A DNA stretch of 64,000 nucleotides, from the NCBI GenBank assembly GCA_963751645.1, contig CAVVVD010000008.1, forward strand, positions 13,480-77,479, read 5' to 3'. This DNA comes from Methanomassiliicoccaceae archaeon. GTDB lineage: Archaea > Thermoplasmatota > Thermoplasmata > Methanomassiliicoccales > UBA472. The notes beneath the pieces were generated by a model. It was not told where the DNA came from, ran no database searches, and saw only the letters and a list, made by a program, of their open reading frames with translations. Both the position numbers and the translations under genes were made by a program. Of this stretch, positions 1-64,000 are shown piece by piece; positions within the stretch are counted from its first letter, which is position 1, and every line of letters starts with the position of its first letter.

Positions 1-550
1 CTCTCACAAAGTCCCTGATGTCCGGATGGTCCACTCTCAGCACCCCCATCGAGGCCCCTCTTCGTCGGCCCCCTTGCCGGACCGCCTCGGTGGCCACATC
101 GAACACTCGCATGAACGACAACGGACCAGAGGCCTCACCGCTCGTCGATGCGACCATATCGCCCGTGGGTCTCAGTCGGGAGAATGAGAACCCGGTCCCG
201 CCACCGCTCTGATGCACCACCGCCGCCCATTTCACCGCATCGAAGATCCCCTCGATGGAATCCTCCACCGGGAGCACGAAGCAGGCTGCCAGTTGCTGGA
301 TCTGGGTCCCTGCGTTCATCAATGTGGGGGAATTGGGAAGGAAGGAAAGGGAGCGCATCGCCTCGTAGAATTCCTCCTCCTCTTTCCGTGCGTCCCGGTC
401 CCCATAATGTTCGTTGACCGAGGCGATGTCGTGCGCCACCCTCCTGAACATTTCATCTGGAGTCTCGATCAACCGCCCCTCGCCATCCTTGCGCAGGTAG
501 CGCTTCCTGAGCACTATCGAGGCGTTCGCTGTGAGGTCAACGTGATCCAT
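1..550 (-). CDS. nrdJ: Adenosylcobalamin-dependent (class II) ribonucleotide reductase, N-terminal part; the gene continues past the window start
   Basis: Truncated reverse-strand ORF absent from the ORF track. My translation from the ATG (complement of 548-550) reads [39 protein letters not shown]...[13 protein letters not shown]...[15 protein letters not shown]...[19 protein letters not shown]...[12 protein letters not shown]...[14 protein letters not shown]. These are the conserved N-terminal motifs of B12-dependent RNR. Confidence 0.8.
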
Positions 551-618
551 GGTAGCTCGCAGCGACTATTCGACCCATCCGTATTTAATTTGAGCCTATC
601 GCACCCAGGGAGGGGAAT

Positions 619-897
619 ATGATAAAATATTTCCCAGGTCGATTAGGTCCAGGAGTTGCGCCCATGAGATTCACGACCAAGACCAGCCTGAAACCCGCGG
701 AGGTCCTGAGCCTGGCCAGGTCGAATTTCGTGGGACTCGGGTTGAAGCTAACCGAAGAGACCGAACGTCGTTTGGTAATGGAGAGCGAAAAGGGGTTCAT
801 CGCAGTTCAGTTGCGTGGCGTGGAGGGAAGGGAGGTCGATGTGATCACAGAGGGCTTCGACCGGCCTGCCAAGGATTTCCTGAAGCGCCTGGGATGA
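619..897 (+). CDS. Small hypothetical protein
   Basis: 92-aa ORF abutting the TRAM gene. The real start is possibly the internal Met (MRFTTKT..., about 664). No motif recognised. Confidence 0.35.
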   Translation: MIKYFPGRLGPGVAPMRFTTKTSLKPAEVLSLARSNFVGLGLKLTEETERRLVMESEKGFIAVQLRGVEGREVDVITEGFDRPAKDFLKRLG

Positions 898-1137
898 ATG
901 GAGGTGATGATGATGAAGTTCAAGAAGTTCGACCAGCCCCAGAGGAAGGCGACCGTCAACGTTGGAGATGTCTACCAGGTCAGCATCCGGGACATGGGGA
1001 AGCAAGGGGATGGGATAGCCCGCGTGGAAGGCATGGTTGTGTTCGTCCGGGGAGCCAAGGTGGGGGAGGACCTAGAGGTCCGCATAACCAAGGTGTCCGG
1101 AAGCAATGCGTTCGCCGAGAAGGTGGAACCTGCCTAA
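898..1137 (+). CDS. Stand-alone TRAM domain protein (putative RNA-binding/RNA chaperone)
   Basis: 79 aa. VGDVYQVSIRDMGKQGDGIARVEGMVVFVRGAKVGEDLEVRITKVSGSNAFAE matches the TRAM beta-barrel pattern. A paralog lies at 33140-33352. Confidence 0.8.
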   Translation: MEVMMMKFKKFDQPQRKATVNVGDVYQVSIRDMGKQGDGIARVEGMVVFVRGAKVGEDLEVRITKVSGSNAFAEKVEPA

Positions 1138-1835
1138 CGGCGAAGGTCACGCTGGAACCCAGAGCACTGGACCCTCACCCAAGGTATGCTTTTCACTAGT
1201 TCGTCTCCCATTTCCAGCATCTCATTCACCGGTGGGGAGGCGACCTCTATCCCGTTCCAGGGAACGTCGTTCATGGGATTGCTCAGGAACTGATTGAGTA
1301 TGGCCTCATCGGCGTAGGGGGCGAGCTGCTCCCCGATCCGCTTCACCTTGTCCATGTCGATATAGCGCGGTATGACGCGGGTCATTATCCGCAATGGCCT
1401 GCCTTTGATGATCTCCAAACTCTGTTTGAGGTTCACCAGGAACCCCTGGACCCATTCCTCGTCATGACCTGAGAGGGATGACCAGCATCTCGCATCATCG
1501 AGGGGGCATTTTATTTCCAGGGAGAAACGGTCCACATAAGGTAGGAAGTCCTTGATGGCGGTGGGATCGTTCCCAGAGGTCTTCACCGTGACCTCCATCC
1601 CTCGCTGCTTGAGGGTCTTGACCAAGGGGAACAGCTCCTTCTTCTGGATGAGAGGGTCCATCCCTCCGATGTATACCCGCTTCACTGCATCCGTCGCCAC
1701 CTCTGAGATCACCTTCTCAACGGTATAGTCCCGTCGGTCCTGCCGTCCGTGGGCACAGTAAACGCATTTCATCGGACAACCGGACAGGGCGATGCTTGCT
1801 AGATCCCCAGACTTGGAGATGGAGATGACCTTCAT
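1134..1835 (-). CDS. Radical SAM protein (small activase/QueE-like)
   Basis: 233 aa. N-terminal CX3CX2C cluster motif CPMKCVYC, followed by a GGMDPL glycine-rich SAM-binding-like motif. Confidence 0.75.
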   Translation of the reverse strand: MKVISISKSGDLASIALSGCPMKCVYCAHGRQDRRDYTVEKVISEVATDAVKRVYIGGMDPLIQKKELFPLVKTLKQRGMEVTVKTSGNDPTAIKDFLPYVDRFSLEIKCPLDDARCWSSLSGHDEEWVQGFLVNLKQSLEIIKGRPLRIMTRVIPRYIDMDKVKRIGEQLAPYADEAILNQFLSNPMNDVPWNGIEVASPPVNEMLEMGDELVKSIPWVRVQCSGFQRDLRR

Positions 1836-1873
1836 GCGACATCATTGGCTACTGCCCAGATGTATTTTGCGCC

Positions 1874-2671
1874 TTATTGTTTGAACGTCAATGAGCGCGG
1901 GGACACATGTCTCTGATCGGTGACGACGACATCCACGAGGTCCAATGGTGTGAGCTCGAATATCTGGGTGAGCTCATGTAGGCCTTCGGACTCCATTTTC
2001 TTCCTTCCGAACTCCACATGCTCCAATGGGGCTATCTTGAGTTCGCTGCAGAGTACGTAGAACGTCTTCCCCGCGGTCATGGCGACCGTGGACAAGGCCC
2101 TCGTACCGACCTTATTGAACACGCCCATGGGGGTGATCGCATCCGCTCCAACTACGCAGCAGTCCACCTCGTCGATGACCGCGCCCATGAGGGCATCAGG
2201 GATGACCCTGACCTTGACCCCGTTCTTCATGAGCTTCTTGGCTGTGATCCGTCCCTCGGCCATGGGGAGCGATTCGGCGACCAGCACCTCGATCTCCCTC
2301 TCGCTCTTCAACATCAGCAGGGTAGCCATTACGGTGCTCGAATATGACAACGTGAGGAACTTCTCCCCCTGCGCGATATTGACAAAACGTGAGGCGATGT
2401 GGCTGGGGGCGTTGATCTCCTGATCGGTGCAGCGTTCCACCATGAGCGTGATGGCGTTGTTCCAGTTCTGAATGGCCGTGTTGGAGGCCAGTCCCTCGAT
2501 CTCCTTGGCGATGTTATAGAAGGTCGCTATACCGGGTCGTGCCATACGGACCTCCGTGGCGAACTCTACCCATTCGGCTCGCGGCACCGTCTGATTGTTG
2601 CTCAAGAAGGCACGAAGGTCCTGTAGCAATCTAGAGGTCATCTCCGATGCTCCGGACAGTCGAATCTCCAA
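1874..2671 (-). CDS. eIF-2B alpha/beta/delta family protein (aIF-2B-like or sugar-phosphate isomerase family)
   Basis: 265 aa. The core VLVAESLPMAEGRITAKKLMKNGVKVRVIPDALMGAVIDEVDCCVVGADAITPMGVFNKVGT is typical of the IF-2B family. Confidence 0.7.
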   Translation of the reverse strand: MEIRLSGASEMTSRLLQDLRAFLSNNQTVPRAEWVEFATEVRMARPGIATFYNIAKEIEGLASNTAIQNWNNAITLMVERCTDQEINAPSHIASRFVNIAQGEKFLTLSYSSTVMATLLMLKSEREIEVLVAESLPMAEGRITAKKLMKNGVKVRVIPDALMGAVIDEVDCCVVGADAITPMGVFNKVGTRALSTVAMTAGKTFYVLCSELKIAPLEHVEFGRKKMESEGLHELTQIFELTPLDLVDVVVTDQRHVSPRSLTFKQ

Positions 2672-2777
2672 TGATGGCGGTAATCATGGCCTGAAGGGCC
2701 GGTCTCATATTTGGAGAATATTCCTCCTTAAATAAGCTATTTGCATCGATATTATTGAAATGAATAATTAGGGAGGC

Positions 2778-3260
2778 CTAGGCCTCCACGTTGCTGACGA
2801 CCACCTCGTCCGAAATGGCCTCCAGTTCCGCCAGCTGTTTGTCATAATGGTTCTTGGGGTCCAGGCTGATGATGAAGTTATGACAGCAACCGTCGCTGAC
2901 GGTGGCATGGGCCCTCTTCAATATGTTCAACACAGGTCTGAATCCATTCCACATCTCTAGAACATCCAGGCCGTTGAGGACCACGATCCCGTTCTCGTTC
3001 TCCTTCAGGAACTGCTCCAAGTACCGCTCGAACATCTTGAGGTTCATGGGTGGTATGCAATCCTCATCTGGACGTGGAGAGAGCCACCTTGTGGTCAATG
3101 GCTCGTTCAGATTTATGAACTGGTTCTTGATCTGGTTCGGTGAATGCTTCGATATGTACAAGGCCGGGCGTCCCCTGGCCAGCTCCTTCCTCAACAATTG
3201 ATGCGTCCTCAATGGTACCCTCTCTTCGATCAGGTACATCTTACCATTGTCCAATTTCAT
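2778..3260 (-). CDS. DUF835-like domain protein (stand-alone)
   Basis: I prefer the internal start MKLDNGKMYLIEE at 3260 because a GGAGG Shine-Dalgarno-like motif lies just upstream on the coding strand. The sequence YLIEERV...TTRWLSP...NGIVVLNGLDVLEMWNGFRPVLNILKRAH...IISLDPKN...LAELE aligns by eye with the C-terminal domain of the IleRS ORF. Confidence 0.6.
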   Translation of the reverse strand: MKLDNGKMYLIEERVPLRTHQLLRKELARGRPALYISKHSPNQIKNQFINLNEPLTTRWLSPRPDEDCIPPMNLKMFERYLEQFLKENENGIVVLNGLDVLEMWNGFRPVLNILKRAHATVSDGCCHNFIISLDPKNHYDKQLAELEAISDEVVVSNVEA

Positions 3261-3564
3261 GTTTTTCCTCCCCAAACAATCGCAAATACGATGTTGAGTG
3301 TTTGTGCTTAAACCAATTTTACGCATTCCTCGAGGAAAACTGATGGATAATCCGCTGAAAGAGCGGACAATATCAGTTAAGTGCTGCTCGATGCCAATGG
3401 ATCATGTCGATATGCAGCAGATGGCAGACAAGGGCGGAAGACATCATTCGGAACATCCAGCACAGGAAGTTTTTGGAGTGATCACCGGTCACCCCTTTTG
3501 AATAAATATCGATCTTTGGAATAGCGCTGGGCGAGCGTATTTTTTTACCCCTGATATCCAGAGA

Positions 3565-3996
3565 TCAATGGACCTCGGACGACTCCAACAGTGGGATGCC
3601 TATCTCCTGAAGCTTGCCCACGGCCTCCTCGATGCGGTCCACCCGGAGGATCAGGACCGCCCCATGCCTGGAGCTGTAGGCATAGCTGTAATCTATGTTG
3701 ATGTCAGCCTTACCCAACACCTCGGCCACCTCCCTCAGGCCACCAGGTCTGTCCTTCATGCGTACGGCGATGACATCGGTGGTCTTCACCATGAAACCGA
3801 GGTCCGACAGCTTCTTGCACGCCCTGATAGGATCGGACACCAATGCCCTTATCACACCGAACCCTTCTGCCTCAGCGATGCTGAATGCGTAGATGTCGAT
3901 AGACTCCCCTTCCATCGCCTGGGCGAACGCGGCGAGGCGTCCCGGCCTGTTCTCGGTGAACATCGATACCTGTTGAATGAGATGCTTCTTGACCAT
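3565..3996 (-). CDS. ACT domain protein
   Basis: 143 aa with two ACT-like halves (VSMFTENRPGRLA..., IAVRMKDRPGGLREVA...). Its start overlaps the paaK stop, a common paaK-ACT pairing. Confidence 0.75.
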   Translation of the reverse strand: MVKKHLIQQVSMFTENRPGRLAAFAQAMEGESIDIYAFSIAEAEGFGVIRALVSDPIRACKKLSDLGFMVKTTDVIAVRMKDRPGGLREVAEVLGKADINIDYSYAYSSRHGAVLILRVDRIEEAVGKLQEIGIPLLESSEVH

Positions 3997-5369
3997 CAGA
4001 TCTTCCTCCTATCAATGACCCGTTTCGCCTTTCCCTCGAACCGGGGGAGCGAATCCGGATTGGCCAGCTCGACCTCGACATTGACGTTCAATGAGGATCG
4101 TAACGCGTGTGTCACCTTCCTCTTGATGCGCATCAGGTCGTCGATACGGTCGCTGAAGTACTCCCTTTTTAGCTCGACGCGGACCAACATGTCATCCAGC
4201 TCGCCCTTGCGGTCCACCTCGATCATGAAGTGGGTGCCCACCTCGGGTATGGACATCAGGGAGTACTCTACCTGGGATGGGAAAACATTGATGCCACGGA
4301 TGATAAGCATGTCGTCTACCCTTCCTTGGATACGACCTATGCGGGGATGGGTACGGCCACAGGCGCACTCCTCCTCTTGAAGGGTGGTGATGTCACCGAC
4401 CCGATATCGGATAATGGGCAATGCCTCCTTCTGCAACATGGTGACCACCAGCTCGCCTCTCTCACCAGGTGCCACCGGCTCCTCGGTGTCGGGATCGATC
4501 ACCTCGACCAGGGCCAGGTCTCCCCAAACGTGGATGCCGCATTGCTCCTCGCATTCCGTGAAGAGCGGTCCCGAGAGTTCGCTCGTCCCATAGATGTCAT
4601 ATGCCTTTATTCCGAGGTCGTCCTCGATCCTCATGCGCATCCTTTCGGACCATGGCTCCGCCCCCAAGATGGCGCGGCGGAGCTTGGTGTCCTTGGCGAA
4701 GCTCACCCCCATCTTCTGAGCGACCTCGCCCATATGAAGAAGGTAGGATGGCGTGCAAGCTATGGCGGTGACCTGCATATCCATCATGAGCTCTATTTGC
4801 CTCTCGGTGTTGCCAACGCTCGCTGGTAGGACCGCGGCTCCGATGCGCTCAGCCCCATAGTGCAGGCCCAGACCACCGGTGAAGAGCCCGTAACCGTAGG
4901 ATACCTGGATCGTATCCGCCCTTCCCAGGCCACAGGATGAAAGCGCCCTGGCCAATGAGGTGGTCCAACCGTCCAGGTCGTGCTGGGTATATCCCACCAC
5001 CGTGGATTTACCTGTGGTACCAGAGGATGCATGGAATCTGACCACCTCGTCCCTCGGGGTCACGAAGAGCTTGTCCGGATAGTTGTCCCGGAGATCGCTC
5101 TTCACCATGAAGGGCAGCTTGGCCACATCGTCAAGGCACTGAATGTCGTCCGGATGGACGTTGGCGGCCTTCATCCGCCTTCGATAGAAATCGGAGAAGC
5201 TGTACAACTTGTAGACCAGGGTCTTCATCGATTTGAACTGGAGCGACTTCAGCTCCTCCCGGGGCATCTGTTCCATCCTTGGGTTCCAATAGCTGATGGT
5301 CTCACCTTCCGCCAGAGGTATTGGAGGGCGAACGCGTTGGCCCTTTATAACATTGACTAAAAATGTCAT
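3996..5369 (-). CDS. paaK: Phenylacetate-CoA ligase
   Basis: YWNPRMEQMPREELKSLQ..., AMP-binding motif SSGTTGKSTVV and YGTSE fit PaaK. The track ORF extends to 5444, but that extension overlaps the RNase P RNA 3' end. The start is therefore more likely Met at 5369 or 5384. Confidence 0.85.
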   Translation of the reverse strand: MTFLVNVIKGQRVRPPIPLAEGETISYWNPRMEQMPREELKSLQFKSMKTLVYKLYSFSDFYRRRMKAANVHPDDIQCLDDVAKLPFMVKSDLRDNYPDKLFVTPRDEVVRFHASSGTTGKSTVVGYTQHDLDGWTTSLARALSSCGLGRADTIQVSYGYGLFTGGLGLHYGAERIGAAVLPASVGNTERQIELMMDMQVTAIACTPSYLLHMGEVAQKMGVSFAKDTKLRRAILGAEPWSERMRMRIEDDLGIKAYDIYGTSELSGPLFTECEEQCGIHVWGDLALVEVIDPDTEEPVAPGERGELVVTMLQKEALPIIRYRVGDITTLQEEECACGRTHPRIGRIQGRVDDMLIIRGINVFPSQVEYSLMSIPEVGTHFMIEVDRKGELDDMLVRVELKREYFSDRIDDLMRIKRKVTHALRSSLNVNVEVELANPDSLPRFEGKAKRVIDRRKI

Positions 5370-5404
5370 GGCTGGACGTATCATGGTGCAACTGTTGCAA
5401 GGGC

Positions 5405-5700
5405 CAGGTGAGGGTAGTAGTCCCCCTTCTGTTTCAGGCGACATTCAACTAAGCGCCCTACCCGCCGGTCCTGAGATCGTCATTCCAGCTGTTTGGGCTT
5501 GCTCCGGTGGGGAGTCACCGTTTCACCAAATCCTCAGGGAACGTCATCGACAGACGAATCATCCTGCCCCCGAGACTGTGTCGTTTCTGCGTCCTTGCCT
5601 TGGCTCTCACCAAACCACTCGTGTGGTCCACCTTTCTCGTGGAGGAGGGAACTTCCTCAGCTGGGCTTGCGCCCTACCGTCAGTCGCCCTCCCTCTCCTG
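5405..5700 (-). ncRNA. rnpB: RNase P RNA (archaeal type-A-like)
   Basis: The reverse complement contains the universal conserved regions: GAGGAAGTTCC (CR-I-like GAGGAAAGUCC), GGTGAAACGGTG...ACTCCCCACCGGAGCAAGCCCAAACAG (compare E. coli ACUCCACCCGGAGCAAGGCCAAAUAG), GGGTAGGGCGCTTAG, and ACAGAAGGGGGACTA (CR-V-like ACAGAACCCGGCUUA). The termini pair as P1: CAGGAGAGGG with CCCTCACCTG. Confidence 0.75.
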
Positions 5701-5725
5701 GCATCTGCATCGATGACCAAGGCGG

Positions 5726-5732
5726 TATATAA
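5726..5732 (-). promoter_or_regulatory. TATA box for the RNase P RNA gene
   Basis: TTATATA on the minus strand, centred about 29 nt upstream of the inferred RNA 5' end. This is the canonical archaeal TATA-to-TSS spacing. Confidence 0.45.
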
Positions 5733-5892
5733 CCGTGAGCCATGAACCATCATGTCGGCCCTTTGTCCTTACACCACCACCACAAGGTTGGATCCATTGG
5801 ATGGATGTTTAATCGATCGGCCATGAAGGGGTCACCCGACAAGACGTGGGTGCAAAGGTTGATAAAGTGTAGGGGCATTCCGAGTCGAGCAA

Positions 5893-5979
5893 GCAGGGGT
5901 AGCCAAGCCTGGCCAACGGCGCTAGATTGAGGGTCTAGTCCTTAGTGGTCCTTGGGTTCAAATCCCAACCCCTGCACCA
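5893..5979 (+). tRNA. tRNA-Leu (anticodon GAG), CCA encoded
   Basis: Acceptor GCAGGGG/CCCCTGC. Anticodon arm CTAGA-TTGAGGG-TCTAG. Long variable arm. T arm TTGGG-TTCAAAT-CCCAA. Discriminator A followed by CCA. Confidence 0.9.
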
Positions 5980-6197
5980 TTATCTTTATGCAACACAAAT
6001 TTTGGCGTTTTCCATTCATCATTGTCTCGGTTGTCTCAGCCCAAGCGTTTCGACTTGTTTGACACCCTTCTTCCTTCCAATATCTGCTAATATTGATAGA
6101 GTCTCAGATTGCGTGCACTTGAAGAGCCAAGGCAAGATCGATTTCGACCTCAATTCTCGATAGTTATATTGGTTCCAGGCATAAATGGACTGGAAGC

Positions 6198-7133
6198 ATG
6201 AGAATGTTAAAACACGAAGCATATGAGCGCGCTCGCCATTTTCTCCTACAGCAGGCAAGACCACTGGAGCGGGCGCTCTTCCAGCACCGCTTCGAAGATG
6301 CCGGCACGGAGGGAGCGCTCATTGCTCTGAGCACGTTCCAGAACTCAGATGGCGGTTTTGGTCGGGCACTTGAACCAGACCTACGCTCCCCTAGCTCGTC
6401 CGCACTCGCCACCGCGATAGGCCTGAGGATGCTGAGTGTGCTGGACTGTCCCGCAGATGAGCCCCTGGTGCAACGTGCGGTGGCGTACCTGGAGGACGCG
6501 TTCGAGGAGGAGAACGGTACCTGGCATGTTGCACCCAAGGATGTGAATTCATATCCACATGCGCCGTGGTGGCACGATAAGGACGGCAGTCTGGAGAGGA
6601 CCTTTGACGGATTCCATATCATCCCGCGCGCCCTTGTTGTGGCCGGCTTGTACTCTTACTCATCACTGTTGCCAATAGAATGGCTAGAGAGGGTGACCGA
6701 GGAAACGATCGAGTATATCGAGTCCGCCCCAGAATTGGGCGGAGGAGGGGGTAGCGACCTGGAGTATGCAATCGCCCTGGCTGAGACTAGAGACCTGCCG
6801 CATCGATGGGTGCAACGATTGGAGAACCGTATCCGCGAGGTTATACCGAAGGTCGTGATTGGCGATCCAGAAAGATGGAACTCCTACTGCCTGACCCCCT
6901 TGCGGGTGATTAGGACGCCAGAGTCAATCGGCGCGGACTTGGTCGCCGATATGGTGCAGAAACACCTGGACTACCAGATTGATCATCAGAGCGCAGAGGG
7001 AACTTGGGATCCGGTCTGGTCGTGGGCTGGATCATATCCAGAGGACTGGGCTCAAGCACGCTTGGAATGGCGTGGCCACCTGACGCTGGAGTCGTTGACT
7101 CAGATGAAGGCGTTTGGGCGGATTGAGGATTAG
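6198..7133 (+). CDS. Hypothetical protein with prenyltransferase/terpene-cyclase-like (alpha/alpha toroid) repeat signature
   Basis: 311 aa. The QNSDGGFG motif and the spacing of Trp/Asp-rich repeats are reminiscent of prenyltransferase/squalene-oxidase repeats. No catalytic assignment is possible. Confidence 0.45.
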   Translation: MRMLKHEAYERARHFLLQQARPLERALFQHRFEDAGTEGALIALSTFQNSDGGFGRALEPDLRSPSSSALATAIGLRMLSVLDCPADEPLVQRAVAYLEDAFEEENGTWHVAPKDVNSYPHAPWWHDKDGSLERTFDGFHIIPRALVVAGLYSYSSLLPIEWLERVTEETIEYIESAPELGGGGGSDLEYAIALAETRDLPHRWVQRLENRIREVIPKVVIGDPERWNSYCLTPLRVIRTPESIGADLVADMVQKHLDYQIDHQSAEGTWDPVWSWAGSYPEDWAQARLEWRGHLTLESLTQMKAFGRIED

Positions 7134-7176
7134 AATCGACGATTGAAGCGCGGATTCCAGGCAGTGACCAGGGCGT

Positions 7177-7977
7177 TCACATCATGGCACCGATCATGTT
7201 CTGAACATCGACGGTCTGGAGCGATGTGCCGCAATACTCGCAGACGAAGAAGCTGTTGGCGTCCCGCTGACCATTCAATTTGATGGTCCCATGGCATGAT
7301 GGGCATTTGTAAGGGATGGTGAAGTTGCTCTCCTTGAGGAACTCCAGCATCTTGTTCACATCTACGGTTATGTGGTGGACGACCTGGTTCTTGTTCTTTA
7401 TCCTGAGCTGCTTTGCCTTCTCTAATAGCCCAGCCTTCTCATAGTGGTTGGCAGCGTCCTCGATGCGTTCCACGCTCTCGGCCAGCCTGGCCTGAGAATA
7501 GTTCCACCATTTCGGTTCGTCCCAGTTCGCAGGACCATCATAGGGGCTCCCAAATGCCCACAGGAACTTATTAGAATAGATCTTGGAACATTTTGGGCAA
7601 TAGGCCTGGAGGCAAAGCATGGGGATGGTGAAGCCGTTCTCGTTCGGGAATGCGAAGTTGACCCTTTCATCGAGCGAAAATCGGTATTTTGTCGGAGATG
7701 TATCGTATCCGCAAGCGGGGCAAGCACCGTAGGGATTCGATTTATAGGCTTCCGCGGTCACCCCGGACTCCATGTTTGCGATACATGGTTTGCATATTGC
7801 GGACCTTAATGCGAAGTGCTCTGTGAAAGGCCTTCCATCCGGATCCTTATCGACTTTCGACCCTATCCCACTCCCATATACATCACCGCAATCGCTGCAA
7901 TACTTCTTCCTGCAGCTCTTGCAATTGGTGTTTATCAGCAAACCTATCTTCTTACTGCAGTTGGGGCACTGGGCCAT
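7177..7977 (-). CDS. Multi-zinc-ribbon hypothetical protein
   Basis: 266 aa with at least five CxxC pairs (CPNC, CKSC..CSDC, CPAC, CPKC, CPSC..CEYC) and a central helical segment. Confidence 0.5.
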   Translation of the reverse strand: MAQCPNCSKKIGLLINTNCKSCRKKYCSDCGDVYGSGIGSKVDKDPDGRPFTEHFALRSAICKPCIANMESGVTAEAYKSNPYGACPACGYDTSPTKYRFSLDERVNFAFPNENGFTIPMLCLQAYCPKCSKIYSNKFLWAFGSPYDGPANWDEPKWWNYSQARLAESVERIEDAANHYEKAGLLEKAKQLRIKNKNQVVHHITVDVNKMLEFLKESNFTIPYKCPSCHGTIKLNGQRDANSFFVCEYCGTSLQTVDVQNMIGAMM

Positions 7978-8178
7978 GTAATTGAGAACAATCTCCTTTT
8001 TAATAAATAGTTACGACCTGGATGCTATTTTTTGATATTCACAAAAGGTTCGATAGAGATGGGGATTATCCTCACACAACTGACATAGTGACGACCATAT
8101 TCATTATTGGATCGAAATGAAAGAAAAGGGTCCCATCATCTCAAGCCTGGGGATGGTTGAAGGGAACGCCTTAACGTT

Positions 8179-10518
8179 TCACTTCTTAGGTAGTTGACCC
8201 ATCTGTTGCTGTCCAGAGGGCGCGGTCCGTGCCTGGCCCTGCGGCGCTCCCATCTGCTTCTGGGGCCTCTTCGCCCCTCGCATCCGCGCTTTCTTTCGCC
8301 GGCGGCGCCTCATGACGAACCAAACTGCTACGGAACATCCTGCCAACACCACACCTAGGTAGAAGAACATGCTTCCCAGGATCTGCCAGATCAGGGACGC
8401 TTCCTCCTCGGGGGGTGGGAGGGGAGCTGTGGTCCCATTCACTGTAACGGTCGAAGGCCCGGTGCCGATGGCATTGACGGCGGCGACCTTGTAATAATAT
8501 GTCATACCGGTCCCGAGGTTCGAATTATTGAAACTGGTCAGGTTGACGGTGCGATAGTAGACCATTATATCAGGCATGACCCCTCGATATATCGCATAGC
8601 CAGTTATCGGTTGGCCACCATCTTTGATGGGGGCCTCCCAGCTGAGATAGATGCTATCGCTCCCATTGACCACCCGGAGGTCGAATGGCGCCGTCGGAAC
8701 CGTGCCATTTAGGTGGGGCTGTGCCGTCACCACGCTTGTGGCAGGTCCATAACCGATCGAGTTCTTGGCTTGGATATAGTAATGGTAGGTCTCACCGTTC
8801 ACGACGTCGGTATCAGCGAAGCTCGTCGAGGTGACATTGGTCAACAGGTCGAACTCTCCCACGGAGCTGCTGTTGGACCGATACACCGAATATAGCTGGA
8901 CCGCACTGGTCCCTGACTCGATCGGTTCCTTCCAGAAGAGCTGGACCGTTCCCTGCCAACCAAATGCCTGCAGATCGCGCGGCAACGTCGGTGTGCGACC
9001 GGACTTGATGGCCAGCTCGGCGCTCAAGACCCCTTCTCCAGCGCGATTCACAGCACTTATCCTATAGTAATATGTCTGGCCGATCTCCAGGCCGGCACTG
9101 ACATACTGAGTGTGATTGGTCGATCCAACGTAAGTTACCAGCCCCGAGGTGTCGCCCTTATAGATGTTGTACGTGAGGACAGACGCTCCCCCCAGATCGG
9201 AAGGGGCGCTCCAGTTCAAGACGATGTAATTGTCCTGGGGGACACCGACCAGATCGTTCGGCGAGGTCGGGGTGGTACACGGGGTGCAGTTCAGCGATTG
9301 GGACAGACCGACGCCGACCGCATTCTCGCCCGCCACGCGGTAGAAATAGTTCACGCCATTTTCCGCTCCGGCATCCACGTATCTTAGCACATTGCCCAAG
9401 GTGGCATACAAGATGGGATTCGTCTCGTTGGAACCGCGATAGATCCAATATCGGACCACCGAGGTACCCCCGTCATCGACAGGATACCAGAACAGCTCCA
9501 CGCTGTTGTCGCCGCCCTTGATCGCGTTCAGGGTGATGATGGGAGGTCCGAATGTAGCTGTGTATACGATGTAGCTCTTGGGACCATCCCCCACCTTGTT
9601 GAACGCGACGACCTGATAGAAGTAGGTGGTGTTGTCCTCAAGACCGATGTCGAGATAGGAATAGACGTGCTCGACGACGGTCAGGAATGTGATGTTGAGG
9701 GAGGAGTTGCCCCTGAATATCTTATAACCTAGGATCACGGAGCCCCCATTGGACACTGGGTCGTTCCAGACCAATGTGGCATTGCGCACCCCTTCCAGGA
9801 CTGCAAGGTCTCTGGTGGACCCCGGGATGATATCGGGGACACCTACCTCGGAAAGACTGACGGCACCCTCGCCTGCCAGATTGAAGGCGGCGATATGGTA
9901 GGTGTACGTATGACCGATTACCAGCAGGGGATCGATGAAGAAGGTCTGGTTGATGACCCTCCCCACCTCCACCCTGGGACCGGACTCGGACCTATAGATG
10001 ACATATCCAATGACTGGAGAGCCCCCATCGAAGTCGGGACCCGACCATGTGACGTTCATGAACATGTTCCCCGGAACCAGGCTGACCTGCCGGGGGCGAT
10101 TGGGGACGGTCATCGGCGTGGCGTTCAAAAGGTCGGACCGGGGACCTTCGCCAGCAGAGTTCACGGCGGAAACGGAGTAGAAATAGGTCTTGCCATTGAC
10201 CAGCCCGACATCCACGTAACCAGTGACATTGCCAAGCGTGACGATGAGCTCGAGCGTGATGTTTGTGTCTCCCCTATAGACGCGATATTCTGATACCCCC
10301 GAGGCGTTGCTATAGGCAGGAATGGTCCAGCTAAGGTCCATAGTGCCGTTCCCTGGTGTCGCTCCCACCAGTATCGGGCTGCTTGGAGCATCAGGGTCGA
10401 AGGCGAGGACCTGCGTCGGGAAGATGGTCAGCACCAAGGTCATCACCGTGACCATGGTCAATAGGGCGACCTTGCCGCTGACCGGGGACCGTTTCGATAG
10501 CATTGGTCTTGGCTCCAC
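8179..10518 (-). CDS. Cell-surface protein with seven fibronectin type III repeats, a C-terminal TM anchor and a basic tail
   Basis: 779 aa. N-terminal signal/TM segment (VALLTMVTVMTLVLTIF). Seven repeats each end in a Y-x-Y-x-[IV]-x-A-x-N-x-x-G-x-G motif (KTYFYSVSAVNSAGEG, HTYTYHIAAFNLAGEG, TTYFYQVVAFNKVGDG, ...). Many N-x-S/T sequons. TM helix plus an RRRRRKK tail. Confidence 0.8.
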   Translation of the reverse strand: MEPRPMLSKRSPVSGKVALLTMVTVMTLVLTIFPTQVLAFDPDAPSSPILVGATPGNGTMDLSWTIPAYSNASGVSEYRVYRGDTNITLELIVTLGNVTGYVDVGLVNGKTYFYSVSAVNSAGEGPRSDLLNATPMTVPNRPRQVSLVPGNMFMNVTWSGPDFDGGSPVIGYVIYRSESGPRVEVGRVINQTFFIDPLLVIGHTYTYHIAAFNLAGEGAVSLSEVGVPDIIPGSTRDLAVLEGVRNATLVWNDPVSNGGSVILGYKIFRGNSSLNITFLTVVEHVYSYLDIGLEDNTTYFYQVVAFNKVGDGPKSYIVYTATFGPPIITLNAIKGGDNSVELFWYPVDDGGTSVVRYWIYRGSNETNPILYATLGNVLRYVDAGAENGVNYFYRVAGENAVGVGLSQSLNCTPCTTPTSPNDLVGVPQDNYIVLNWSAPSDLGGASVLTYNIYKGDTSGLVTYVGSTNHTQYVSAGLEIGQTYYYRISAVNRAGEGVLSAELAIKSGRTPTLPRDLQAFGWQGTVQLFWKEPIESGTSAVQLYSVYRSNSSSVGEFDLLTNVTSTSFADTDVVNGETYHYYIQAKNSIGYGPATSVVTAQPHLNGTVPTAPFDLRVVNGSDSIYLSWEAPIKDGGQPITGYAIYRGVMPDIMVYYRTVNLTSFNNSNLGTGMTYYYKVAAVNAIGTGPSTVTVNGTTAPLPPPEEEASLIWQILGSMFFYLGVVLAGCSVAVWFVMRRRRRKKARMRGAKRPQKQMGAPQGQARTAPSGQQQMGQLPKK
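8434..10392 (-). repeat. Seven tandem ~90-codon FN3-encoding repeats inside the surface-protein gene
   Basis: Periodic recurrence of the W-x-x-P...Y-x-[IV]-Y-R...Y-x-Y-x-V-x-A-x-N motifs in the translation. Boundaries are approximate. Confidence 0.55.
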
Positions 10519-10688
10519 TAGCTTCTTGTCGACATATTGCAGCCCGGAGCGGGATTATTAAGGTAGTTCGCAAATTATCGTTCCTGATATCGAGCTTTAA
10601 GATCTATCCAGCATATAGAATCATTGCTGCAGAATGTCATTCCGCAAGATCATGCCACTTCGATTTCTATCGCACTTTACGAACCCGT

Positions 10689-11186
10689 TCAAATGTGGCA
10701 GGAGGCCCTTCCATGCTTCTCGAGATATCTCTGATGGTACTCCTCGGCCCTCCAGAAGGTCGTGGCAGGGACGACCTGGGTGACGATCGGTTTGGAGAAC
10801 CGCCCCGACGATGTCTGCTTGGCCATCGATCCCAAGGCGGAACTATGCTGTGCCTCGTCGTAATAGAATATGGCGGATCGGTACTGACTGCCCACATCCA
10901 CTCCCTGTCTGTTGAGCTGGGTCGGGTTGTGCATGCCCCAGAAAGCCTCTAGCAATTGCTCGTATGATACCATCTCAGGATCGAACGTGAGCTCCACCGC
11001 CTCGGCATGTCCGGTCCTACCACCGCATACCAGCTGGTAATTGGGGTTGTCCACCGTTCCACCCATATAACCTACCTGGGCGTCGATAACTCCAGGTATC
11101 TTACGGAACTCGGCCTCCACGCCCCAAAAGCAACCGGCCGCGAATGCTGCCTTTCTCGTTCTCGTCTCACCGTTCATTGGGCTCAT
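10689..11186 (-). CDS. msrA: Peptide-methionine (S)-S-oxide reductase
   Basis: 165 aa with the catalytic GCFWG motif (AAFAAGCFWGVEAEF) and GHAEAV and YHQ motifs. Confidence 0.9.
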   Translation of the reverse strand: MSPMNGETRTRKAAFAAGCFWGVEAEFRKIPGVIDAQVGYMGGTVDNPNYQLVCGGRTGHAEAVELTFDPEMVSYEQLLEAFWGMHNPTQLNRQGVDVGSQYRSAIFYYDEAQHSSALGSMAKQTSSGRFSKPIVTQVVPATTFWRAEEYHQRYLEKHGRASCHI

Positions 11187-11267
11187 AGCAAACAGTTCGA
11201 TGCAACGGGTATATTTGCGCTTCCATGGATTCGCACAGGTCGGACAGGCCCTTGGACCTATGCGATC

Positions 11268-12266
11268 TCATCGGAGATTTTGGATGATGGCATCGAGGAA
11301 CCTTTTCGTGCCGAATTCCCCGCCAGCATCCCTGGTGAAGACCCCTTGGGCCAGCGTCAAGGATACTGCCCCTCTGATCTCCTCGCCTAGGTCGGATAGG
11401 TCAAGATGATCGAGCATCAGTGCCGCGGAAAGGATCGCCCCTGAAGGATTGGCCACTCCCTGACCAGCGATGTCTGGAGCTGACCCGTGAACCGGCTCGA
11501 ACAACGCGTAACGGTCCCCGATGTTGGCCGAAGGTGCGAAGCCGAGGCCCCCCACCAAAGCCGCTGCCTCATCAGATAATATGTCACCATAGAGGTTCAG
11601 GGTCACCAGGCAATGTAACGAGGTCGGTTTGGATACGAGCGCCGCTGCCGCAGCATCGACGAGAAGCTCGTTCGCTTCCAGACCTGTCCCTGCCATCTCC
11701 TCGAAGAAGACGCGACGGAACAGTCCGTCTGACCTCCTGAGGACGTTGGACTTATGGACGCATGTCACGTTCGCGATCCCTTGGCGACGACATAGGTCGA
11801 TGGAGTAACGTACCAAACGCCGACAGGCCCTCTCGGTGACTACCCTTTCCAGGACGACACCTCCCTCGATGTCCCTCTCGAGACCGGTGTACATCCCTTC
11901 GGTGTTCTCTCGGACGATCGTAACGTCAAGATCGACCAGGCCGAGCATGGGATGCAACCTCTTGGAGGGTCGGACGTTGGCATAGAGGTCGAACCTCCTT
12001 CGGACCTCCAGTAACGGCGATCGGTAACCAGGGGTGCCCGAGGGCGGCGAAGTGATGGCCCCGAAGAGACAACAGTCCGTTCCCTCCAGGACATCGATGG
12101 TGGCTTCGGGGAGATATGATCCGTGGACCGCATGGCAGTAGGCCCCCATCTCCGCCCTGATGAGCTCCAGAGGGGCTCCCACCGTCTCGAGGACATGCAC
12201 TGCCGCGTCGATGACCTCGGGACCTATCCCGTCCCCACCGATGACTGCGACCTTCCTCACCTGCAC
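11268..12266 (-). CDS. Isocitrate/isopropylmalate dehydrogenase family protein (LeuB/AksF-like)
   Basis: 332 aa. VAVIGGDGIGPEV, LYANVRP, IVRENTEGMY and NLYGDILSD motifs. Substrate cannot be assigned by eye. Confidence 0.8.
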   Translation of the reverse strand: MQVRKVAVIGGDGIGPEVIDAAVHVLETVGAPLELIRAEMGAYCHAVHGSYLPEATIDVLEGTDCCLFGAITSPPSGTPGYRSPLLEVRRRFDLYANVRPSKRLHPMLGLVDLDVTIVRENTEGMYTGLERDIEGGVVLERVVTERACRRLVRYSIDLCRRQGIANVTCVHKSNVLRRSDGLFRRVFFEEMAGTGLEANELLVDAAAAALVSKPTSLHCLVTLNLYGDILSDEAAALVGGLGFAPSANIGDRYALFEPVHGSAPDIAGQGVANPSGAILSAALMLDHLDLSDLGEEIRGAVSLTLAQGVFTRDAGGEFGTKRFLDAIIQNLR

Positions 12267-13201
12267 ACCCGCTCCAGCAGGCTTGCGACGACCAGGGGGA
12301 GCGTGATCGTGGCATCCCCCTCCACCGTGACGTGGTCTGCTGTCTCCTTGACCTTACCCCACGACACCGCTTCCCGGACCTGCGCGCCGGAAAGGGAGCC
12401 ATCGTACTCCGGAGCGGTTGTCATATAGATGGCATAGTCGAGACCACCCCGGAACTGGTTCCACCAGATGACATGATGTTTCGATATTCCCCCGCCTACC
12501 ACGATCGCTCCGCTCTCCTTCGCATGGAAGATGGTGTCCGAAAGGTCCTGCTCGTCCTGGAACAGGTCGATGTGAAGCTTGCGATGCGTCTGCCAGTACA
12601 TCCAGATCTGGCTTCCGAATGAACCGTCCGTTATTCCCGGGACGAAGATGGGGACCTTGTTCCGATGGCACCAGTGCAGCAAAGAGCTCTCATCATCGAT
12701 CCGTGACCCTACCTGGTCTATGAGCTCCCTGGTCGAGATGGAGTTCCTTCCTTCCAATATCTCCTCGAACATGGGGATCAACTTCTCCTCCAGCACCAAT
12801 CCATAGCTGTCATCGGGGACCAGTATGTTGCCGAGACGGTTGATGCCCTCGCGCCTCAGCTCGGCATCGTCCATGAAGAAATCGCCATGGTAATAATCCC
12901 GCCACACTCTGGCCAGGTCATGGTCCAAGGTGCCGCACGTCGTGATGATGACATCGACCAGTTTGCGTCTCACCATCTCCACGATCACACCGCGGGTGCC
13001 GGTGGCCATGATGCATGCCGGGAACGATAGGAACTTCACGCAGCCCTCGCTCCGCACCATCTTCTCCATGATGTCCACCGCGTCCGCCACCTTGCGACCG
13101 GTGAAACCTCCTGACCCCTTGAGCTCGCGCATGAGCTCGTCCACGCTCATGCCTTCCCTCAACCTGATGTCCTCGACCTTACGGCCTCGCATTGGAAACA
13201 C
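12257..13201 (-). CDS. dys: Deoxyhypusine synthase
   Basis: 314 aa. ITTCGTLDHD, WCHRNKVPIFVPGITDGSFG and VVGGGISKHH motifs. It overlaps the downstream dehydrogenase start by 10 nt, suggesting an operon. Confidence 0.9.
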   Translation of the reverse strand: MFPMRGRKVEDIRLREGMSVDELMRELKGSGGFTGRKVADAVDIMEKMVRSEGCVKFLSFPACIMATGTRGVIVEMVRRKLVDVIITTCGTLDHDLARVWRDYYHGDFFMDDAELRREGINRLGNILVPDDSYGLVLEEKLIPMFEEILEGRNSISTRELIDQVGSRIDDESSLLHWCHRNKVPIFVPGITDGSFGSQIWMYWQTHRKLHIDLFQDEQDLSDTIFHAKESGAIVVGGGISKHHVIWWNQFRGGLDYAIYMTTAPEYDGSLSGAQVREAVSWGKVKETADHVTVEGDATITLPLVVASLLERVCR

Positions 13202-13301
13202 TCCTTGGTTTGGTCAGTCAGCTAGGGCTAGAAATATGTTGCTGAATCGACGGGGCGGCGAGTCCAGAAAGATAATATCCGATGGCGATGATTCGACCCG
13301 G

Positions 13302-14486
13302 ATGGTGAACTATGCTCGCCTGGCAGTCTTCGCCGGGGCTTTCTCGGGACCGCTCGCCGGCAACGCAGTGCTCGCGGTAGTTCCCATCCTGGAACAGGAT
13401 TTCAACCTGACCGCGGCCGAGGTCCTCCTCTCCATATCCTTCTACATGTTCCCATTCGCCATATTCAGCTTCTTCTCCGGTTCCCTCTCGGACATCTATG
13501 GGCGACGCAAGGTCGTCACCTTCGGTTTCATGGTCTATGCGGTCGGGGCACTTCTATGCGCGATGAGCCAGGATGCGGGATTGTTCTACCTATCCCGGGC
13601 CGTACAGGGTTTCGGCTATGCGTTCGTCAATCCGGTCCTGGTGGCCATATTGGCGGAGGTCGTGTCCCCAGGGGCGCGGGGGAGGAACATGGGCTATCTG
13701 GCCGCCGCGACCACAGCCGGCGTGGCCTGCGGTCCATTGATCGCGGGGATATTGGGCCAATGGGACTGGCGCTACACGTTCTACCTCATCGCGGTCCTTT
13801 GCATCCTATGCAACGCGGCCATTCTGATGACGTACAAAGGCCAAGGGTTCAGGGCATCGGGGGCATCCTTGCGCTCGATAAGACCCAACGTTGAACGTAC
13901 GATACGCAACCACGGCGTCCTCATGATATCGGCGATCGGCTTCCTCAACTTCTTCTGCTACATAGGGGCCCTTTCCTACGTCTCGGACATCCTGTCCAGA
14001 CCGCCACTGGAACTCTCTGGAGGCATGATAGGGGCCATGGTGGCCCTGACCGGTCTGGCTGGCATATTCGCAGCCCCGATGGGCGGTCTGTTGGTGGACA
14101 GGGTCGGCCGGTCCACCACAGCGTCGATAGGGCTCACATTCGTCCTTCTGGCCATATTATCGCTATACTATTCGGAGAGCGTCCTATCCTACGGAATTTC
14201 CTTGGCATTGCTCGGGATGGGGTCGCAGGTCCTTTGGGCATCGCTTTTCACACTGGCCGTCGAACTGGTCCCGGACATCAAAGGCACCGTCTCCTCGGTC
14301 TTCAACAGCGCCAGGTTCCTTGGCTATGCCGTCTCCCCTCTGTTGCTCGGCCCTCTGTACGTCGATGAGGGCTATGACGCGGTGCTGATATCGGTGGGCG
14401 GGACCATCTTGATCGCCCTGGTCCTTTCGTTCCTCCTCAGGCTTAGGGAGCGTCCTGTGCCTCCCATACCTCGAGCAGGGCGATGA
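13302..14486 (+). CDS. MFS transporter
   Basis: 12-TM-like profile with a G-x-L-S-D-x-x-G-R-R-K loop (GSLSDIYGRRKV). The track ORF start (12930) runs antisense through dys, so I use Met at 13302 (alternative 13236). Confidence 0.8.
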   Translation: MVNYARLAVFAGAFSGPLAGNAVLAVVPILEQDFNLTAAEVLLSISFYMFPFAIFSFFSGSLSDIYGRRKVVTFGFMVYAVGALLCAMSQDAGLFYLSRAVQGFGYAFVNPVLVAILAEVVSPGARGRNMGYLAAATTAGVACGPLIAGILGQWDWRYTFYLIAVLCILCNAAILMTYKGQGFRASGASLRSIRPNVERTIRNHGVLMISAIGFLNFFCYIGALSYVSDILSRPPLELSGGMIGAMVALTGLAGIFAAPMGGLLVDRVGRSTTASIGLTFVLLAILSLYYSESVLSYGISLALLGMGSQVLWASLFTLAVELVPDIKGTVSSVFNSARFLGYAVSPLLLGPLYVDEGYDAVLISVGGTILIALVLSFLLRLRERPVPPIPRAGR

Positions 14487-15030
14487 GCTCCCGCCGGGTA
14501 TGGTCGGCATCGCCAGAGTTGTCGATGACGGCCCAATCGTCCTGGGCCAGGACCAACACCTTCCGTCTTGTCTTCTCCAGACCTTCGAGGTTCTCGAACA
14601 TCTCCCTCTGGTGGTCCCTTCCCTCTATCCTGGCCAGGGCCATCTCTGGGTTCACGTCCACCAGCAACCGGGTGGATGGAAGGTCGATTATCCTCTTGAA
14701 GAACTCATAGCCAGTGACCATCAGGGACTCTGGGAGGTAGGCCGCTCCCAACAGATAACGGACGAAAATCACCCTGTCCTCGGCCCCCTTGAAGGACCTC
14801 ATCTTCTTGACGGAGACCAAGACGTCAGCTATGAAGAACAAGGTGGCGATCGAATGCATAAGCCGCCCTTTCGATCGCAGCGCCCCCTTGGATATGCGTC
14901 CGAGCAATCGGTCCGAGGGGTGAACGAACAGGTGCGCCTTGAGGCCCCTCGCCTCGTAATATTCGACCATCCAATGCGCCACCGTGCTCTTTCCCGAACC
15001 GTCGATGCCATCGACCACCGACCAGCGCAT
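14443..15030 (-). CDS. Thymidylate-kinase-family P-loop kinase
   Basis: 195 aa. N-terminal VVDGIDGSGKST P-loop in the Tmk-like context. Substrate is uncertain. Confidence 0.5.
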   Translation of the reverse strand: MRWSVVDGIDGSGKSTVAHWMVEYYEARGLKAHLFVHPSDRLLGRISKGALRSKGRLMHSIATLFFIADVLVSVKKMRSFKGAEDRVIFVRYLLGAAYLPESLMVTGYEFFKRIIDLPSTRLLVDVNPEMALARIEGRDHQREMFENLEGLEKTRRKVLVLAQDDWAVIDNSGDADHTRRELIALLEVWEAQDAP

Positions 15031-15032
15031 CC

Positions 15033-15827
15033 TCAGATCCCCACCAATGCCAGGATGACGACGGTCGACAGGGGGATGACCAGGTTGTCATACTCCCCAG
15101 GGGTGTAGAGCTCGACCACCGCGACATATGCGGCGATCGCGATGCTGATCGGAAGGACCCATAGCATTTCAACATAGTGGGTCCCGTAGATCCCGTTGAG
15201 GTAGAGGTAGTCGTAGAAGGTAAAGACGACGGCACAGGCGATGGCGGCGAACAAGAACACGGACAATGTGCCCTCGAGCGTCTTCCCGTCATGTATCCGC
15301 CTAGTACCATAGCGCTTCCCAATCAGACCTCCCATCCCGTCCCCGTATGCCATACTCACTATGCCTATGGATGCGATCATGAGGTTGTCGAAAAAGAAAT
15401 AGGCAAGCAAGGTCCAGGAGATGGCATAGTAGACCAGCCCCATCTTGTGCCCGTTGATGGAGGCCTCCGCCAGGATGGACGCCTTGATCTCCTTTTCGAC
15501 CTTCGAGTGCGGCTCATCTGTCCTGGACCCCTCCTTGGAGAATAGGTAGCACACCAATATGAACGGTGCGGCGGCCAGCAAGGCCATGGCCCATGCGTTT
15601 TCGAAGACCCACCATAGGAAAACGATGTTCCCGATCATGATGTGGATGAACTTGCGGTGCATGTTGGTCCGCTTGAGATACGACCACTTGCTGGCTATCA
15701 GCACCACCGCCCCGATGTAGGCATAGACGAGCAGCAGTCCCAATAGGTCTCCCTGGCTCAAGTTATCGTCATTGGAAAGCGGTGAGGATATAAAATGACT
15801 TGTCCCGATGGAGATGTGCCCGCCCAT
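15033..15827 (-). CDS. CTP_transf_1 family membrane protein (dolichol/polyprenol kinase-like)
   Basis: 264 aa, multi-TM. YGDGMGGLIGKRYG resembles the GD-x-x-A-x-x-G-x-x-G motif of the dolichol/phytol kinase and CdsA family. Confidence 0.5.
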   Translation of the reverse strand: MGGHISIGTSHFISSPLSNDDNLSQGDLLGLLLVYAYIGAVVLIASKWSYLKRTNMHRKFIHIMIGNIVFLWWVFENAWAMALLAAAPFILVCYLFSKEGSRTDEPHSKVEKEIKASILAEASINGHKMGLVYYAISWTLLAYFFFDNLMIASIGIVSMAYGDGMGGLIGKRYGTRRIHDGKTLEGTLSVFLFAAIACAVVFTFYDYLYLNGIYGTHYVEMLWVLPISIAIAAYVAVVELYTPGEYDNLVIPLSTVVILALVGI

Positions 15828-15934
15828 CCAGCATCTCGACTTTTTCTCTCACATGGTCATTTAATTTGGTAGGGGCTGATAATTTGCCGAGTGATTTTAA
15901 ATATCTACGGGCCAATCGAATAGAAAGTGGGTTA

Positions 15935-16606
15935 ATGAACGAGAAGGACCTGTATCTTTTGGCTTACCTCAAGGACAACTTGAGCGCCTATGACAACGGC
16001 CCGGTGCTCCTGGACGTCAAATCCACTCAGTTCGTCCGGGTGAACCTCCTTCTGCTCAAGGCCTTCTCCTCGATGCCGGAGCGTCCCGGCATGTTCATCG
16101 CGATAGACCGCCCCCACCATTACATGTTGCATCTCATGGGGATGCACCAGATCGATCCGCACGGTCTGATTTTCATAGATGCCATCAGCCGTTTCGCCGC
16201 TGATACGAAGTGCGGTCCCGATCGCGCCAACCTCCTCAACGCACCCTCCAACATAGATTCCCTACCATCTGCGATAAGGGATTGGGCCGGCGGTCCACTA
16301 CGATCGGCGCCAATGGACCTGCATAGTTGTCGTTTCGCCATGATTGACAACATATCCTCCCTTCTTCTCTACAACAGCTTCAACAATGTCGAGCTTTTCC
16401 TGCAGGATTTCATCGATGTGCTCACCTCCCATGCCAGAGTGCAGATACCACTGCTGGTCGACAAGGAGAGGAACAGCATGCTGTATGAGGTGGCGCGTTC
16501 AATGTGCCCCCGTGAGATAAGCGTCAACGATGGCATCCTGGCCTCAATGTCGCTCACCAGCAAGAGGAATGGCATCGCCAGGATCGTGGATTCCGATGAG
16601 GTGTAA
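15935..16606 (+). CDS. Degenerate RecA/KaiC-like domain protein lacking a P-loop
   Basis: Start taken at MNEKDLYLL (15935). The Walker-B-like strand FAMIDNISSLLLY parallels RIVIDPITVIGNML of the downstream KaiC-like ATPase, but there is no GxxGxGK[ST]. A 4-nt gap separates it from the next gene. Confidence 0.5.
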   Translation: MNEKDLYLLAYLKDNLSAYDNGPVLLDVKSTQFVRVNLLLLKAFSSMPERPGMFIAIDRPHHYMLHLMGMHQIDPHGLIFIDAISRFAADTKCGPDRANLLNAPSNIDSLPSAIRDWAGGPLRSAPMDLHSCRFAMIDNISSLLLYNSFNNVELFLQDFIDVLTSHARVQIPLLVDKERNSMLYEVARSMCPREISVNDGILASMSLTSKRNGIARIVDSDEV

Positions 16607-16610
16607 ATAA

Positions 16611-17321
16611 ATGAGCGCTCCCGAGACATACATAAGGACGAGGAATGAGATCGTCCGACTTACCAGTGGCATAAACGGATTGGACGATTCCATCGAAGGA
16701 GGGTTCCCCTTCCCTTCGGTGATATTGGTGGCGGGAAGCGCTGGGACAGGTAAGACCACCTTTGCGATGAAGTATCTGTGCGAGGGGGCCAAGAAGGGGG
16801 AGCAATGCCTTTACATAACCACATTGAGCGAGCCTACGCAGTGGATGATGCGATATGCAATGCAATTCGACTTCATGGACCCTGCCTATTTCGACGACCA
16901 GATCGTCTATATGGACCTGGGGGACAAGCTTCGGACCATGAAGTCCGAGGAGTTGCTCAACGCCATCGACGAGAAGATCGCGGAGGTGATGCCCCAGCGT
17001 ATCGTGATCGATCCCATAACCGTCATCGGGAACATGCTTGGTGGGGACTATCGGCAATTCCTCTTCGACCTGACCAACCGGCTGAAGAACTGGAACGCTG
17101 TGACCTTGCTAACTGGGGAAGTGAAGCCGAACGAGCTTTACCCCTCGGAGGTCGCCTATGCCGTCGATGGGATCATATTGCTACTCCTTTCGGACGAGGT
17201 GGTCACCAGGAGGAAGTATCTGGAGGTGCTCAAGATGAGAGGCACCAACCATGGCACTGGAAGGCAGCCCATCGATATCTCTCGAAGGGAAGGGATCATC
17301 GTCCTTAAGGCCAGGTTCTGA
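16611..17321 (+). CDS. KaiC-like / RecA-superfamily ATPase (single domain)
   Basis: 236 aa. LTSGINGLDDSIEGGFP, Walker A GSAGTGKTT, Walker B RIVIDPIT, and the C-terminal LEVLKMRGTNH motif typical of KaiC/RadA-like proteins. Confidence 0.8.
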   Translation: MSAPETYIRTRNEIVRLTSGINGLDDSIEGGFPFPSVILVAGSAGTGKTTFAMKYLCEGAKKGEQCLYITTLSEPTQWMMRYAMQFDFMDPAYFDDQIVYMDLGDKLRTMKSEELLNAIDEKIAEVMPQRIVIDPITVIGNMLGGDYRQFLFDLTNRLKNWNAVTLLTGEVKPNELYPSEVAYAVDGIILLLLSDEVVTRRKYLEVLKMRGTNHGTGRQPIDISRREGIIVLKARF

Positions 17322-17333
17322 TAGGCGCGCCCA

Positions 17334-18626
17334 TCACACGACGAGACTGATGATGAACAGCGCGGCCGTGTTCACGACGGCCACCACTGTGACCATCACC
17401 AGTCGGCTCTTCGCAGCGCTCGCAAGCTCCTTGTCTACGGACCGTGTGATGATAATCTTGTTCACGCAGCTGAAGGCGCAGGCGAGCATGATGGTCTGAG
17501 CGGCGATCAAGGGGTCCAGGTTATCCGTGAAGACCAGGGTCCCAAGGGAGGCGGCCACCGCAGCCGAGGAGACGAAACCTCCGATGGCCGAGATGTAGAC
17601 ACCATAGCTGCCAAGGTACTCGTTCGCCAGATAGGATATCAACGAAATGACCAAGATGAGCCCAGCGAACTTCAATGCGGGCAAGATGGCGAAGGGGGAC
17701 TTCACCTCGAGCTTCTGGTCCGACACCTCCTCGGACTTGATGAACAGTCCGAGCAGGAAGGCGACGACGGTCGAAATCCCAGCGGGGACGAGGAGGATCG
17801 TGGCCGTGCTCAAGGTCGGGTCGGACAGCGCTACGACGATCAGGTTGCGGACGAACATCACGCCGGTCGCAAAGAGGATGCCCGATATCGCCGTCTTCAT
17901 CAGGTCCTTCCTCTCCTTGACCATGTTGCTGATGGAGGCGGTCGTGGCCTCTGAGTTGATCATCCCCCCTAGCAGCCCTGAGAACTCGAGCCCACGCTTG
18001 GGCCCTTCCTTCCGGATGATTATGAACGAGGCGAAGCTGATGGCACTGACGAACACGACCAGGAGGAGCACGAAGTTCAATGCGAGGATGCCTCCCGGGT
18101 TGAAAACGTCCCAAGGGGCATCCAGGTCGAGCTCCGTTGTCAACGGATATAGTATTATCGCCAGGGTCAGGAACTGCAAGGCCCCGATGATCTCATCGTC
18201 GTCCAATATCTCCGCGAATTGGTGCAGCCTGCGCCTCGATACGAGCAGGAACGTCGTGACCAATGTTACCACCGCGGCCGCGAAGAGCATGTCGAGGCCC
18301 ACCAATGCCCCAGCGAAGAACGTCACCATCATCGCCATCGGCGTGGTGAGTCCAGGGAAGCCCTTCTCGAACTTGATATAAGCGAGGAATATGGCGAAGG
18401 CACCGACCAGTAGCACCCCGGCAATCAACACCCAAGCGAAATCGGGGTCCTTTGTCGTGAGATATGCCGCAATGAAACCGAAAAGCGAGACCAACGCGAA
18501 GGTCCTCACCCCTGCGAACGAGGACACCTCGTCCCGGTGATGCTCCCTCTCCAGCCCTACCAAGGCCCCCACACCGACGGCGATCAGGGCATTGATGAGA
18601 AAGTCCGGGTCTGTGAGGACGGCCAC
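17334..18626 (-). CDS. MgtC/SapB family + DUF4010 membrane protein
   Basis: 430 aa, polytopic. N-terminal GVGALVGLEREHHRDE...AGVRTFALVSLFG is MgtC-like, followed by a long hydrophobic C-terminal half. Confidence 0.65.
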   Translation of the reverse strand: MAVLTDPDFLINALIAVGVGALVGLEREHHRDEVSSFAGVRTFALVSLFGFIAAYLTTKDPDFAWVLIAGVLLVGAFAIFLAYIKFEKGFPGLTTPMAMMVTFFAGALVGLDMLFAAAVVTLVTTFLLVSRRRLHQFAEILDDDEIIGALQFLTLAIILYPLTTELDLDAPWDVFNPGGILALNFVLLLVVFVSAISFASFIIIRKEGPKRGLEFSGLLGGMINSEATTASISNMVKERKDLMKTAISGILFATGVMFVRNLIVVALSDPTLSTATILLVPAGISTVVAFLLGLFIKSEEVSDQKLEVKSPFAILPALKFAGLILVISLISYLANEYLGSYGVYISAIGGFVSSAAVAASLGTLVFTDNLDPLIAAQTIMLACAFSCVNKIIITRSVDKELASAAKSRLVMVTVVAVVNTAALFIISLVV

Positions 18627-18859
18627 GGGCCAATATTATTTTACCACATATATATTTAATTACATACCATGATGCCGATATCGAGGTTCGTCATCGTTCT
18701 GGTATCTTAGGGTTTTAACGAATAGAGGGCACTTTGTTGCGTCTTTATCATTGTCTGCCTTTTATAGTATCTAGCTATCGAAGCCAGACTACGAAAAACA
18801 TTCTTCTCAAAAGAACAAAATAACTTATATAAGTACCAATATTTGCCCTCAAACTTGCA

Positions 18860-21037
18860 TTGGGGAAAATACACATGATCAACGTGGAATTGGATCCGAT
18901 ACTCTATGTGATTCCTATTGCGGGTCTGGTCGGTCTGCTCTTTGTTTGGTTGCTGACACGCTGGGTGTTCAAGAAGGACACCGGTACACCCGAGATGAGG
19001 GTGGTCAGCGACGCCATCAAGGAAGGGGCAATGGCCTACTTGGCTCGACAATATAAGACGATCGCGATCATCAGCGTCATCCTTGGCATACTCATCATGG
19101 TTGCCATCGATCCGTTGACTGGTGCAGCGTTCTTGATCGGCGCCTTCTGTTCCGCCCTATCGGGCTACATTGGGATGATCGTCTCCGTGAACGCGAACAT
19201 CAGGACCGCCAGCGCCGCACGGCGTACCCTCGGCGAGGCCCTTCAGGTCTCCTTCAGGGGTGGCGCGGTATCCGGTATCGCAGTCGTCACCCTGAGCCTT
19301 CTCGGAGTGGCAGGCGTTGTGTTCCTGTTCTGGTGGCTTCAGCCTGAGGACACCGTTAACGGCATTGACCAAAGCTTGCAGCAGGCTTTGCTCCTGGCGG
19401 TCGGTTATGCGTTCGGAGCCTCCTTCGCTGCCTTGTTCGCCCAGTTGGGCGGCGGTATCTACACCAAGGCCGCCGACGTCGGTGCGGACCTGGTCGGCAA
19501 GGTCGAGGCAGGCATCCCTGAGGACAGCCCCAAGAACCCGGCGGTCATCGCTGACCTGGTCGGGGACAATGTGGGGGACTGTGCCGGACGTGGTGCGGAC
19601 CTCTTCGAGTCCACTGCTGCCGAGAACATCGGTGCCATGATCCTAGGTTTCGTCCTCTACTCTTTCACAGGTAACATCGGATTCGTGTTCTTCCCGTTGG
19701 TCGCTCGTGGCCTTGGTATCTTCGCAGGTGTAGTCGGTATCTACCTTGTCAAGATGAAGAACGAGGACGAGGAACCGATGAAGGCCCTGAATCGGGGATA
19801 TTACGTCGCATGTGTCCTTGCCATCATCTTGTTCGGCATAGCCGCCAGTCAGATGCTAGGTGACAACTGGGCGTACTTCGTCGGCTGTGGGATCATCGGG
19901 GTCATCCTCAGCATCGTCATAGTGTACATCACCCAATATTACACATCCGGATCCTACCGTCCGGTGCGCGACATCGCGAAGGCCTCAGAGACCGGAGCGG
20001 CCACCAACATCATCAGTGGTTTCGCGATCGGTCTGGAGACCACGTTCATGCCCGTCATAGCCATCGCCGTCTCATTGCTCGGCGCATATGAGCTAGGTCA
20101 ACTTGCGGCACCATCTGGGTCCTCAACGGGCGAACTGTTCTCATATGGTCTGTACGGTACCGCCGTCGCCACCATGGGTATGCTAGCCACAGCCGCGTTC
20201 GTACTGGCCGAGGACACCTTCGGCCCGATCACTGACAACGCCGGTGGCATCGTGGAGATGTCCTCGCAACCCGAGGAGATCCGCCACCGCACCGACAAAT
20301 TGGACTCTGTCGGCAACACCACCAAGGCCCTCACCAAGGGATATGCCATGGGATCGGCCGCCTTGGCCGCCTACCTGCTGTTCGGTGCTTACTTCGACGC
20401 GGTCGCATCCATCCGTGGTTACGAAGGCGCTGAGATCTTCGCCGTCTATCAGGTGGACATCGCCCAGCCCCCCGTGTTCGTCGGGGCTCTCATCGGAGCG
20501 ATGCTGGTGTTCCTGTTCGCCTCCTTGGCCATACGCGCGGTCGGTAAGGCTGCGGGCGATATGATCGCAGAGGTCAGACGCCAGTTCAAGGAGAACCCGA
20601 ACATACTGGCAGGGGACGATAAGCCCGATTACGCCCGCTGCGTGGACATATCCACCAAAGGTGCTCTGAAGGCCATGATCCTACCGGGCATATTGCCGGT
20701 CATCGTACCGCTTGCGCTCGGTCTGACCATGAGATATGCGTATCCAGATGACTGGACGATAGCATATCAGGCCGTGGGCGCCATGCTCATGGTAGGTACC
20801 ATCGCAGGCTTGATGATGGCGCTGACCCTGAACAACAGTGGTGGGGCGTGGGACAACGCGAAGAAATACGTGGAATCCTCGGGTCAGAAGAAGACCCCCC
20901 TCCATGCGGCGGCAGTGGTCGGAGATACTGTCGGTGACCCGTTCAAGGACACCGCTGGACCTTCGCTGCACGTGCTGATCAAGCTCCTGGCCACCATCAC
21001 CCTGGTGTTCGCGGGCCTGTTCGTGGTAGCTCCATAA
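18860..21037 (+). CDS. hppA: Membrane-bound ion-translocating pyrophosphatase
   Basis: 725 aa. GGIYTKAADVGADLVGKVE, DNVGDCAGRGADLFES, GPITDNAGGIVEM and GDTVGDPFKDTAGPSL motifs. The start is possibly Met at 18875. Confidence 0.9.
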   Translation: MGKIHMINVELDPILYVIPIAGLVGLLFVWLLTRWVFKKDTGTPEMRVVSDAIKEGAMAYLARQYKTIAIISVILGILIMVAIDPLTGAAFLIGAFCSALSGYIGMIVSVNANIRTASAARRTLGEALQVSFRGGAVSGIAVVTLSLLGVAGVVFLFWWLQPEDTVNGIDQSLQQALLLAVGYAFGASFAALFAQLGGGIYTKAADVGADLVGKVEAGIPEDSPKNPAVIADLVGDNVGDCAGRGADLFESTAAENIGAMILGFVLYSFTGNIGFVFFPLVARGLGIFAGVVGIYLVKMKNEDEEPMKALNRGYYVACVLAIILFGIAASQMLGDNWAYFVGCGIIGVILSIVIVYITQYYTSGSYRPVRDIAKASETGAATNIISGFAIGLETTFMPVIAIAVSLLGAYELGQLAAPSGSSTGELFSYGLYGTAVATMGMLATAAFVLAEDTFGPITDNAGGIVEMSSQPEEIRHRTDKLDSVGNTTKALTKGYAMGSAALAAYLLFGAYFDAVASIRGYEGAEIFAVYQVDIAQPPVFVGALIGAMLVFLFASLAIRAVGKAAGDMIAEVRRQFKENPNILAGDDKPDYARCVDISTKGALKAMILPGILPVIVPLALGLTMRYAYPDDWTIAYQAVGAMLMVGTIAGLMMALTLNNSGGAWDNAKKYVESSGQKKTPLHAAAVVGDTVGDPFKDTAGPSLHVLIKLLATITLVFAGLFVVAP

Positions 21038-21055
21038 AAACCCCTTCCCCTATCC

Positions 21056-21066
21056 TTTCTTTTTTT
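21056..21066 (+). terminator. Oligo-T terminator after hppA
   Basis: TTTCTTTTTTT lies about 20 nt downstream of the hppA stop. Archaeal termination commonly uses oligo-T tracts. Confidence 0.45.
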
Positions 21067-21106
21067 ATCCAGCACACCAGAATGGGGACCGTATTTATAG
21101 TCAAGG

Positions 21107-21114
21107 TTTAAATA
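21107..21114 (+). promoter_or_regulatory. TATA box upstream of the rpoE-spt4-rps operon
   Basis: TTTAAATA about 40 nt upstream of the rpoE ATG, in an AT-rich spacer. Confidence 0.4.
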
Positions 21115-21153
21115 AGAGTTACCGCATCGCTGGTTAGTTACAGGGGTCTTTCA

Positions 21154-21720
21154 ATGTACTTGTTGACACAACGTGAGAACGTTGTTCGCATTCCTCCAGA
21201 GCGTTTGGGTGATGACCTGGACGCGGTGGTCAATCAGCTCGCCCGAGAGTCCTATGAGGGCAAGATAGAGGGAGAATCACTCACCGTCCTGATCCAAAAC
21301 ATAGAGCCCATCGGACCTGGTCGCATCGTTCACGGTGACGGGGCTGTCTACCAGACGGTGAAGTACCATGCCTTGATCTTCAAACCCATGCAGCAGGAGA
21401 TCGTCGAGGGCGCGGTGGTCGAAGTGCTGAAGTTCGGTGCTTTCGTCCGCTTCGGACCGTTGGACGGTCTGCTGCACATCAGCCAGGTAATGGACGACCG
21501 CATTGACATCGATGATGTCAACCAGCGCCTCATCGGAAAGGACACCAAGAGAGACCTCCGTGTGGGCGACAAGGTGCGTGCCCGCATCGTGGCCCTCTCG
21601 CTGAACGAGCGGAACCCGAGGGAGAGCAAGATCGGTCTGACCATGAGGCAGCCCGGGCTTGGTAAGATGGAGTGGATCGCCGAGGACCGAGCCAAGAAGG
21701 CCGAGAAGGGAGCGGCATGA
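21154..21720 (+). CDS. rpoE: DNA-directed RNA polymerase subunit E' (Rpo7)
   Basis: 188 aa. The N-terminal Rpo7 fold is followed by an S1 domain (VEGAVVEVLKFGAFVRFGPLDGLLHISQVMDD). Confidence 0.9.
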   Translation: MYLLTQRENVVRIPPERLGDDLDAVVNQLARESYEGKIEGESLTVLIQNIEPIGPGRIVHGDGAVYQTVKYHALIFKPMQQEIVEGAVVEVLKFGAFVRFGPLDGLLHISQVMDDRIDIDDVNQRLIGKDTKRDLRVGDKVRARIVALSLNERNPRESKIGLTMRQPGLGKMEWIAEDRAKKAEKGAA

Positions 21721-21905
21721 CCAAGTTAATGAAGGCCTGCAAGAACTGCAGCTTCATCACGGAGGGGGACGTCTGTCCGCTATGCGGCAACCAGACCTCC
21801 AAGGACTGGCAAGGTTACGTGATCATCATCGACCACACCAAGTCTGAGATCTCCAAGAGGATGGGCATCAATGTCAACGGCAAGTTCGCGCTCAAAGTGC
21901 GCTGA
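21717..21905 (+). CDS. spt4: Transcription elongation factor Spt4 (RpoE'')
   Basis: MTKLMKACKNCSFITEGDVCPLCG zinc ribbon plus WQGYVIIID. ATGA overlap with the rpoE stop. The longer track ORF (21672) lies inside rpoE. Confidence 0.85.
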   Translation: MTKLMKACKNCSFITEGDVCPLCGNQTSKDWQGYVIIIDHTKSEISKRMGINVNGKFALKVR

Positions 21906-22428
21906 ACTGAAGGTGCCTAGGAATGGGTGGGTCCTGCCCGAGCGGTTATGGCCGCAGATGAGGGTGCTGTGGGGTGAGATAATGACCGAGGCTGACATGG
22001 TAAAGGCGGTAGATGGGTGTGATATGGTCATCTCCGTCGGCGACGTCGTCTCATTGGCACTGCTCCAGAACGGCATCGTGCCCCACCTAACCATATACGA
22101 TCGTGTCACCGAACGCAAACCCATGACAACCCTGGACCGCTACTTGGACGGTATCGAGGGAAGGACCGTGTCCATCAAGAACGAACCCGGGACCATCACC
22201 CCGGAGCTGGTGAAGGGGGTCATGGATGCCATCGGGTCGAGGGCCCCGACCAAGATGTTCATCGAAGGGGAGGAGGACCTGGCGGCCTTGGTATGTGCCG
22301 CTGTGGCACCGGACCGCTCCTGCCTGATATATGGGGTCCCGAATAAGGGAATGACGATGGTCCACATAGACGTCAATGTCCGCGAGAAGGCTATAGGATT
22401 GATATACGAAATGGAGGAATCGAATTGA
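21871..22428 (+). CDS. DUF359 protein (GTP-dependent dephospho-CoA kinase family)
   Basis: 185 aa. Conserved position between spt4 and rps24e in archaea. VISVGDVV...L...G..P...IYD...R and FIEGEEDLAALV are typical of the family. The exact start is uncertain. Confidence 0.65.
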   Translation: MSTASSRSKCAELKVPRNGWVLPERLWPQMRVLWGEIMTEADMVKAVDGCDMVISVGDVVSLALLQNGIVPHLTIYDRVTERKPMTTLDRYLDGIEGRTVSIKNEPGTITPELVKGVMDAIGSRAPTKMFIEGEEDLAALVCAAVAPDRSCLIYGVPNKGMTMVHIDVNVREKAIGLIYEMEESN

Positions 22429-22763
22429 ACCTGAGGATCGATAACAAGAAGCAGAACCTGCTTCAGCACAGATGGGAATTGAATTTCACGGCCGAGCATG
22501 GCGGACTGGCCACCCCAAAGAGGGATGAGCTGCGCCAGAAGGTGGCAGAGGCCATGGGGGCGAAGAAGGAGCAGGTCATCATAGACCGCAACGTCACCGA
22601 GACCGGTATGGGCGTAAGCCACGGTTACGCTAAGGTCTATGATTCGGTCGATGCCGTCAAGAGGACCGAGCGGAACTACATGCAAGTACGCCACGGCCTG
22701 GCCGAGAAGAAGAAGAAGGTCGCCGTCGCTCATACCGCCAGGGCAGCCCCGAAGATAAAGTAA
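22425..22763 (+). CDS. rps24e: 30S ribosomal protein S24e
   Basis: 112 aa. NKKQNLLQHRWELNFTAEH...TPKRDELRQKVAE...GYAKVYDS pattern. Confidence 0.9.
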   Translation: MNLRIDNKKQNLLQHRWELNFTAEHGGLATPKRDELRQKVAEAMGAKKEQVIIDRNVTETGMGVSHGYAKVYDSVDAVKRTERNYMQVRHGLAEKKKKVAVAHTARAAPKIK

Positions 22764-22774
22764 GGTGATTTGAA

Positions 22775-22981
22775 ATGGCGAAGGACGAGAAGAAGAAGGC
22801 CCCGGCCGTCAAGACCATCCGCAAGTCCAAGAAGGATGCCTATGGCGTCGGAAAGGACGGCAAGCTCGAGCGCAAGAAGAAGCACTGCCCCAAGTGCGGG
22901 CCCGGCGTTTTCCTGGCCAACCACGAGAACAGGTTGGCCTGCGGACGTTGCGGCTATACTGAGTTCAGCAAGAAGAAGTGA
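22775..22981 (+). CDS. rps27ae: 30S ribosomal protein S27ae
   Basis: 68 aa. Lys-rich N-terminus and a C4 ribbon [23 protein letters not shown]. Confidence 0.9.
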
Positions 22982-23053
22982 ACCTCGACCCAGAACCTCG
23001 TATCTGGGTCAGGAAAAATCTTTTACTCGCCCTCCGGAATGGAGGGCCAACAA

Positions 23054-23127
23054 GGGCTCGTAGTGTAGCTTGGATATCACAAAGGCCTCCGGAGCCTTGA
23101 ACCGGGGTTCAAATCCCCGCGGGCCCG
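23054..23127 (+). tRNA. tRNA-Arg (anticodon CCG)
   Basis: Acceptor GGGCTCG/CGGGCCC (one G-U pair). Anticodon arm AAGGC-CTCCGGA-GCCTT. T arm CGGGG-TTCAAAT-CCCCG. Discriminator G. Confidence 0.9.
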
Positions 23128-23426
23128 CTTCTCATCAATCGATCGTTCGGTCTATAATCGATCTCGTGTTGACCGTTCACGTTCCGTCACGTCAGCGTTG
23201 AGAATTGCCAATATGTAAAATGTTAATATCACCGAAACGATAATGGATGGGCGGAGCGGCCGAGCAGGAACACAACTCGACTACGAGGAGGAACGACCGC
23301 TCCGTGTTTCATCTTCATTTTCAGGTGTTAGGGTCATCGTGTGATACACCCTATCACGCTAAAGACAATCAAATAATGATATGTATTTAAAAAAATCGCA
23401 TCTTTTTCCCTGATAGCGAATGCTCG

Positions 23427-23468
23427 TGCAACATTTTCTCACGATAATAGGTCAAATGTTGCAACATT
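23427..23468 (+). promoter_or_regulatory. Inverted/direct repeat set (TGCAACATT x2 plus a 14-bp palindrome) upstream of the aconitase-X operon
   Basis: TGCAACATTT (23427-23436) is the exact reverse complement of AAATGTTGCA (23454-23463). AATGTTGCAACATT (23455-23468) is a perfect palindrome about 105 nt upstream of the ATG at 23574. Confidence 0.35.
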
Positions 23469-23573
23469 GCATAAAAACCATCTCGGAACCAGGGATTCCT
23501 GCGATACACGCCCTCATCAACGTGAAAGTTCAAACATTATTTATCGGCCTTCTTTCCTTACATCGCACTGGAC

Positions 23574-24743
23574 ATGTTTCTGAGCAGGGATGAGGAAGAA
23601 ATCCTAGCCGGTGAAGGAGGACCGGGACAACAGAGGGCGATGGAGCTCTTGGTCGCCCTGGGAAGGATCTATGATGCCAAGCGATTGGTACCTATAACCT
23701 CCGCCCATCTGTCAGGCGTTTCATATAAGACGATCGGTGAGGGTGGGATCGATTTCCTCATCGAGATGTCCAGGGATTCGAAGGTCAGGGTCCCCACCAC
23801 ATTGAACCCCATGGGCATGGACGCTGAGCGATGGAGCGAGATGCGCATCCCCGAATCGTTCGCAAAAAGACAGCTGGTCATCATGGACCGGTATGCCGCG
23901 CTCGGCGTGAGCACCACCTGCTCTTGCACTCCGTACCTGACCGAGAACGTCCCTCGTCAAGGGGACACCATCGCATGGGCCGAATCCTCCGCACTTTCCT
24001 TTGCGAACTCGGTCCTGGGAGCAAGGACGAACCGCGAGGGCGGTCCAGGGGCCTTGGCCGCAGCGATACTGGGTCGGACACCTTGCTATGGCCTGCATCT
24101 CGACGAGAACAGGGCACCCACCGTGGTCGTGGAGGTCGAGGGGGTAGAAGGCATTTTCGACCATTCCCTGTTGGGTCATGCCGTCGGTCAGACCACTGGA
24201 GGCTCGGTCCCATATTTCCGTGGTATCGCCCCAGACAAGGACGAGCTTAAGATAATGGCCGCGGCGATGGCCGCGGCGGGCAGCGTGGCCTTGTTCCACG
24301 TGGAGGGGTCAACCCCAGAGAGCGAAGGACATGACCTCAAGGGATTGGATATGGTCCATATCGGGAGGAAGGAGCTCGACGAGGTACGGTCGAGGTTAAG
24401 CGTGGAGGAGGAGCCGGACCTGATCGCCTTGGGCTGTCCTCACCTATCCGTTAGGGAGATGAGGGAGCTCGCCTCGATCACCAAGGGAAGGAAGAGGTCT
24501 CCGAAGGTCGAGGTGTGGTTCTGCACCTCCCGAAGCACAGCCTCTCAATGCCCAGAGGAGGTGGCCGCTTTGAACAGGTTCGGTAAGGTGGTCTGCGACA
24601 CCTGCATGATAGTGGCACCGATAGAGGGGACGCACAGGGTGACGGCCACCAACTCGTGCAAGGCCTGCTCCTATCTTCCCGGGCTATGCTCTCAGAAAGT
24701 TATGTGCCGTTCCGCCCCTCAGCTTCTGGAGATGATATCCTGA
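23574..24743 (+). CDS. Aconitase X catalytic (DUF521) subunit; in archaea, phosphomevalonate dehydratase large subunit
   Basis: 389 aa. PITSAHLSGVSY, TTLNPMGMD, CSCTPY, AWAESSALSFANSVLGARTNREGG are the DUF521/AcnX pattern. It is followed by the DUF126 partner. Confidence 0.8.
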   Translation: MFLSRDEEEILAGEGGPGQQRAMELLVALGRIYDAKRLVPITSAHLSGVSYKTIGEGGIDFLIEMSRDSKVRVPTTLNPMGMDAERWSEMRIPESFAKRQLVIMDRYAALGVSTTCSCTPYLTENVPRQGDTIAWAESSALSFANSVLGARTNREGGPGALAAAILGRTPCYGLHLDENRAPTVVVEVEGVEGIFDHSLLGHAVGQTTGGSVPYFRGIAPDKDELKIMAAAMAAAGSVALFHVEGSTPESEGHDLKGLDMVHIGRKELDEVRSRLSVEEEPDLIALGCPHLSVREMRELASITKGRKRSPKVEVWFCTSRSTASQCPEEVAALNRFGKVVCDTCMIVAPIEGTHRVTATNSCKACSYLPGLCSQKVMCRSAPQLLEMIS

Positions 24744-25519
24744 TCCTACAGGGCAGGTCGATATCCCGGGGCAGGGCCGAGGGGAAGGCGCTGGTCCTAC
24801 GTTCTGCATTCAGTTTCCTTGGTGGCGTCAGCCCCCAGACGGGCCTGCTCACGATATCAAGCGGAAGGGAGGGAGAGCCATTGGAAGGGAGGGTCTTCGT
24901 GTTCTCCCGAGGGAAGGGAAGCACGGTGGGTTCCTACACGCTGCTCGATCTGAGGAAGAACGGACACCTCCCCTCAGCGATAATAAACGAGAGTGCAGAG
25001 ACGATCGTGGCTACAGGGGCGGTAATGGCATCGGTACCGATGGTGGACGGGATCGACATCTCCTTGATAATGGACGATGACCAGTTGGTGGTCGATGGTG
25101 CCGAGGGCACCGTGGAGATCGTGGATGTCATCTTGTCCGAGGTGGTGACCTGTGTCTTGCGCCATGAGGGCAAGGTCCTTGCCCTGAAGCGGAGCGACAA
25201 GGTCTCCACCAACAAGCTGAAATGGGCTGGGGTCAGCGGATTCATCGAGAAGGGCGAGCAGCCTTTGGAGACAGCCTACAAGGAGATCGCGGAGGAGACT
25301 GGGATCGAGGACCCTCAGTTGATCAAGATTGGCAAGACAGTGATGGTACGTTCGGAGGGCAGGATATGGAAGGTGCATCCCTTCCTTTTCGATGTCGGAT
25401 CTCCCTTGGTGACCATAGACTGGGAGCATACTGACCACAGATGGCTCGCCCCAAGTGACCTAGATAATATGGACGTGGTACCAGGGTTCCGAAGGTTGCT
25501 ATCGGACCTAGAACTATGA
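24686..25519 (+). CDS. Aconitase X swivel (DUF126) small subunit fused to a C-terminal Nudix hydrolase domain
   Basis: The N-terminal half (GRAEGKALVLRSAFSFLGGV...GRVFVFSRGKGSTVGSYTLLDL...P.AIIN) is DUF126. The C-terminal half carries a Nudix box GFIEKGEQPLETAYKEIAEETGI. The start is uncertain (24656 or 24686, or a non-ATG start near 24740); it overlaps the end of the large-subunit gene. Confidence 0.7.
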   Translation: MLSESYVPFRPSASGDDILILQGRSISRGRAEGKALVLRSAFSFLGGVSPQTGLLTISSGREGEPLEGRVFVFSRGKGSTVGSYTLLDLRKNGHLPSAIINESAETIVATGAVMASVPMVDGIDISLIMDDDQLVVDGAEGTVEIVDVILSEVVTCVLRHEGKVLALKRSDKVSTNKLKWAGVSGFIEKGEQPLETAYKEIAEETGIEDPQLIKIGKTVMVRSEGRIWKVHPFLFDVGSPLVTIDWEHTDHRWLAPSDLDNMDVVPGFRRLLSDLEL

Positions 25520-25718
25520 TCGATATCAAATAGCGGAAATTTTGCGAAATCCTATCCAAACGATCTCTAATGTCCTTCCAACATACCTTTGGGTGTGTTG
25601 AGCATCGACTTGATTTTATCTGAGTAAGTTGGAGTTTCTGAGAATGTGATTCCATCAACGACCGTCACCTGAAGAGAATGAAGTTCAATAACAGACCTGT
25701 CATCAAATTGACAAGAGC

Positions 25719-26660
25719 TTAGTCCATTTTCATTGAGGCCGCTTCTAGGCGAGACGAAAAACAGATACCTGTCATTTTCTCCGATAGTTCCCATACCAGC
25801 TTAGCTAGAGCTAGGTCCCTTCCCTGTTTCTGGGGCGCTACTAGGACCGGATGACCTTTGAATTGCATCCAGCCATCAGGGCCGTAAAATTCACCACCTT
25901 TGACCGTCGGGTCCAAACACGCACGCAAAGCAGGCAACGACCCCTGAAAGATATCGTGCATGAAAGGCTTAAGACCCAAGCGCATCAGCTTTCTATGCCC
26001 ATAAAGGGAGGTGTCCACCAATCCAGGATGACATGCAACACAATGGGGCGATTCGATATCGTGAAGGTCCAACCTTCTCTGCAATTCTTGGGAAAAGAGC
26101 AGAGTGGCCAATTTGCTCTGCTTATACGCTTTCCAAGGGCTATAGTGCCGCTCCCAATTGATATCCTCAAAATTGATCGCCCCTCCACGATGGACGATGC
26201 TGGTCTGAATGACGACACGGGAGTCTCTTGTAAGCATTAGGAGATCGAGAAGATTGGCAGTGAGGAAGAAGTGCCCTAGATAATTCACTCCCCATTGCGA
26301 CTCATACCCTTGAACCGTCTTCGAATAGGGCAGTACCATGATCCCGGCGTTGTTTACTAGAATGTCGAGGGACCCATGCTTTGATCTAAAAGAATCGGCG
26401 AACCTCTTGACGGACCGTAGATCGGCCAGGTCCAACTCAATTACCTCTGGGGTAGCTCCCGGGATCGAGGAACGGATACTTTCGGCCACGGTGTTGGCCT
26501 TGGCGACATCTATGTCAGCCATGACCACTTGACCACCTTTCGAAGAAAGGACCTTTGTTATTTGCGCACCAAGACCTGAGGCGGCACCGGTAACTATCAC
26601 GGTTCGGCCCGAAATGTCCGGCATGGCCTCGAGGTCCCAATCTCCTCTGCGATCAGGCAT
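25719..26660 (-). CDS. Short-chain dehydrogenase/reductase (SDR)
   Basis: GRTVIVTGAASGLG (TGxxxGxG), NNAG, and the catalytic Y-x-x-x-K (YKQSK). The track ORF extends to 26714. Start choice is uncertain. Confidence 0.8.
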   Translation of the reverse strand: MPDRRGDWDLEAMPDISGRTVIVTGAASGLGAQITKVLSSKGGQVVMADIDVAKANTVAESIRSSIPGATPEVIELDLADLRSVKRFADSFRSKHGSLDILVNNAGIMVLPYSKTVQGYESQWGVNYLGHFFLTANLLDLLMLTRDSRVVIQTSIVHRGGAINFEDINWERHYSPWKAYKQSKLATLLFSQELQRRLDLHDIESPHCVACHPGLVDTSLYGHRKLMRLGLKPFMHDIFQGSLPALRACLDPTVKGGEFYGPDGWMQFKGHPVLVAPQKQGRDLALAKLVWELSEKMTGICFSSRLEAASMKMD

Positions 26661-26832
26661 TATTCGCCATATAGGTATCATTATTTGATAACAATTTGGC
26701 GGTTCTGGGCGCATTGCTCCCTAATCTGCGGAAATTTGATTTTTTAGGATGATCTTGTCATGAAAGCGCTTAGTCCATGTTATTCTGGCATGTCCGTATC
26801 AAGGACCGAATGAGAACCTCTTGGGCTCATCA

Positions 26833-27549
26833 TCAATCTCGCAGATCGAGGTCGATATGATCATGGTCTTCGCCTTCCAATTCCTCCACCTCAATTCTAT
26901 AATTTTGAATCGATAATGAATTGACCTGCCTTTCCGTCGACCTTATGATGGCCCTGTCCCTGGCGCTCTCCGCGGTATATCGCTTATGGCATTCATGACA
27001 GACGGTCTTGAGGTTGGTCGGATGGTCCGTCCCACCCTCGCTTCGAGGGATTATATGATGCACCTCGAGGCCCCTCAATTTCCCCGCGACGACCTGCCGT
27101 CCCTGGCGTCCACAATCCTGGCATGTGAACCTGTCGCGTCGCAAAATGGTGATGTGCACTCTCGGCCACAGCAAGCGCCGAAGCGCCTCGTCGCAGTCGT
27201 GGGAGAAGACCACTGTCCTGCTCCCATATAAGAAGAACTTCCGATCGCCCGCCATCCCCTTTTGATTCTCCCTATGGGAAGCCTTGAACATGTGCCATTC
27301 CTGGCAGAGCCTTCGGTTCAATGATCCCGGGGCGTGTCTCTTACCGCACCATTTGCAATGCACCGTACCACGGGAGTCCAATGGCGTCTCCTCGGCTCCA
27401 GCCACCTTGAAAGGGCACACCTTGAACATCGCTCCATCACATCGGAGCGGCCCACCCCGATCGATGCTCTGGAAGACCAAATCGAGGCCCCCGTTGTCCA
27501 GTTGACGATGCGATCCCAAGAGGCAATGCTCCCCTCCGGCACCGGTCAA
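26833..27549 (-). CDS. HNH endonuclease with an N-terminal Cys-rich region
   Basis: 238 aa. C-terminal DRFTCQDCGR...LEVHHIIPRSEGGTDHPTNLKTVCHECH is a canonical HNH motif. Confidence 0.75.
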   Translation of the reverse strand: MTGAGGEHCLLGSHRQLDNGGLDLVFQSIDRGGPLRCDGAMFKVCPFKVAGAEETPLDSRGTVHCKWCGKRHAPGSLNRRLCQEWHMFKASHRENQKGMAGDRKFFLYGSRTVVFSHDCDEALRRLLWPRVHITILRRDRFTCQDCGRQGRQVVAGKLRGLEVHHIIPRSEGGTDHPTNLKTVCHECHKRYTAESARDRAIIRSTERQVNSLSIQNYRIEVEELEGEDHDHIDLDLRD

Positions 27550-27628
27550 TCTATACCTGCAGCTCGTCCCATCCCCTCTAGACTTAAATGATGAGAAGGA
27601 AATAAAAGGTTTGAGATGCCGTCGGTCC

Positions 27629-30600
27629 TCAGATCGTCCCGTCCACTTCCTTCTCCAACAGGTTCATCTCATGCGGGTCGAGGGTGGAAGGGTTCAGCAC
27701 CATCAGCAATATCGAATGGTTTATGGCCACCTGGTCACGCAACGACTGCAGGAAACGCAGCACGGTGAGGAAATTGTTGTTGGTGATCAGATATTCCAGC
27801 CCATCCAATAGGACGATTCCGCCGCCATTGCCCAGGAACGTCTCGAGGGAATATGACAGCTTCTCCAGGTCTTTGGGCCTCAGCGAGTTCTCCTTACCTA
27901 CGTTGGAGAGCCAGACGATCGGTGTCTCCCCGATGTTGTACTTGGCCTTGATCTTGACCGGATAGTTGCGGGTCACGCAATAGCCCTTCAGGCCCTTCCC
28001 GATCTCCTTCTCGAAATAGGCATAGGCGCGGTCGGAGCGGTCCTCCTTGATCAGGTAGCTGAAGGACCTCTCCAAATCCTGTATCACCATCATCTCGGCC
28101 ACTGGTAGCGCCTCCTCCTCGGTCTCCTCGGCCACTACCACTGGGGTGCCGCAGTTCGAACAGACCAACATGTCGGGGGCCACGGTCACGCCACACTTCT
28201 TGCAGGGGACGCTCTTCTCCAGGTTCCCCTCTGCCACGTACGCGAGGATGCTGTCGATCGTCTTCGTGCCCAGGCCCTTGACGTTCTGGAGGTCCTCCTT
28301 GCTTGCGTTCTTCAACTTCTCCGGGTTGAAGTAACCCGAATCGTAGAGCATCTCCGCCTTCAGATGGTTGACACGGGGTATGCGCATGAGCAACGGCAGC
28401 ATGCGTTCCTTCGGCAAAGGTTCGGAGGATGCGGAGCCCTTTCCGCATTTTGGGCATTGCCGCTGGGCGTCCAACAGACCGTTGCAGGATACACATCGGT
28501 CGGCCGACGCGTTCTGACGGGAAAGGGCATGGACGATCTTTTTGGCATCGGGCCTGGTCAGACCTGGGATCACCGCTAGCTTCTCCTCATCCAATTCACG
28601 GAGCGAGTCGACGGACCGGTATTCAGCGTCCACTAGTGCGAGCGCCATCTTCTGCGTCATCCCAGGGAGTTCCATGAGGTCCGAGATGGCGTCGCGGATG
28701 TGCAACGACGTTATGCCGAGCGAAAGCTTCTCGCCCTCGATGTCCCATTGGACCTTGTACTCCCCGCTGGGCTGGTTCATGAACTGCATGCGCCGGCAGC
28801 GCGTCTCTGACATGATGTGGTCCATCCAGACCTTCACATACTCCTCGATCTTGGCGGGGGCGTTCAGCTCCACGGCGATGAACTCCTCGACGTCGAGCTT
28901 CATGTCCTTCCTCATCTGTTGGATGCGGCGGATGAGTTCTCGGGAGTATCCTTCCGCCTCGATCTCGGCCGTGATCTGGAAGTCGAGGTAGATCTGTCCA
29001 CCGCTGTACTTCACGGCCATGACGTCGGGGGGCAATGCCGCCTCGAAGGATACCATGTTCGGTTCGATGCTCAGATACTGTCCTTCGATGCCGAGCTGGT
29101 ACTCGCCCTTCTCCACCGACTCCTTGATGAGGCGGGCGGGCCGCGACCGGAGCAGGACGGCGATCTTCGCCGCCCACTGGCGGTAGACCTTGCCGATGGC
29201 GTTGGGGTTCGGTACCACCGTGAGCACCGTCTCATCCCAGTCCTTTCCAGGTTCCACGTACTCGATGCGCTTCACGTTGGCCTGTTGCAGCAGGATGTCC
29301 TGCAGTGCCTTGACGGCCTCCATGGAGTCGGCGGTCTCGGGAAGGACAATCATCCTCTTCAATGGCCAGCGCAACTTGACCCCGCGGGTCTGACGCTCCC
29401 TCGTGACGATCTCCACGATCTCCTTGACCGTGTTCATCGAGGTCTCCAGACGCTCATCCAATTTGGTGAGGTCGGCGGTGGGCCAGTCGAGCATGTGCAC
29501 CGTGTCCTTGCTGCCGTCCATCGCACGGTACACCTGTTCGGTGATGTGTGGACAGACGGGGGCCAGCATCATGTTCAAGGATGCGATGGCGTCGAACAGC
29601 ACACGGTAGGCGGAAAGCTTGTCCAGGTCGCCCTCCTCGCTCCACATGCGGTCGCGGATGAGACGCACATACCAGCGGGACAGGTCCTCGAGGATGAACT
29701 CCTCCATTGCACGGGTCGCCTTGTGCATCTCGTAATTGTTCATGTCCCTGGTGACCTCGCTCTTGAGCTTCTCCACACGGGAGATGAGCCAGCGGTCCTC
29801 GGGACGGAGGTGGGACTCCAACTTGTCCATGGGCCATTCTGTCGATTCGAAGTTGTCTATCACCATGTAGGTGGTGGCGAAGTTGACCACGTTCCAAAAG
29901 ACGTTCAACATCTTCCGGGCGCTCTTGACCCCTTCCCATTGGAAGCTGGTGTCCTCCCATGGGGCGGACGCGCGCATCAGGTAGAATCGCAGGGCGTCAG
30001 CGCCATAGTCCTTGACCACCTTCTCCGGTTCGATGACGTTTCCCTTGCTCTTGGACATGGGCTGCCCATCGGGGTCCAGCATCCATCCGTGCATGAGCAC
30101 GCTCTCGTAGGGGGCCCGCCCGAAGGCCATGACGCCCGCGGCGAGCTGGGAATAGAACCATCCTCTGGTCTGGTCATGTGCCTCGCATATCCATTTGGCG
30201 GGCCATAGCCTCTCGAAGTCCGCCCGTTGGCGGGGGAAACCCAGCTGAGCCCATGAGGCCACGGCGGAATCGAACCATACGTCCAGTACGTCCGGTATGC
30301 GCCTCATCGTCTCCCCGCACTTGGGGCACTTCATGGTGACGCCATCGATCCAGGGCCTGTGCAGGTCCATGTCCCGGCGGAACCCGTCCGCCTTCTCTAG
30401 CTCCTCGGTGGTCCCGATCACCTTGATCTCGTTGCACTTCTGGCAGGTCCATATGGGCATGGGTATGCCCCAATAACGCTGCCGAGAGATGCACCAGTCC
30501 CGTGCGTTGGAGACCCAATCGTACTCTCTGGATGATCCGGCCCAGTCCGGGGTCCAACGGATCCGTTCCACCTCCTCGAGCATATGGTTCTTGACCTGGG

Positions 30601-31894
30601 AGACCTTGAGGAACCACTGGTTGGTGGTGCGGAATATTATCGGGGAGTTGCAACGCCAGCAATGACCATAGCGATGCGATAGCGTGGTGCGGTGGAACAT
30701 CCGGTCCTTCTCTTCCAGGTCCTGGATGATCATCTCGTTCGCCTTCTTGATGTGCATGCCAGCATAGCGCTGGCCAACGCTCTCCGTGTAGCGACCGGTC
30801 TCGTTCACCGGGCAGAACGGCTCTATGCCGTACTCCTTGCCGAGATCGAAATCCTCCGGACCGAAGCCCGGGGCGATGTGGACTAGCCCGGTGTTCGCCG
30901 CCTCGACGGTCTTGGATGGTATGACGCGATGCACCCATTTTCCCCGGACTTCCTTCTGGTATGGGACGGTCTCCTCGAAAATCGAGACATACTCCTTCCC
31001 TACCAGGTCGTCCCCCTCTATCTCCTCCAGGATGTCATACTTCTCCCAACCGGCCATCTCCCGGATCTGTTCGACCAGGTCCATCATCACTATGACCGTC
31101 TCGGTCTCGCCGATGCGCCGGTAACGCACCTTGGCGTAGCGGAAGTCGGGATGGGCGGCCACGGCCAGGTTGGCCGGGAGGGTCCACGGTGTGGTGGTCC
31201 AGATGAGCAGGAAGACCTTGGGGTCGTCGCGGAGCGGGAACTTGACATATATCGAAGGGTCCCGCTCGTCAGAATATTCGATCTCCGCCTCAGCGAGCGC
31301 CGTCTCGCATCGAGGACAGGAGGGAAGCACACGGTTGGCCGGTGCGAGAAGGCCCTTGTCATAGGCACGCTTCAGCGTCCACCAGGCCGCCTCGATGTAA
31401 TATGGAGCAATGGTGAGATAGGGGTTGTCCCAATCCATCCAGACCCCCAGTTCGGCGAATTGGACGTTCATCTTCTGCTGGAACTCCATGGCGAAGTTCT
31501 TGCAGGTGGAGACGAAGCGGTCGATGCCATACTCCTCGATCTCCTTCTTGTTCTTCACCCCGATGCTCTGCTCCACCTTCACCTCGATGGGGAGCCCGTG
31601 CATGTCGTAGCCGGGCCTGTCGAACACATTGTAGCGCTGCATGCGCCGGAAGCGGACATAGCTGTCCTTGATGGTCTTGTTGAGGGTCGTCCCCAAATGA
31701 ATGGCGCCAGTGGTGTAGGGCGGACCGTCTACGAAGTAGTAGTCGGGACCGCCGGACCTAAGCTCCTTAGTCTTGCGATAAGCATTGGTCTGTGCCCAGT
31801 ATTCCCGCACCTGCTTTTCCAGCTCGGCGGGGTTGTAGTTGCTCTGGATTGGCTTTATCATCGCCTTTTCCCTTCCTTGCCCAGAATATGACAT
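27629..31894 (-). CDS. ileS: Isoleucine--tRNA ligase with a ~357-aa C-terminal HhH / zinc-ribbon / DUF835-like extension
   Basis: 1421-aa uninterrupted ORF. HIGH-type PPYTTGAIHLGT, editing-domain TTTPWTLPAN, KMSKS-type PMSKSKGN. The core ends about ...WDIEGEKLSLGITSL (residue ~1064). The extension is described in the findings. Confidence 0.9.
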   Translation of the reverse strand: MSYSGQGREKAMIKPIQSNYNPAELEKQVREYWAQTNAYRKTKELRSGGPDYYFVDGPPYTTGAIHLGTTLNKTIKDSYVRFRRMQRYNVFDRPGYDMHGLPIEVKVEQSIGVKNKKEIEEYGIDRFVSTCKNFAMEFQQKMNVQFAELGVWMDWDNPYLTIAPYYIEAAWWTLKRAYDKGLLAPANRVLPSCPRCETALAEAEIEYSDERDPSIYVKFPLRDDPKVFLLIWTTTPWTLPANLAVAAHPDFRYAKVRYRRIGETETVIVMMDLVEQIREMAGWEKYDILEEIEGDDLVGKEYVSIFEETVPYQKEVRGKWVHRVIPSKTVEAANTGLVHIAPGFGPEDFDLGKEYGIEPFCPVNETGRYTESVGQRYAGMHIKKANEMIIQDLEEKDRMFHRTTLSHRYGHCWRCNSPIIFRTTNQWFLKVSQVKNHMLEEVERIRWTPDWAGSSREYDWVSNARDWCISRQRYWGIPMPIWTCQKCNEIKVIGTTEELEKADGFRRDMDLHRPWIDGVTMKCPKCGETMRRIPDVLDVWFDSAVASWAQLGFPRQRADFERLWPAKWICEAHDQTRGWFYSQLAAGVMAFGRAPYESVLMHGWMLDPDGQPMSKSKGNVIEPEKVVKDYGADALRFYLMRASAPWEDTSFQWEGVKSARKMLNVFWNVVNFATTYMVIDNFESTEWPMDKLESHLRPEDRWLISRVEKLKSEVTRDMNNYEMHKATRAMEEFILEDLSRWYVRLIRDRMWSEEGDLDKLSAYRVLFDAIASLNMMLAPVCPHITEQVYRAMDGSKDTVHMLDWPTADLTKLDERLETSMNTVKEIVEIVTRERQTRGVKLRWPLKRMIVLPETADSMEAVKALQDILLQQANVKRIEYVEPGKDWDETVLTVVPNPNAIGKVYRQWAAKIAVLLRSRPARLIKESVEKGEYQLGIEGQYLSIEPNMVSFEAALPPDVMAVKYSGGQIYLDFQITAEIEAEGYSRELIRRIQQMRKDMKLDVEEFIAVELNAPAKIEEYVKVWMDHIMSETRCRRMQFMNQPSGEYKVQWDIEGEKLSLGITSLHIRDAISDLMELPGMTQKMALALVDAEYRSVDSLRELDEEKLAVIPGLTRPDAKKIVHALSRQNASADRCVSCNGLLDAQRQCPKCGKGSASSEPLPKERMLPLLMRIPRVNHLKAEMLYDSGYFNPEKLKNASKEDLQNVKGLGTKTIDSILAYVAEGNLEKSVPCKKCGVTVAPDMLVCSNCGTPVVVAEETEEEALPVAEMMVIQDLERSFSYLIKEDRSDRAYAYFEKEIGKGLKGYCVTRNYPVKIKAKYNIGETPIVWLSNVGKENSLRPKDLEKLSYSLETFLGNGGGIVLLDGLEYLITNNNFLTVLRFLQSLRDQVAINHSILLMVLNPSTLDPHEMNLLEKEVDGTI

Positions 31895-32011
31895 GGGCTA
31901 TTAAACCAACGGCCCTGGATTTCCCCGGGTCCCGTCGATGGCCATGGTGGGTCGATTCTTAATCAGGGGAGGGTATAATAATTGCTGCCCCGCCAATACC
32001 CCCGTTGATAA

Positions 32012-33043
32012 TCAGAAGAAGGAGTCCAGGCTCTTCTGCGTTCCCTTCTCCACCTTCATCGGCGCAGGGGGTGCCATCTTCTGCAGGGCGTTCTGAACGC
32101 GCTGCTCGCTGAAATCGTATTGACCGACCAACATTTCCACCACCTTCTCTACCTCAGGTGGACGGAGCTTGAGGTCATATTCGTCGGTATGCTCGAAATG
32201 GAGGAAGATCTCCTTGATCGAATCATACTCTGGTAGTTCCTTATCGAGGGTGGCTAACGCCCTTGGTGCGCTCCCGTGCTCCTTGATCAGCTTGTAGGCC
32301 TTCTTCGGTCCGATCCCTCTGATACCCTCGTTGAAATCGGTTCCTACCAGGATGCATAGGTCGATGAGCTGTTCCCTGGTCAGACCAAGGTGTGAAAGGG
32401 TGTCATCCAGCTCCAACATCTCCATCCGGATGTCACGATACTCGTTGCGACCGGGCATCTTCCTCCTACCGGCCAGGGTGAGGTTGCGCACCAGCCGGGG
32501 GGCTCCGAAGAGCAATGAGTCATAATCCTGGCTGGAGGCGGCCCAGACATCGCCCTTTTGTGCCATGTACGCTGCCTGCGCCTCCCCCTCCTCGGGGGCT
32601 TGGACAATGGGGATGCCAAGATGCACCAGGAGGACACGCGATGACTCCACTATCTCGTTGGTCAACCTCGACGACTGGGTGGCCTTGGAGTAGGCCTTCT
32701 GCATATCCCCCTCCCTGACCGCCTCCCGCCACTCCTCCTGGGCCTTGGCACGGCGCTCGCTCCGCTCCCTGATGGTGGCTGCCTTCAACCTGGATGAAAT
32801 TCCATCGAAAACATAGACAGGGCTGAGGCCTAGCTCTATGAGATTGGCGTTCCGGTTGAGCAGGCCGGCGAGGTGACTGGTCACCCTGCCCTTGCTGTCC
32901 ATGAGAGGTGCCCCATCTGGACCTCGTATCACCGAGAGGAACTGATAGATGGCGTTATAGGCATCGATGGCCACGGTCCTGCCCTTCAGCAGGGCGGGGT
33001 CGAGCTCATTGAACTGTACCAGGTCGGTAAGGTTCACTCCCAT
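32012..33043 (-). CDS. fen1: Flap endonuclease 1
   Basis: 343 aa. MGVNLTDL...AIDAYNAIYQFL...VYVFDG..., helix-3-turn-helix region LVGTDFNEGIRGIGPKKA, and a C-terminal PIP-like box QKSLDSFF. Confidence 0.9.
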   Translation of the reverse strand: MGVNLTDLVQFNELDPALLKGRTVAIDAYNAIYQFLSVIRGPDGAPLMDSKGRVTSHLAGLLNRNANLIELGLSPVYVFDGISSRLKAATIRERSERRAKAQEEWREAVREGDMQKAYSKATQSSRLTNEIVESSRVLLVHLGIPIVQAPEEGEAQAAYMAQKGDVWAASSQDYDSLLFGAPRLVRNLTLAGRRKMPGRNEYRDIRMEMLELDDTLSHLGLTREQLIDLCILVGTDFNEGIRGIGPKKAYKLIKEHGSAPRALATLDKELPEYDSIKEIFLHFEHTDEYDLKLRPPEVEKVVEMLVGQYDFSEQRVQNALQKMAPPAPMKVEKGTQKSLDSFF

Positions 33044-33139
33044 GCGTGCACCGGCGTCGTGGTCATCGGGGTGCCTCGCATAAATAGATAGTGCGGCGGG
33101 CGTCGAAATTATCTATGGCCCAGGCCCATCATCGGTGAC

Positions 33140-33352
33140 ATGAGCGACGAGTACGGTTTCAAGGGGACCAAGCCGGTCGAGGTCGGTAAGGTGTACCAGA
33201 TAGCCATAACCGACCTGGGGTCCCAAGGCGATGGGGTAGGCAAGGTCGGAGGTTTCGTGGTGATCGTCCCCGAGAGCAGGGTGGGGCAGACCTACAAGGT
33301 GAGGATAACCCGCGTCAGCAGCAAGATGGCCTTCGGCCAAGTGGTGGATTGA
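33140..33352 (+). CDS. Stand-alone TRAM domain protein
   Basis: 70 aa. VGKVYQIAITDLGSQGDGVGKVGGFVVIVPESRVGQTYKVRITRVSSKMAFG. Paralog of 898-1137. Confidence 0.8.
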   Translation: MSDEYGFKGTKPVEVGKVYQIAITDLGSQGDGVGKVGGFVVIVPESRVGQTYKVRITRVSSKMAFGQVVD

Positions 33353-33535
33353 TCATCCCTCTTTGAAGTAAGGCAGGAAGGCCGTGACGATGACCATGCC
33401 GATCCACATGAGGATGGACATGGCGATGCAGATGGTGGATTCTAGGTAAAGTGATATGGCCAGGAGTGCTATTGGCAGCACCACCAGGATGAGCACCAGG
33501 ATCAACATTCTTCTCGAAAAGTCCACGATTGCCAC
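33353..33535 (-). CDS. Small two-TM membrane protein (hypothetical)
   Basis: 60 aa with two clear hydrophobic helices. It fits exactly between neighbouring genes. Confidence 0.35.
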   Translation of the reverse strand: MAIVDFSRRMLILVLILVVLPIALLAISLYLESTICIAMSILMWIGMVIVTAFLPYFKEG

Positions 33536-33606
33536 TCGCCTCTGAATATAGTGTTCCGTTTATCAACCTTTTGGAGCCCCGGGTACATCTGGAAAGAGTA
33601 GAGGGC

Positions 33607-34014
33607 TCACTTTTCCTTGGTCTTCTTGACGAACTTCAGCCCAGACCAAGTGTCATCGATCGACGATACCTTGACATCGTTCATGCCATTGTTGACGCCC
33701 GTGTCCCGTACCACCTTGCCGGTGAGGTCGCTCTTCATTTGAGCGGATTCCTTAGGCCAGCAGACCCAGATGACACCCTCTGGAGCGAGGTAGTTCATCA
33801 TCTTGGGATATAGGTCGCCGAGTTCCTTCTTGACCTGCGTGAAAATGAGTATGAAGTCTGTGTCCGTGACCGGTTTTTCAAGCTCCACCACGTTCTTTGG
33901 CAACCTTCCCAGCACGGTATGGAAACCAGTGGGGGGGTTGTGCATATAGACCTTGAAACCGTCCTTGATCCCAAGCTTGTAGACGAGGGATTTCTTGGAT
34001 CCTATCCTTGTCAT
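33607..34014 (-). CDS. DUF3052-like hypothetical protein
   Basis: 135 aa. GVIWVCWPKESAQMKSDL...VSSIDDTWSGLKF resembles the DUF3052 pattern as I recall it. Confidence 0.45.
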   Translation of the reverse strand: MTRIGSKKSLVYKLGIKDGFKVYMHNPPTGFHTVLGRLPKNVVELEKPVTDTDFILIFTQVKKELGDLYPKMMNYLAPEGVIWVCWPKESAQMKSDLTGKVVRDTGVNNGMNDVKVSSIDDTWSGLKFVKKTKEK

Positions 34015-34102
34015 GTTCCAACCCCTTCTGGATATAACTTATATCTTACCCGAAATGCGTAATCCATCATAAAGCCATCTATAGGCATGAGCCTCGATGT
34101 CG

Positions 34103-34768
34103 TCATGCCTTTGTGCCCTGGCCATAACCTTTCCAGATGGCCAGCTCTGCGCCCATGTCCGCCAGACCGAAGAGGGCGTTACCTGCCACAAGCACCATGG
34201 CACCGGCGTCGATGCAGATCTTGGCGGTATGCCTGTTGATCCCTCCATCCACCTCGATCTCGTATCGGTAGCCGTTCTCCTCCTTCAACCGCACCGCCTC
34301 GCGGATCTTTGGGACGACGTCCGGGATAAAGGACTGCCCTCCGAACCCAGGATGTACGCTCATGATGAGCAGAAGCTCTATCTTTTCAAGATAGGGCATC
34401 GCCCTCTCGAAGGCCGTCTCCGGGTTGACGGACACGCCGGCACCCTTGCCCAGGACATGGATGGTGCTCAAGCTCTCCGCGACCTGATCGCTGGCCTCCA
34501 CATGTACAGTGATGAGGTCCGCCCCCGCATCAGCGAACTGCTTCAGATATCTCTCCGGTTTGACTATCATAAGGTGAACATCGAAGGGCAGTCTCGAATG
34601 CGAACGGACATGCTTGATGACCGTAGGCCCGAAGCTGATATTCGGTACGAACACGCCGTCCATCACGTCCACATGCACCCAGTCGGCACCGGACCTCTCG
34701 ACCCTTTCGACCTCCTGACCAAGGTTGGCGAAGTTCGCTGAAAGGATGGAGGGGGCTATCTTGACCAT
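34103..34768 (-). CDS. rpe: Ribulose-phosphate 3-epimerase
   Basis: MVKIAPSILSANF..., HVDVMDGVFVPNISFG, HLMIV, MSVHPGFGGQSF and VDGGIN motifs. The track ORF (to 35041) adds an Arg/Ser-rich extension that overlaps the usp gene and is rejected. Confidence 0.85.
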   Translation of the reverse strand: MVKIAPSILSANFANLGQEVERVERSGADWVHVDVMDGVFVPNISFGPTVIKHVRSHSRLPFDVHLMIVKPERYLKQFADAGADLITVHVEASDQVAESLSTIHVLGKGAGVSVNPETAFERAMPYLEKIELLLIMSVHPGFGGQSFIPDVVPKIREAVRLKEENGYRYEIEVDGGINRHTAKICIDAGAMVLVAGNALFGLADMGAELAIWKGYGQGTKA

Positions 34769-34781
34769 TGCCGCACCGCTC

Positions 34782-35258
34782 TCAAGGAACGACCAGGACC
34801 GCGACCCTGGAATGCTGGGTGACCTTCTGGGCGACGCTTCCGAACAAGAATCTCTGCCCTTCGCTGTCGCCTTTGCTTCCCATGATGATAAGGTCGTACC
34901 GGTCCTCCTCGGTCTCGCCCTCCGCCTCTTGCAATATTTGCTCCGCGGGATTACCGGAGACCACCTTCGTGTCGTAAAGTACCCTAGAGGCATGCATCCT
35001 TTCCACCGCCTCACAGAGCTTGCTGTTCGCCCTCTCCGCATCCTCGCAGGAAGGTTCCTTGCCCTTTCCAGAATAATACTTGATATCAGAAGGGCTTACG
35101 ACATTGATTATGACCACGCTGGCGCTGAACGACAGTGCCATCTCGATGGCCTTGTCGACCGCACGGAGCGAGTTCTCGGACCCGTCCACGGCCAGGAGGA
35201 TCCTCTTGATTGAGCATTGGGTCGGTGCGCATTTCATGTTCTCAGCACGGTATTCCAC
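34782..35258 (-). CDS. Universal stress protein (UspA family)
   Basis: ILLAVDGSENSLRAVDKAIE... and C-terminal LIIMGSKGDS...FGSVAQKVTQHSRVAVLVV (the G-x2-G-x9-G(S/T) region). The start is possibly Met at 35237. Confidence 0.75.
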   Translation of the reverse strand: MEYRAENMKCAPTQCSIKRILLAVDGSENSLRAVDKAIEMALSFSASVVIINVVSPSDIKYYSGKGKEPSCEDAERANSKLCEAVERMHASRVLYDTKVVSGNPAEQILQEAEGETEEDRYDLIIMGSKGDSEGQRFLFGSVAQKVTQHSRVAVLVVP

Positions 35259-35357
35259 CTCTTCGAAAATAAACTTACCGCATAGATGTCCAAGCCAGCG
35301 ATAGTATTTTTATAATCGCTCGGCAATTTAGAGGCATGGCGGAACGTAAGGTCCCCC

Positions 35358-35552
35358 GTGCCCGAGAACGATGAGTGCACGGTCAAAGGTTGTGGTAAGG
35401 AGGCAGAGAGGTCTATCTCCACTGAGTCCGCGACCGAAGCAGGGTTGGACATCATCGAAGATGCCCGCAGGGCCCACCTGTGCAAGGACCATTATAAGGA
35501 ATACAAGAAGAGGACCAAGAAGGACCGCAAGTTGGACAGCCTGGGCCATTGA
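35358..35552 (+). CDS. Small Cys/His-containing basic protein (hypothetical)
   Basis: 64 aa. C-x4-C ... C-x2-H arrangement (CTVKGC ... CKDH) and a Lys-rich tail. Confidence 0.35.
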   Translation: MPENDECTVKGCGKEAERSISTESATEAGLDIIEDARRAHLCKDHYKEYKKRTKKDRKLDSLGH

Positions 35553-35576
35553 CCTCCATGAAGGCGTGATCCATCA

Positions 35577-36687
35577 ATGGTCGGAGGGGGAAAGGCCTCA
35601 TGGGTGCAGATGCTCTCGAGCGCATCGCTGTCCGGGTCTGCACTTCTAATCCCGAACCTTTTACAGGATGAGTTCGGGGCGAACACCATCGAGATCGGGC
35701 TTATCACCGCCTCCTTCAACGCCGCACTTTTCGGTTCTTCGTATTACTTCGGGCGTTACTCTGACGTCCATGGACGTAGGATGATCCTACAGGTAGGACT
35801 GGCCCTGACCTCGGTCGCCATATTCTTACTCATCTTCGCCGGGGACGTGTCAAGCATTGCCATCGTACGCCTGATCGTGGGACTCTGCGCTGGTATCTAT
35901 CCTTCCGCCCTGCTCGCGCATGTCTATGACTCCGATAAGAAGGTCGGTAAGTTCTCCGCCTATGGGAGCCTGGGATTCGGCATAGGTGTATTCATGGCGG
36001 GATCATCTCCATCTACTACGAGATCTTCCTGGCCTGCTCCATCCTCATGTTCGCGGCCTTCACGATCTCATTGTTGATCCCCTTTCCCGGGAGAAGCATC
36101 AGAAGGTGCCTCTCTTCCCCAGGGAGATCCTCAAACGTAACTATCCGGTCTACCTCTCCGTCATGTTCCGCCACACGGGTGCCAACATGATCTGGGTGAT
36201 CTACCCCTTGTTCCTCCAGGACCTCGGGGCCGCCCCCTGGTTCATAGGGACTATCTATGCGGTCAATGCCGTGGCCCAGTTCGTCTTCATGAACATCGTG
36301 GACCGGTTCAGCTCCAAGAAGTTGGTCGTGGCCGGTTTCATCTTCTCCATCGTTACTTTCCCAGCATACACCCTGGCCACCGAGGCGTGGCAGATCATCC
36401 CTGCCCAGATCACCATCGCCGCCGCATGGTCCAGCCTCTATGTGGGAAGCATCAAGTTCGTCATGGAGCGGAATGAGGAGAAGGGGACCAGTGCTGGTCT
36501 GTTGCAATCCTCGTTGAGCATATCGGCCATCATAGGGGCGGTATGCGGGGGGGTCGCCGCCTATGTCTATGGATACCATGGGGCGATGTACATCGCCACC
36601 GTGCTCGCCTCGATCGGGCTTGTGGTGTTCTTCCTTTCATTACGAAGGGTGGAGCGCTCCCCCCAGAAAGAAATTAAAGCTGTATAG
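35577..36687 (+). pseudogene. MFS transporter interrupted by two frame shifts (about 36000 and about 36085)
   Basis: The N-terminal half is in frame 0 (to ...GIGVFMAG). TM6 (IISIYYEIFLACSILMFAAFTISLLIPFP) is readable only in frame 2. The C-terminal half (EKHQKVPLFPREILKRNYPVYLSVMF...) is in frame 1. Both junctions sit at G/C homopolymer runs. Confidence 0.7.
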
Positions 36688-36700
36688 GCGATGGGGTGCT

Positions 36701-37606
36701 GTGGAGCTTCTCTTCTTGGGAACAGGGGGCAGCGTCCCGACCCCGGAGAGGAACACCGTCGCCATCGCCTTGCGCCATGGCCCGGAGGTTCTCCTGTTCG
36801 ATTGCGGGGAGGGCACCCAAAGGCAGTTCATGCGCTCATCCTTCTCTTATATGAAGGTCACCCGGGTCTTCGTCACCCATCTTCACGGTGACCACTTCCT
36901 AGGGTTGCCAGGGCTCATCCAATCCATGAACTTCAATGGAAGGGAGAGGCCACTGTACATCTATGGTCCGGAGGGGACCATCGACATGGTGGAGGGTGTG
37001 CTCAAGCTGGGACTCTTCGACCTGGGGTTCGATGTGGTGGCCAGGGAGCTAACCGATACCGAGGTGGTCGAGGGAGATGATTTCACGGTAAAGGCCATCA
37101 AGGTGGACCATACCGTTCCCGCGCTAGGATACGTCTTCGAGGAAAAGGGATACCCAGGAAGGTTCATTCCGGAAAGGGCGAAGGACCTGGGAGTGCCCGA
37201 AGGGCCCTTGTTCGCACGTCTCCAGGCTGGCGAGTGGGTCGAGGTCGAAGATGGTATCGTGACCCCCGACATGGTCCTTGGCCCCTCCAGGAACGGTATG
37301 AAGTTCTCCTACAGCGGCGATACCAGACCTTGCGAGGGCTTCATGGAGGCGGCCAGAGGGAGCGATGTCATGGTGCACGAGGCCACGGTCGATTCTTCGC
37401 TCTCCGAGAAGGCCAAGGCTTTCGGTCATTCCACGGCGGAGGAGGCGGCCCGGTTGGCCCATCGGGCCGGAGTGCGGAGATTGTATCTCGTGCACTTCAG
37501 CGGGAGATACGAGGATCCATCCATCCTACTGGAGGAGGCGGTCAGGTATTTTTCGGAATCTTACCTGGCGGCGGACCTCATGGTCGTCGACATCCGCAGA
37601 CAGTAG
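36701..37606 (+). CDS. rnz: Ribonuclease Z
   Basis: GTG start giving (M)ELLFLGTGGSVPT..., metallo-beta-lactamase motif THLHGDHFLGLPGL, and C-terminal LVHFS. The upstream part of the track ORF overlaps the MFS gene. Confidence 0.85.
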   Translation: MELLFLGTGGSVPTPERNTVAIALRHGPEVLLFDCGEGTQRQFMRSSFSYMKVTRVFVTHLHGDHFLGLPGLIQSMNFNGRERPLYIYGPEGTIDMVEGVLKLGLFDLGFDVVARELTDTEVVEGDDFTVKAIKVDHTVPALGYVFEEKGYPGRFIPERAKDLGVPEGPLFARLQAGEWVEVEDGIVTPDMVLGPSRNGMKFSYSGDTRPCEGFMEAARGSDVMVHEATVDSSLSEKAKAFGHSTAEEAARLAHRAGVRRLYLVHFSGRYEDPSILLEEAVRYFSESYLAADLMVVDIRRQ

Positions 37607-37615
37607 CTGGAGATG

Positions 37616-38206
37616 TCACATCAATTTGAGAACGTCCGAACGGGTGATTATGCCTACGATCATCCCCTTCTTCGAGACCAGCACGGCGTCCGAGGTCGAA
37701 AGCAACGAGGTGACCACATCCACTGGGGTATCTACGTTGACGATCGGGAACGTCCCCGACATGATGGAACCCACCCCCAGCTCGCTGAGGTCCTCCATCC
37801 GTGCTCCGTCCTGCAACCGGGAGAGGATGTCATATTCGGTTATGCTGCCCACGTGCTGGACCCCATCGAAGACCGGTAACTGGGAATATCCCGTCTGCCT
37901 CATGATCTCGGACGCATGCCTGGTGGTGTCCCGGACCTGGACGCTAATGACATTCTCGGACATGACGTCCTTGGCCTGACGGGAATGGCTGCGCCGGTTC
38001 ATCTCCTCCTCCAGGACGGTGAAGATGCGGGTGACGGCCTCGTAACTGCCCTTGATCGCCCCCCGCTCCATCTTGGCTATGGTGGACTGAGAAACACCAG
38101 AGATCGTGGCTAGCTCGGCCTGGGTGATGTCGAGGTTCTTGCGCATCCTCTTGATGTCGGTCTCCTCGGGGAACTTCATATCGAGGATTGAATATGATTT
38201 ATTCAT
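37616..38206 (-). CDS. HTH (XRE-type) + tandem CBS domain transcriptional regulator
   Basis: 196 aa. LDITQAELATISGVSQSTIAKMERG is the HTH. It is followed by two CBS motifs (AKDVMSENVISVQ...; VGSIMSGTFPIVN...GIITRSDVLK). Confidence 0.75.
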   Translation of the reverse strand: MNKSYSILDMKFPEETDIKRMRKNLDITQAELATISGVSQSTIAKMERGAIKGSYEAVTRIFTVLEEEMNRRSHSRQAKDVMSENVISVQVRDTTRHASEIMRQTGYSQLPVFDGVQHVGSITEYDILSRLQDGARMEDLSELGVGSIMSGTFPIVNVDTPVDVVTSLLSTSDAVLVSKKGMIVGIITRSDVLKLM

Positions 38207-38334
38207 ATATGAATAATTGAGTCAATCATCCTTAAATCGAGGGAATAAATAACGAGCCATCCATCCCTGACAATGGACTGGCCAGTTGGGTCAGCTCCTC
38301 GGGACGGTCCCAAGGATCCAAGGAGATTCAGCAT

Positions 38335-39618
38335 ATGGCGAAGACTGTCAAGAAAATTGCGGCCCCCAAGAAGGCCGCTGTCCAGAAGATCAGAAAGAAC
38401 ATCATCGTCGAGAGCGCGAGCCACACCCCCATCGAACAGCAGCGTGTGGAACTGGTGGAGCGCAAGGGCATCGGGCATCCGGATAGCATTTCCGACGGCA
38501 TCGCCGAATCGGTTTCCAGAGCGCTTTGCAAGATGTACCTGGACTATCACGGTGAGATCCTGCATCACAACACCGACCAGAACGAGGTCGTGGGCGGACA
38601 GAGCGCCCCCAAGTTCGGTGGCGGCCGCATGCTGGAGCCCATATACATAGTGTTAGTGGGAAGGGCCATCACCACGGTCAACAATGAGAGGCTCCCTTAC
38701 GCCACCACGGCCATTAGTGCCGCCAAGGACTATCTGAAACGCTTCCCCAACCTCGACGTCAGGAACGATGTCATCGTGGACTGCAAGATCGGCAAAGGCT
38801 CCCAGGACCTCATCAAGAACTTCGAGACCCTTCAGCATAAGTGTGGGACGGACTTCAGCGGCAACCATTGCCTACTGGCCAACGACACCTCCTTCGGCTG
38901 CAGCTACGCCCCCCTCTCCCAGACCGAGACCGTTTGCCTGGAGACCGAGCGCTACATCAATGGGGCGATGAAGAAGAAACTGAAGGAGACCGGCGAGGAC
39001 GTCAAGGTCATGTGCGCCCGCGATGGCGACAAGATCACCATGACCGTGGCATGCGCCATGGTCGACCGCTATATCCCTGATGCCGATCATTACACCAGCG
39101 CCCTGCAGCAGATGAAGGACCTAGTACTCGACAAGGCCTGCAAATACACGGACTACGAGGTCGCTGTCGACATCAACTATGCCGATGATCCGGAGAACGG
39201 CAACTACTATCTGACCGTGACGGGCCTGAGCGCAGAGAACGGTGACGACGGCTCCGTCGGGCGAGGCAACCGCGTCAACGGTCTGATCACCCCATACCGC
39301 CCCATGTCCATGGAGGCCTCGGCCGGCAAGAATCCCATCACCCACGTCGGCAAGATGTACAACATCCTTGCCAACTGGATCGCCGCTGACATCGTGAAGG
39401 AGGCGAAAGGAGATGTGTTGGAGGCGCACGTACGCATCCTCTCCCAGATCGGTCGGCCCATAAGTGACCCCCAGACATGCAGCATCCAGCTGTTCATGGC
39501 CCCCGGCGTAAAACAGGAAAAATGGATCAGCAACGCCCAAGGGATCGCGAACAACTGGTTGGACAGCATCGGCAAAGTGACAGAGAAAGTTGTAAAAGGC
39601 GATGTGACGGTATTCTAG
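38335..39618 (+). CDS. metK: S-adenosylmethionine synthetase, archaeal type
   Basis: 427 aa. NIIVES...VELVERKGIGHPDSISDGIAESV...HHNTDQNEVVGG are archaeal MAT signatures. It is preceded by a ~20-aa Lys/Ala-rich N-terminal extension. Confidence 0.9.
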   Translation: MAKTVKKIAAPKKAAVQKIRKNIIVESASHTPIEQQRVELVERKGIGHPDSISDGIAESVSRALCKMYLDYHGEILHHNTDQNEVVGGQSAPKFGGGRMLEPIYIVLVGRAITTVNNERLPYATTAISAAKDYLKRFPNLDVRNDVIVDCKIGKGSQDLIKNFETLQHKCGTDFSGNHCLLANDTSFGCSYAPLSQTETVCLETERYINGAMKKKLKETGEDVKVMCARDGDKITMTVACAMVDRYIPDADHYTSALQQMKDLVLDKACKYTDYEVAVDINYADDPENGNYYLTVTGLSAENGDDGSVGRGNRVNGLITPYRPMSMEASAGKNPITHVGKMYNILANWIAADIVKEAKGDVLEAHVRILSQIGRPISDPQTCSIQLFMAPGVKQEKWISNAQGIANNWLDSIGKVTEKVVKGDVTVF

Positions 39619-39622
39619 GCCG

Positions 39623-40207
39623 ATGAAGCTCATCGACCTATCCCGGTACGGGCCGGTGCACCGCTTCGCTGACTTCCATGTATACAAGGCCCTCGCCGCC
39701 CTGTCCGATGGGCGGCGCAAGGGCCGGAAACAACTGTCCCAGGCAGTGGGGGTAGGCGAGGGCAGCATGCGCACCATCATAGAGTACCTGCGAGACCACG
39801 AACTGATCGATGTCAAGCAGACCGGGATATCCATATCCAATAAGGGCGTGGAGTTCCTGAACGGATTCCCGATCCAGGTGGGTGCGCTACCCAAGACCGA
39901 TGCCTCACTTGGCCTTGAGACAGTGGCGATCTTGGTACGAGGTCATCGGAGAATGGTCAAGATAGGTGTGGAACAAAGGGACGCTGCCGTCCGAGCCGGG
40001 GCAGACGGTGCGACCACCATCCTGATCCAGGGTGGCGAGCTCTGGGTGCCCCCCGACTTCAACCTCGACAAGGAGAGACCTGCCTTCGCCGCGGAGCTCC
40101 GGGACATCTTCAATGTCTTGGAGGGGGATGTCATCATCATAGGTACGGGATCGGACTATCATCATGCGGAGGATGGTGCGCTGGCCGCCGCTTTCGAGCT
40201 CATCTGA
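39623..40207 (+). CDS. Winged-helix + DUF4443-like protein (hypothetical)
   Basis: 194 aa. N-terminal wHTH-like segment (RKGRKQLSQAVGVGEGSMRTIIEYLRDHELI). A 4-nt gap after metK suggests co-transcription. Confidence 0.45.
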   Translation: MKLIDLSRYGPVHRFADFHVYKALAALSDGRRKGRKQLSQAVGVGEGSMRTIIEYLRDHELIDVKQTGISISNKGVEFLNGFPIQVGALPKTDASLGLETVAILVRGHRRMVKIGVEQRDAAVRAGADGATTILIQGGELWVPPDFNLDKERPAFAAELRDIFNVLEGDVIIIGTGSDYHHAEDGALAAAFELI

Positions 40208-40213
40208 GTTTGC

Positions 40214-42355
40214 TCATCCCTCGCTCGACCGAGCGGACCGTTTGATCCATTTCTCGAGATCCTCCCATGAGTTGATGGGTGCCAGACAGGAATTGCCCTG
40301 GCAAATGTGTACGGTCACCAGACCAGGTCCTGTGCCCTTAAGGTCGAGATGGGGCAGCTCATGGCACCTATCATCGGCACCTACCTTGCGATAGAGCAAG
40401 GCCATGTCCGGAAGATACCCGGAATTTAGGGAACGAAGCATTCGCTGCGCCAATTCTCGATCCCCACCGTCACTGATCACCACCTCTGGCGCGGAGGCTT
40501 TGAGCAGGTCCGCTGCCATGGCCAAAAAGGAATGGGCGCTAGGCACCCTCGATGCCATGGGTAATGTCGCCTGCAGACCACGTTCTGCGAGTCGCCGATA
40601 ATCCTCATCCTCGGTGAGCTGATAGAGGATCATCAGGTCGTAGATCGCCACCGAGTTACCGGAGGGCATGGCCCCATCATAATGCTCCTTGCCCCGTATG
40701 AGCATCTCGTCGTTCTCTCGCGCCAGGAAGAAATCCCCCTCAGGAGATGCGAAGTCATGTACCATCTCCTTGGCCAGCTCCCTGGCTCGCTTGAGGTAGC
40801 GTAGCTCGAAGGTGGCCATGTACAGCTCCAGCAACCCCCAGATGTAGAACGCCAGATCGCTGAGGAAGACCGTTATGGCCGAACGACCGGCACGATAGCT
40901 GTGATGTAGGCCATCGAATGGGTCCATCAATCTGGTCTCTATGAAGTCCACTATCCCGACCGCAGCTCGGATATGTTCTTCGTCCCCGAAGGCGCGGAAC
41001 GCCTTGGCGAGAGCAGCGACCATGAGGCCGTTCCAATCCAAGAGGACCTTGTCGTCCCGGAGCGGCCGCTCCCGTTCCTCCCGCAACCTGTACAGACCCC
41101 GAAATCCGTTGTCGAGGGTCTTGGTCAGGACCGATCGGGAAATGTCCCTTTCCAATGCCAGGTCCTCCAGGTCATTGGTCAGGTGGACGATGTTGCGTCC
41201 CAAGTGCCTTCCGGAGGCCTCCTCGCGGTAATTGCCCTCCTCCCGGATGTCACAGGCATCGAGGAAGATCGAGCCGTCCTCAGGACCCATTGACCCCACC
41301 ACCTCCCCATGCGTGAAGGTGTAGAACCTTCCCTCCTCCCCTTCGCTATCGGCATCCTCTGAGGAATAGAGGCCTCCCTCGGGCGATCTTAGGTCCCTGA
41401 GAACGTAGGCTAGCGTGTCACATGCCACTCGTTTGAACCAATCGTCTTTGGTCAAGAGGTAGGCCTCTGTATAGGCCATGACGTGCATGGCCTGGTCATA
41501 GAGCATCTTCTCGAAATGAGGAACGAACCAGCGAAGGTCCGTGGAATAACGGTGGAACCCGAAGCCGACGTGGTCATAGATCCCGCCATGGCTCATATTG
41601 CGCAGGGTCCACAATGCCATGTCCAGTGCCGACTGGTCGCCTCGCCTCCGCCCATAGCGGAGGAGCAACATCAACTTATGAGGGGTGGGGAACTTGGGGG
41701 CCTCCTCGAAACCACCGTATTTGTCCTCATACGTGGAGAGGAGCTCCTGGAAGGCTAATTGTGCCAGGTCGGCCCCTTCGTCCACTTTCGTCACCATTGT
41801 GGACCGTTGTCGCAACGAGGCCACGACCTGGTCGGCCACTCGATCGATCTCGCCGCGTCTCTCCTGCCATACCTTGGAAATGGTGGGGATGAGGTCCAGA
41901 AGGCCCATCGTTCCTCCTCGGTTGCCGCGCGGGATGAAGGTGGCGGCGTAGAATGGCCGCCTGTCCGGACGCATGATTATGGTCAGGGGCCAACCGCCCC
42001 CACCGGTCATCATCTGGCATACCTTCATGTAAAGATCGTCGATGTCCGGCCTCTCCTCCCTGTCCACCTTGATGTTGACGAAGGTCTGGTTCATCAATGT
42101 GGCCACATCCTCGTCCTCGAAGCACTCCCGTTCCATGACATGGCACCAATGGCAGGAGGAATATCCGATGGAGAGGAAGATGGGCCTATCCTCCGAACTG
42201 GCCTTGGCGAAAGCCTCCTCCCCCCAGGGGAACCAGTCCACGGGGTTGTGCGCGTGCTGCAGGAGATAGGGGCTCTGCTCGTTGGCCAGACGATTTGTGT
42301 GCTTGGGGGAAGACATGATCGGACCTCTCTGCCCGTCATAGGAGAGGCGAGGCAT
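40214..42355 (-). CDS. Thioredoxin-domain (DUF255) + six-hairpin glycosidase-like protein (YyaL/SSP411 family)
   Basis: [29 protein letters not shown]...[22 protein letters not shown] is the DUF255 signature. The track ORF start (42685) overlaps hcp. The start is taken at Met 42355 (alternative 42316). Confidence 0.8.
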
Positions 42356-42402
42356 AATCAAGCTTCTGGAAAAGAAGGGAAATGGTTTGATGGTCGGAAC
42401 GC

Positions 42403-43734
42403 TCAATTCTGAATGGCGGAGCTGATGTCCTCCTCGGGCCTTCCCATGAGGGAGATGCCGTACTCCTTCACCAGGACGTTCAATATGTCCTGATTCACCC
42501 AGGCAGGCAGGATCGGGCCGAGCTGTATGTTCTTCACACCAGCGGCCAACAGGCTCCAGAGGATGGCGACGGCCTTCTGCTCCATCCAACTGACATGAAG
42601 GGTGAGGGGCAGGTCGTTCACACCCATGTTCAAGGCATCGGCGAGGGCCGCAGCGATGTCCAAGGCCACAATCGAGTCGTTGCATTGTCCCACATCGATA
42701 AGTCGGGGCACTCCCTCGATGGATCCCAGGTCAAGGTGGTTGAACCGGTACTTCCCGCAGGCCAAGGTCAGAACGATCGAGTCCTTGGGCAACTTCTCCA
42801 CGAACTCCGCATAGTACTCGCTCTTTTTGAGAGGGGCGTCACACCCTCCTACCAGGAAGAAGTGGCTTATCTTCCCCTGCTTCACGAGGTCGAGGATCTT
42901 GGGGGCGATGCCTAGCACTGTGCTCGCTCCGAAGCCGGTGGTCACCTGGCCATCGATATGTCCGGGAAGGTCCGGTAACGACCGGGCCATCTCGATCACA
43001 GGCGAGAAGTCGTATCCATGGACCTTCTTCACGCCAGGAAGGCCGGCCACGCCCACCGTGAACATGCGGTCCTTGTAGCTGTCCTTGGGCAGGAGCACGC
43101 AGTTCGAGGTCCCGACGATGGCCGCATTGACCTCGGCGAAGAGCGTCTTCTGGTCGAACCAGGCCTTTCCCACGTTCCCGGCCAGGTGCTTGTACTGACG
43201 TAGCTTGGGATAGCCATGGGCAGGAAGCAGTTCGGAATGAGTGTAAACGTTGATCCCAGTGCCCTCGGTCTGTTTGAGCAGCTCCTCCAACGCTTTGAGG
43301 CTGTGCCCGGTGGCGATGATGGCCTTCCCCTTCCTGGTCCCATTGGGCACCTGGACCGGGGTCGGTTCGCCATAGCGCTCGATGTGAGCGTTCTTGAGCA
43401 TGCGCATGGCCTTGATGTTGACCCGCCCTGCCTCCAACGCCATGGCCACGAAGTCACCGGCGTCGAAATTGACGTTGGTCAAGGTGGCGTACAGCCCTTT
43501 GGCGATGAACGCGTCCACCTCGGGGTCTGACTTGCCCAGCTCGCGGCAGTGATAGGAGTATGCCGCTATCCCCTTCATCGTGAAGATCAGATTGTCCTGC
43601 AATCTCGCCACGGTGGGCTCCTTGCCGCAAACACCCTTCACGGTGCAACCTGTGCCTCGTGCGGTCTGTGAGCATTGATAGCAGAACATATCCAACGGTT
43701 TCTCTTCTGGCATATATGACACCGGAAAAGCCAT
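42403..43734 (-). CDS. hcp: Hybrid cluster protein / hydroxylamine reductase (short form)
   Basis: N-terminal Cys motif [23 protein letters not shown], later LVGGCD and GQCND motifs. 443 aa. The start is possibly the MFCYQC Met. Confidence 0.85.
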
Positions 43735-43799
43735 GGATGCTGCCTATTTACATAGTTAATCCCGAACAGAACGATGTCACCTAACGTTCGGCCGCCTAG

Positions 43800-43851
43800 A
43801 AGAAAGGGGTTTGGAAAGGGTTTTGACTCGGTCGGTGGCCCAACCCCTTTC
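43800..43851 (-). terminator. Strong hairpin between the glutamate-synthase-like gene and hcp
   Basis: AGAAAGGGGTT ... AACCCCTTTCT forms an 11-bp perfect stem, extendable after one mismatch. On the minus strand it is followed by a T-rich tract (TTTCTTCT). The terminator role is inferred. Confidence 0.3.
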
Positions 43852-44018
43852 TTTATGCGATACTCTCCTCCTAAGAAAGTCCCGCTCTCCACCCCCGTGG
43901 AGCCCCGCCCTTATGAACGGTTGGAAGTGCTAGCACATGGTCATTATAAAAATATTTTTCCGTTTATTTTAAATATAAAAGAAGGGAAAAAGGTTTTGCC
44001 AAAGCTCATGTGGCTCGT

Positions 44019-45644
44019 TCACTCGTCCCAGAACTCCAGGATGCCTGGCATGACCTTCTCGGCCATCTCGTCGATGGTGGGTATGCCGGTCACCTTGGCG
44101 GCGTAGGGGGTGAGGGACATGATGTCGCTGCGGTCCAGGACCTCAAGGCTGAACTTCCTGGACCCGGCCATCATCTGGCGCAGTCCGATGGCGAGCCGGT
44201 CGAAGTAGGTATACAGGCCTACTGCGCCCCATGGTATGTCCTTTCCCAGCTTCTTACCAGGATACTCCTTTATCAGGTCCTGGGCCTGGATGAAGAACTT
44301 GTCCGGTTCCGCTCCATACTCGTCGGTGAAGCTCTTGGCCAGCTTGCCCTCTGCTGCCTGCTTGGCGAAGTACTGGGACTTCATAGCGGCCAGGATGGGT
44401 GCGCGGGCCATCGCGATCCCCTTCACGAGCGGGGCACCGCCGATGTTGCTCATCGCGATCGACTTGTACATCTGGGTCTCGTTCACGAACCCGCCGGCCA
44501 TGATCAGGTCAGGGACGAACTTGCCCTTCTTCTTGAGGATGGATGCACAGGCTAGCATCTGGGCCTGCAGATGCACGGTGGGGGTGGACATCTCGTTCAT
44601 CATGGGCACCGGGCTCATGCCGGTACCGCCACCAGCTCCATCGAAGGTGAGCATGTCGACCTTGGCCATGGAGGCCGCCTTCATCGTGAATGCCACGATC
44701 TCGGGCCTGTACGCACCGGTCTTGAGGAACACGTATTTGGCACCCTTCTCGCGCAGCTTCTCCACATCCTCCACGAAGGAGCGGATGTCGGGGAAACCTA
44801 CGCGGCTATGCCGCTCGAAGGTCTTGAAGACCCCTGCTTTGAATGCCGCCTGGACCGCCTTGTCCTCCGGGTCGGGCAGCACGAGGTAGCCACGCTTCTT
44901 CAGATCCAAAGCGCGCTCTATGCTGGTCAGACGCACCTCGCCACCGATGGCCTTGGCGCCCTGGCCCCATTTGCGTTCGATTATATTGACCTCGAGCTTG
45001 GACATGACGTAGTCGTCGACCCCGCCCCTTCCATCCTCGACGTTGGTCTGGACCGCGATGTCACCGTGCTTGCCGTCCCACAGCTCCCGGTAGGAGCTGA
45101 TGCGGAAGGCCATGTCGGGGCTGCTCTGCACCTTCCCGTTGGCGTAGGTCGACTCGGGGTCCATGCCGCAGACGTTCTCACCCACGGTCTCGATTATTCC
45201 TGCCATGGCCGCTCCCTTGGCGAGCGACTCCCAGTTCCTCTTGGCCACGGCGGTCGAGCCTAGACCGGCGATGACGAAGGGGACCTTCAGATGGATGGGT
45301 TTCTTGTTCCTCGTTGCGACCTTTGTGGTTATGTCCACGTTCTCGAAGAAGGCCTTGTCCGGGTTAGCCTCGATGCCATAGGCCCCGATGAGCTCGGCCA
45401 TGATCTGGAAGTGGGACCAGTCCAAAAAGAAATCCTTGTTGGATGAGGCCGTGCTCGTCCCGAAGTACTCGGGGGACGGGTAGAGGACCTCACGGCCGCG
45501 GAAGGCGGACTTGCCCACCTCGCACAGCACGTTGCATTCTTCTATACATAGAGGGCACATCCCGCTGGTCGGGTTGACGTCCTGCACTCGGGTCTTGGTT
45601 CCAGTGGTGGACCTAGAGTTCTCTATTATTTGCACGCTATTCAC
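44019..45644 (-). CDS. FMN-binding glutamate synthase family protein (GltB domain 2-like)
   Basis: 541 aa. Cys-rich N-terminus (CPLCIEECNVLCE), KWGQGAKAIGGEV, and FDGAGGGTGMSP, typical of the GltS FMN domain family. Confidence 0.8.
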   Translation of the reverse strand: MNSVQIIENSRSTTGTKTRVQDVNPTSGMCPLCIEECNVLCEVGKSAFRGREVLYPSPEYFGTSTASSNKDFFLDWSHFQIMAELIGAYGIEANPDKAFFENVDITTKVATRNKKPIHLKVPFVIAGLGSTAVAKRNWESLAKGAAMAGIIETVGENVCGMDPESTYANGKVQSSPDMAFRISSYRELWDGKHGDIAVQTNVEDGRGGVDDYVMSKLEVNIIERKWGQGAKAIGGEVRLTSIERALDLKKRGYLVLPDPEDKAVQAAFKAGVFKTFERHSRVGFPDIRSFVEDVEKLREKGAKYVFLKTGAYRPEIVAFTMKAASMAKVDMLTFDGAGGGTGMSPVPMMNEMSTPTVHLQAQMLACASILKKKGKFVPDLIMAGGFVNETQMYKSIAMSNIGGAPLVKGIAMARAPILAAMKSQYFAKQAAEGKLAKSFTDEYGAEPDKFFIQAQDLIKEYPGKKLGKDIPWGAVGLYTYFDRLAIGLRQMMAGSRKFSLEVLDRSDIMSLTPYAAKVTGIPTIDEMAEKVMPGILEFWDE

Positions 45645-45959
45645 TCCCTGCTGAAAGATGTTTGAGCACTGGAAGTCATCTCTATATAAGAAAATGATTC
45701 GAAATTTATTAGACGTTTATCTAACGCATATAAATACAGTATATCCAAACGGTCGAAACATCACTATCTGGATGGCATAGAACCCGTCATTTGACTAAAC
45801 GACCCAAGGATAATTGAATCCTAACGGAATCGATGCCCCGGTCCCATCAACAAGGGATCTATCGATGAAAAGAATCACCAGTCATATTCTATAATCAATC
45901 CAGTCCGTTCGATAGTTTTAATATCGGACCCTATAATATGCACAAATCTGGGGATAAAC

Positions 45960-46493
45960 ATGCCAGACGTCAGGCGCAAGGTCGAGGAGGACCGGGGTCT
46001 CCTTAAGAAGATCCAATTGATCATCCCGGGGTATCGTGGCTACAGGATCAGGGAGGACCTTAGGGACTCCGACAAGATCATGCGAATCGAGCTCGCGAAG
46101 CGCCTGGCCTTGCAGAGGGATGAGCTGGAGGATTGCAGGAAGGACCTGCTGGAGGCCATGCCGATGGCGAAGGAGGTCTCCACCCTCGGGGGAATAATCA
46201 ACCAGTACAAGAAGGTGGAGGGTCTGGTGAGGTTCAGCGAGACCGGGTACTCCGGCTTTGTCACAGACGTGCGCTTCGACATCGACGAGCTGAACCGCAT
46301 CTACGATTACGATTACAGCGTCCTCGAGAACGTACACTTCATCGACCAGGCCATTGGTGACCTCAAAGGGGCATTGGCCGCGGAGGATGAGAAAGCGACG
46401 AAGGCGAGCATAAAGGACGTCAAGAAGAGATTGACGGGCCTCGAGGACAAGTGGGAGAAGAGGATCGCAATGATACAAGGCACGGGGCTGTGA
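45960..46493 (+). CDS. Predicted coiled-coil protein, first gene of the SPFH/zinc-ribbon operon
   Basis: 177 aa, highly charged, with heptad-like helices at both ends (RRKVEEDRGLLKKIQ..., KASIKDVKKRLTGLEDKWEKRIAM). It contains the motif IPGYRGYRIREDLRDSDK. A 4-nt gap separates it from the next gene. Confidence 0.55.
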   Translation: MPDVRRKVEEDRGLLKKIQLIIPGYRGYRIREDLRDSDKIMRIELAKRLALQRDELEDCRKDLLEAMPMAKEVSTLGGIINQYKKVEGLVRFSETGYSGFVTDVRFDIDELNRIYDYDYSVLENVHFIDQAIGDLKGALAAEDEKATKASIKDVKKRLTGLEDKWEKRIAMIQGTGL

Positions 46494-46497
46494 ACAC

Positions 46498-47616
46498 ATG
46501 GCTGATAGTCTATTCGGGTCAGCGACATTCTCCTGGGACGACCAGGACAAACGCGGCAACATCATGTACAGGTTGCCTCGCAACATAAAGTTGAACGATA
46601 ACATAGTGGTGAGAGAGGACGAGATAGCTGCCTTCTACCGCGATGGTAAGGTATTGGCCTATTTCGACCGGCCGGACCGTTACGCATTGACCAGCCAGAA
46701 CGCCCCTATCGTGGGGAAGCTGGTGAAGGCACTTTCAGGTGTCCAGCAGCTTGCCGAGGTCGTCTATCTTCAGAAAAGGGCGTTCGATGGCAAGTTCGGC
46801 TCCAAGCAGCCCTACCAGTTCCGGGACAAGGAGTTCGGGATGGTCAACCTCCGCGTGTTCGGCGAATTCCGTTACAAAGTGGCCAATCCAGAGAACTTCA
46901 TCAACCAGTTCGTCGGGACGTTCAACTTCGCCACCTCGGCCGAGGTGGAGGAACGCATCAAGGAACAGATGGTGGTGCTGATCTACAGCTCGATCGGCGA
47001 GATGAAGAACGATGGGATGGGGGTGCTCGACCTGGGGGCGAGCCTCACCAACATAGAGCAGTCCGTGCTGTCCAAGTGCAATGACCACTTCGAGCTTTAT
47101 GGCGTGGGGATCGACAAGATCTCCGGCATGTACATCTCGATGCCCGATGAGGTGCAGAAGGCAGTGGACACCCGGGCCTCCATGCAGGCGCTGGGCACCA
47201 ACTACATGCAGTACCAGTCCGGGCAGGCGATGCGTGAGGCCGCGCAGAACACCTCGGGTGGGGCAGCTGGTGTGGGTGTAGGTGTAGGGGCGGGCGTGGG
47301 CCTAGGCTACACCATGGTCGATCAGATGCGCTCAGCATCGATGGCACCCCCGCCAATGCAAGGGTCTCAGGGCATGGTCCCCTGTCCCAAGTGCGGGACG
47401 CAGAACCTGGCCGGGGCGAAGTTCTGTTCCAACTGCGGGGCGAAGATGGTCGCGGACATGGTCAAATGTCCCAAGTGCTCCAGCGCTGTCGCTGCCGACG
47501 CCAAGTTCTGCGCGGAGTGCGGGAACCCCATGCAGGCCAAGAAGAAATGTCCCAAGTGCGGAACGGAATCACCGGCCAGCGCCAAGTTCTGCCCAGAGTG
47601 CGGGACGACCTTCTGA
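46498..47616 (+). CDS. SPFH/band-7 domain protein with three C-terminal zinc ribbons (YdjI / COG4260-like)
   Basis: 372 aa. The SPFH-like core (IVVREDEIAAFYRDGKV...VNLRVFGEFRYKVANPENFINQFVG...) is followed by a Gly/Val-rich linker and then CPKCGTQNLAGAKFCSNCG, CPKCSSAVAADAKFCAECG and CPKCGTESPASAKFCPECG. Confidence 0.8.
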   Translation: MADSLFGSATFSWDDQDKRGNIMYRLPRNIKLNDNIVVREDEIAAFYRDGKVLAYFDRPDRYALTSQNAPIVGKLVKALSGVQQLAEVVYLQKRAFDGKFGSKQPYQFRDKEFGMVNLRVFGEFRYKVANPENFINQFVGTFNFATSAEVEERIKEQMVVLIYSSIGEMKNDGMGVLDLGASLTNIEQSVLSKCNDHFELYGVGIDKISGMYISMPDEVQKAVDTRASMQALGTNYMQYQSGQAMREAAQNTSGGAAGVGVGVGAGVGLGYTMVDQMRSASMAPPPMQGSQGMVPCPKCGTQNLAGAKFCSNCGAKMVADMVKCPKCSSAVAADAKFCAECGNPMQAKKKCPKCGTESPASAKFCPECGTTF

Positions 47617-47630
47617 TCTGAGGTCATCGG

Positions 47631-48374
47631 ATGGCGAACATCTCCTGCCCCAAGTGCGGGGCACCAGTGGAGTTCGATGTAAAGGACATGCTGGTCCGGT
47701 GCAACTATTGCTCCACTGGCATCTACATCGACCGCAGTGGGGCAGGTTTCTATTACATCCTGCCCTTCACGATGGACGACAATGCGGTGATCGGCACCTT
47801 CCGCCGTTGGGCGGCCGGTTCGACGAAAGCGAAGGACCTGGACCGCCTGGCCCAGGTGCGCTCAATCAAGAGGCAGTTCTTCCCGGTCTACCTGTTCAAG
47901 AGGGACCAGGGAGGCGTGGAAAGGGTAAACGTGGAACCGGCCGCGTCCACCACGTTGCCGGGCCTGCACTCGCTCAAGGTCCCGGCGGGCGATATGCGGG
48001 TGTTCGACAAGAACTTCGATGCCCAGGGCGTGGAGATGATCAAGCCAGACATCGAGATGCTCCCATATCTCAACCAACTCCCCGGGACCGCGAAGGAGCA
48101 AGCACTGGTGTTCTTTCCCATCTTCATCCTGGAATACAGTTTCAACGGGACCGACTGGAAGGCAGTGTTGTCTGGTACCTCTGGAGAGGTGTTCGCCGCT
48201 GAGTTCCCGAAGCGATCCTCCGCTTCATATGTCACCGTGGCAGGGATCGGGTTCCTAGCATTCATCGCAGAGGGATTCATAGCGCTGGCGGCCCCGGCCT
48301 TGGCATTGGGCCTTATGGGGGCGACCATCGCAGGTGTCTTCCTGGCGTCCCTGTTCGTGGCAAGGAGGTTCTAG
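47631..48374 (+). CDS. Zinc-ribbon membrane protein, paralog 1
   Basis: 247 aa. N-terminal ISCPKCGAPVEF...VRCNYCST, internal FFPVYLF and FFPIFILEYSFNG...GTSGEV motifs, and C-terminal TM helices. Confidence 0.65.
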   Translation: MANISCPKCGAPVEFDVKDMLVRCNYCSTGIYIDRSGAGFYYILPFTMDDNAVIGTFRRWAAGSTKAKDLDRLAQVRSIKRQFFPVYLFKRDQGGVERVNVEPAASTTLPGLHSLKVPAGDMRVFDKNFDAQGVEMIKPDIEMLPYLNQLPGTAKEQALVFFPIFILEYSFNGTDWKAVLSGTSGEVFAAEFPKRSSASYVTVAGIGFLAFIAEGFIALAAPALALGLMGATIAGVFLASLFVARRF

Positions 48375-48375
48375 G

Positions 48376-49380
48376 ATGGCGATCGAGGTCAGTCTGAACT
48401 GTCCCGCGTGCGGTGGCGCGGTCAAGGTGGAGGAGGGACGCACGGTCCTGAACTGTCAGTATTGTGGCTCCGCCCTGTTCATCGAGGGGGATGCGGGCGT
48501 GATCACCATCGCCTTCAAGAACAACATGACCAAGGACCAAGCATCCTCCCTGTCCCAAGGATGGTTCCGCAAGGGTTGGAAGGCCAGGGACCTGTCCACC
48601 AAGGGAAAGGTACTGGAGGCCTATCCTATCTATCTGCCATTCTGGAGCACCAACATCAGGGTGGTCGGTTGGATCTGCGGCTATGAGGAAAGGACGCATA
48701 GCGACTCCAAGGGGCGTACGCACACGGAGCGCATACCCAAGGAGGAGCTGATCCTCCACGATTACCCCATCTCCGAGATCGCCTGCGATCCAGGGGACCT
48801 TGGCATCAAACACGTTCGAAACTTCACTGGTGAGCGTGCCCTCGAGGATTTCACCATGATACCCACCTACGAGGCGACGACCAGCAAGGACCAGGCCATG
48901 GACCATATGAAGGCCGAGGCGGTCACCAACGCAAGGAAGGAATCCAACGTCCCCCATATCACATTCGAGCGACTGCACGTCCTACCCAGGCCCATGAGCA
49001 TGATGTACTATCCCATTTGGGTGGTCCGATATTCCTACAACGAGAACATGTACTTCTACACCATGGACGGGGTGACGGGCAGCGTGATATCGGGAAGGGC
49101 CCCGGGAGACTCGCTGTATCAGGCCTTGGCCATCACAGCCGGGACATCCATTGGGGGGATCATAGCGGGATTGGGCATAGCATCGGCGGTCCCGGAGTTC
49201 GCGATCGGCGGGCTGGTGTTCGGCTCCATCATCTTCTTCCTCATGTACAATTTCTTCAGACATGGGTCGGAGATAATCGAGGGTGACTTCGACGATAAGA
49301 AATACGGGGTCAAAGGGGTCAAGAGCGTCTTGCATGTCGCCGATGCCTTGAAGCTGCTACCTTTTGACCTGAGGCGGTGA
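48376..49380 (+). CDS. Zinc-ribbon membrane protein, paralog 2
   Basis: Start at MAIEV, preceded by AGGAGG. LNCPACGGAVKV...LNCQYCGS, YPIYLPFW, and YYPIWVVRYSYNENMYFYTMDGVTGSVISGRAP. C-terminal TM helices. Confidence 0.65.
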   Translation: MAIEVSLNCPACGGAVKVEEGRTVLNCQYCGSALFIEGDAGVITIAFKNNMTKDQASSLSQGWFRKGWKARDLSTKGKVLEAYPIYLPFWSTNIRVVGWICGYEERTHSDSKGRTHTERIPKEELILHDYPISEIACDPGDLGIKHVRNFTGERALEDFTMIPTYEATTSKDQAMDHMKAEAVTNARKESNVPHITFERLHVLPRPMSMMYYPIWVVRYSYNENMYFYTMDGVTGSVISGRAPGDSLYQALAITAGTSIGGIIAGLGIASAVPEFAIGGLVFGSIIFFLMYNFFRHGSEIIEGDFDDKKYGVKGVKSVLHVADALKLLPFDLRR

Positions 49381-49384
49381 TGAG

Positions 49385-49969
49385 ATGAAAGTGGTGCAGG
49401 TCAAGTGCCCCCAATGCGGTATTGCCATCCAGTCCAAGGTCCTGGACCAGTTGTTCTTATGCGATAACTGCCATGCCATGCACAGTCGGAACGGAGGGGT
49501 TAACCTCGTCCCGTATGAGGTGGCAGACGTCAAACGATCGAACACGGGCCAGATATCGTACTACCCCTTCTGGAGGGTCCTGTGCACGGTGACTATAAAA
49601 GACTCGAACGTGGCGGGCGGGTCCCTCTACAAACTGTCCAAGTTCATGAAGGGGGGGAGCAACACCGGGACATTCAACGTCTTCGTACCCGCCAGCGAGA
49701 TGGGCGTCGGAATGACGAAGCAGTTGGCCATGAGCCTCACCTATGAACCTCCACGTTACGATGTCCGTCCGGACTTCGGCGGTAGGCAGAGGATCGGTTC
49801 CACCATCACAAAGAATGAGGCGGAGGAGCTGGCCGACTTTGTCATCGTTTCTATGGAGGCAGAGAAACCTGGGGTCCTGCAGAGCCTATCCTATGATCTG
49901 AAGGTGAACGAGGTCAAGCTCCTCTACCTGCCATTCGTCAGCGGGACCACCCTCGCTCCAGCCTGGTAG
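49385..49969 (+). CDS. Zinc-ribbon protein, paralog 3 (no TM segment)
   Basis: 194 aa. VKCPQCGIAIQS...FLCDNCHA and YYPFWRV. A 4-nt gap follows paralog 2. Confidence 0.6.
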   Translation: MKVVQVKCPQCGIAIQSKVLDQLFLCDNCHAMHSRNGGVNLVPYEVADVKRSNTGQISYYPFWRVLCTVTIKDSNVAGGSLYKLSKFMKGGSNTGTFNVFVPASEMGVGMTKQLAMSLTYEPPRYDVRPDFGGRQRIGSTITKNEAEELADFVIVSMEAEKPGVLQSLSYDLKVNEVKLLYLPFVSGTTLAPAW

Positions 49970-50045
49970 TGGGGTCGACAGCACTGAATGTCATTGATAT
50001 CCTCCGGTTAATATACGAGTGGCCTCATAGGAAGCGAAAGATCGG

Positions 50046-53000
50046 ATGAGCGCAATGAGGAAACTTGCCCTGTCCCTGATGCTGGTGGGGTTGTTGCTCG
50101 CAGCGACGTTCATCGCTCCCACAGTGACCTCAGGGGCGGCACCGTCCTCCGACCACGGCTCTTTGACCGCTGATGAGCGATGGGGTCGGATGGAGACCTT
50201 CGATGATGTTCCGACGGGAACGACCGAAGGTTCCGATGGGCTCACATTCCATTCCTCCGAGGCCACCGACATCGTGTTCTTGGATGGTGGCCTTTGGGTC
50301 ATGTTCCGAGGCAACGAGTCACGGGAGATCGTGCGCTATGAACCGATCGTCCCGCAAATGGGATGGAACATTTCATTCGAGGCCTTCGCCCCCCGAGAGG
50401 GAAGTTCCTATTATGGTGCTGGCAAGGAGCCAGGCAGATACTCCCTGATCTCCGGCATCCTTGATATCAATGGATCGGTCCTGGCCAGTGTTGACCTCCG
50501 CGTCGGTGGGAGGGACCAGGAGGGGATATACATCCTCTCGGAACAGAGCCCATCGTGGAACAAGGTGGGAACGGACATCCTTCCAGCCTATTCCAGGGAT
50601 ACGAGCAGGGAGGCGTACTTACCAGACCGATATACCGTGTCCTACGCTTATGATGGGCAAGAGCTCAATGTCACCGTCATCCATTCCTTGGTCGGTATCG
50701 TATTCACTCACTCGATAGATGTCGAAGGAAGGGATGTAGCCCCTGTCCTACATATCAGCGAGGAGACGGTGATATCCCCCTTGCTGACCATCTTTGGCGA
50801 CTATGGCAACAACGGGGGATGGATGCTGGACAACTTTGCGGCAAGGCCGACCGGCTCACCCTATCCTCGCATTTCGCCCCTCTTGGAGACCGTGCGAGTG
50901 GACGATCCCCTCTGGTTGAGCATCATCGATGAAAATGGGATAGCGATCACCGATGCGAACGTGAGCTTGGGAGCGATAAGGTCCGCATTTGTCCCGTCCA
51001 ACGGGAGATATCAGGCAATGTTGCCCCGATCGGTCGATTGGGCGGTCCCAACCTCGTACCTCATCGAGCTGCCATATATGACGATAGAGGGCAAAATGAA
51101 GGTGACCACCAACTTCCATGATGAGGGCCTCGCGGTGTCTCAATGGTGGAATGGTTGGGACTGGGCCACCGTGTTCGGGCTGGACGATTGCGTGGGACCG
51201 TTGTCGGCATTGGAGCACTATGCCGCCTTCGACCATCCGACCACCGCCTATGTTATGAGCCTGGTCGGGGAGTCGAGCGAGATCCTTGCCACCGATTCGG
51301 AGATCGGGATGCACAATCCCCACGATTATGTGACATGGATGAAGAAGTCCTGGCCGGAGTCGATGGATTCGGCTGAGGAAAATCAGCGGATGTTCCGCGG
51401 CGAGTATGAATATGCGAGCCGATGGGACCGGCCCAGCAGCGGCGGGATGGGGGACACGTACATATCCCTCGCCAATCCCGGCAACAGCGCCACCTACCAG
51501 ATGATGTTCGCCCAATACCTTGCGGGAACGAGGATCGAAGGGATCGGCTCCAACAATTACAACGGGGTCCCGGGCAACTCCACCTGGATAGGGAGCTACT
51601 ATCTTTATGATGGATGGAGCTCGGACCATAATGTGAGCTGGTCCCCCTTGACGATGATGGACCTCATGGACGCGGCCAGACTATGGTCGACGGACAACCA
51701 GGACCAATCCTATGAGCAGACCATTGACAGGTTCTCCCAGTTGGCGGAGCGCTCCGGTCTTCTCAGAGTGTACGGTCATCCAGAGTACCGCATCATCGGT
51801 GAAGGATATCGGAACGTGACCGCCATCCTCGATTACCTTGACGATATCAAGACCGATGGCTCGCCAGAGAACTGGAAGGCCACGGACGGGGAGGTGGCGA
51901 GCTACATCTATGGCAGTAGGACCACCCAGGCCACATTGAACACGGCGGAGAGCCAGAATGGCGTCCTGGTATATGATGTGGAAAGGAAGGACCCCCGTGC
52001 TATCGGGTTACTGGAACGTTCCCATCACTCTCCAGCTGAACACTGGTGGTGCGAAGGTGATCGAGGTTAAGGTCGTCGAGGGGAACCGGACCTACAGCTC
52101 CCTTGGGACCAGCGATCAAGCCCTCCCATTCCTCGATCAGGCGAGGGTGATGGATTGTGGCTATGACATACGCGATGACCTTTTCGTTTCACAATATTGG
52201 AACGGGTCGGCAAAACTGATCGTCAAACTGGAGACCCCAGTCATCCTCAATGAGGCTCCCAGGATCGGACTGGTGGATCAAATGTACAACTTCACGGCAA
52301 TGGCAACATTCCCCGACTCGGGACATAACATCTGGACACTTTACGGGGAGGACGCCCCCTGGCTCACCATGACCGCGACATCAGAGAGCAAGTGCACCGT
52401 TCAGGGCATCCCGACCGTGCTGGGAAGATACCCTGTTTCTTTGATGGTGCAGGATGGAAACACCAAGAGCTATCTCAACTGGACCATAAATGTCGGTGAT
52501 GAACCCGATGTCACCGTTCCCGTCACAATGATAAGCTCGTCGGGGAACATGTCGACATGGAACGACCGGGATTTGACCATCGCCCTGGTATCTGAGGACC
52601 AATGGAGCGGGGTATGGTGGACATCCTATCGCATAGATAGCGGACCCTGGCATACTTACGATGTCCCATTGCTGTTCAGCGAGATGGGATGGCACCGCCT
52701 GCAGTATCGGTCCATCGACAACGCCGGTAACCAGGAATCGGTCGCTTCGGTGGAGTTCGGCATAGATTACCTTCGTCCAGAGGTGGAAGTGATGACCATG
52801 AACGGTACCATGTTCCCCAAGGGCGATGCCAAGGTAGTCCAGGTGGCGTGGGACAACACTTCCTCGTTGACCAAAATGGAGGTGATGGTGGACGACCAGA
52901 TCGTCTACAGCGGGCCATACATAGTATCGGTGCAAATGCCTGGGTTGGCCTCAGGTGACCGTGAGGTGACGGTCGTTGTGCACGATGCCGCAGGCAACGA

Positions 53001-53149
53001 AGGATCTGACAGCATATCGATAGTGGTGGGTTCCCTGCCGGTCCTCGCCCGGTGTGAACGGAATGGTGTTCCTGGGAGGTTGCCTTGTGGTCCTCTTGAG
53101 CATCGTCCTTGTGGTCCAGATGGGAATTTCCAGGAAGGACCGGAAGTAA
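50046..53149 (+). pseudogene. Large secreted/cell-surface protein with a C-terminal TM anchor, interrupted by two frame shifts
   Basis: Signal peptide MSAMRKLALSLMLVGLLLAATFIAPTVTSG. Frame 0 runs to ...VLVYDVERKDP and the reading continues in frame 1 (VLSGYWNVPITLQL...) across a C5 run at 51992-51996. Near 53024-53055 the natural end (NGMVFLGGCLVVLLSIVLVVQMGISRKDRK-stop at 53147-53149) is in frame 2. Ig-like and cadherin-like segments are present. Confidence 0.6.
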
Positions 53150-53207
53150 GCGTCTTTACGAGGCTGGCAAGAGCAAGATTGATAAAGGGTTCCTCCATTG
53201 ATTACGG

Positions 53208-53797
53208 CATGGCGGAATCCCGTTCCAACCTCAAGATCGTCATCGTCGTCGCGGTGGTCGCGATCTTGGTGTTAATGATCGCTATGGGTGGTGCTGGCCT
53301 ATAACAGCACTGTTTCCAACCAGCAAGATGTCGATTCGAAAGAGTCGCAGATTCAAGAACCGATACACCACCAAGATGGACACCTTGGGACCTCTTCTGG
53401 ACCAGGTGGAATCGTATAAGGTCTATGAATCCACATTGTTGCAGAACATCACAGATCTCCGCACCCGTTGGTATGAGGCCATAGATAACGGAGCGAACGA
53501 CACTGATATCTGTCCAACATAAGCACCCAGATCGACACACAGTTCGGGACGGTCCTGGCGACACCTGGGAGAACTATCCCGTGCTTACCGCCTCCGCCAT
53601 CGTGAGCCAATACATGGGCGAGGTGGTCGGACCAGAACGAGGCATTGTCATACTCCCGGTTGCAATACAATGAAGCGGTGAGGGATTACAATTCCGGAAT
53701 CAAATCGTTCCCCATGATGCTGTTCGCATCCTCCTTCGGTTTCGATGAGAGGGAATACTGGGGCAGTGAGCGGCCCGGAGATGGGAGCAACCTCTGA
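53208..53797 (+). pseudogene. LemA family gene with multiple frame shifts
   Basis: The TM start MAESRSNLKIVIVVAVVAILVLMI (frame 1) is followed by YNSTVSNQQDV (frame 2). NRYTTKMDTLGPLLDQVESYKVYESTLLQNITDLR is in frame 0 and WENYPVLTASAIVSQYMGE in frame 1. LQYNEAVRDYNSGIKSFPMMLFASSFGFDE-stop is in frame 2. The LemA hallmarks (YN..V, E.YP.L.A, YN.AV..YN..I..FP) are therefore spread over several frames. Confidence 0.6.
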
Positions 53798-53808
53798 GAA
53801 GGTCTGCG

Positions 53809-54556
53809 ATGAATGGACGTCAGCGTAACGCCGCCATCGCAGCGGTGGTCATCATCAGTGTGGTCCTTGCCGCCGTCCTCTTCGTGGCATATCCCGCCCC
53901 GAAGGACGATTACTCGGGGATACCCACCATCAGCCCCTACGTCAATGACGATGTGGGCGTGCTCATCGATGAGGACTATTACGACCTGGAGGACTTCTGT
54001 TATGAGGTGGAGCTCAACAACTCCTGCGAGATCGCCCTTCTGATAGTGGACGACCTAGGCGATTATGACCTGAACACATTCGCGCTCCAAACCTTCGAGA
54101 AGAACGGCATCGGCCAGGAAGGACAATGACAACGGTGTCCTGGTCGTCTTCTTCGTCAATGAAACGTTGGTACGTTGGCGCACAGTTACTGGGAGTGGGA
54201 TCATGGACATCCTCTCCGGGTTCGTGCTGAAGGGGTTCGAGAACGATTATCTGATCCCGCAGATGGAACAGGGGGACCTGTCCTATGGCATCACATTGTA
54301 CGTCTACGCCATCGGCCTGGAGCTGGTCGACAATTACGTTTCAGAGGGTAACGATCCCGGTAATGACTATCCCATTTGGTTCATCCCACTAAGCGGCTGG
54401 CAGTTGACCCTGGCCGCCATAGGCATAGTCGCCTTGGTGGTCATCACCAGGGGGAGGGCCATCCTCTGGATATTTTTCCTATTCTCCCGAGGCGGTGGAG
54501 GCGGTCGCTTCGGGGGCGGGGGGACGGGCGGCGGTGGATCAAGAGGTCGATATTAG
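53809..54556 (+). pseudogene. TPM-domain (YgcG-like) membrane protein with one frame shift near 54120
   Basis: Frame 1: TM + YVNDDVGVLIDED...EIALLIVDDLGDYDLNTFALQTFEKNGIGQEGQ-stop. It continues as DNDNGVLVVFFVNE...GSGIMDILSG... in the next frame. It ends with a TM helix and a Gly-rich tail. Confidence 0.65.
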
Positions 54557-54640
54557 ACGAAAACACCAGTTAGAATAAACGAATATAGAATTTTACGAAT
54601 CATTTTATAACGCACATCATCCTATTTATCGATCAGGGGA

Positions 54641-55485
54641 GTGGATATGGGTCAATTTGCGAGGGCTTGGCAGTTACCAAAATTGAGCTGGCATGTCATC
54701 AAGACGGACAAATCGCTATTGGCCTTCCCGATAATCTCGGGGACGTTGAGCATCATCGCATTCATCATGATAGTGGCACCGTTCATGTTCTTCATAGGAA
54801 TGGACACGATGTTCGAGAACAACGGTCTCCTGATGGCCTTGATGTTCATACTGGTGTACTTCGTCATCTACTTCCTGGCGATCTTCTTCCAGGTCGCCAC
54901 CCTCGCCTGCGCGATGCATGTCATGGACGGGAACAATACCACCGTGGCGTATGGTATCAGGTTCGCGGCCGGGAAGACCAAGTATATTTTCCAATGGGCC
55001 GTCATCTCCACCGTGGTCGGGTTCATCCTGTCCAGGATACGCCAGGCCGGATTTTCGGGGGATTGCTCAGCTTATTCGCGGGTCTTGCCTGGGGGATCGC
55101 GACATTCTTCGTGGTCCCTGTGATGGTCTTCGAGAACGTCGGTCCTTTCGAAGGGATCAAACGGAGCGTAACATTGGTGCGGTCCACCTTGGGCCCGACG
55201 CTCATATCGAATCTGAGCATCGCCTTGATTTTCGTGCTCCTTTTCCTCCTGGGGTTGGTGGTATTCATTCCCTTAGCGGTGTTGCTTTCGAGCTCATGGC
55301 TTTCCCTGGGGGTCCTTATCGGTTTACTGGTCTATACGATGGTCATCCTTGTGTTGGGCTCACTAATCAGTAAGGTGCTAATAGCCGTCCTCTACCGTTA
55401 CGCCATGACTGGAAAGGCCTACATGGAGGTCGACAAGGTGTTGATGCAAACTCCAGGCTTCAGTCCCACCCCCAAGTCGCCTTGA
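54641..55485 (+). pseudogene. DUF6159-like polytopic membrane protein with one frame shift near 55045
   Basis: The N-terminal part (GQFARAWQLPKLSWHVIKTDKSLLAFPIISG...) and the C-terminal part (GRIFGGLLSLFAGLAWGIATFFVVPVMVFENVGPFEGIKRS...) are in different frames and join at a G/C/T homopolymer cluster. Confidence 0.55.
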
Positions 55486-55559
55486 GGCAGGCTATTTACA
55501 TATGAATGGGGATGTTGTTCGATCAGGTCCGAATGAGGCAGTCCACTGGAGATGATGTT

Positions 55560-56289
55560 ATGGCTGACGACATTGGTGAGAGGTTCTGGGCCGAGACGAA
55601 GCACCGACGGGATAGGGGCGCTGGAAGGGCGCTCGATTGGGACTCGAAGCCTGAGACCTACAAGGAATATCCGAACGCTTACCCGGACCAAGCTACCTCC
55701 TCCAGGGGTCAGCAAGGGTCTGAGCTTCGAGGAGGTCCTCCTCGCCAGACGAAGTGGAAGGTCCTATTCCCATGAGGAGATCGACATGGCGGAGCTCTCG
55801 TATCTGCTCACCTATAGCACGGGGATGACCAGGCGGGATCGGGGTCATGAGTTCAGGGTGGTCCCATCCGCCGGGGCGCTCTATCCCATCGAGACATACC
55901 TTTGCATCAACCGGGTGAAGGGTGCGGGTCCCGGCATCTATCACTATGGCATTCGTGGACACGAACTGGAAAGACTTCGAGAGGGCGAGAACGGGGATCA
56001 CATGGCCGCCTCCGCCCTCGATCAAGACATGGTGGCCGATTCAGCCGTCACCTTCGTCTGGACCGCGATGTTCCCAAGACAGATGTGGAAATATGGTCAG
56101 AGGACGTTCCGTTATGTCGACCTCGATGCTGGCCACATCGGTCAGAACCTCGCTCTAGCATGCGCCGCCCAGGGATTGGCGGCATGTCATATCGCCGCCT
56201 TCTACGACGATGAGGTGAACGCGCTCCTAGGGGTGGACGGCATCGATGAGTCCGTGGTCTACATGACGGCGGTCGGACGACCGAGATGA
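55560..56289 (+). pseudogene. SagB/ThcOx-type nitroreductase-family dehydrogenase with a frame shift near 55680
   Basis: The N-terminal MADDIGERFWAETKHRRDR...WDSKPETYKEYPNA is in frame 0. The remainder (TRTKLPPPGVSKGLSFEEVLLARRSGRSY...PSAGALYPIE...DAGHIGQNL...) is in frame 1. Confidence 0.65.
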
Positions 56290-56329
56290 TTGAATAGGCG
56301 TCATGCGTTCCGAGGGACCAGGTGAATGT

Positions 56330-56881
56330 ATGCCATTGTGTCAAGCATGCGGGAGGGACATCACTGGGGACATGCTCTTCTGTCCCTATTGCGGGACCAA
56401 GAGGGTCGTGGACGTGACCGGCATTCCGCTTGAGGCCGAGGCGGAGAAGATCCTTGGGACCATACCGAACGTCCTAATGAGCTCAGATGCGAGGGGGGAT
56501 GGCAGGTTCACGGTCCTGGTCACCGACCATCGTCTGATATTTGCACGCATGACGGAGAGTGACCTCCGGTCCGTCCAACCTTCTAGGGGCCTCGGAGGAC
56601 TGGCGGCGCTCAGCCGAAGCGACCCGGATCGCGGGGCAGGAGCACCATATGCGGACAAGTACAATGAGATGAGCCTGTCGGATGTGCTAGCGGAGACATC
56701 GGGCAACTTCTCCCTGAGGAACCGGGAGGTCCTATCGGTGGACCTGACCAGCGATGAGGATGGTGCCACTTACGTGATGAGGTTCCATTCATTGTCGGAG
56801 GAATTCGTGCTCACCATGAGCGCACAGCACGACAATCGCGACCTATTGATTGGCGTGTTCGGTGAAAGGGTGCGATGGTAG
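56330..56881 (+). CDS. Zinc-ribbon + PH-like domain hypothetical protein
   Basis: MPLCQACGRDITGDMLFCPYCG ribbon. GRFTVLVTDHRLIFARM resembles bacterial PH/GRAM-like domains. The track ORF begins at 56303. Confidence 0.45.
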   Translation: MPLCQACGRDITGDMLFCPYCGTKRVVDVTGIPLEAEAEKILGTIPNVLMSSDARGDGRFTVLVTDHRLIFARMTESDLRSVQPSRGLGGLAALSRSDPDRGAGAPYADKYNEMSLSDVLAETSGNFSLRNREVLSVDLTSDEDGATYVMRFHSLSEEFVLTMSAQHDNRDLLIGVFGERVRW

Positions 56882-56947
56882 TCCTATGCATCAATAAAAC
56901 AAATAGATCTGGCTTCGTTCTTTTGGATTGGGATAATTTCCCATCGT

Positions 56948-57232
56948 TCAGAACTTGCTCTTCCTCTTCAGGTCCGCCTTGTTGATAAGCTCCTTGATCT
57001 CCACGATGCTAGGGATCCTTCCCTGTGACACGATCTCTCCATCGATGATGACCGCGGGATTGGCCATAACGCCCCTTTCCTTAAGTTCGAAGAGGTCCTG
57101 TTTCTTCTCGACCTCAACATCGATATCGGGTAGCTCGGCCACCGCTGTGATGACCACCTGCTCGGCCCGCCTGCACTTTGCGCATGAGACCGCGAAGACC
57201 TCTACTTTGACCGGACCTTTATCTTCCGCCAT
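56948..57232 (-). CDS. Thioredoxin-fold protein (MTH895/redox-active disulfide protein 2-like)
   Basis: 94 aa. VEVFAVSCAKCRRAE (CxxC) and ANPAVIIDGEIV are typical of the family. Confidence 0.7.
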   Translation of the reverse strand: MAEDKGPVKVEVFAVSCAKCRRAEQVVITAVAELPDIDVEVEKKQDLFELKERGVMANPAVIIDGEIVSQGRIPSIVEIKELINKADLKRKSKF

Positions 57233-57317
57233 GGTCTATAACATGAGAGGAGGGGGTATATTAGGTTGATAAAAAACCAAGGGGAGAAATCGTTTCGTCG
57301 ATCTTTTTCTTCTCATC

Positions 57318-58406
57318 CTAATCCTCCGTCCACTTGGAGATGTATGCTCCGATGATGACGAAGACCGCTGCCAATAAGGCGATCACCTCCAGGTTGAATA
57401 GGGCCCCAGAGGTGTTCCCGAAGACCATGGTGTCCCTGAGCCCATTGTTGACATATGTCAGAGGGAGCACCTTTGCGATCTGCTGAAGGTAGTCCGGCAT
57501 CTGCTCCAGTGGGAAGAACGACCCAGAGAGGAACATCATGGGGAACGTTATCGCCGATGCGGCCGCGTTCGCGGTCTCCTCATCCTTGGCGAAGCGAGAT
57601 ATCATCATGCCCAGCCCGGTGAACATGATCCCTCCCAGAATGATGATGAGGATGGAGAGCCAGGTCAAGGTGAGATGGGCATCGAAGAATGCGATGCCCA
57701 CGATCAGCATCGCCGCCAATGACATGAAGACCACCACCAATTGCCACAATGCCCGGGATATCAACCATTCCATCCTGGTCATGGGGGTGGTGGACAGTTT
57801 CCGGAAGATGCCAGTGGCGAAATAGTTGCTCTGTACCCCTTGCATGTAGAGCGTACAGGTGGTCATGATCGTTAATCCAATGACGCCAGGGAGGAAGAAA
57901 TCGATATCGCTTATGTTCTCCGCCACAATGGGCGTGTAGATGGTCACGATATACTCCTTGCCGCCAGAGAGCTGGAGGTTGTATTGGTTGACCACGGATG
58001 TGACGACGCTGGCGATGATTCCAGAAGAACCAGATGTCTGGTCCAGCCGTAACTCGACGAAGGCCGTCTGATTTGACGCCAGGTTCTGGGTGAAGTTCGA
58101 AGGGACGATCATGATCCCGGTCAGGGAGTTATCCTGGACATAATCGGAGGCCGAGATGTCGGTGGGGACCATGTGAATGTTGAGGACCCCGGTTTGGTTG
58201 AGCGAATCGATGAACTGCACGGAGGCCGGTCCATCGTCCAGGTTCTGCACGTAGAGGTCGTATTCGCTCTGACCGGTGGAGCTGAAGATGGCACCAAATA
58301 TGAATATCAACAGGACGGGGAAGGCCAGCGTCCAAAAGATCGCCCCTTTGTTACGGAAGAACATCTTCGCTGTGGCGACGAAGTCTATCAGGATACGGCT
58401 CTTCAT
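57318..58406 (-). CDS. ABC-2 type transporter permease
   Basis: 362 aa. An N-terminal TM helix and a large external loop are followed by five TM helices. The start overlaps (ATGA) the out-of-frame tail of the ATPase gene. Confidence 0.8.
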   Translation of the reverse strand: MKSRILIDFVATAKMFFRNKGAIFWTLAFPVLLIFIFGAIFSSTGQSEYDLYVQNLDDGPASVQFIDSLNQTGVLNIHMVPTDISASDYVQDNSLTGIMIVPSNFTQNLASNQTAFVELRLDQTSGSSGIIASVVTSVVNQYNLQLSGGKEYIVTIYTPIVAENISDIDFFLPGVIGLTIMTTCTLYMQGVQSNYFATGIFRKLSTTPMTRMEWLISRALWQLVVVFMSLAAMLIVGIAFFDAHLTLTWLSILIIILGGIMFTGLGMMISRFAKDEETANAAASAITFPMMFLSGSFFPLEQMPDYLQQIAKVLPLTYVNNGLRDTMVFGNTSGALFNLEVIALLAAVFVIIGAYISKWTED

Positions 58407-58523
58407 TTACCCCACCTCTTCCTTTTCTTTGGGGCCGTCTCCTCCAATTCCTCCTCCGCAATGCGCTTGCCAGTCAACTTGAGGAAGACGTCCTCCAGGG
58501 TGGAACGCTTCAACTGGATCTCA

Positions 58524-59363
58524 TCATAGAAGATCTTCCTGATCATCAAGAATGCGCACTACCTTTGGTAGGCTGGACCGGTCCTCGAGCTTGCACTGCA
58601 CGTCCCCATCGGTCCGTTCCGCATTGAACCCATTCTCTACCAGGGCCTTGAGGACATCGTCATTACCTCCCTTCACGATGCAGAGGTTACCGCTGCCGTG
58701 CTGCTGAATGATCGTCTTGGGGGCGTCATACGCTATGAAGCGACCGTTGTCCATGATGGCCAGTCGGTCAGAGAGGACCTCCGCCTCCTCCATGTAATGG
58801 GTAGTGAGGATGACGGTCTTGCCTTTGGCCTTCAGACTCCGGACGACCTCCCAGACCTCACGCCGTGCCTTGGGGTCCAGTCCAGTGGTCGGTTCGTCCA
58901 GGAAGATGACCTCTGGGTCGTTGACCATCGCGATGGCCACCCCCACCCTCTGCTTCAACCCGCCCGACAGGTTCTTGAATAGCTCATCCCTCTTGGAATT
59001 GAGGTTGACCGCGTCCAACAGTTCTTGGGTGGGGATGGAGCGGTCGAACATCCCGCCATAATACTCGATGTTCTCCTTGACTGTCAGTCGATCGTAGGTG
59101 TTGAAATCCTGTGGTAATATGCCGACCTTCCTCTTGATATCCTTCGACCTTGTGCGGACGTCATAACCGAGCACGCTCACCTGCCCGGAGGTCGGTTTTC
59201 GAAGGCACTCCATGATCTCGACGGTGGTGGTCTTCCCTGCCCCATTGGGACCAAGGATGGAGAAGACCTCGCCCCTGAGGACGTTGAAGCTCACCCGGTC
59301 AACCGCGATGAGATCATCATATCTCTTGGTCAGGTCGTTGACTTCAATGACGCTCTCAGGCAT
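58524..59363 (-). CDS. ABC transporter ATP-binding protein (C-terminal ~40 codons displaced into another frame)
   Basis: Walker A GPNGAGKTT, signature LSGGLKQR, Walker B IFLDEPTTGLD. The expected C-terminus EIQLKRSTLEDVFLKLTGKRI... is readable at 58403-58520 in a different frame. Confidence 0.8.
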   Translation of the reverse strand: MPESVIEVNDLTKRYDDLIAVDRVSFNVLRGEVFSILGPNGAGKTTTVEIMECLRKPTSGQVSVLGYDVRTRSKDIKRKVGILPQDFNTYDRLTVKENIEYYGGMFDRSIPTQELLDAVNLNSKRDELFKNLSGGLKQRVGVAIAMVNDPEVIFLDEPTTGLDPKARREVWEVVRSLKAKGKTVILTTHYMEEAEVLSDRLAIMDNGRFIAYDAPKTIIQQHGSGNLCIVKGGNDDVLKALVENGFNAERTDGDVQCKLEDRSSLPKVVRILDDQEDLL

Positions 59364-59552
59364 TGAGATACCTCAAGGTGAATCATCTGTGGGATATAAA
59401 AACGGCCCGAATCGTCAGAGATTACCTGCATGATCTGGGCGATCGAATTCATTTTCTGCATGTATTGACCATTGCGTCCATATCTTGCATTGGAAATTAT
59501 GTTCTAGAAGCATTTCATTACAAATTATAAACCGAGACCGATATTCGCTCCT

Positions 59553-60188
59553 GTGGAAAAGGGAATGCTGACCCTTAGGCAGCGAAAGGGGACCTGGGAT
59601 GATGAATATGATAACAAAGGCACCTTGTGGCGCGGTGTCCCAGATCTGGATATTAAGTTTGAATCTGGCCAGAAGGTCCTGGAGCTCGGTTGTGGAAATG
59701 GTAAGACCCTGGCCGTCCTCTCATCCCATGATATAGAGGTGGTGGGGATCGATTTCTCGATCTCCAGTCTACGACTTTGCCAACGACATGGATCGACCAA
59801 CGTGGATCTGGTACAGGCCAATGCGGTCGATCTTCCATTCAAGGATGGATCGTTCCATGTCGTGCTTTGCCACCATATGTTAGAGCACCTCTACCATGAG
59901 GAACGGAGGAAGGCCGCCGAGGAGATCACCAGAGTGCTGTGCCCGAATGGATCGTTGCATTTCCAGGCGTTCTCTGTCCTGGACATGAGATATGGAAGGG
60001 GTCAAACATTGGAGGAGAACACCTTCTCTCGAGGAGATGGCATCATCTACCATTATTTCCAGGATGATGAGATCATCGAACTGTTCCCCGCACTCCACCT
60101 GATATCGTGTCATCATAGGTCCATAAAGAAACGATATGATGGGATCGAGACGATAAGGGACAGATTGTCCGCCACCTTAAGAAAATGA
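59553..60188 (+). CDS. Class I SAM-dependent methyltransferase
   Basis: 211 aa. Motif I VLELGCGNGK, followed by VGIDFS and DGSFHVVLC. Confidence 0.8.
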   Translation: MEKGMLTLRQRKGTWDDEYDNKGTLWRGVPDLDIKFESGQKVLELGCGNGKTLAVLSSHDIEVVGIDFSISSLRLCQRHGSTNVDLVQANAVDLPFKDGSFHVVLCHHMLEHLYHEERRKAAEEITRVLCPNGSLHFQAFSVLDMRYGRGQTLEENTFSRGDGIIYHYFQDDEIIELFPALHLISCHHRSIKKRYDGIETIRDRLSATLRK

Positions 60189-60194
60189 TATTTC

Positions 60195-61988
60195 TCACTT
60201 CCGCACCTTCTTCAGCTCGGTCCCGGAGACCTTCTTCAGCTTCCCCGCTTCCATGGCCCATCTGAAACGCTCCAGCTCGCTAGGGGCAACAGCCACCTTG
60301 TCGCCGACGTTGAACTTCGTCTTGGTGTTCCAATCGGTGAACCCGGATACCACCTTGTAGACGCCCGCCTGCTCCACCGATACGGTGGTCTCCTTCATCT
60401 TCTGCTTGAACTGCGAGTATGTACCAGGGTATACCGTGATCTTCCCGTCGCGCATCTCTCCCACCATGTTGCACACGGTGTTCATAAGGTAACGATCGTG
60501 GGTGATGATCAACAAGGTACCCTTGTAGTCCATTAGGGCCCCTTCCACCGCCTGCCTGGCCTGGATATCTAGGTAATTGGTGGGCTCGTCGAGCAGCAGC
60601 AGGTTCCTCCTTTCCGCCAGAAGCATGGCCAGGGCCACCCGGGCCCTCTCCCCGCCCGACAGTGTCGAGATCGGCCTTTGCACCTCAGGGCCCCTGAGGA
60701 AGAAACGGGCCAACAGTTTGCGCGCCTCCACTCGGGAATCGTGGCCAAGGGTCTCAAGCAGATGGTCCTCGGCGGTGAGCTCGGGATTCAGCTGGTCATG
60801 GCCTTGACCGAAATAGCCTATCGCCGCCCCGGGAGCGAGCCAGAGCTCCCCATGGAACGGAAGTTCTCCCATGATCGTCTTCATCAATGTGGTCTTGCCG
60901 GAGCCGTTCGCCCCAAAGATCCCCAGCTTGTCCCCGACCTCGATCTCCAGGTCGAGATGTTGCAGGACGGTCCTATCCCCTCGCCTCACGCTCAAGGCCT
61001 TGGCGGTGATGACGTTCTTTCCGGAGCGCTCCTTGGACTCCACCTTGAAGTTGAGCTCTGGCCTCTTCTTAGGGGGCTCGACCTCCTCCAAACGCTCCAC
61101 CATCTTCATTCGCGTCTTGTGCTTGGACTTGTACCATTCCTTCTGGTGCATCTCCACAGCGCTCTCTTCCAGACGTTCCTTCTCCGTCTCGTACTTCTCC
61201 GCGGCGATGCGACGGCGCTCGATCTCGAGACGCTTCTTCGCCACATAGTCCGTGTAATTCCCTTTGAACTGGCGGGCGACCCCGTCCTCGAGCTCGAGGA
61301 CATGCGTGATCGTCCTATCGAGGAAGTATCGGTCATGTGATACGACCACTACCGCTCCTGGGAATTGGAGCAGGAAGTCCTCCAGCCATTCGATGGCCGC
61401 CATGTCCAAGTGGCTCGTGGGCTCGTCCAGCACCAACAGGTCCGCCTCATCCGCCTTCATGAGGACTCGGGCCAGCATCACCTTCGTCCGTTCCCCTCCG
61501 CTGAGCTCGCTCACCCTCTTCTCCAGCTTATCGTCCGGAAGGCCCACTCTGGCCAATGCTTCCTTGACGAGCGTCTCATCCTCGAAGGCGTCGGAGTTGT
61601 TGAACTCCTCCTGGAGACCTGCATACTCCATGGCCACCTGGTCCATGTCCACATCGGGACCGGGTCGAAGCATCATCTCTTCCAGCTCCCTCATCCGCTT
61701 ACCGATGGTACTGGACGTCTGGACGCAGCTGCTCACGGAGTCCACGACGTTCTCCTCCGGATCGTACTGGGGGAACTGGGAGAGATAGCAGATGCGCTCG
61801 GTCCTGCGCACTATCTCGCCGATGTCCGGGGCGATCTCGCCCATCAGTACCCTCAGAAGTGTGGATTTCCCCACCCCATTGGGCCCGACTATCGCCACAC
61901 GGTCCCTCTCGTCGATCTGGAAGGTGATCTCCTTCAACACCTCCTTAGGTCCGAATGACTTACTGACCGCCCAGGCCCGGATGAGCAT
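60195..61988 (-). CDS. ABC-F family ATPase (two ABC cassettes, charged inter-domain linker)
   Basis: Walker A GPNGVGKST and GANGSGKTT. Signatures LSGGERTK and LSGGERAR. No TM domain. Lys/Glu/Arg-rich linker (KRLEIERRRIAAEKYETEKERLEE...). The start is taken at MLIRAW (61988); the track ORF begins at 62063. Confidence 0.85.
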   Translation of the reverse strand: MLIRAWAVSKSFGPKEVLKEITFQIDERDRVAIVGPNGVGKSTLLRVLMGEIAPDIGEIVRRTERICYLSQFPQYDPEENVVDSVSSCVQTSSTIGKRMRELEEMMLRPGPDVDMDQVAMEYAGLQEEFNNSDAFEDETLVKEALARVGLPDDKLEKRVSELSGGERTKVMLARVLMKADEADLLVLDEPTSHLDMAAIEWLEDFLLQFPGAVVVVSHDRYFLDRTITHVLELEDGVARQFKGNYTDYVAKKRLEIERRRIAAEKYETEKERLEESAVEMHQKEWYKSKHKTRMKMVERLEEVEPPKKRPELNFKVESKERSGKNVITAKALSVRRGDRTVLQHLDLEIEVGDKLGIFGANGSGKTTLMKTIMGELPFHGELWLAPGAAIGYFGQGHDQLNPELTAEDHLLETLGHDSRVEARKLLARFFLRGPEVQRPISTLSGGERARVALAMLLAERRNLLLLDEPTNYLDIQARQAVEGALMDYKGTLLIITHDRYLMNTVCNMVGEMRDGKITVYPGTYSQFKQKMKETTVSVEQAGVYKVVSGFTDWNTKTKFNVGDKVAVAPSELERFRWAMEAGKLKKVSGTELKKVRK

Positions 61989-62051
61989 GAGGCACGAATC
62001 GCCGTCAGGGATATAGCCTTTGTTCGTGGGATACCTCGAAGTCCTGGTCCG

Positions 62052-62477
62052 ATGGTCCCTCACGATTTCAGGGGGACTTTCATACAGAATAAGGATCTAA
62101 AGGTCGAGCAGGAAGAGACGAAGAGGAAGGTCAAGGAGAATCTGGAAAGGATCGAACATCACTATGGGCTGCCATTCATCCCATCCACTATCGCCGAGAG
62201 GCCTGAGCTCTTCCTCAGTTACGCGGACCTCACCAGGCAACTGCTCTTCGAGCCGAGGCATCTGGACAACAAGACGATGGAACAGGCGGTACTGGCCGCG
62301 GGCACCGCACTGGGTGCGGACCATTGTCTTGACGTTCATCTCCGACAGACGAGCAAAGATGGGGCCTCTGACGAGGAGATGTTCGAGGCCATCATGATAG
62401 GTTCCGTCATGGCTATGACCAGTTGCCAAGCCTCCGCCCTGTGGCGCTTCAAGGACTTCCAGGAAAGTCGTCACTGA
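62052..62477 (+). CDS. Carboxymuconolactone decarboxylase (AhpD-like) family protein
   Basis: 141 aa. Helical, with ...LGADHCLDVHL... resembling the CMD-family C-x-x-H region. The start is uncertain. Confidence 0.55.
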   Translation: MVPHDFRGTFIQNKDLKVEQEETKRKVKENLERIEHHYGLPFIPSTIAERPELFLSYADLTRQLLFEPRHLDNKTMEQAVLAAGTALGADHCLDVHLRQTSKDGASDEEMFEAIMIGSVMAMTSCQASALWRFKDFQESRH

Positions 62478-62485
62478 GACGTTAA

Positions 62486-63178
62486 TCAAAGATGCATCTG
62501 GACCGTGCGGGCACCTTGCTCCACCGGCCTGATCAGATCTGGCCCCTCCACCCCTGGGTTGCGCACCATCTTGGCGACCTGATGGGCCACGAGCTCCTCC
62601 GAGGGATAGGGGGCAAGCATCCTTCTCACAATGCCTGTGTCCAATGCCTTACGTTGCATCCAAATGTCCTCATCATCCGGCCGGACGATGACCGGCATGC
62701 GATCATGTATGGGTTTCATCAGCTCGTTGGCGGCGGTGGTGATGATGGTGAAGGAAGAGATGACCAGCCCCTCTGGGGAGCGCCATTGGTCATAAAGCCC
62801 GGCGAAGCCTAGGTAATCACCTTGCTTGGAACTGATGTAAAATGGGACCTTCCCCTCATCGGTGGTCATCCATTCATAGAAACCAGTCGCGGGCACCAGG
62901 CATCGATGGTCCCCGATTAGCCTTTTGAACATCGGCTTCTCCATGACCGACTCGGAACGTGCGTTGATCAACTTCAGACCGGTCCGCTCGGCCTTGGACC
63001 AGGACGGGATCAGGCCCCAATGCATCATCTCCAGTCGGTTCGGGCTATCGCGAAGGACTATCGGGACGTCCTGGGAGGGGGCGATGTTGAACCTAGGCGT
63101 GACCTTGACGTCGTTTACCCCGACGCGGAATCGGGCATGGAAGCCATCGGTGAAGGCGATGACGAAACGTCCGCACAT
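62486..63178 (-). CDS. SOS response-associated peptidase (SRAP/YedK-like abasic-site processing protein)
   Basis: 230 aa. N-terminal MCGRF with catalytic Cys2, plus NIAPSQ, MHWGLIPSW and GFYEW motifs. Confidence 0.85.
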   Translation of the reverse strand: MCGRFVIAFTDGFHARFRVGVNDVKVTPRFNIAPSQDVPIVLRDSPNRLEMMHWGLIPSWSKAERTGLKLINARSESVMEKPMFKRLIGDHRCLVPATGFYEWMTTDEGKVPFYISSKQGDYLGFAGLYDQWRSPEGLVISSFTIITTAANELMKPIHDRMPVIVRPDDEDIWMQRKALDTGIVRRMLAPYPSEELVAHQVAKMVRNPGVEGPDLIRPVEQGARTVQMHL

Positions 63179-63296
63179 CGGATTTCAATCTGTGCCCCGG
63201 ACATTTATCCTTTACTGAACTCTTTGGACCTCTCGCGAGAAAGATTAAAGGAATGATGATGGCTATGACCGTCCCAGAGAAAGGGAAGGACGAGAG

Positions 63297-63791
63297 ATGG
63301 CCGTGCAGAGGAAGGATCACGAGAATGTTGCTACCTCATCGGATATCGTTGCAAAGGACCGTCATCTGGCCCTATCACCGGAACAACTAGGACCAGGCTG
63401 GAGGGACATCGTCCCTGACAAAATGTCCATAAGCGAGGATCTGAAGCCGGTCTATCGGGAGATCAAGGCATACTCTTTGGAGGAGTTCGATGAGCGCCGT
63501 GCCCAGTTACTGACCATCCTCTTCGAGTTCTCTGACCGGGAGGAGGCGCGACGGGTGTTCCAGCAGGTCGGAGATGGTCTTGAGTCGGACGTCCCGAAAC
63601 GCCCAGATATCGGCGAGGGCAGCGTCATCTACGAGCTGGACATGCGGCCCATGGTCTTCATGAAGATCTTCTCGTCCCAAAAGGGAACATGGGTGACGAT
63701 ATTCACCCTCTGGCTCTTCAAGGACCTGGACCTGGACGATGGTTGGGTGACCAGGGTGATGCGCTCACAGATCCAACGGGTCTCACCCTGA
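63297..63791 (+). CDS. Hypothetical protein
   Basis: 164-aa ORF in a clean intergenic slot. No motif recognised. Confidence 0.35.
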   Translation: MAVQRKDHENVATSSDIVAKDRHLALSPEQLGPGWRDIVPDKMSISEDLKPVYREIKAYSLEEFDERRAQLLTILFEFSDREEARRVFQQVGDGLESDVPKRPDIGEGSVIYELDMRPMVFMKIFSSQKGTWVTIFTLWLFKDLDLDDGWVTRVMRSQIQRVSP

Positions 63792-63927
63792 TCTTGTCGT
63801 GATGATAAGCAGGAGCGTCTGAGACCCTCGACATCCCATTCGAGGTAGTGGTCGACGAAGGGCTCTTGTTACTCTAGATGTCTCGTCAGAAATCGAAGAG
63901 TAAAATCAAAAGCAAGGATTGACGGGC

Positions 63928-64000
63928 ATGGATGATTGGTTGGCCCTGGGCCTCGTCGCGGGATTGCTCACCACTGTCGGGTTCGTCCACCAACTGGTCA
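63928..64000 (+). CDS. Partial membrane protein (PQ-loop/SemiSWEET-like N-terminus?), continues past the window end
   Basis: MDDWLALGLVAGLLTTVGFVHQLV... is a hydrophobic helix followed by an xQ motif. Only 24 codons are visible. Confidence 0.25.
   Translation, partial: MDDWLALGLVAGLLTTVGFVHQLV

Follow-up and report, generated by a model that had tools for sequence, protein, structure and literature searches.

A Nudix hydrolase domain fused to the small subunit of a predicted phosphomevalonate dehydratase in Thermoplasmata

In an archaeon from the order Methanomassiliicoccales, the small subunit of AcnX continues in frame into a Nudix hydrolase domain. This swivel-Nudix fusion is real and ancient. 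The same family of Nudix domains is also found alone or with unrelated partners, and it persists in genomes that have lost AcnX. We think that the Nudix domain is probably, though by no means certainly, an independent enzyme that became attached to the small subunit without becoming a step in the mevalonate pathway.

The fused gene and its dehydratase partner

Within the window (the whole stretch of 64,000 nucleotides that we analyzed, from contig CAVVVD010000008.1), the large subunit of AcnX (DUF521) is encoded at 23574..24743 on the + strand (PF04412, E = 1.3e-145). The fusion gene lies directly 3' of it on the same strand, as the earlier note had stated. From its first ATG to its stop codon, the fusion ORF spans 24686..25519 (+) and encodes 277 amino acids without an internal stop; an alternative GTG start at 24656 is in the same frame. 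Amino acids 19-148 (24740..25129, +) form the AcnX swivel domain, which is the small subunit or aconitase domain 4, and amino acids 149-277 (25130..25516, +) form the Nudix domain. Pfam recognizes both: PF01989 (AcnX_swivel) matches amino acids 42-120 (E = 1e-25, 89.7 bits versus a cut-off of 27), and PF00293 (NUDIX) matches amino acids 154-270 (E = 2e-14, 54.1 bits versus a cut-off of 21.1). The Nudix domain also scores 183 bits with our profile of its family (A1). There is almost no linker between the two domains. The earlier proposal of a DUF126 swivel and a Nudix domain in one frame is therefore correct, with no stop or frameshift between the halves. An artificial join of two separate genes, through misassembly, a frameshift, or an overlooked stop codon, is refuted by the open frame at this locus and in dozens of independent assemblies, closed chromosomes included.

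The frame at 24686-25519 stands, but the ATG is probably not where translation begins. Homologues of the fusion protein are 256-260 amino acids long, and their start matches residue 19 of the ATG-initiated ORF. The codon at this position is CTG (24740), which overlaps the TGA stop codon of acnL (24741-24743) as CTGA, and a GGAG (24728-24731) lies 8 nt upstream of it. Also, residues 1-16 of the ATG-initiated ORF are disordered in the predicted model (pLDDT below 50). Because of these features, the start region is likely to be 24728..24743 (+), with CTG 24740 as the true start rather than ATG 24686. One homologue (P0002) has 277 amino acids and is 93% identical to the ATG-initiated ORF.

By sequence similarity, the AcnX pair is of the phosphomevalonate dehydratase type, which agrees with the earlier note. 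The best solved relative of the large subunit is AcnX from Thermococcus kodakarensis (7cnr_A, E = 8.5e-99), and the match to cis-3-hydroxyproline dehydratase is weaker (7d2r_A, E = 6e-58). In a Foldseek comparison, the predicted model of the swivel domain matched 7cnr_B at 50% identity (TM-score 0.93, rmsd 1.2). We predict that, as the small subunit of this dehydratase, the swivel domain pairs with the large subunit encoded upstream, and that the complex dehydrates (R)-mevalonate 5-phosphate, in a reaction that depends on an Fe-S cluster, to trans-anhydromevalonate 5-phosphate. The type II AcnX of T. kodakarensis (PDB 7CNR/7CNS; PMC8184944) has the same order of genes, large then small, but its small subunit stops after the swivel (~130 amino acids), whereas here a Nudix domain of 129 amino acids is added. 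Near-complete genomes of relatives contain all four of the UbiD-type decarboxylase, UbiX, IP kinase, and IDI2. The source genome is 59% complete, so it is unusable for calling absences; of these four proteins, only UbiX was seen in it.

Distribution of the fusion and of its Nudix family

All 28 of the sampled genomes from the same order contain the swivel-Nudix fusion, and it is also found in other Thermoplasmata. In these 28 genomes and in some others from the same class, the fusion is the sole member of the Nudix family. A search with a narrower alignment (A3) gave 80 best related loci, all from Thermoplasmatota, and in 59 of the 80 the swivel and the Nudix domain are in frame with no stop between them. 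Both domains are present in all of the best 120 of 811 homologues. We considered two long ORFs (669 amino acids in genome G024 and 551 in G063) as candidate triple fusions of large subunit, small subunit, and Nudix domain, but only a Nudix or a swivel domain was recognized inside them, and we attribute their length to over-extension in GC-rich DNA. A tree of 149 Nudix domains had too few columns to count the origins of each fusion. In the literature, we found no paper that describes an AcnX-Nudix fusion, that pairs phosphomevalonate dehydratase with Nudix, that links Methanomassiliicoccales with anhydromevalonate, or that connects Nudix to prenylated FMN and DMAP. The paper on the structure of AcnX (PMC8184944) does not mention the fusion.

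The presence of the Nudix domain is independent of the presence of AcnX. Two genomes, G024 (100% complete) and G161 (97% complete), encode a Nudix orthologue (E = 1e-43 and 3e-34 with profile A1) but lack both the large subunit of AcnX and a recognizable swivel domain. They have a decarboxylase of the MVD family in place of AcnX, and they retain UbiX and one UbiD. In both genomes, the Nudix domain is attached to the decayed remnant of a swivel.

Beyond AcnX, the Nudix family is diverse in architecture. Among its top 150 cluster representatives, 65 are stand-alone proteins, 29 are fused to an eIF-2B-like domain (the commonest form of fusion), and 11 are fused to the swivel; the rest include CinA, HAD, DUF6390, alpha/beta-hydrolase, and tandem-Nudix forms. 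In the eIF-2B-like fusions, the Nudix domain is N-terminal and its partner resembles eIF-2B or ribose-1,5-bisphosphate isomerase. Clusters with this architecture come from archaea, bacteria, and fungi, and HVO_1934 from Haloferax volcanii has the same architecture (PMC8576121), which is the basis on which we liken it to them. The motifs of the Nudix family are equally conserved in the swivel-fused, eIF-2B-fused, CinA-fused, and stand-alone members, which points to a single shared specificity.

The neighbors of the stand-alone orthologues show only lineage-specific synteny: with a PIN-KH ATPase; with UbiA, ADH, and thymidylate kinase; and one other group. The stand-alone gene of one marine lineage adjoins a UbiA prenyltransferase gene and has a geranylgeranyl-reductase-like (GGR-like) gene nearby. 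In family f28 (L016-L018 and L108), the order is acnL-acnS-X-Nudix, with the Nudix gene one gene downstream in the same cluster. Within about 4 kb of unfused acnS genes from 20 families, we found neither DUF89 nor Nudix.

The Nudix domain and its nearest relatives

The Nudix box (GFIEKGEQPLETAYKEIAEETGI, amino acids 185-207, 25238..25306, +) includes G185, E191, K199-E200, E203-E204, and G206. It fits the consensus GX5EX7REUXEEXGU except that K199 replaces the arginine, and lysine is usual at this position in the family. None of 49 fusion proteins differs at E203 or E204, and E200 is almost invariant among them. The box is thus intact, as the earlier note had it, and of the canonical hydrolase type. 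We predict that this half of the protein is an active Nudix pyrophosphohydrolase that depends on Mg.

Besides the box, the family, which is distinct and widespread, is marked by the motifs KRSxKVxTxxGKWAGVSG, HPFLF, and DWEHxxxxW. Comparisons of profiles and folds indicate that its nearest characterized relatives are Ap4A hydrolases and nucleotide pyrophosphatases of the NudI type, and not type 1 IPP isomerase (IDI1). Among solved structures, the family profile matches the Ap4A hydrolase of Plasmodium best (5CFI, E = 4e-13), followed by human NUDT2 (3U53), and it also matches 3GRN and NudI (Ap4A hydrolases and NudI together span E = 4e-13 to 1e-9). The predicted model shows the alpha/beta/alpha Nudix fold, and Foldseek matched its Nudix half to 3GRN, BdRppH, NudI, and Ap4A hydrolases (probability 1.0). 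The Ap4A hydrolases and NudI share the Nudix box, a C-terminal EHxxYxW motif, and a similar fold with the fusion Nudix, but they are only about 20-27% identical to it, and NUDT2 and NudI lack its KRSxKVxT, GKWAGVSG, HPFLF, and DWEH motifs. 3GRN is a MutT-related protein from Methanosarcina mazei that was solved by structural genomics. It is the best match to the single sequence (E = 1.4e-6) and has the best TM-score (0.85, rmsd 1.9), and its motifs LLRRSxxxRTxxGKW and YEHxEYxW resemble those of the family; however, it stands alone, is uncharacterized, and is 23% identical to the fusion Nudix. The Nudix fold in general is a poor guide to specificity.

Coenzyme A pyrophosphatases have the NuCoA motif LLTxR[SA]x3Rx3Gx3FPGG. 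The corresponding stretch in this family is LLLKRSxKVxTxKGKWAGVSG, in which FPGG is absent and the central arginine is not conserved, so we rejected this assignment. One CoA pyrophosphatase (1nqy) matches the profile weakly (E = 5e-7).

The basic KRSxK stretch and two invariant tryptophans suggest that the ligand is a nucleotide or a polyphosphate. The domain falls among generic nucleotide-type Nudix proteins (Ap4A hydrolases, NudI, and MutT-like proteins) and its family occurs in varied contexts, which is largely the outcome that the earlier note had named as evidence against its own proposal.

Possible roles of the attached domain

The earlier note suggested that the Nudix domain acts on an intermediate of the mevalonate pathway. 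The nucleotide-type relatives, the varied contexts and partners, and the survival of the domain after the loss of AcnX leave this idea unsupported. We favor an explanation in which the Nudix domain carries out a housekeeping reaction, of a nucleotide or phosphoribosyl type, that its orthologues also perform whether they stand alone or have other partners. An early ancestor of the Thermoplasmata would have joined it to the small subunit of AcnX, probably when a gene downstream was captured. The fusion may then have been hard to undo because, in the predicted model, the Nudix domain lies packed on the final strands of the swivel and may depend on them structurally. This model is rigid (pTM 0.80), and the last hairpin of the swivel runs straight into the first strand of the Nudix domain. 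On the other hand, a class-wide fusion with a near-zero linker is also expected if the two domains are functionally coupled, which counts against a passenger.

The most serious form of coupling, which we consider unlikely but worth keeping in view, is trimming: the Nudix domain would cut some diphosphate intermediate of isoprenoid synthesis back to its monophosphate and, tethered to the dehydratase, would serve for damage control or as an overflow valve. Candidate reactions are IPP to IP, DMAPP to DMAP, and the conversion of stray mevalonate 5-diphosphate or anhydromevalonate diphosphate to the monophosphate. Such a role would fit the conserved fusion and operon position, the acnL-acnS-X-Nudix clusters, and the UbiA and GGR-like neighbors of the stand-alone orthologue in the marine lineage. 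It also fits the retention of the Nudix domain where AcnX was swapped for a decarboxylase, because a pathway with the decarboxylase still contains IP, IPP, and DMAPP. There is a precedent in plants: PMC8248349 describes Nudix hydrolases that, with IP kinase, set the ratio of IP to IPP, and cites Henry et al. for plant Nudix enzymes that hydrolyze IPP or DMAPP. These act beside IP kinase as free cytosolic proteins, unlike the fused domain here.

Against trimming, the Nudix domain has unchanged specificity motifs in family members that are joined to eIF-2B-like, CinA, or HAD partners and in those that occur by themselves in unrelated contexts. Many AcnX-bearing lineages among the sampled genomes have no Nudix orthologue that we could find with profile A1. 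Furthermore, the closest characterized relatives are nucleotide enzymes, and the KRSxK stretch and the tryptophans hint at a nucleotide or a polyphosphate as the ligand. No prenyl-diphosphate Nudix hydrolase of the NUDX1 type was among the sequence, profile, or fold matches listed for the domain, and we know of no agreed sequence signature for these enzymes.

A second fusion bears on the same question. In P0364, the AcnX swivel is independently fused to a DUF89/ARMT1-like phosphohydrolase, which is unrelated to Nudix; this architecture is rare. AcnX small subunits have been fused at least twice to phosphohydrolases of unrelated folds, to Nudix across Thermoplasmata and to DUF89 in a rarer lineage. 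Our tentative suggestion, which we doubt slightly more than trimming as such, is that this reflects a need of the pathway for a tethered enzyme that returns over-phosphorylated or surplus intermediates to the monophosphate level. With similar reserve, its targets might be IPP or DMAPP, or else the diphosphates of mevalonate or anhydromevalonate if a promiscuous IP kinase makes them; such an enzyme would control damage or relieve overflow, and it might also be a source of DMAP.

It seems improbable that the task of the Nudix domain is to supply UbiX with dimethylallyl monophosphate, produced from DMAPP. The attraction of this idea is that the UbiD-type anhydromevalonate phosphate decarboxylase (AMPD) needs prenyl-FMN, which is made by a UbiX homologue (PMC12547664). 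Also, in three families that lack the Nudix domain (L111, L114, and L119), ubiX directly follows acnS, in the position of the Nudix domain, and the AcnX-less genomes with the Nudix domain keep UbiX and one UbiD. However, 185 of 201 sampled genomes have UbiX, and in the Nudix-less families no sampled genome is without it (f5, 3/3; f6, 8/8; f12, 16/16; f22, 15/15; f29, 25/25). UbiX is near-universal with or without the Nudix domain, and therefore the domain is not a general requirement for the supply of DMAP. The other fusion partners of the family have no link to prenyl-FMN.

We give equally little credence to the Nudix domain as a sensor or regulator, in which the dehydratase would respond, through a rigid interface between the domains, to the binding or hydrolysis of a nucleotide signal (Ap4A or ADP-ribose, for example). 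The rigid two-domain model and the resemblance of the profile to Ap4A hydrolases are compatible with this, and in aconitase-type enzymes it is the swivel that covers the active site upon closure (PMC8184944). But this Nudix domain also works by itself and beside quite unrelated proteins, and genomes that have lost AcnX retain it. Complete conservation of its catalytic residues is what an enzyme would show.

Isomerization of IPP, which the earlier note had raised, has virtually no chance of being the function. IDI1 does have a Nudix fold, and a fusion to an enzyme of the mevalonate pathway would make sense for it. Yet the domain has no match to the IDI1 family (TIGR02150) at E = 0.01, and IDI1 is not among the fold matches listed. 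IDI1 has a degenerate box and relies on catalytic Cys and Glu residues and on His residues as metal ligands, whereas the fusion Nudix has none of these residues and its box is the canonical hydrolase one; the position that we take to correspond to the catalytic Cys-x-His is Ser-Gly-Tyr/Phe in this family. Also, 29 of 30 near-complete relatives have IDI2 above the cut-off, adjoining IPK. The isomerase idea fails because of the lack of a match, the type of box, and the presence of IDI2.

Overall, the evidence favors a passenger enzyme, and this argues for caution in deducing pathway steps from gene fusions. The Nudix domain on a decayed swivel stub, left after AcnX was swapped for a decarboxylase, is a clean example of a fusion outliving one of its partners. 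A large uncharacterized Nudix family is now defined, with clear motifs and many partners, including Nudix/eIF-2B proteins of the haloarchaeal type. If the Nudix domain does turn out to be coupled to the dehydratase, then the archaeal mevalonate pathway, which is in use for isoprenoid production, would have an added step of control or repair, and the domain might explain the source of DMAP for prenyl-FMN.

The fused gene and its start codon

The fusion is encoded by one open reading frame on the forward strand, which opens at GTG 24656 or ATG 24686 and has its stop codon at 25517-25519, and both the ORF listing and the translation are free of internal stops and frame changes. Counting residues from the ATG, Pfam places the AcnX swivel domain (DUF126, the small subunit of phosphomevalonate dehydratase) at aa 42-120, with 89.7 bits against a cut-off of 27, and the NUDIX domain at aa 154-270, with 54.1 bits against 21.1. 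The uninterrupted frame and the two domain matches confirm the in-frame DUF126-Nudix fusion proposed in the earlier note. The intact Nudix box holds up as well: aa 185-207 match the consensus, with R replaced by K. Immediately 5' is acnL, which encodes the AcnX large subunit (23574-24743, forward strand; PF04412, E = 1e-145). This subunit matches 7cnr_A from T. kodakarensis at E = 8.5e-99, versus 6e-58 for cis-3-hydroxyproline dehydratases. In the AlphaFold model of the fusion (pLDDT 89.6, pTM 0.80), the swivel half resembles the T. kodakarensis small subunit (7cnr_B; TM 0.93, rmsd 1.2, 50% identity).

Homologs are usually 256-260 amino acids long, and they start at residue 19 of this reading frame. 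The codon at that position is CTG 24740, which shares CTGA with the acnL stop and has a GGAG 8 nt upstream (24728-24743). Since residues 1-16 are also disordered in the model, the true start is probably the non-ATG codon at 24740, with ATG 24686 as a possible alternative; the overlap suggests that the CTG start is coupled to acnL. With CTG in the place of the relatives' start codon, gene callers extend the frame to ATG 24686, which adds 18 residues with predicted disorder in the model. Downstream, on the reverse strand, are a short-chain dehydrogenase gene (PF00106; 25719-26714) and a lone HNH endonuclease gene (PF01844; 26833-27549), neither of which is obviously connected with the AcnX operon.

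Distribution of the fusion

The fusion is real and old, as indicated by database homologs, sampled genomes, and related loci. All of the best 120 of 811 database homologs contain both domains. In a sample of 200 genomes from the phylum, every genome of the same order (28/28) has one full-length fused copy, as do four genomes from other families of the class, and in all of these the fused copy is the sole member of its Nudix family. We also scanned one genome per species and examined the best 80 loci. In 59 of them, acnL is followed by the swivel and Nudix domains in frame without a stop; among them are records with the label Aciduliprofundum and loci from several Thermoplasmata lineages. Another 20 have a stand-alone Nudix gene without AcnX nearby, and in one the AcnX swivel and Nudix genes lie 988 bp apart. 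We did not find a paper that describes the swivel-Nudix fusion, and its database annotation is automatic only.

A Nudix family with many partners

Stand-alone orthologs of the Nudix domain are 130-150 amino acids long and 45-63% identical. They mark out a sharply defined family, recognisable by KRSxKVxTxxGKWAGVSG, the catalytic box, HPFLF, and DWEHxxxxW. When 1.84 billion cluster representatives were searched with its profile, 319 proteins matched below 1e-30. The best 150 of these include 65 stand-alone proteins, 29 fusions to an eIF-2B-family domain, and 11 fusions to the AcnX swivel; other partners are CinA/PncC, a HAD phosphatase, DUF6390, an alpha/beta hydrolase, and a second Nudix domain. 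Family members also occur in records labelled [Eubacterium] cellulosolvens (P0135) and Dehalococcoidales bacterium (L104); mis-binning, contamination, or transfer may explain these contigs.

The eIF-2B-family partner is nearest to ribose-1,5-bisphosphate isomerase, yet it scores under that family's cut-off. These fusions are about 440-455 amino acids long (P0210, P0216, P0221, P0225, P0304, P0336, and about 23 more), and the architecture is present in archaea, bacteria, and fungi. HVO_1934 from H. volcanii is annotated with it, with no function assigned (PMC8576121).

The signature positions are conserved to an equal degree across all architectures, which argues for a single specificity common to the family, rather than one specific to mevalonate intermediates. 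The exception is a fast-evolving family from the same order (f2), whose Nudix halves (L007, L008, L009, L011, and L012) score 52-95 bits against the profile versus 140-190 bits elsewhere. They keep the catalytic box, with KRS changed to HRP and DWEH to NxEN, which suggests an altered specificity.

In profile comparison, the nearest relatives of solved structure are Ap4A hydrolases (5cfi, 4e-13; human NUDT2), 3grn from M. mazei, which is itself uncharacterised, and NudI. The fold search concurs, and an EHxxYxW motif is common to the family and these relatives. The type 1 IPP isomerase IDI1 was not among the matches listed by the family-model or fold searches. Ap4A-type Nudix enzymes are said to turn PRPP into ribose 1,5-bisphosphate (cited in bioRxiv 10.1101/2019.12.22.886556). 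Such an activity would account for the eIF-2B-like partner, which we offer as a lead only.

Is the Nudix domain tied to the mevalonate pathway?

Near-complete relatives with the fusion encode one UbiD-family decarboxylase, UbiX, isopentenyl phosphate (IP) kinase, and the type 2 IPP isomerase IDI2, a gene set known from the archaeal mevalonate route (PMC8791446, PMC12547664). The genome of the window is only 59% complete and is uninformative on this point. In relatives, IP kinase and IDI2 are encoded side by side (G056:C1:1427611-1429403; G167:C3:1109-2892; G113:C6:3598-5390), distant from both the AcnX operon and the UbiD gene. In another genome (G185:C4), a UbiD gene adjoins the AcnX operon.

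Two genomes, G024 (100% complete) and G161 (97% complete), come from a family in which the fusion is present in the other genera. Both lack the AcnX large and swivel domains, and neither retains the AMPD-type UbiD copy adjoining AcnX in G185. Instead, they encode an MVD-family decarboxylase above the family cut-off (G024:C14:3281-4186; G161:C151:1041-1946), which AcnX-bearing relatives lack. This looks like a swap of the lower mevalonate pathway within one family. Both genomes retain the Nudix ortholog, and the match reaches into the swivel's tail (L013, G024:C8:84817-85371; L015, G161:C38:1077-1556). Similar database proteins are P0319, P0271, P0324, P0355, P0341, P0350, and P0333. The database proteins of this type keep every Nudix motif and have lost the swivel core motifs; of the swivel, just about 30 residues at its end can still be aligned (hhalign probability 100). 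The Nudix domain is therefore selected for independently of AcnX. The stub probably persists through its packing against the Nudix domain; in the model, the last swivel hairpin passes straight into Nudix strand 1.

Conversely, numerous lineages have acnL-acnS and no ortholog of this Nudix, and none of 20 unfused acnS loci from different families has a Nudix gene within about 4 kb, so the dehydratase does not require it. Stand-alone Nudix genes have different neighbors in different lineages, with no universal one. The earlier note had taken the fusion to suggest a role in the mevalonate pathway; across the lineages sampled, the Nudix domain is neither required by nor dependent on the dehydratase. 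Separately, three families without this Nudix have an acnL-acnS-ubiX cluster, with ubiX (prenyl-FMN synthase) immediately 3' of acnS (L111 2867-4982; L114 3555-5712; L119 3484-5608).

The main rival is that the Nudix domain trims prenyl or mevalonate diphosphates, which we consider unlikely, although several observations fit it. Retention after the swap excludes only those roles that are bound to the dehydratase complex as such or to anhydromevalonate phosphate, and is consistent with a role on IP, IPP, or DMAPP, which are still present in the decarboxylase route. Plant Nudix hydrolases are reported to remove phosphate from IPP or DMAPP, opposing IPK (PMC8248349). In one family, acnL-acnS, a gene for a 298-aa protein of unknown function, and the Nudix gene form one cluster. 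(The intervening gene encodes a conserved protein of about 280-320 amino acids without a Pfam match and with a charged, coiled-coil-like N-terminus: L017 1962-2858; L018 4995-5837; L016 4909-5877.) In a marine lineage, the Nudix gene adjoins a UbiA prenyltransferase gene, and a GGR-like gene is nearby in a related locus. Finally, the database protein P0364 (524 aa; one cluster with 10 members, from a contig of 4 kb) joins an AcnX swivel (aa 24-103) to a DUF89/ARMT1-like "damage-control" phosphatase (aa 147-502). Here the small subunit is joined for a second time to a phosphohydrolase, of a fold unrelated to Nudix. In a variant of the rival, the Nudix domain would supply DMAP to UbiX; it is not generally needed for this, since UbiX is found in 185 of the 201 genomes, and no sampled genome from the families without this Nudix lacks it. 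The earlier note's other option, an isomerase, is rejected: of 30 near-complete relatives, 29 have IDI2 above the cut-off, and the domain itself is a Nudix of the hydrolase type.

The evidence that is new here comprises the swap genomes, the vestigial-swivel proteins, the eIF-2B, CinA, and HAD architectures, the kinship to Ap4A hydrolases, and the DUF89 fusion. We somewhat favor a bifunctional protein whose Nudix half would be an independent nucleotide- or phosphoribosyl-type pyrophosphatase from an uncharacterised family, carried as a passenger on the AcnX small subunit. The Nudix gene would have been captured early in the Thermoplasmata, when it became joined to the AcnX small-subunit gene.

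Follow-up and report, generated by a model that had tools for sequence, protein, structure and literature searches.

The isoleucyl-tRNA synthetase (IleRS) encoded in a 64,000-nucleotide stretch of DNA from a Methanomassiliicoccaceae archaeon (the window) ends in a 357-residue tail, in the same frame as the IleRS core, that joins helix-hairpin-helix (HhH) units, putative zinc ribbons, and an acidic linker to a C-terminal DUF835 domain. Comparison across related genomes identifies this tail as a lineage-wide, vertically inherited C-terminal appendage of IleRS, and as judged from sequence the protein that carries it is an IleRS with its catalytic, editing, and anticodon-binding parts intact. The ileS-fusion open reading frame (27629..31894, minus strand) comprises 1421 codons and a stop; an earlier note on this DNA had described a single ileS frame of that length, and no internal stop is present. 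The annotated start is likely Met12 at 31861, giving 1410 aa, and the database copy P0121, 100% identical to the window protein, likewise has 1410 aa and begins at Met12. Residues 1065-1421 and the stop codon correspond to 27629-28702 of the window, and the peptide strings quoted in that note are all found in the translation.

The core is a complete type-2 (archaeal/eukaryote-like) IleRS, residues 1-1064 (28703..31894, minus strand), on the combined evidence of Pfam, TIGR00392, and PDB matches. Pfam places tRNA-synt_1, which spans the Rossmann fold and the CP1 editing domain, at residues 30-648, followed by Anticodon_1 at 700-847 and a C-terminal DUF5915 at 865-1062; given that these matches end at 1062, the boundary agrees with the note, which had put the end of the core near residue 1064. 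Residues 18-859 match the TIGR00392 ileS equivalog with 959.6 bits, above its cut-off of 621.4. The best PDB matches are canonical type-2 enzymes (T. thermophilus 1ILE, P. megaterium IleRS2 8C8U, and human IARS1), with which the entire core is common; relative to them, however, the window protein is longer by 357 residues at the C-terminus, which hold four or five additional domains, and its clade has HxGT and [AP]MSKS as signature motifs. Specifically, HVGH and KMSKS of 1ILE align with HLGT and PMSKS in the window IleRS, where the second lysine of KMSKS and the remainder of the HIGH/KMSKS motifs are retained, and H-x-G-T occurs in 118 of 118 and [AP]-M-S-K-S in 111 of 119 members when counted within the clade only. 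The editing motif WTTTPWT is invariant (119/119 clade members) and TG-VH-AP-G-GPED is invariant or nearly so.

Such an architecture might arise artefactually, from a missed stop or frameshift joining ileS to a separate HhH-DUF835 gene, and the databases do contain many 200-620-aa "DUF835 domain-containing proteins" that resemble stand-alone tails. However, each of the five such short proteins whose genomic context was examined is a piece of the fused gene, an uninterrupted fused frame is found in 61 independent assemblies, and the tail evolves in frame under purifying selection. An artefactual fusion thus retains practically no probability and is already refuted for the lineage. Across 80 loci from genomes of different species, the IleRS core stands directly upstream of the tail in every case; 61 have an intact fused frame of 1370-1500 aa, 8 are interrupted by a contig end, and in 11 the frame is disrupted by frameshifts or a stop, at sites that are scattered and not homologous. 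Eight of the broken loci belong to isolates named 'MFD', two of which have many other split genes. The five short proteins (P0006, P0023, P0034, P0037, and P0044) had also been candidates for a free-standing HhH-DUF835 ancestor or paralogue and were rejected as pieces of the fused gene, the splits behind them being long-read indels, a 10-N scaffold gap, or an odd gene call in an open 1417-codon frame. Similarly rejected was L001, a 611-aa version lacking the catalytic domain, as a functional sensor paralogue: it is interrupted within the anticodon-binding domain and has lost the upstream synteny, and is best treated as a rearrangement or mis-join in its MAG. The FEN1 gene is a conserved upstream neighbor of the ileS-fusion, and no tRNA-Ile gene lies beside ileS, the two tRNAs of the window being Leu(GAG) and Arg(CCG).

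The earlier note had proposed surveying related archaeal IleRS proteins for the same extension, and DUF835 is indeed present in 119 of the 120 closest (50-74% identity). The IleRS proteins with DUF835 come from Methanomassiliicoccales and other Thermoplasmata, including the cultured M. luminyensis, and 187 species-representative genomes contain a relative. The IleRS-DUF835 fusion is older than the split of Methanomassiliicoccales from related Thermoplasmata. Nearly all homologues compared have the first HhH pair and DUF835, M. luminyensis having the shortest version of the tail (IleRS of 1301 aa), while longer relatives (1644-2329 aa) have TPR repeats inserted between HhH and DUF835; the spacer between enzyme body and DUF835 varies from 100 to more than 1000 residues. 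Across the clade, DUF835 is 69-74% identical, compared with 60-76% in the Rossmann halves, 49-66% in the anticodon domain, and 26-52% in the HhH units, which makes DUF835 the most conserved part of the tail and the HhH units the least conserved of its folded parts. The dN/dS ratio rises from 0.034-0.043 in DUF835 through 0.05-0.06 in the core to 0.10-0.11 in the HhH/Zn/linker stretch, and in a more distant group DUF835 is better conserved than the catalytic domain. By these measures, selection on DUF835 is as strong as that on the active site, and the fusion is under constraint as tight as that on IleRS itself.

Profile search, cysteine motifs, and a structural model recover the five tail elements previously described, in the order given, and Pfam detects both the HhH and the DUF835 similarity for which a profile search had been advised. 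All on the minus strand, these elements begin with a (HhH)2 domain at residues 1070-1126 (28517..28687; HHH_5 at 1071-1124, modelled pLDDT 94-98) and a putative Zn ribbon, CVSC-x9-CPKC, at 1134-1151 (28442..28495; pLDDT 74-85), and continue with a second (HhH)2 domain at 1161-1222 (28229..28414; HHH at 1192-1219 and HHH_2, pLDDT 95-97) and a second putative ribbon, CKKC-x10-CSNC, at 1231-1249 (28148..28204; pLDDT 91-95). An acidic linker of net charge -7, predicted to be disordered (residues 1252-1274; 28073..28141; pLDDT <50, which in tail numbering applies to residues 193-203), leads to DUF835 and shares 20-27% identity among homologues. HHH_5 (PF14520) reaches 68.9 bits against a cut-off of 27 and matches two stretches of the tail. 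The two CxxC-x9/10-CxxC motifs (residues 1134-1150 and 1231-1248) are both modelled as short isolated strand/bridge residues; Zn_Ribbon_1 matches the second set only, at 1231-1252, with 19.4 bits, below its cut-off of 25. The first ribbon is lineage-specific, found in a subset of homologues, and the second is optional. Among 120 aligned sequences (window plus 119 homologues), the first (HhH)2 is present in 119 and the second in 113, M. luminyensis being among those without it, and the hairpin glycines are kept in 106-112.

HhH motifs classically bind nucleic acid. One reading of the tail is that of a cis RNA-binding appendage in which the HhH units, and perhaps the RecA-like DUF835, hold on to rRNA or the backbone of tRNA and so raise affinity for tRNA-Ile or anchor IleRS at the ribosome to allow channelling, a role that Arc1p/EMAPII/Trbp111-type and lysine-rich extensions play in other synthetases. 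The position of the tail directly after the C-terminal DUF5915 and the conserved hairpin glycines fit this reading, and the HhH N-extension of haloarchaeal eL32, the best non-IleRS PDB sequence match of the tail (E=1.8e-7), is an earlier example of an HhH unit in a component of the translation machinery. Yet conservation among the folded parts is lowest in the HhH units, which have a median net charge of -2 within a tail that is acidic as a whole. Some lineages do without the second HhH and the Zn ribbons, and constraint is strongest on DUF835, a domain that elsewhere occurs in signalling proteins without an RNA link. An RNA-binding tail is on balance unlikely, although a real contender. Of the two HhH units, the first resembles the RadA N-terminal region of PRK04301 (NCBIfam) and matches, beyond eL32, the NusA AR and the Rad51/RadA NTD in the PDB; the second resembles the Hel308 C-terminal region in profile searches. 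Matches of the HhH units to the RNAP alpha-CTD are sub-threshold (E 0.09-0.19; Pfam 14.2 bits versus a cut-off of 23.8). NusA AR and alpha-CTD are known as protein-contact domains. While NusA AR1/AR2, Hel308 domain 5, and the eL32 N-extension show sequence-level likeness to both HhH units, those of the window protein differ in being poorly conserved spacers between synthetase and DUF835.

DUF835 always occupies the extreme C-terminus (in the window protein residues 1275-1421; 27632..28072, minus strand). The earlier suggestion that this last domain of about 145 aa fits DUF835 was made by eye, and the Pfam profile (PF05763) matches residues 1286-1416 far above its gathering score (E=4.4e-33; 114.4 bits versus 33.1; 132 of 136 profile positions). 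Structure prediction, also recommended at that time, gives a confident KaiC/RecA-type fold without a P-loop: DUF835 is modelled with pLDDT 93.7 and pTM 0.89, compared with pTM 0.55 for the whole tail. Foldseek matches it with probability 1.00 to FlaH (4YDS; E=1e-6, TMq 0.69), PH0284 (TMq 0.74), and KaiC as well (TMq 0.69-0.74 across the three), with RecA (TMq 0.6-0.65) ranked below FlaH and PH0284. The best structural matches, FlaH/ArlH (4YDS, 4WIA) and PH0284 (2DR3), superpose at an RMSD of 3-4 Å, but they are proteins of about 230 aa that have Walker A and bind ATP, whereas DUF835 has about 147 aa and no P-loop. Walker A, [AG]xxxxGK[ST], is absent from DUF835 in all of 120 tails, 120 stand-alone proteins, and 135 representatives, and the sequence at the P-loop position is E-[DE]-[KR]-[PS]-[ED]; Walker-A pattern matches in seven tails all lie within HhH units or linkers and were set aside. 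The tail domain is thus modelled as a minimal KaiC/RecA-like alpha/beta fold that has lost its P-loop, as the note had said of DUF835 in general. The relation to KaiC is visible by fold only, since sequence comparison gives no signal: PF06745 (KaiC) has no match in the tail at E<=0.1, the DUF835 alignment, compared by hhalign with a KaiC-like protein of a related genome, yields nothing, and a PDB search with the tail profile returns IleRS C-domains and HhH proteins and no match for DUF835.

Many residues of DUF835 are invariant in 120 of 120 sequences, and its strongly conserved polar stretches include CVTRNYP, WLSNVG, RPKDLEKL, and DGLEYLITNNNF. A Walker-B-like segment, [IV][VI]LLD-G-L-E, keeps D1364 in 118 and E1367 in all of 120 sequences, the Asp being replaced by Asn in the stand-alone DUF835 paralogue of the window. 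These features might indicate a small-molecule sensor that tunes IleRS allosterically in cis, with no protein partner, the former nucleotide pocket binding a nucleotide-like or amino-acid-derived signal. Invariant polar residues, among them the motif E-Y-L-I-T-N-N-N, cluster in the loops after beta-strands that form the nucleotide site of RecA folds, the Walker-B-like Asp is retained, and the fact that DUF835 outstrips the catalytic domain in conservation within the more distant group is also in keeping with a ligand site. Direct allostery is nevertheless difficult to square with a disordered acidic linker and such variable spacers, and no ligand is known for any DUF835, which leaves the sensor a doubtful proposition.

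The resemblance to RadA and Rad51 recombinases requires separate consideration, as these have the same module order as the tail, an N-terminal (HhH)2 followed by a RecA-fold core. The tail could on these grounds be a degenerate RadA/Rad51-like DNA-binding module that takes IleRS to DNA, where it would moonlight in transcriptional autoregulation or a link to repair. In line with this, Foldseek ranks Rad51/RadA first when the whole tail is compared (270-310 columns covering HhH and core, E down to 2.5e-6), RadA models from NCBIfam have matches in the first HhH unit, and FEN1 is the conserved neighbor upstream. However, the RMSD between tail and Rad51/RadA is 18-20 Å, so that domain order alone is common, not arrangement, and for DUF835 by itself RecA ranks below FlaH and PH0284. 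The RadA models fall far below their cut-offs and match the N-terminal HhH part only (PRK04301, 23.7 versus 259; TIGR02236, 16.1 versus 361); the tail lacks ATPase motifs including Walker A, and its core is shorter (about 147 aa versus about 230 aa for RecA). Given also the acidity of the tail, and that FEN1 adjacency is simple housekeeping-gene synteny, a DNA-binding role is improbable.

The most likely role of the tail, to which we would give about an even chance, is that of a flexible docking or signalling arm tying a housekeeping IleRS to protein partners. The tail strings together small domains that fold on their own: (HhH)2 units, in some homologues along with putative Zn ribbons, then an acidic linker predicted to be disordered, and finally DUF835. 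On the docking reading, DUF835 would be a functional head that does not hydrolyze ATP and instead binds protein partners or self-associates, as do the ring-forming KaiC/FlaH/RecA folds it resembles. The HhH and Zn units, and the TPR repeats of longer relatives, would serve as spacers or secondary contact modules. IleRS would in this way be held in, or report to, a higher-order assembly, coupling tRNA-Ile charging to signalling or translation control. Conservation of the fusion (119 of 120 nearest IleRS proteins, 80 of 80 loci) and the strong constraint on DUF835, in identity and dN/dS, relative to HhH/Zn/linker favor a docking arm, as do the closeness of DUF835 to single-domain KaiC-like FlaH/ArlH and PH0284 without Walker A and the beads-on-a-string layout, with low pTM for the whole tail, high pTM for DUF835, and a linker below pLDDT 50. 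The acidic tail, HhH units that resemble NusA AR as well as DNA binders, and TPR insertions in relatives point the same way. Against it stand the classical association of HhH with nucleic acid and the conserved hairpin glycines, the DNA-binding Rad51/RadA as best fold matches of the whole tail, and the conserved polar stretches of DUF835, which would also suit a small-ligand pocket.

The company that DUF835 keeps elsewhere adds to the case for docking or signalling. The domain has been termed an inactivated KaiC-like domain, 'iKaiC', and REC-DUF835 response regulators are classed accordingly (Galperin et al., 2018; PMC5847659). These signalling proteins share with the window domain PF05763, the C-terminal place, and the same taxa (Methanomicrobia, Thermoplasmata), but in the window DUF835 is preceded by a synthetase and HhH/Zn spacers rather than by a receiver/PAS input (PMC5847659). 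DUF835 also stands at the C-terminal end of proteins of 700-1050 aa that contain PEGA, CARDB, or CarboxypepD_reg domains. Candidate partners would be another DUF835 protein, a KaiC-like ATPase, or a translation factor, and possible ones are present in the same genome. A stand-alone DUF835 gene (2778..3260, minus strand, 160 aa from an internal Met in an ORF open to 3326; Pfam E=7e-15) had been likened to the tail domain; the two share 33% identity (E=5e-14) and both are DUF835, the only copies in the 64,000-nt window. Its orthologues, of 157-160 aa and 54-98% identity, lie on the same contigs as fused ileS, and it is a separate conserved orthologue rather than part of the fusion, and a candidate trans partner of the IleRS tail. 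A gene for a KaiC-like ATPase is found at 16611..17321 (PF06745, E=9e-44).

Directly downstream of the stand-alone DUF835 gene is an aIF2B-like (IF-2B family) gene (1874..2671, minus strand; IF-2B E=1.7e-32), whose product has 1VB5 (P. horikoshii aIF2B) as best PDB match and eIF2B alpha as next. The pair is kept in 40 of 61 metagenome loci, with variable flanks. DUF835 is tied to the translation apparatus twice in one genome, by fusion and by this gene pair, and such circumstantial evidence invites the speculation that these archaea possess a counterpart of the eukaryotic GCN2-eIF2B circuit for amino-acid starvation, assembled from other components. In it, the charging state of tRNA-Ile would be reported by the IleRS body, whose DUF835 head would associate with the stand-alone DUF835 protein, the partner of an aIF2B-like regulatory-subunit gene, or with a KaiC-like ATPase and thereby tune translation initiation. 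Such a circuit is a very long shot.

Non-catalytic synthetase appendages are regarded as mainly eukaryotic, where they wire synthetases into complexes and signalling. The principle of a synthetase body plus a contact or regulatory module is shared with WHEP, GST-like, EMAPII, and UNE appendages, the bacterial IleRS-GNAT fusion (NCBIfam NF040702), and the HisRS-like sensor domain of GCN2, but the window fusion uses different domains in a different domain of life, and to our knowledge none of those cases uses a KaiC/RecA-like domain. A literature search, which did not extend to the main survey of KaiC-like domains, found no paper on an IleRS-DUF835 fusion. Here an archaeal synthetase carries a signalling-type domain otherwise seen in response regulators and large PEGA/CARDB-type proteins, and the fusion gives DUF835 a defined, essential partner protein. 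With that partner, and with a cultured organism, M. luminyensis, that has the shortest tail, the function of DUF835 becomes experimentally approachable. More broadly, if the tail links tRNA charging to regulation, it would constitute a new kind of archaeal translational control. Public databases label this abundant fused architecture simply 'isoleucine--tRNA ligase'.

The fused ileS gene is a single open reading frame of 1421 codons (27629..31894, minus strand), as the earlier note had read it, and the peptides quoted there are all found in the translation; the stretch that it singled out, 27629-28702, corresponds to residues 1065-1421 plus the stop codon. Pfam places tRNA-synt_1 at residues 30-648, Anticodon_1 at 700-847 and DUF5915 at 865-1062, followed by two stretches of HHH_5 (68.9 bits against a cut-off of 27). 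HHH/HHH_2 then covers about 1188-1223 and Zn_Ribbon_1, below its threshold, 1231-1252, before DUF835 closes the series at 1286-1416 (E=4.4e-33). Together with two CxxC-x9/10-CxxC sets (residues 1134-1150 and 1231-1248), these profiles bear out the order proposed by eye, namely a helix-hairpin-helix (HhH) pair, a putative zinc ribbon, a second HhH pair, a second putative ribbon and a terminal DUF835 domain. The IleRS body looks fully functional by its motifs. The protein scores 959.6 bits with the NCBIfam ileS equivalog (cut-off 621.4), its editing motifs vary little or not at all, and its class-I signatures are clade-wide variants, HIGH becoming H-[LIV]-G-T (118/118) and KMSKS becoming [AP]-M-S-K-S in the fused clade (31687-31698 and 30049-30063, minus strand; residues 66-69 and 612-616).

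The fusion is neither an artefact nor rare. When 5.8 billion sequences were searched with the whole protein, 119 of the best 120 hits proved to carry PF05763, at 50-74% identity and lengths of 1301-1446 aa; the one hit that lacks it is an incomplete protein from a 3.9-kb contig. The hosts are MAGs of Methanomassiliicoccales and other Thermoplasmata, and the cultured Methanomassiliicoccus luminyensis, whose protein has 1301 aa. With one genome scanned per GTDB species, relatives of the tail turned up in 187 genomes; of the 80 loci kept, the frame is open over 1370-1500 codons in 61, truncated by a contig end in eight and, in 11, interrupted at scattered positions by a stop or frameshifts, the IleRS core lying just upstream. 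Eight of these 11 come from isolates named 'MFD', two of which contain many other split genes. The nearest relatives, labelled Methanomassiliicoccaceae archaeon, are 93% identical in the core and 84-88% in the tail, which makes it very probable that the window derives from this family, and the gene order FEN1, ileS-fusion, AcnX/NUDIX is conserved in relatives. In one short-read MAG (L022), an otherwise full-length fused ileS contains an in-frame TAA at position 2715, where the window has Tyr; this stop is an error of sequencing or else a nonsense mutation that arose recently. Short 'DUF835 domain-containing proteins' were considered as free tails, and all five of those checked are fragments of the fused gene. 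In another locus (L001, 8001-9836; GCA_041320395.1), a 611-aa gene comprises the later part of the anticodon-binding domain, then DUF5915, the HhH units and DUF835; upstream, in place of the catalytic domain, is an EamA gene in the opposite orientation. This is probably a rearrangement or mis-join, possibly a paralogue devoid of the catalytic domain.

Within the tail, DUF835 is present in 120/120 aligned sequences, the first HhH pair in 119 and the second in 113, while putative zinc ribbons number zero, one or two per homologue. The M. luminyensis tail has only 247 residues; more distant representatives (P0363-P0367 and P0370) reach 1644-2329 aa, with 450-1130 extra residues between core and DUF835 that include double zinc ribbons and TPR repeats following the HhH units, and in every case DUF835 occupies the extreme C-terminus. 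One of these long proteins is extended at its N-terminus as well, by about 130 aa. AlphaFold2 models the whole tail with mean pLDDT 91.6 and pTM 0.55, the acidic linker (tail residues 193-203) with pLDDT below 50, and DUF835 alone with pLDDT 93.7 and pTM 0.89; the high pLDDT, low pTM and disordered linker suggest well-folded beads on a flexible string. In the clade's more distant half, identity to the window's copy is 69% in DUF835, 60-63% in the Rossmann halves, 56% in DUF5915, 52% in the editing domain, 49% in the anticodon domain and 26-33% in the HhH units. In comparison with two close relatives, DUF835 has a dN/dS of 0.034-0.043; the core has 0.05-0.06 and the HhH/zinc/linker stretch 0.10-0.11. 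More than 20 DUF835 positions are invariant in 120/120 sequences, all within the motifs C-V-T-R-N-Y-P, W-L-S-N-V-G, R-P-K-D-L-E-K-L and D-G-L-E-Y-L-I-T-N-N-N-F.

The earlier note described DUF835 as a P-loop-less KaiC/RecA-like domain, and structure prediction upholds this. Foldseek matches the domain alone to FlaH/ArlH (4YDS; E=1.1e-6, TMq 0.69, RMSD 3.5 A), KaiC-like PH0284 (2DR3; TMq up to 0.74), KaiC, RecA and Rho, and also to BcsE as it occurs in the cellulose-secretion (Bcs) complexes of E. coli; this chain contains a degenerate RecA-like domain. A Walker-B-like hhhhD-G-L-E is kept, but none of 120 tails, 120 stand-alone orthologues and 135 family representatives has a Walker A within its DUF835 domain. 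Given also that Pfam KaiC does not match the IleRS fusion and that hhalign gives no signal between DUF835 and a KaiC-like protein, the modelled domain has the KaiC/RecA fold but lies outside the ATPase families, in agreement with the label 'iKaiC' of Galperin et al. 2018 (PMC5847659), who record response regulators of the types REC-DUF835 and REC-PAS-PAS-DUF835 from Methanomicrobia and Thermoplasmata. The family is a large one and comprises 2771 clusters at 50% identity (E<=1e-3), and DUF835 also ends proteins of 700-1050 aa with PEGA, CARDB or CarboxypepD_reg domains upstream. In proteins P0376-P0460 of this size, which presumably serve as sensors in the membrane or at the surface and hold DUF835 in the cytoplasm, the domain is 40-50% identical to the IleRS copy.

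These properties give about an even chance that the tail is a flexible docking or signalling arm, of which DUF835 would be the functional head. Elsewhere the domain is likewise C-terminal, in response regulators and large PEGA/CARDB-type proteins; its nearest folds belong to oligomeric, partner-binding proteins; it is constrained along its whole length, like multi-interface domains; and the spacers are variable, acidic and sometimes equipped with TPR repeats. P-loop ATP binding is impossible for DUF835, which likewise favours the arm. A role as small-ligand sensor is quite unlikely. With the whole tail as query, Foldseek ranks Rad51/RadA on top (270-310 columns) because the order (HhH)2 then RecA-fold is common to both, but the RMSD of 18-20 A means that they are alike in layout only, and a RadA-like DNA tether is very unlikely. 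The HhH units are as similar to NusA AR repeats as to the DNA-binding N-domain of RadA, which again points to docking, and their match to RNAP alpha-CTD is sub-threshold; NusA AR and RNAP alpha-CTD are protein-contact domains. The HhH units have a median charge of -2 and the linker of the window protein -7; that the tail aids tRNA/rRNA binding seems unlikely. A canonical synthetase carries an unusual, lineage-wide, strongly selected signalling-type appendage. The earlier note's view of an undescribed architecture stands insofar as no mention of an IleRS-DUF835 or IleRS-HhH fusion was found in the literature searched, which did not cover the likeliest source, Makarova et al. 2017; the proteins themselves are already public, under the plain name 'isoleucine--tRNA ligase'.

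The stand-alone ORF that had been aligned by eye with the tail domain (2778..3326, minus strand) is indeed DUF835 (Pfam E=7e-15), 33% identical to it (E=5e-14), and a local HMM search found no third DUF835 in the 64-kb window. From the Met at 3260 the protein has 160 aa, with orthologues of 157-160 aa across Methanomassiliicoccales, several sharing contigs with fused ileS genes. Downstream on the same strand lies an IF-2B-family gene (1874..2671). Among solved structures its best relative is aIF2B of P. horikoshii (1VB5), with eukaryotic eIF2B alpha next, and not a sugar-phosphate isomerase. The pair (1874-3260, minus strand, and loci L086-L090 and L093-L170) is separated by about 74-186 nt. 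Of 61 metagenome loci that extend far enough downstream, 40 keep it despite flank change; in the same scan only 3/56 retain the upstream ACT gene. In at least one locus lacking the pair, ribonucleotide reductase follows DUF835 instead. DUF835 is therefore tied to translation twice in this genome, by the IleRS fusion and by the aIF2B-like pair, which is the basis for envisaging a GCN2-eIF2B-like translation-control circuit, a long shot.

Elsewhere in the window, a single-domain KaiC-like ATPase (16611-17321, plus strand; 236 aa; PF06745 E=9e-44) lies about 10 kb from ileS, and locus L002 has a KaiC-family gene of similar size some 7 kb away from its ileS tail; this is loose synteny through housekeeping genes. 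At 24656-25519 (plus strand), one gene joins an aconitase-X swivel (small subunit) domain to a NUDIX hydrolase domain, a fusion conserved in L001, L002 and L084. The AcnX-swivel/NUDIX gene begins a few bases from the end of ileS in these three loci and L091; here a short-chain dehydrogenase gene (25719-26714, minus strand) and an HNH endonuclease gene (26833-27549, minus strand) intervene, which looks like a two-gene insertion. tRNA-Leu(GAG) lies at 5893-5979 and tRNA-Arg(CCG) at 23054-23128. Archaeal RNase P RNA (5406-5699, minus strand; 224 bits) overlaps the first ~13 codons of a 482-aa ORF (3996-5444, minus strand), whose true start is for this reason probably further in; its 433-aa orthologue in L086 matches AMP-binding. 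Finally, 8179-10518 (minus strand) encodes a 779-aa, presumably surface, protein with five fibronectin type III repeats.
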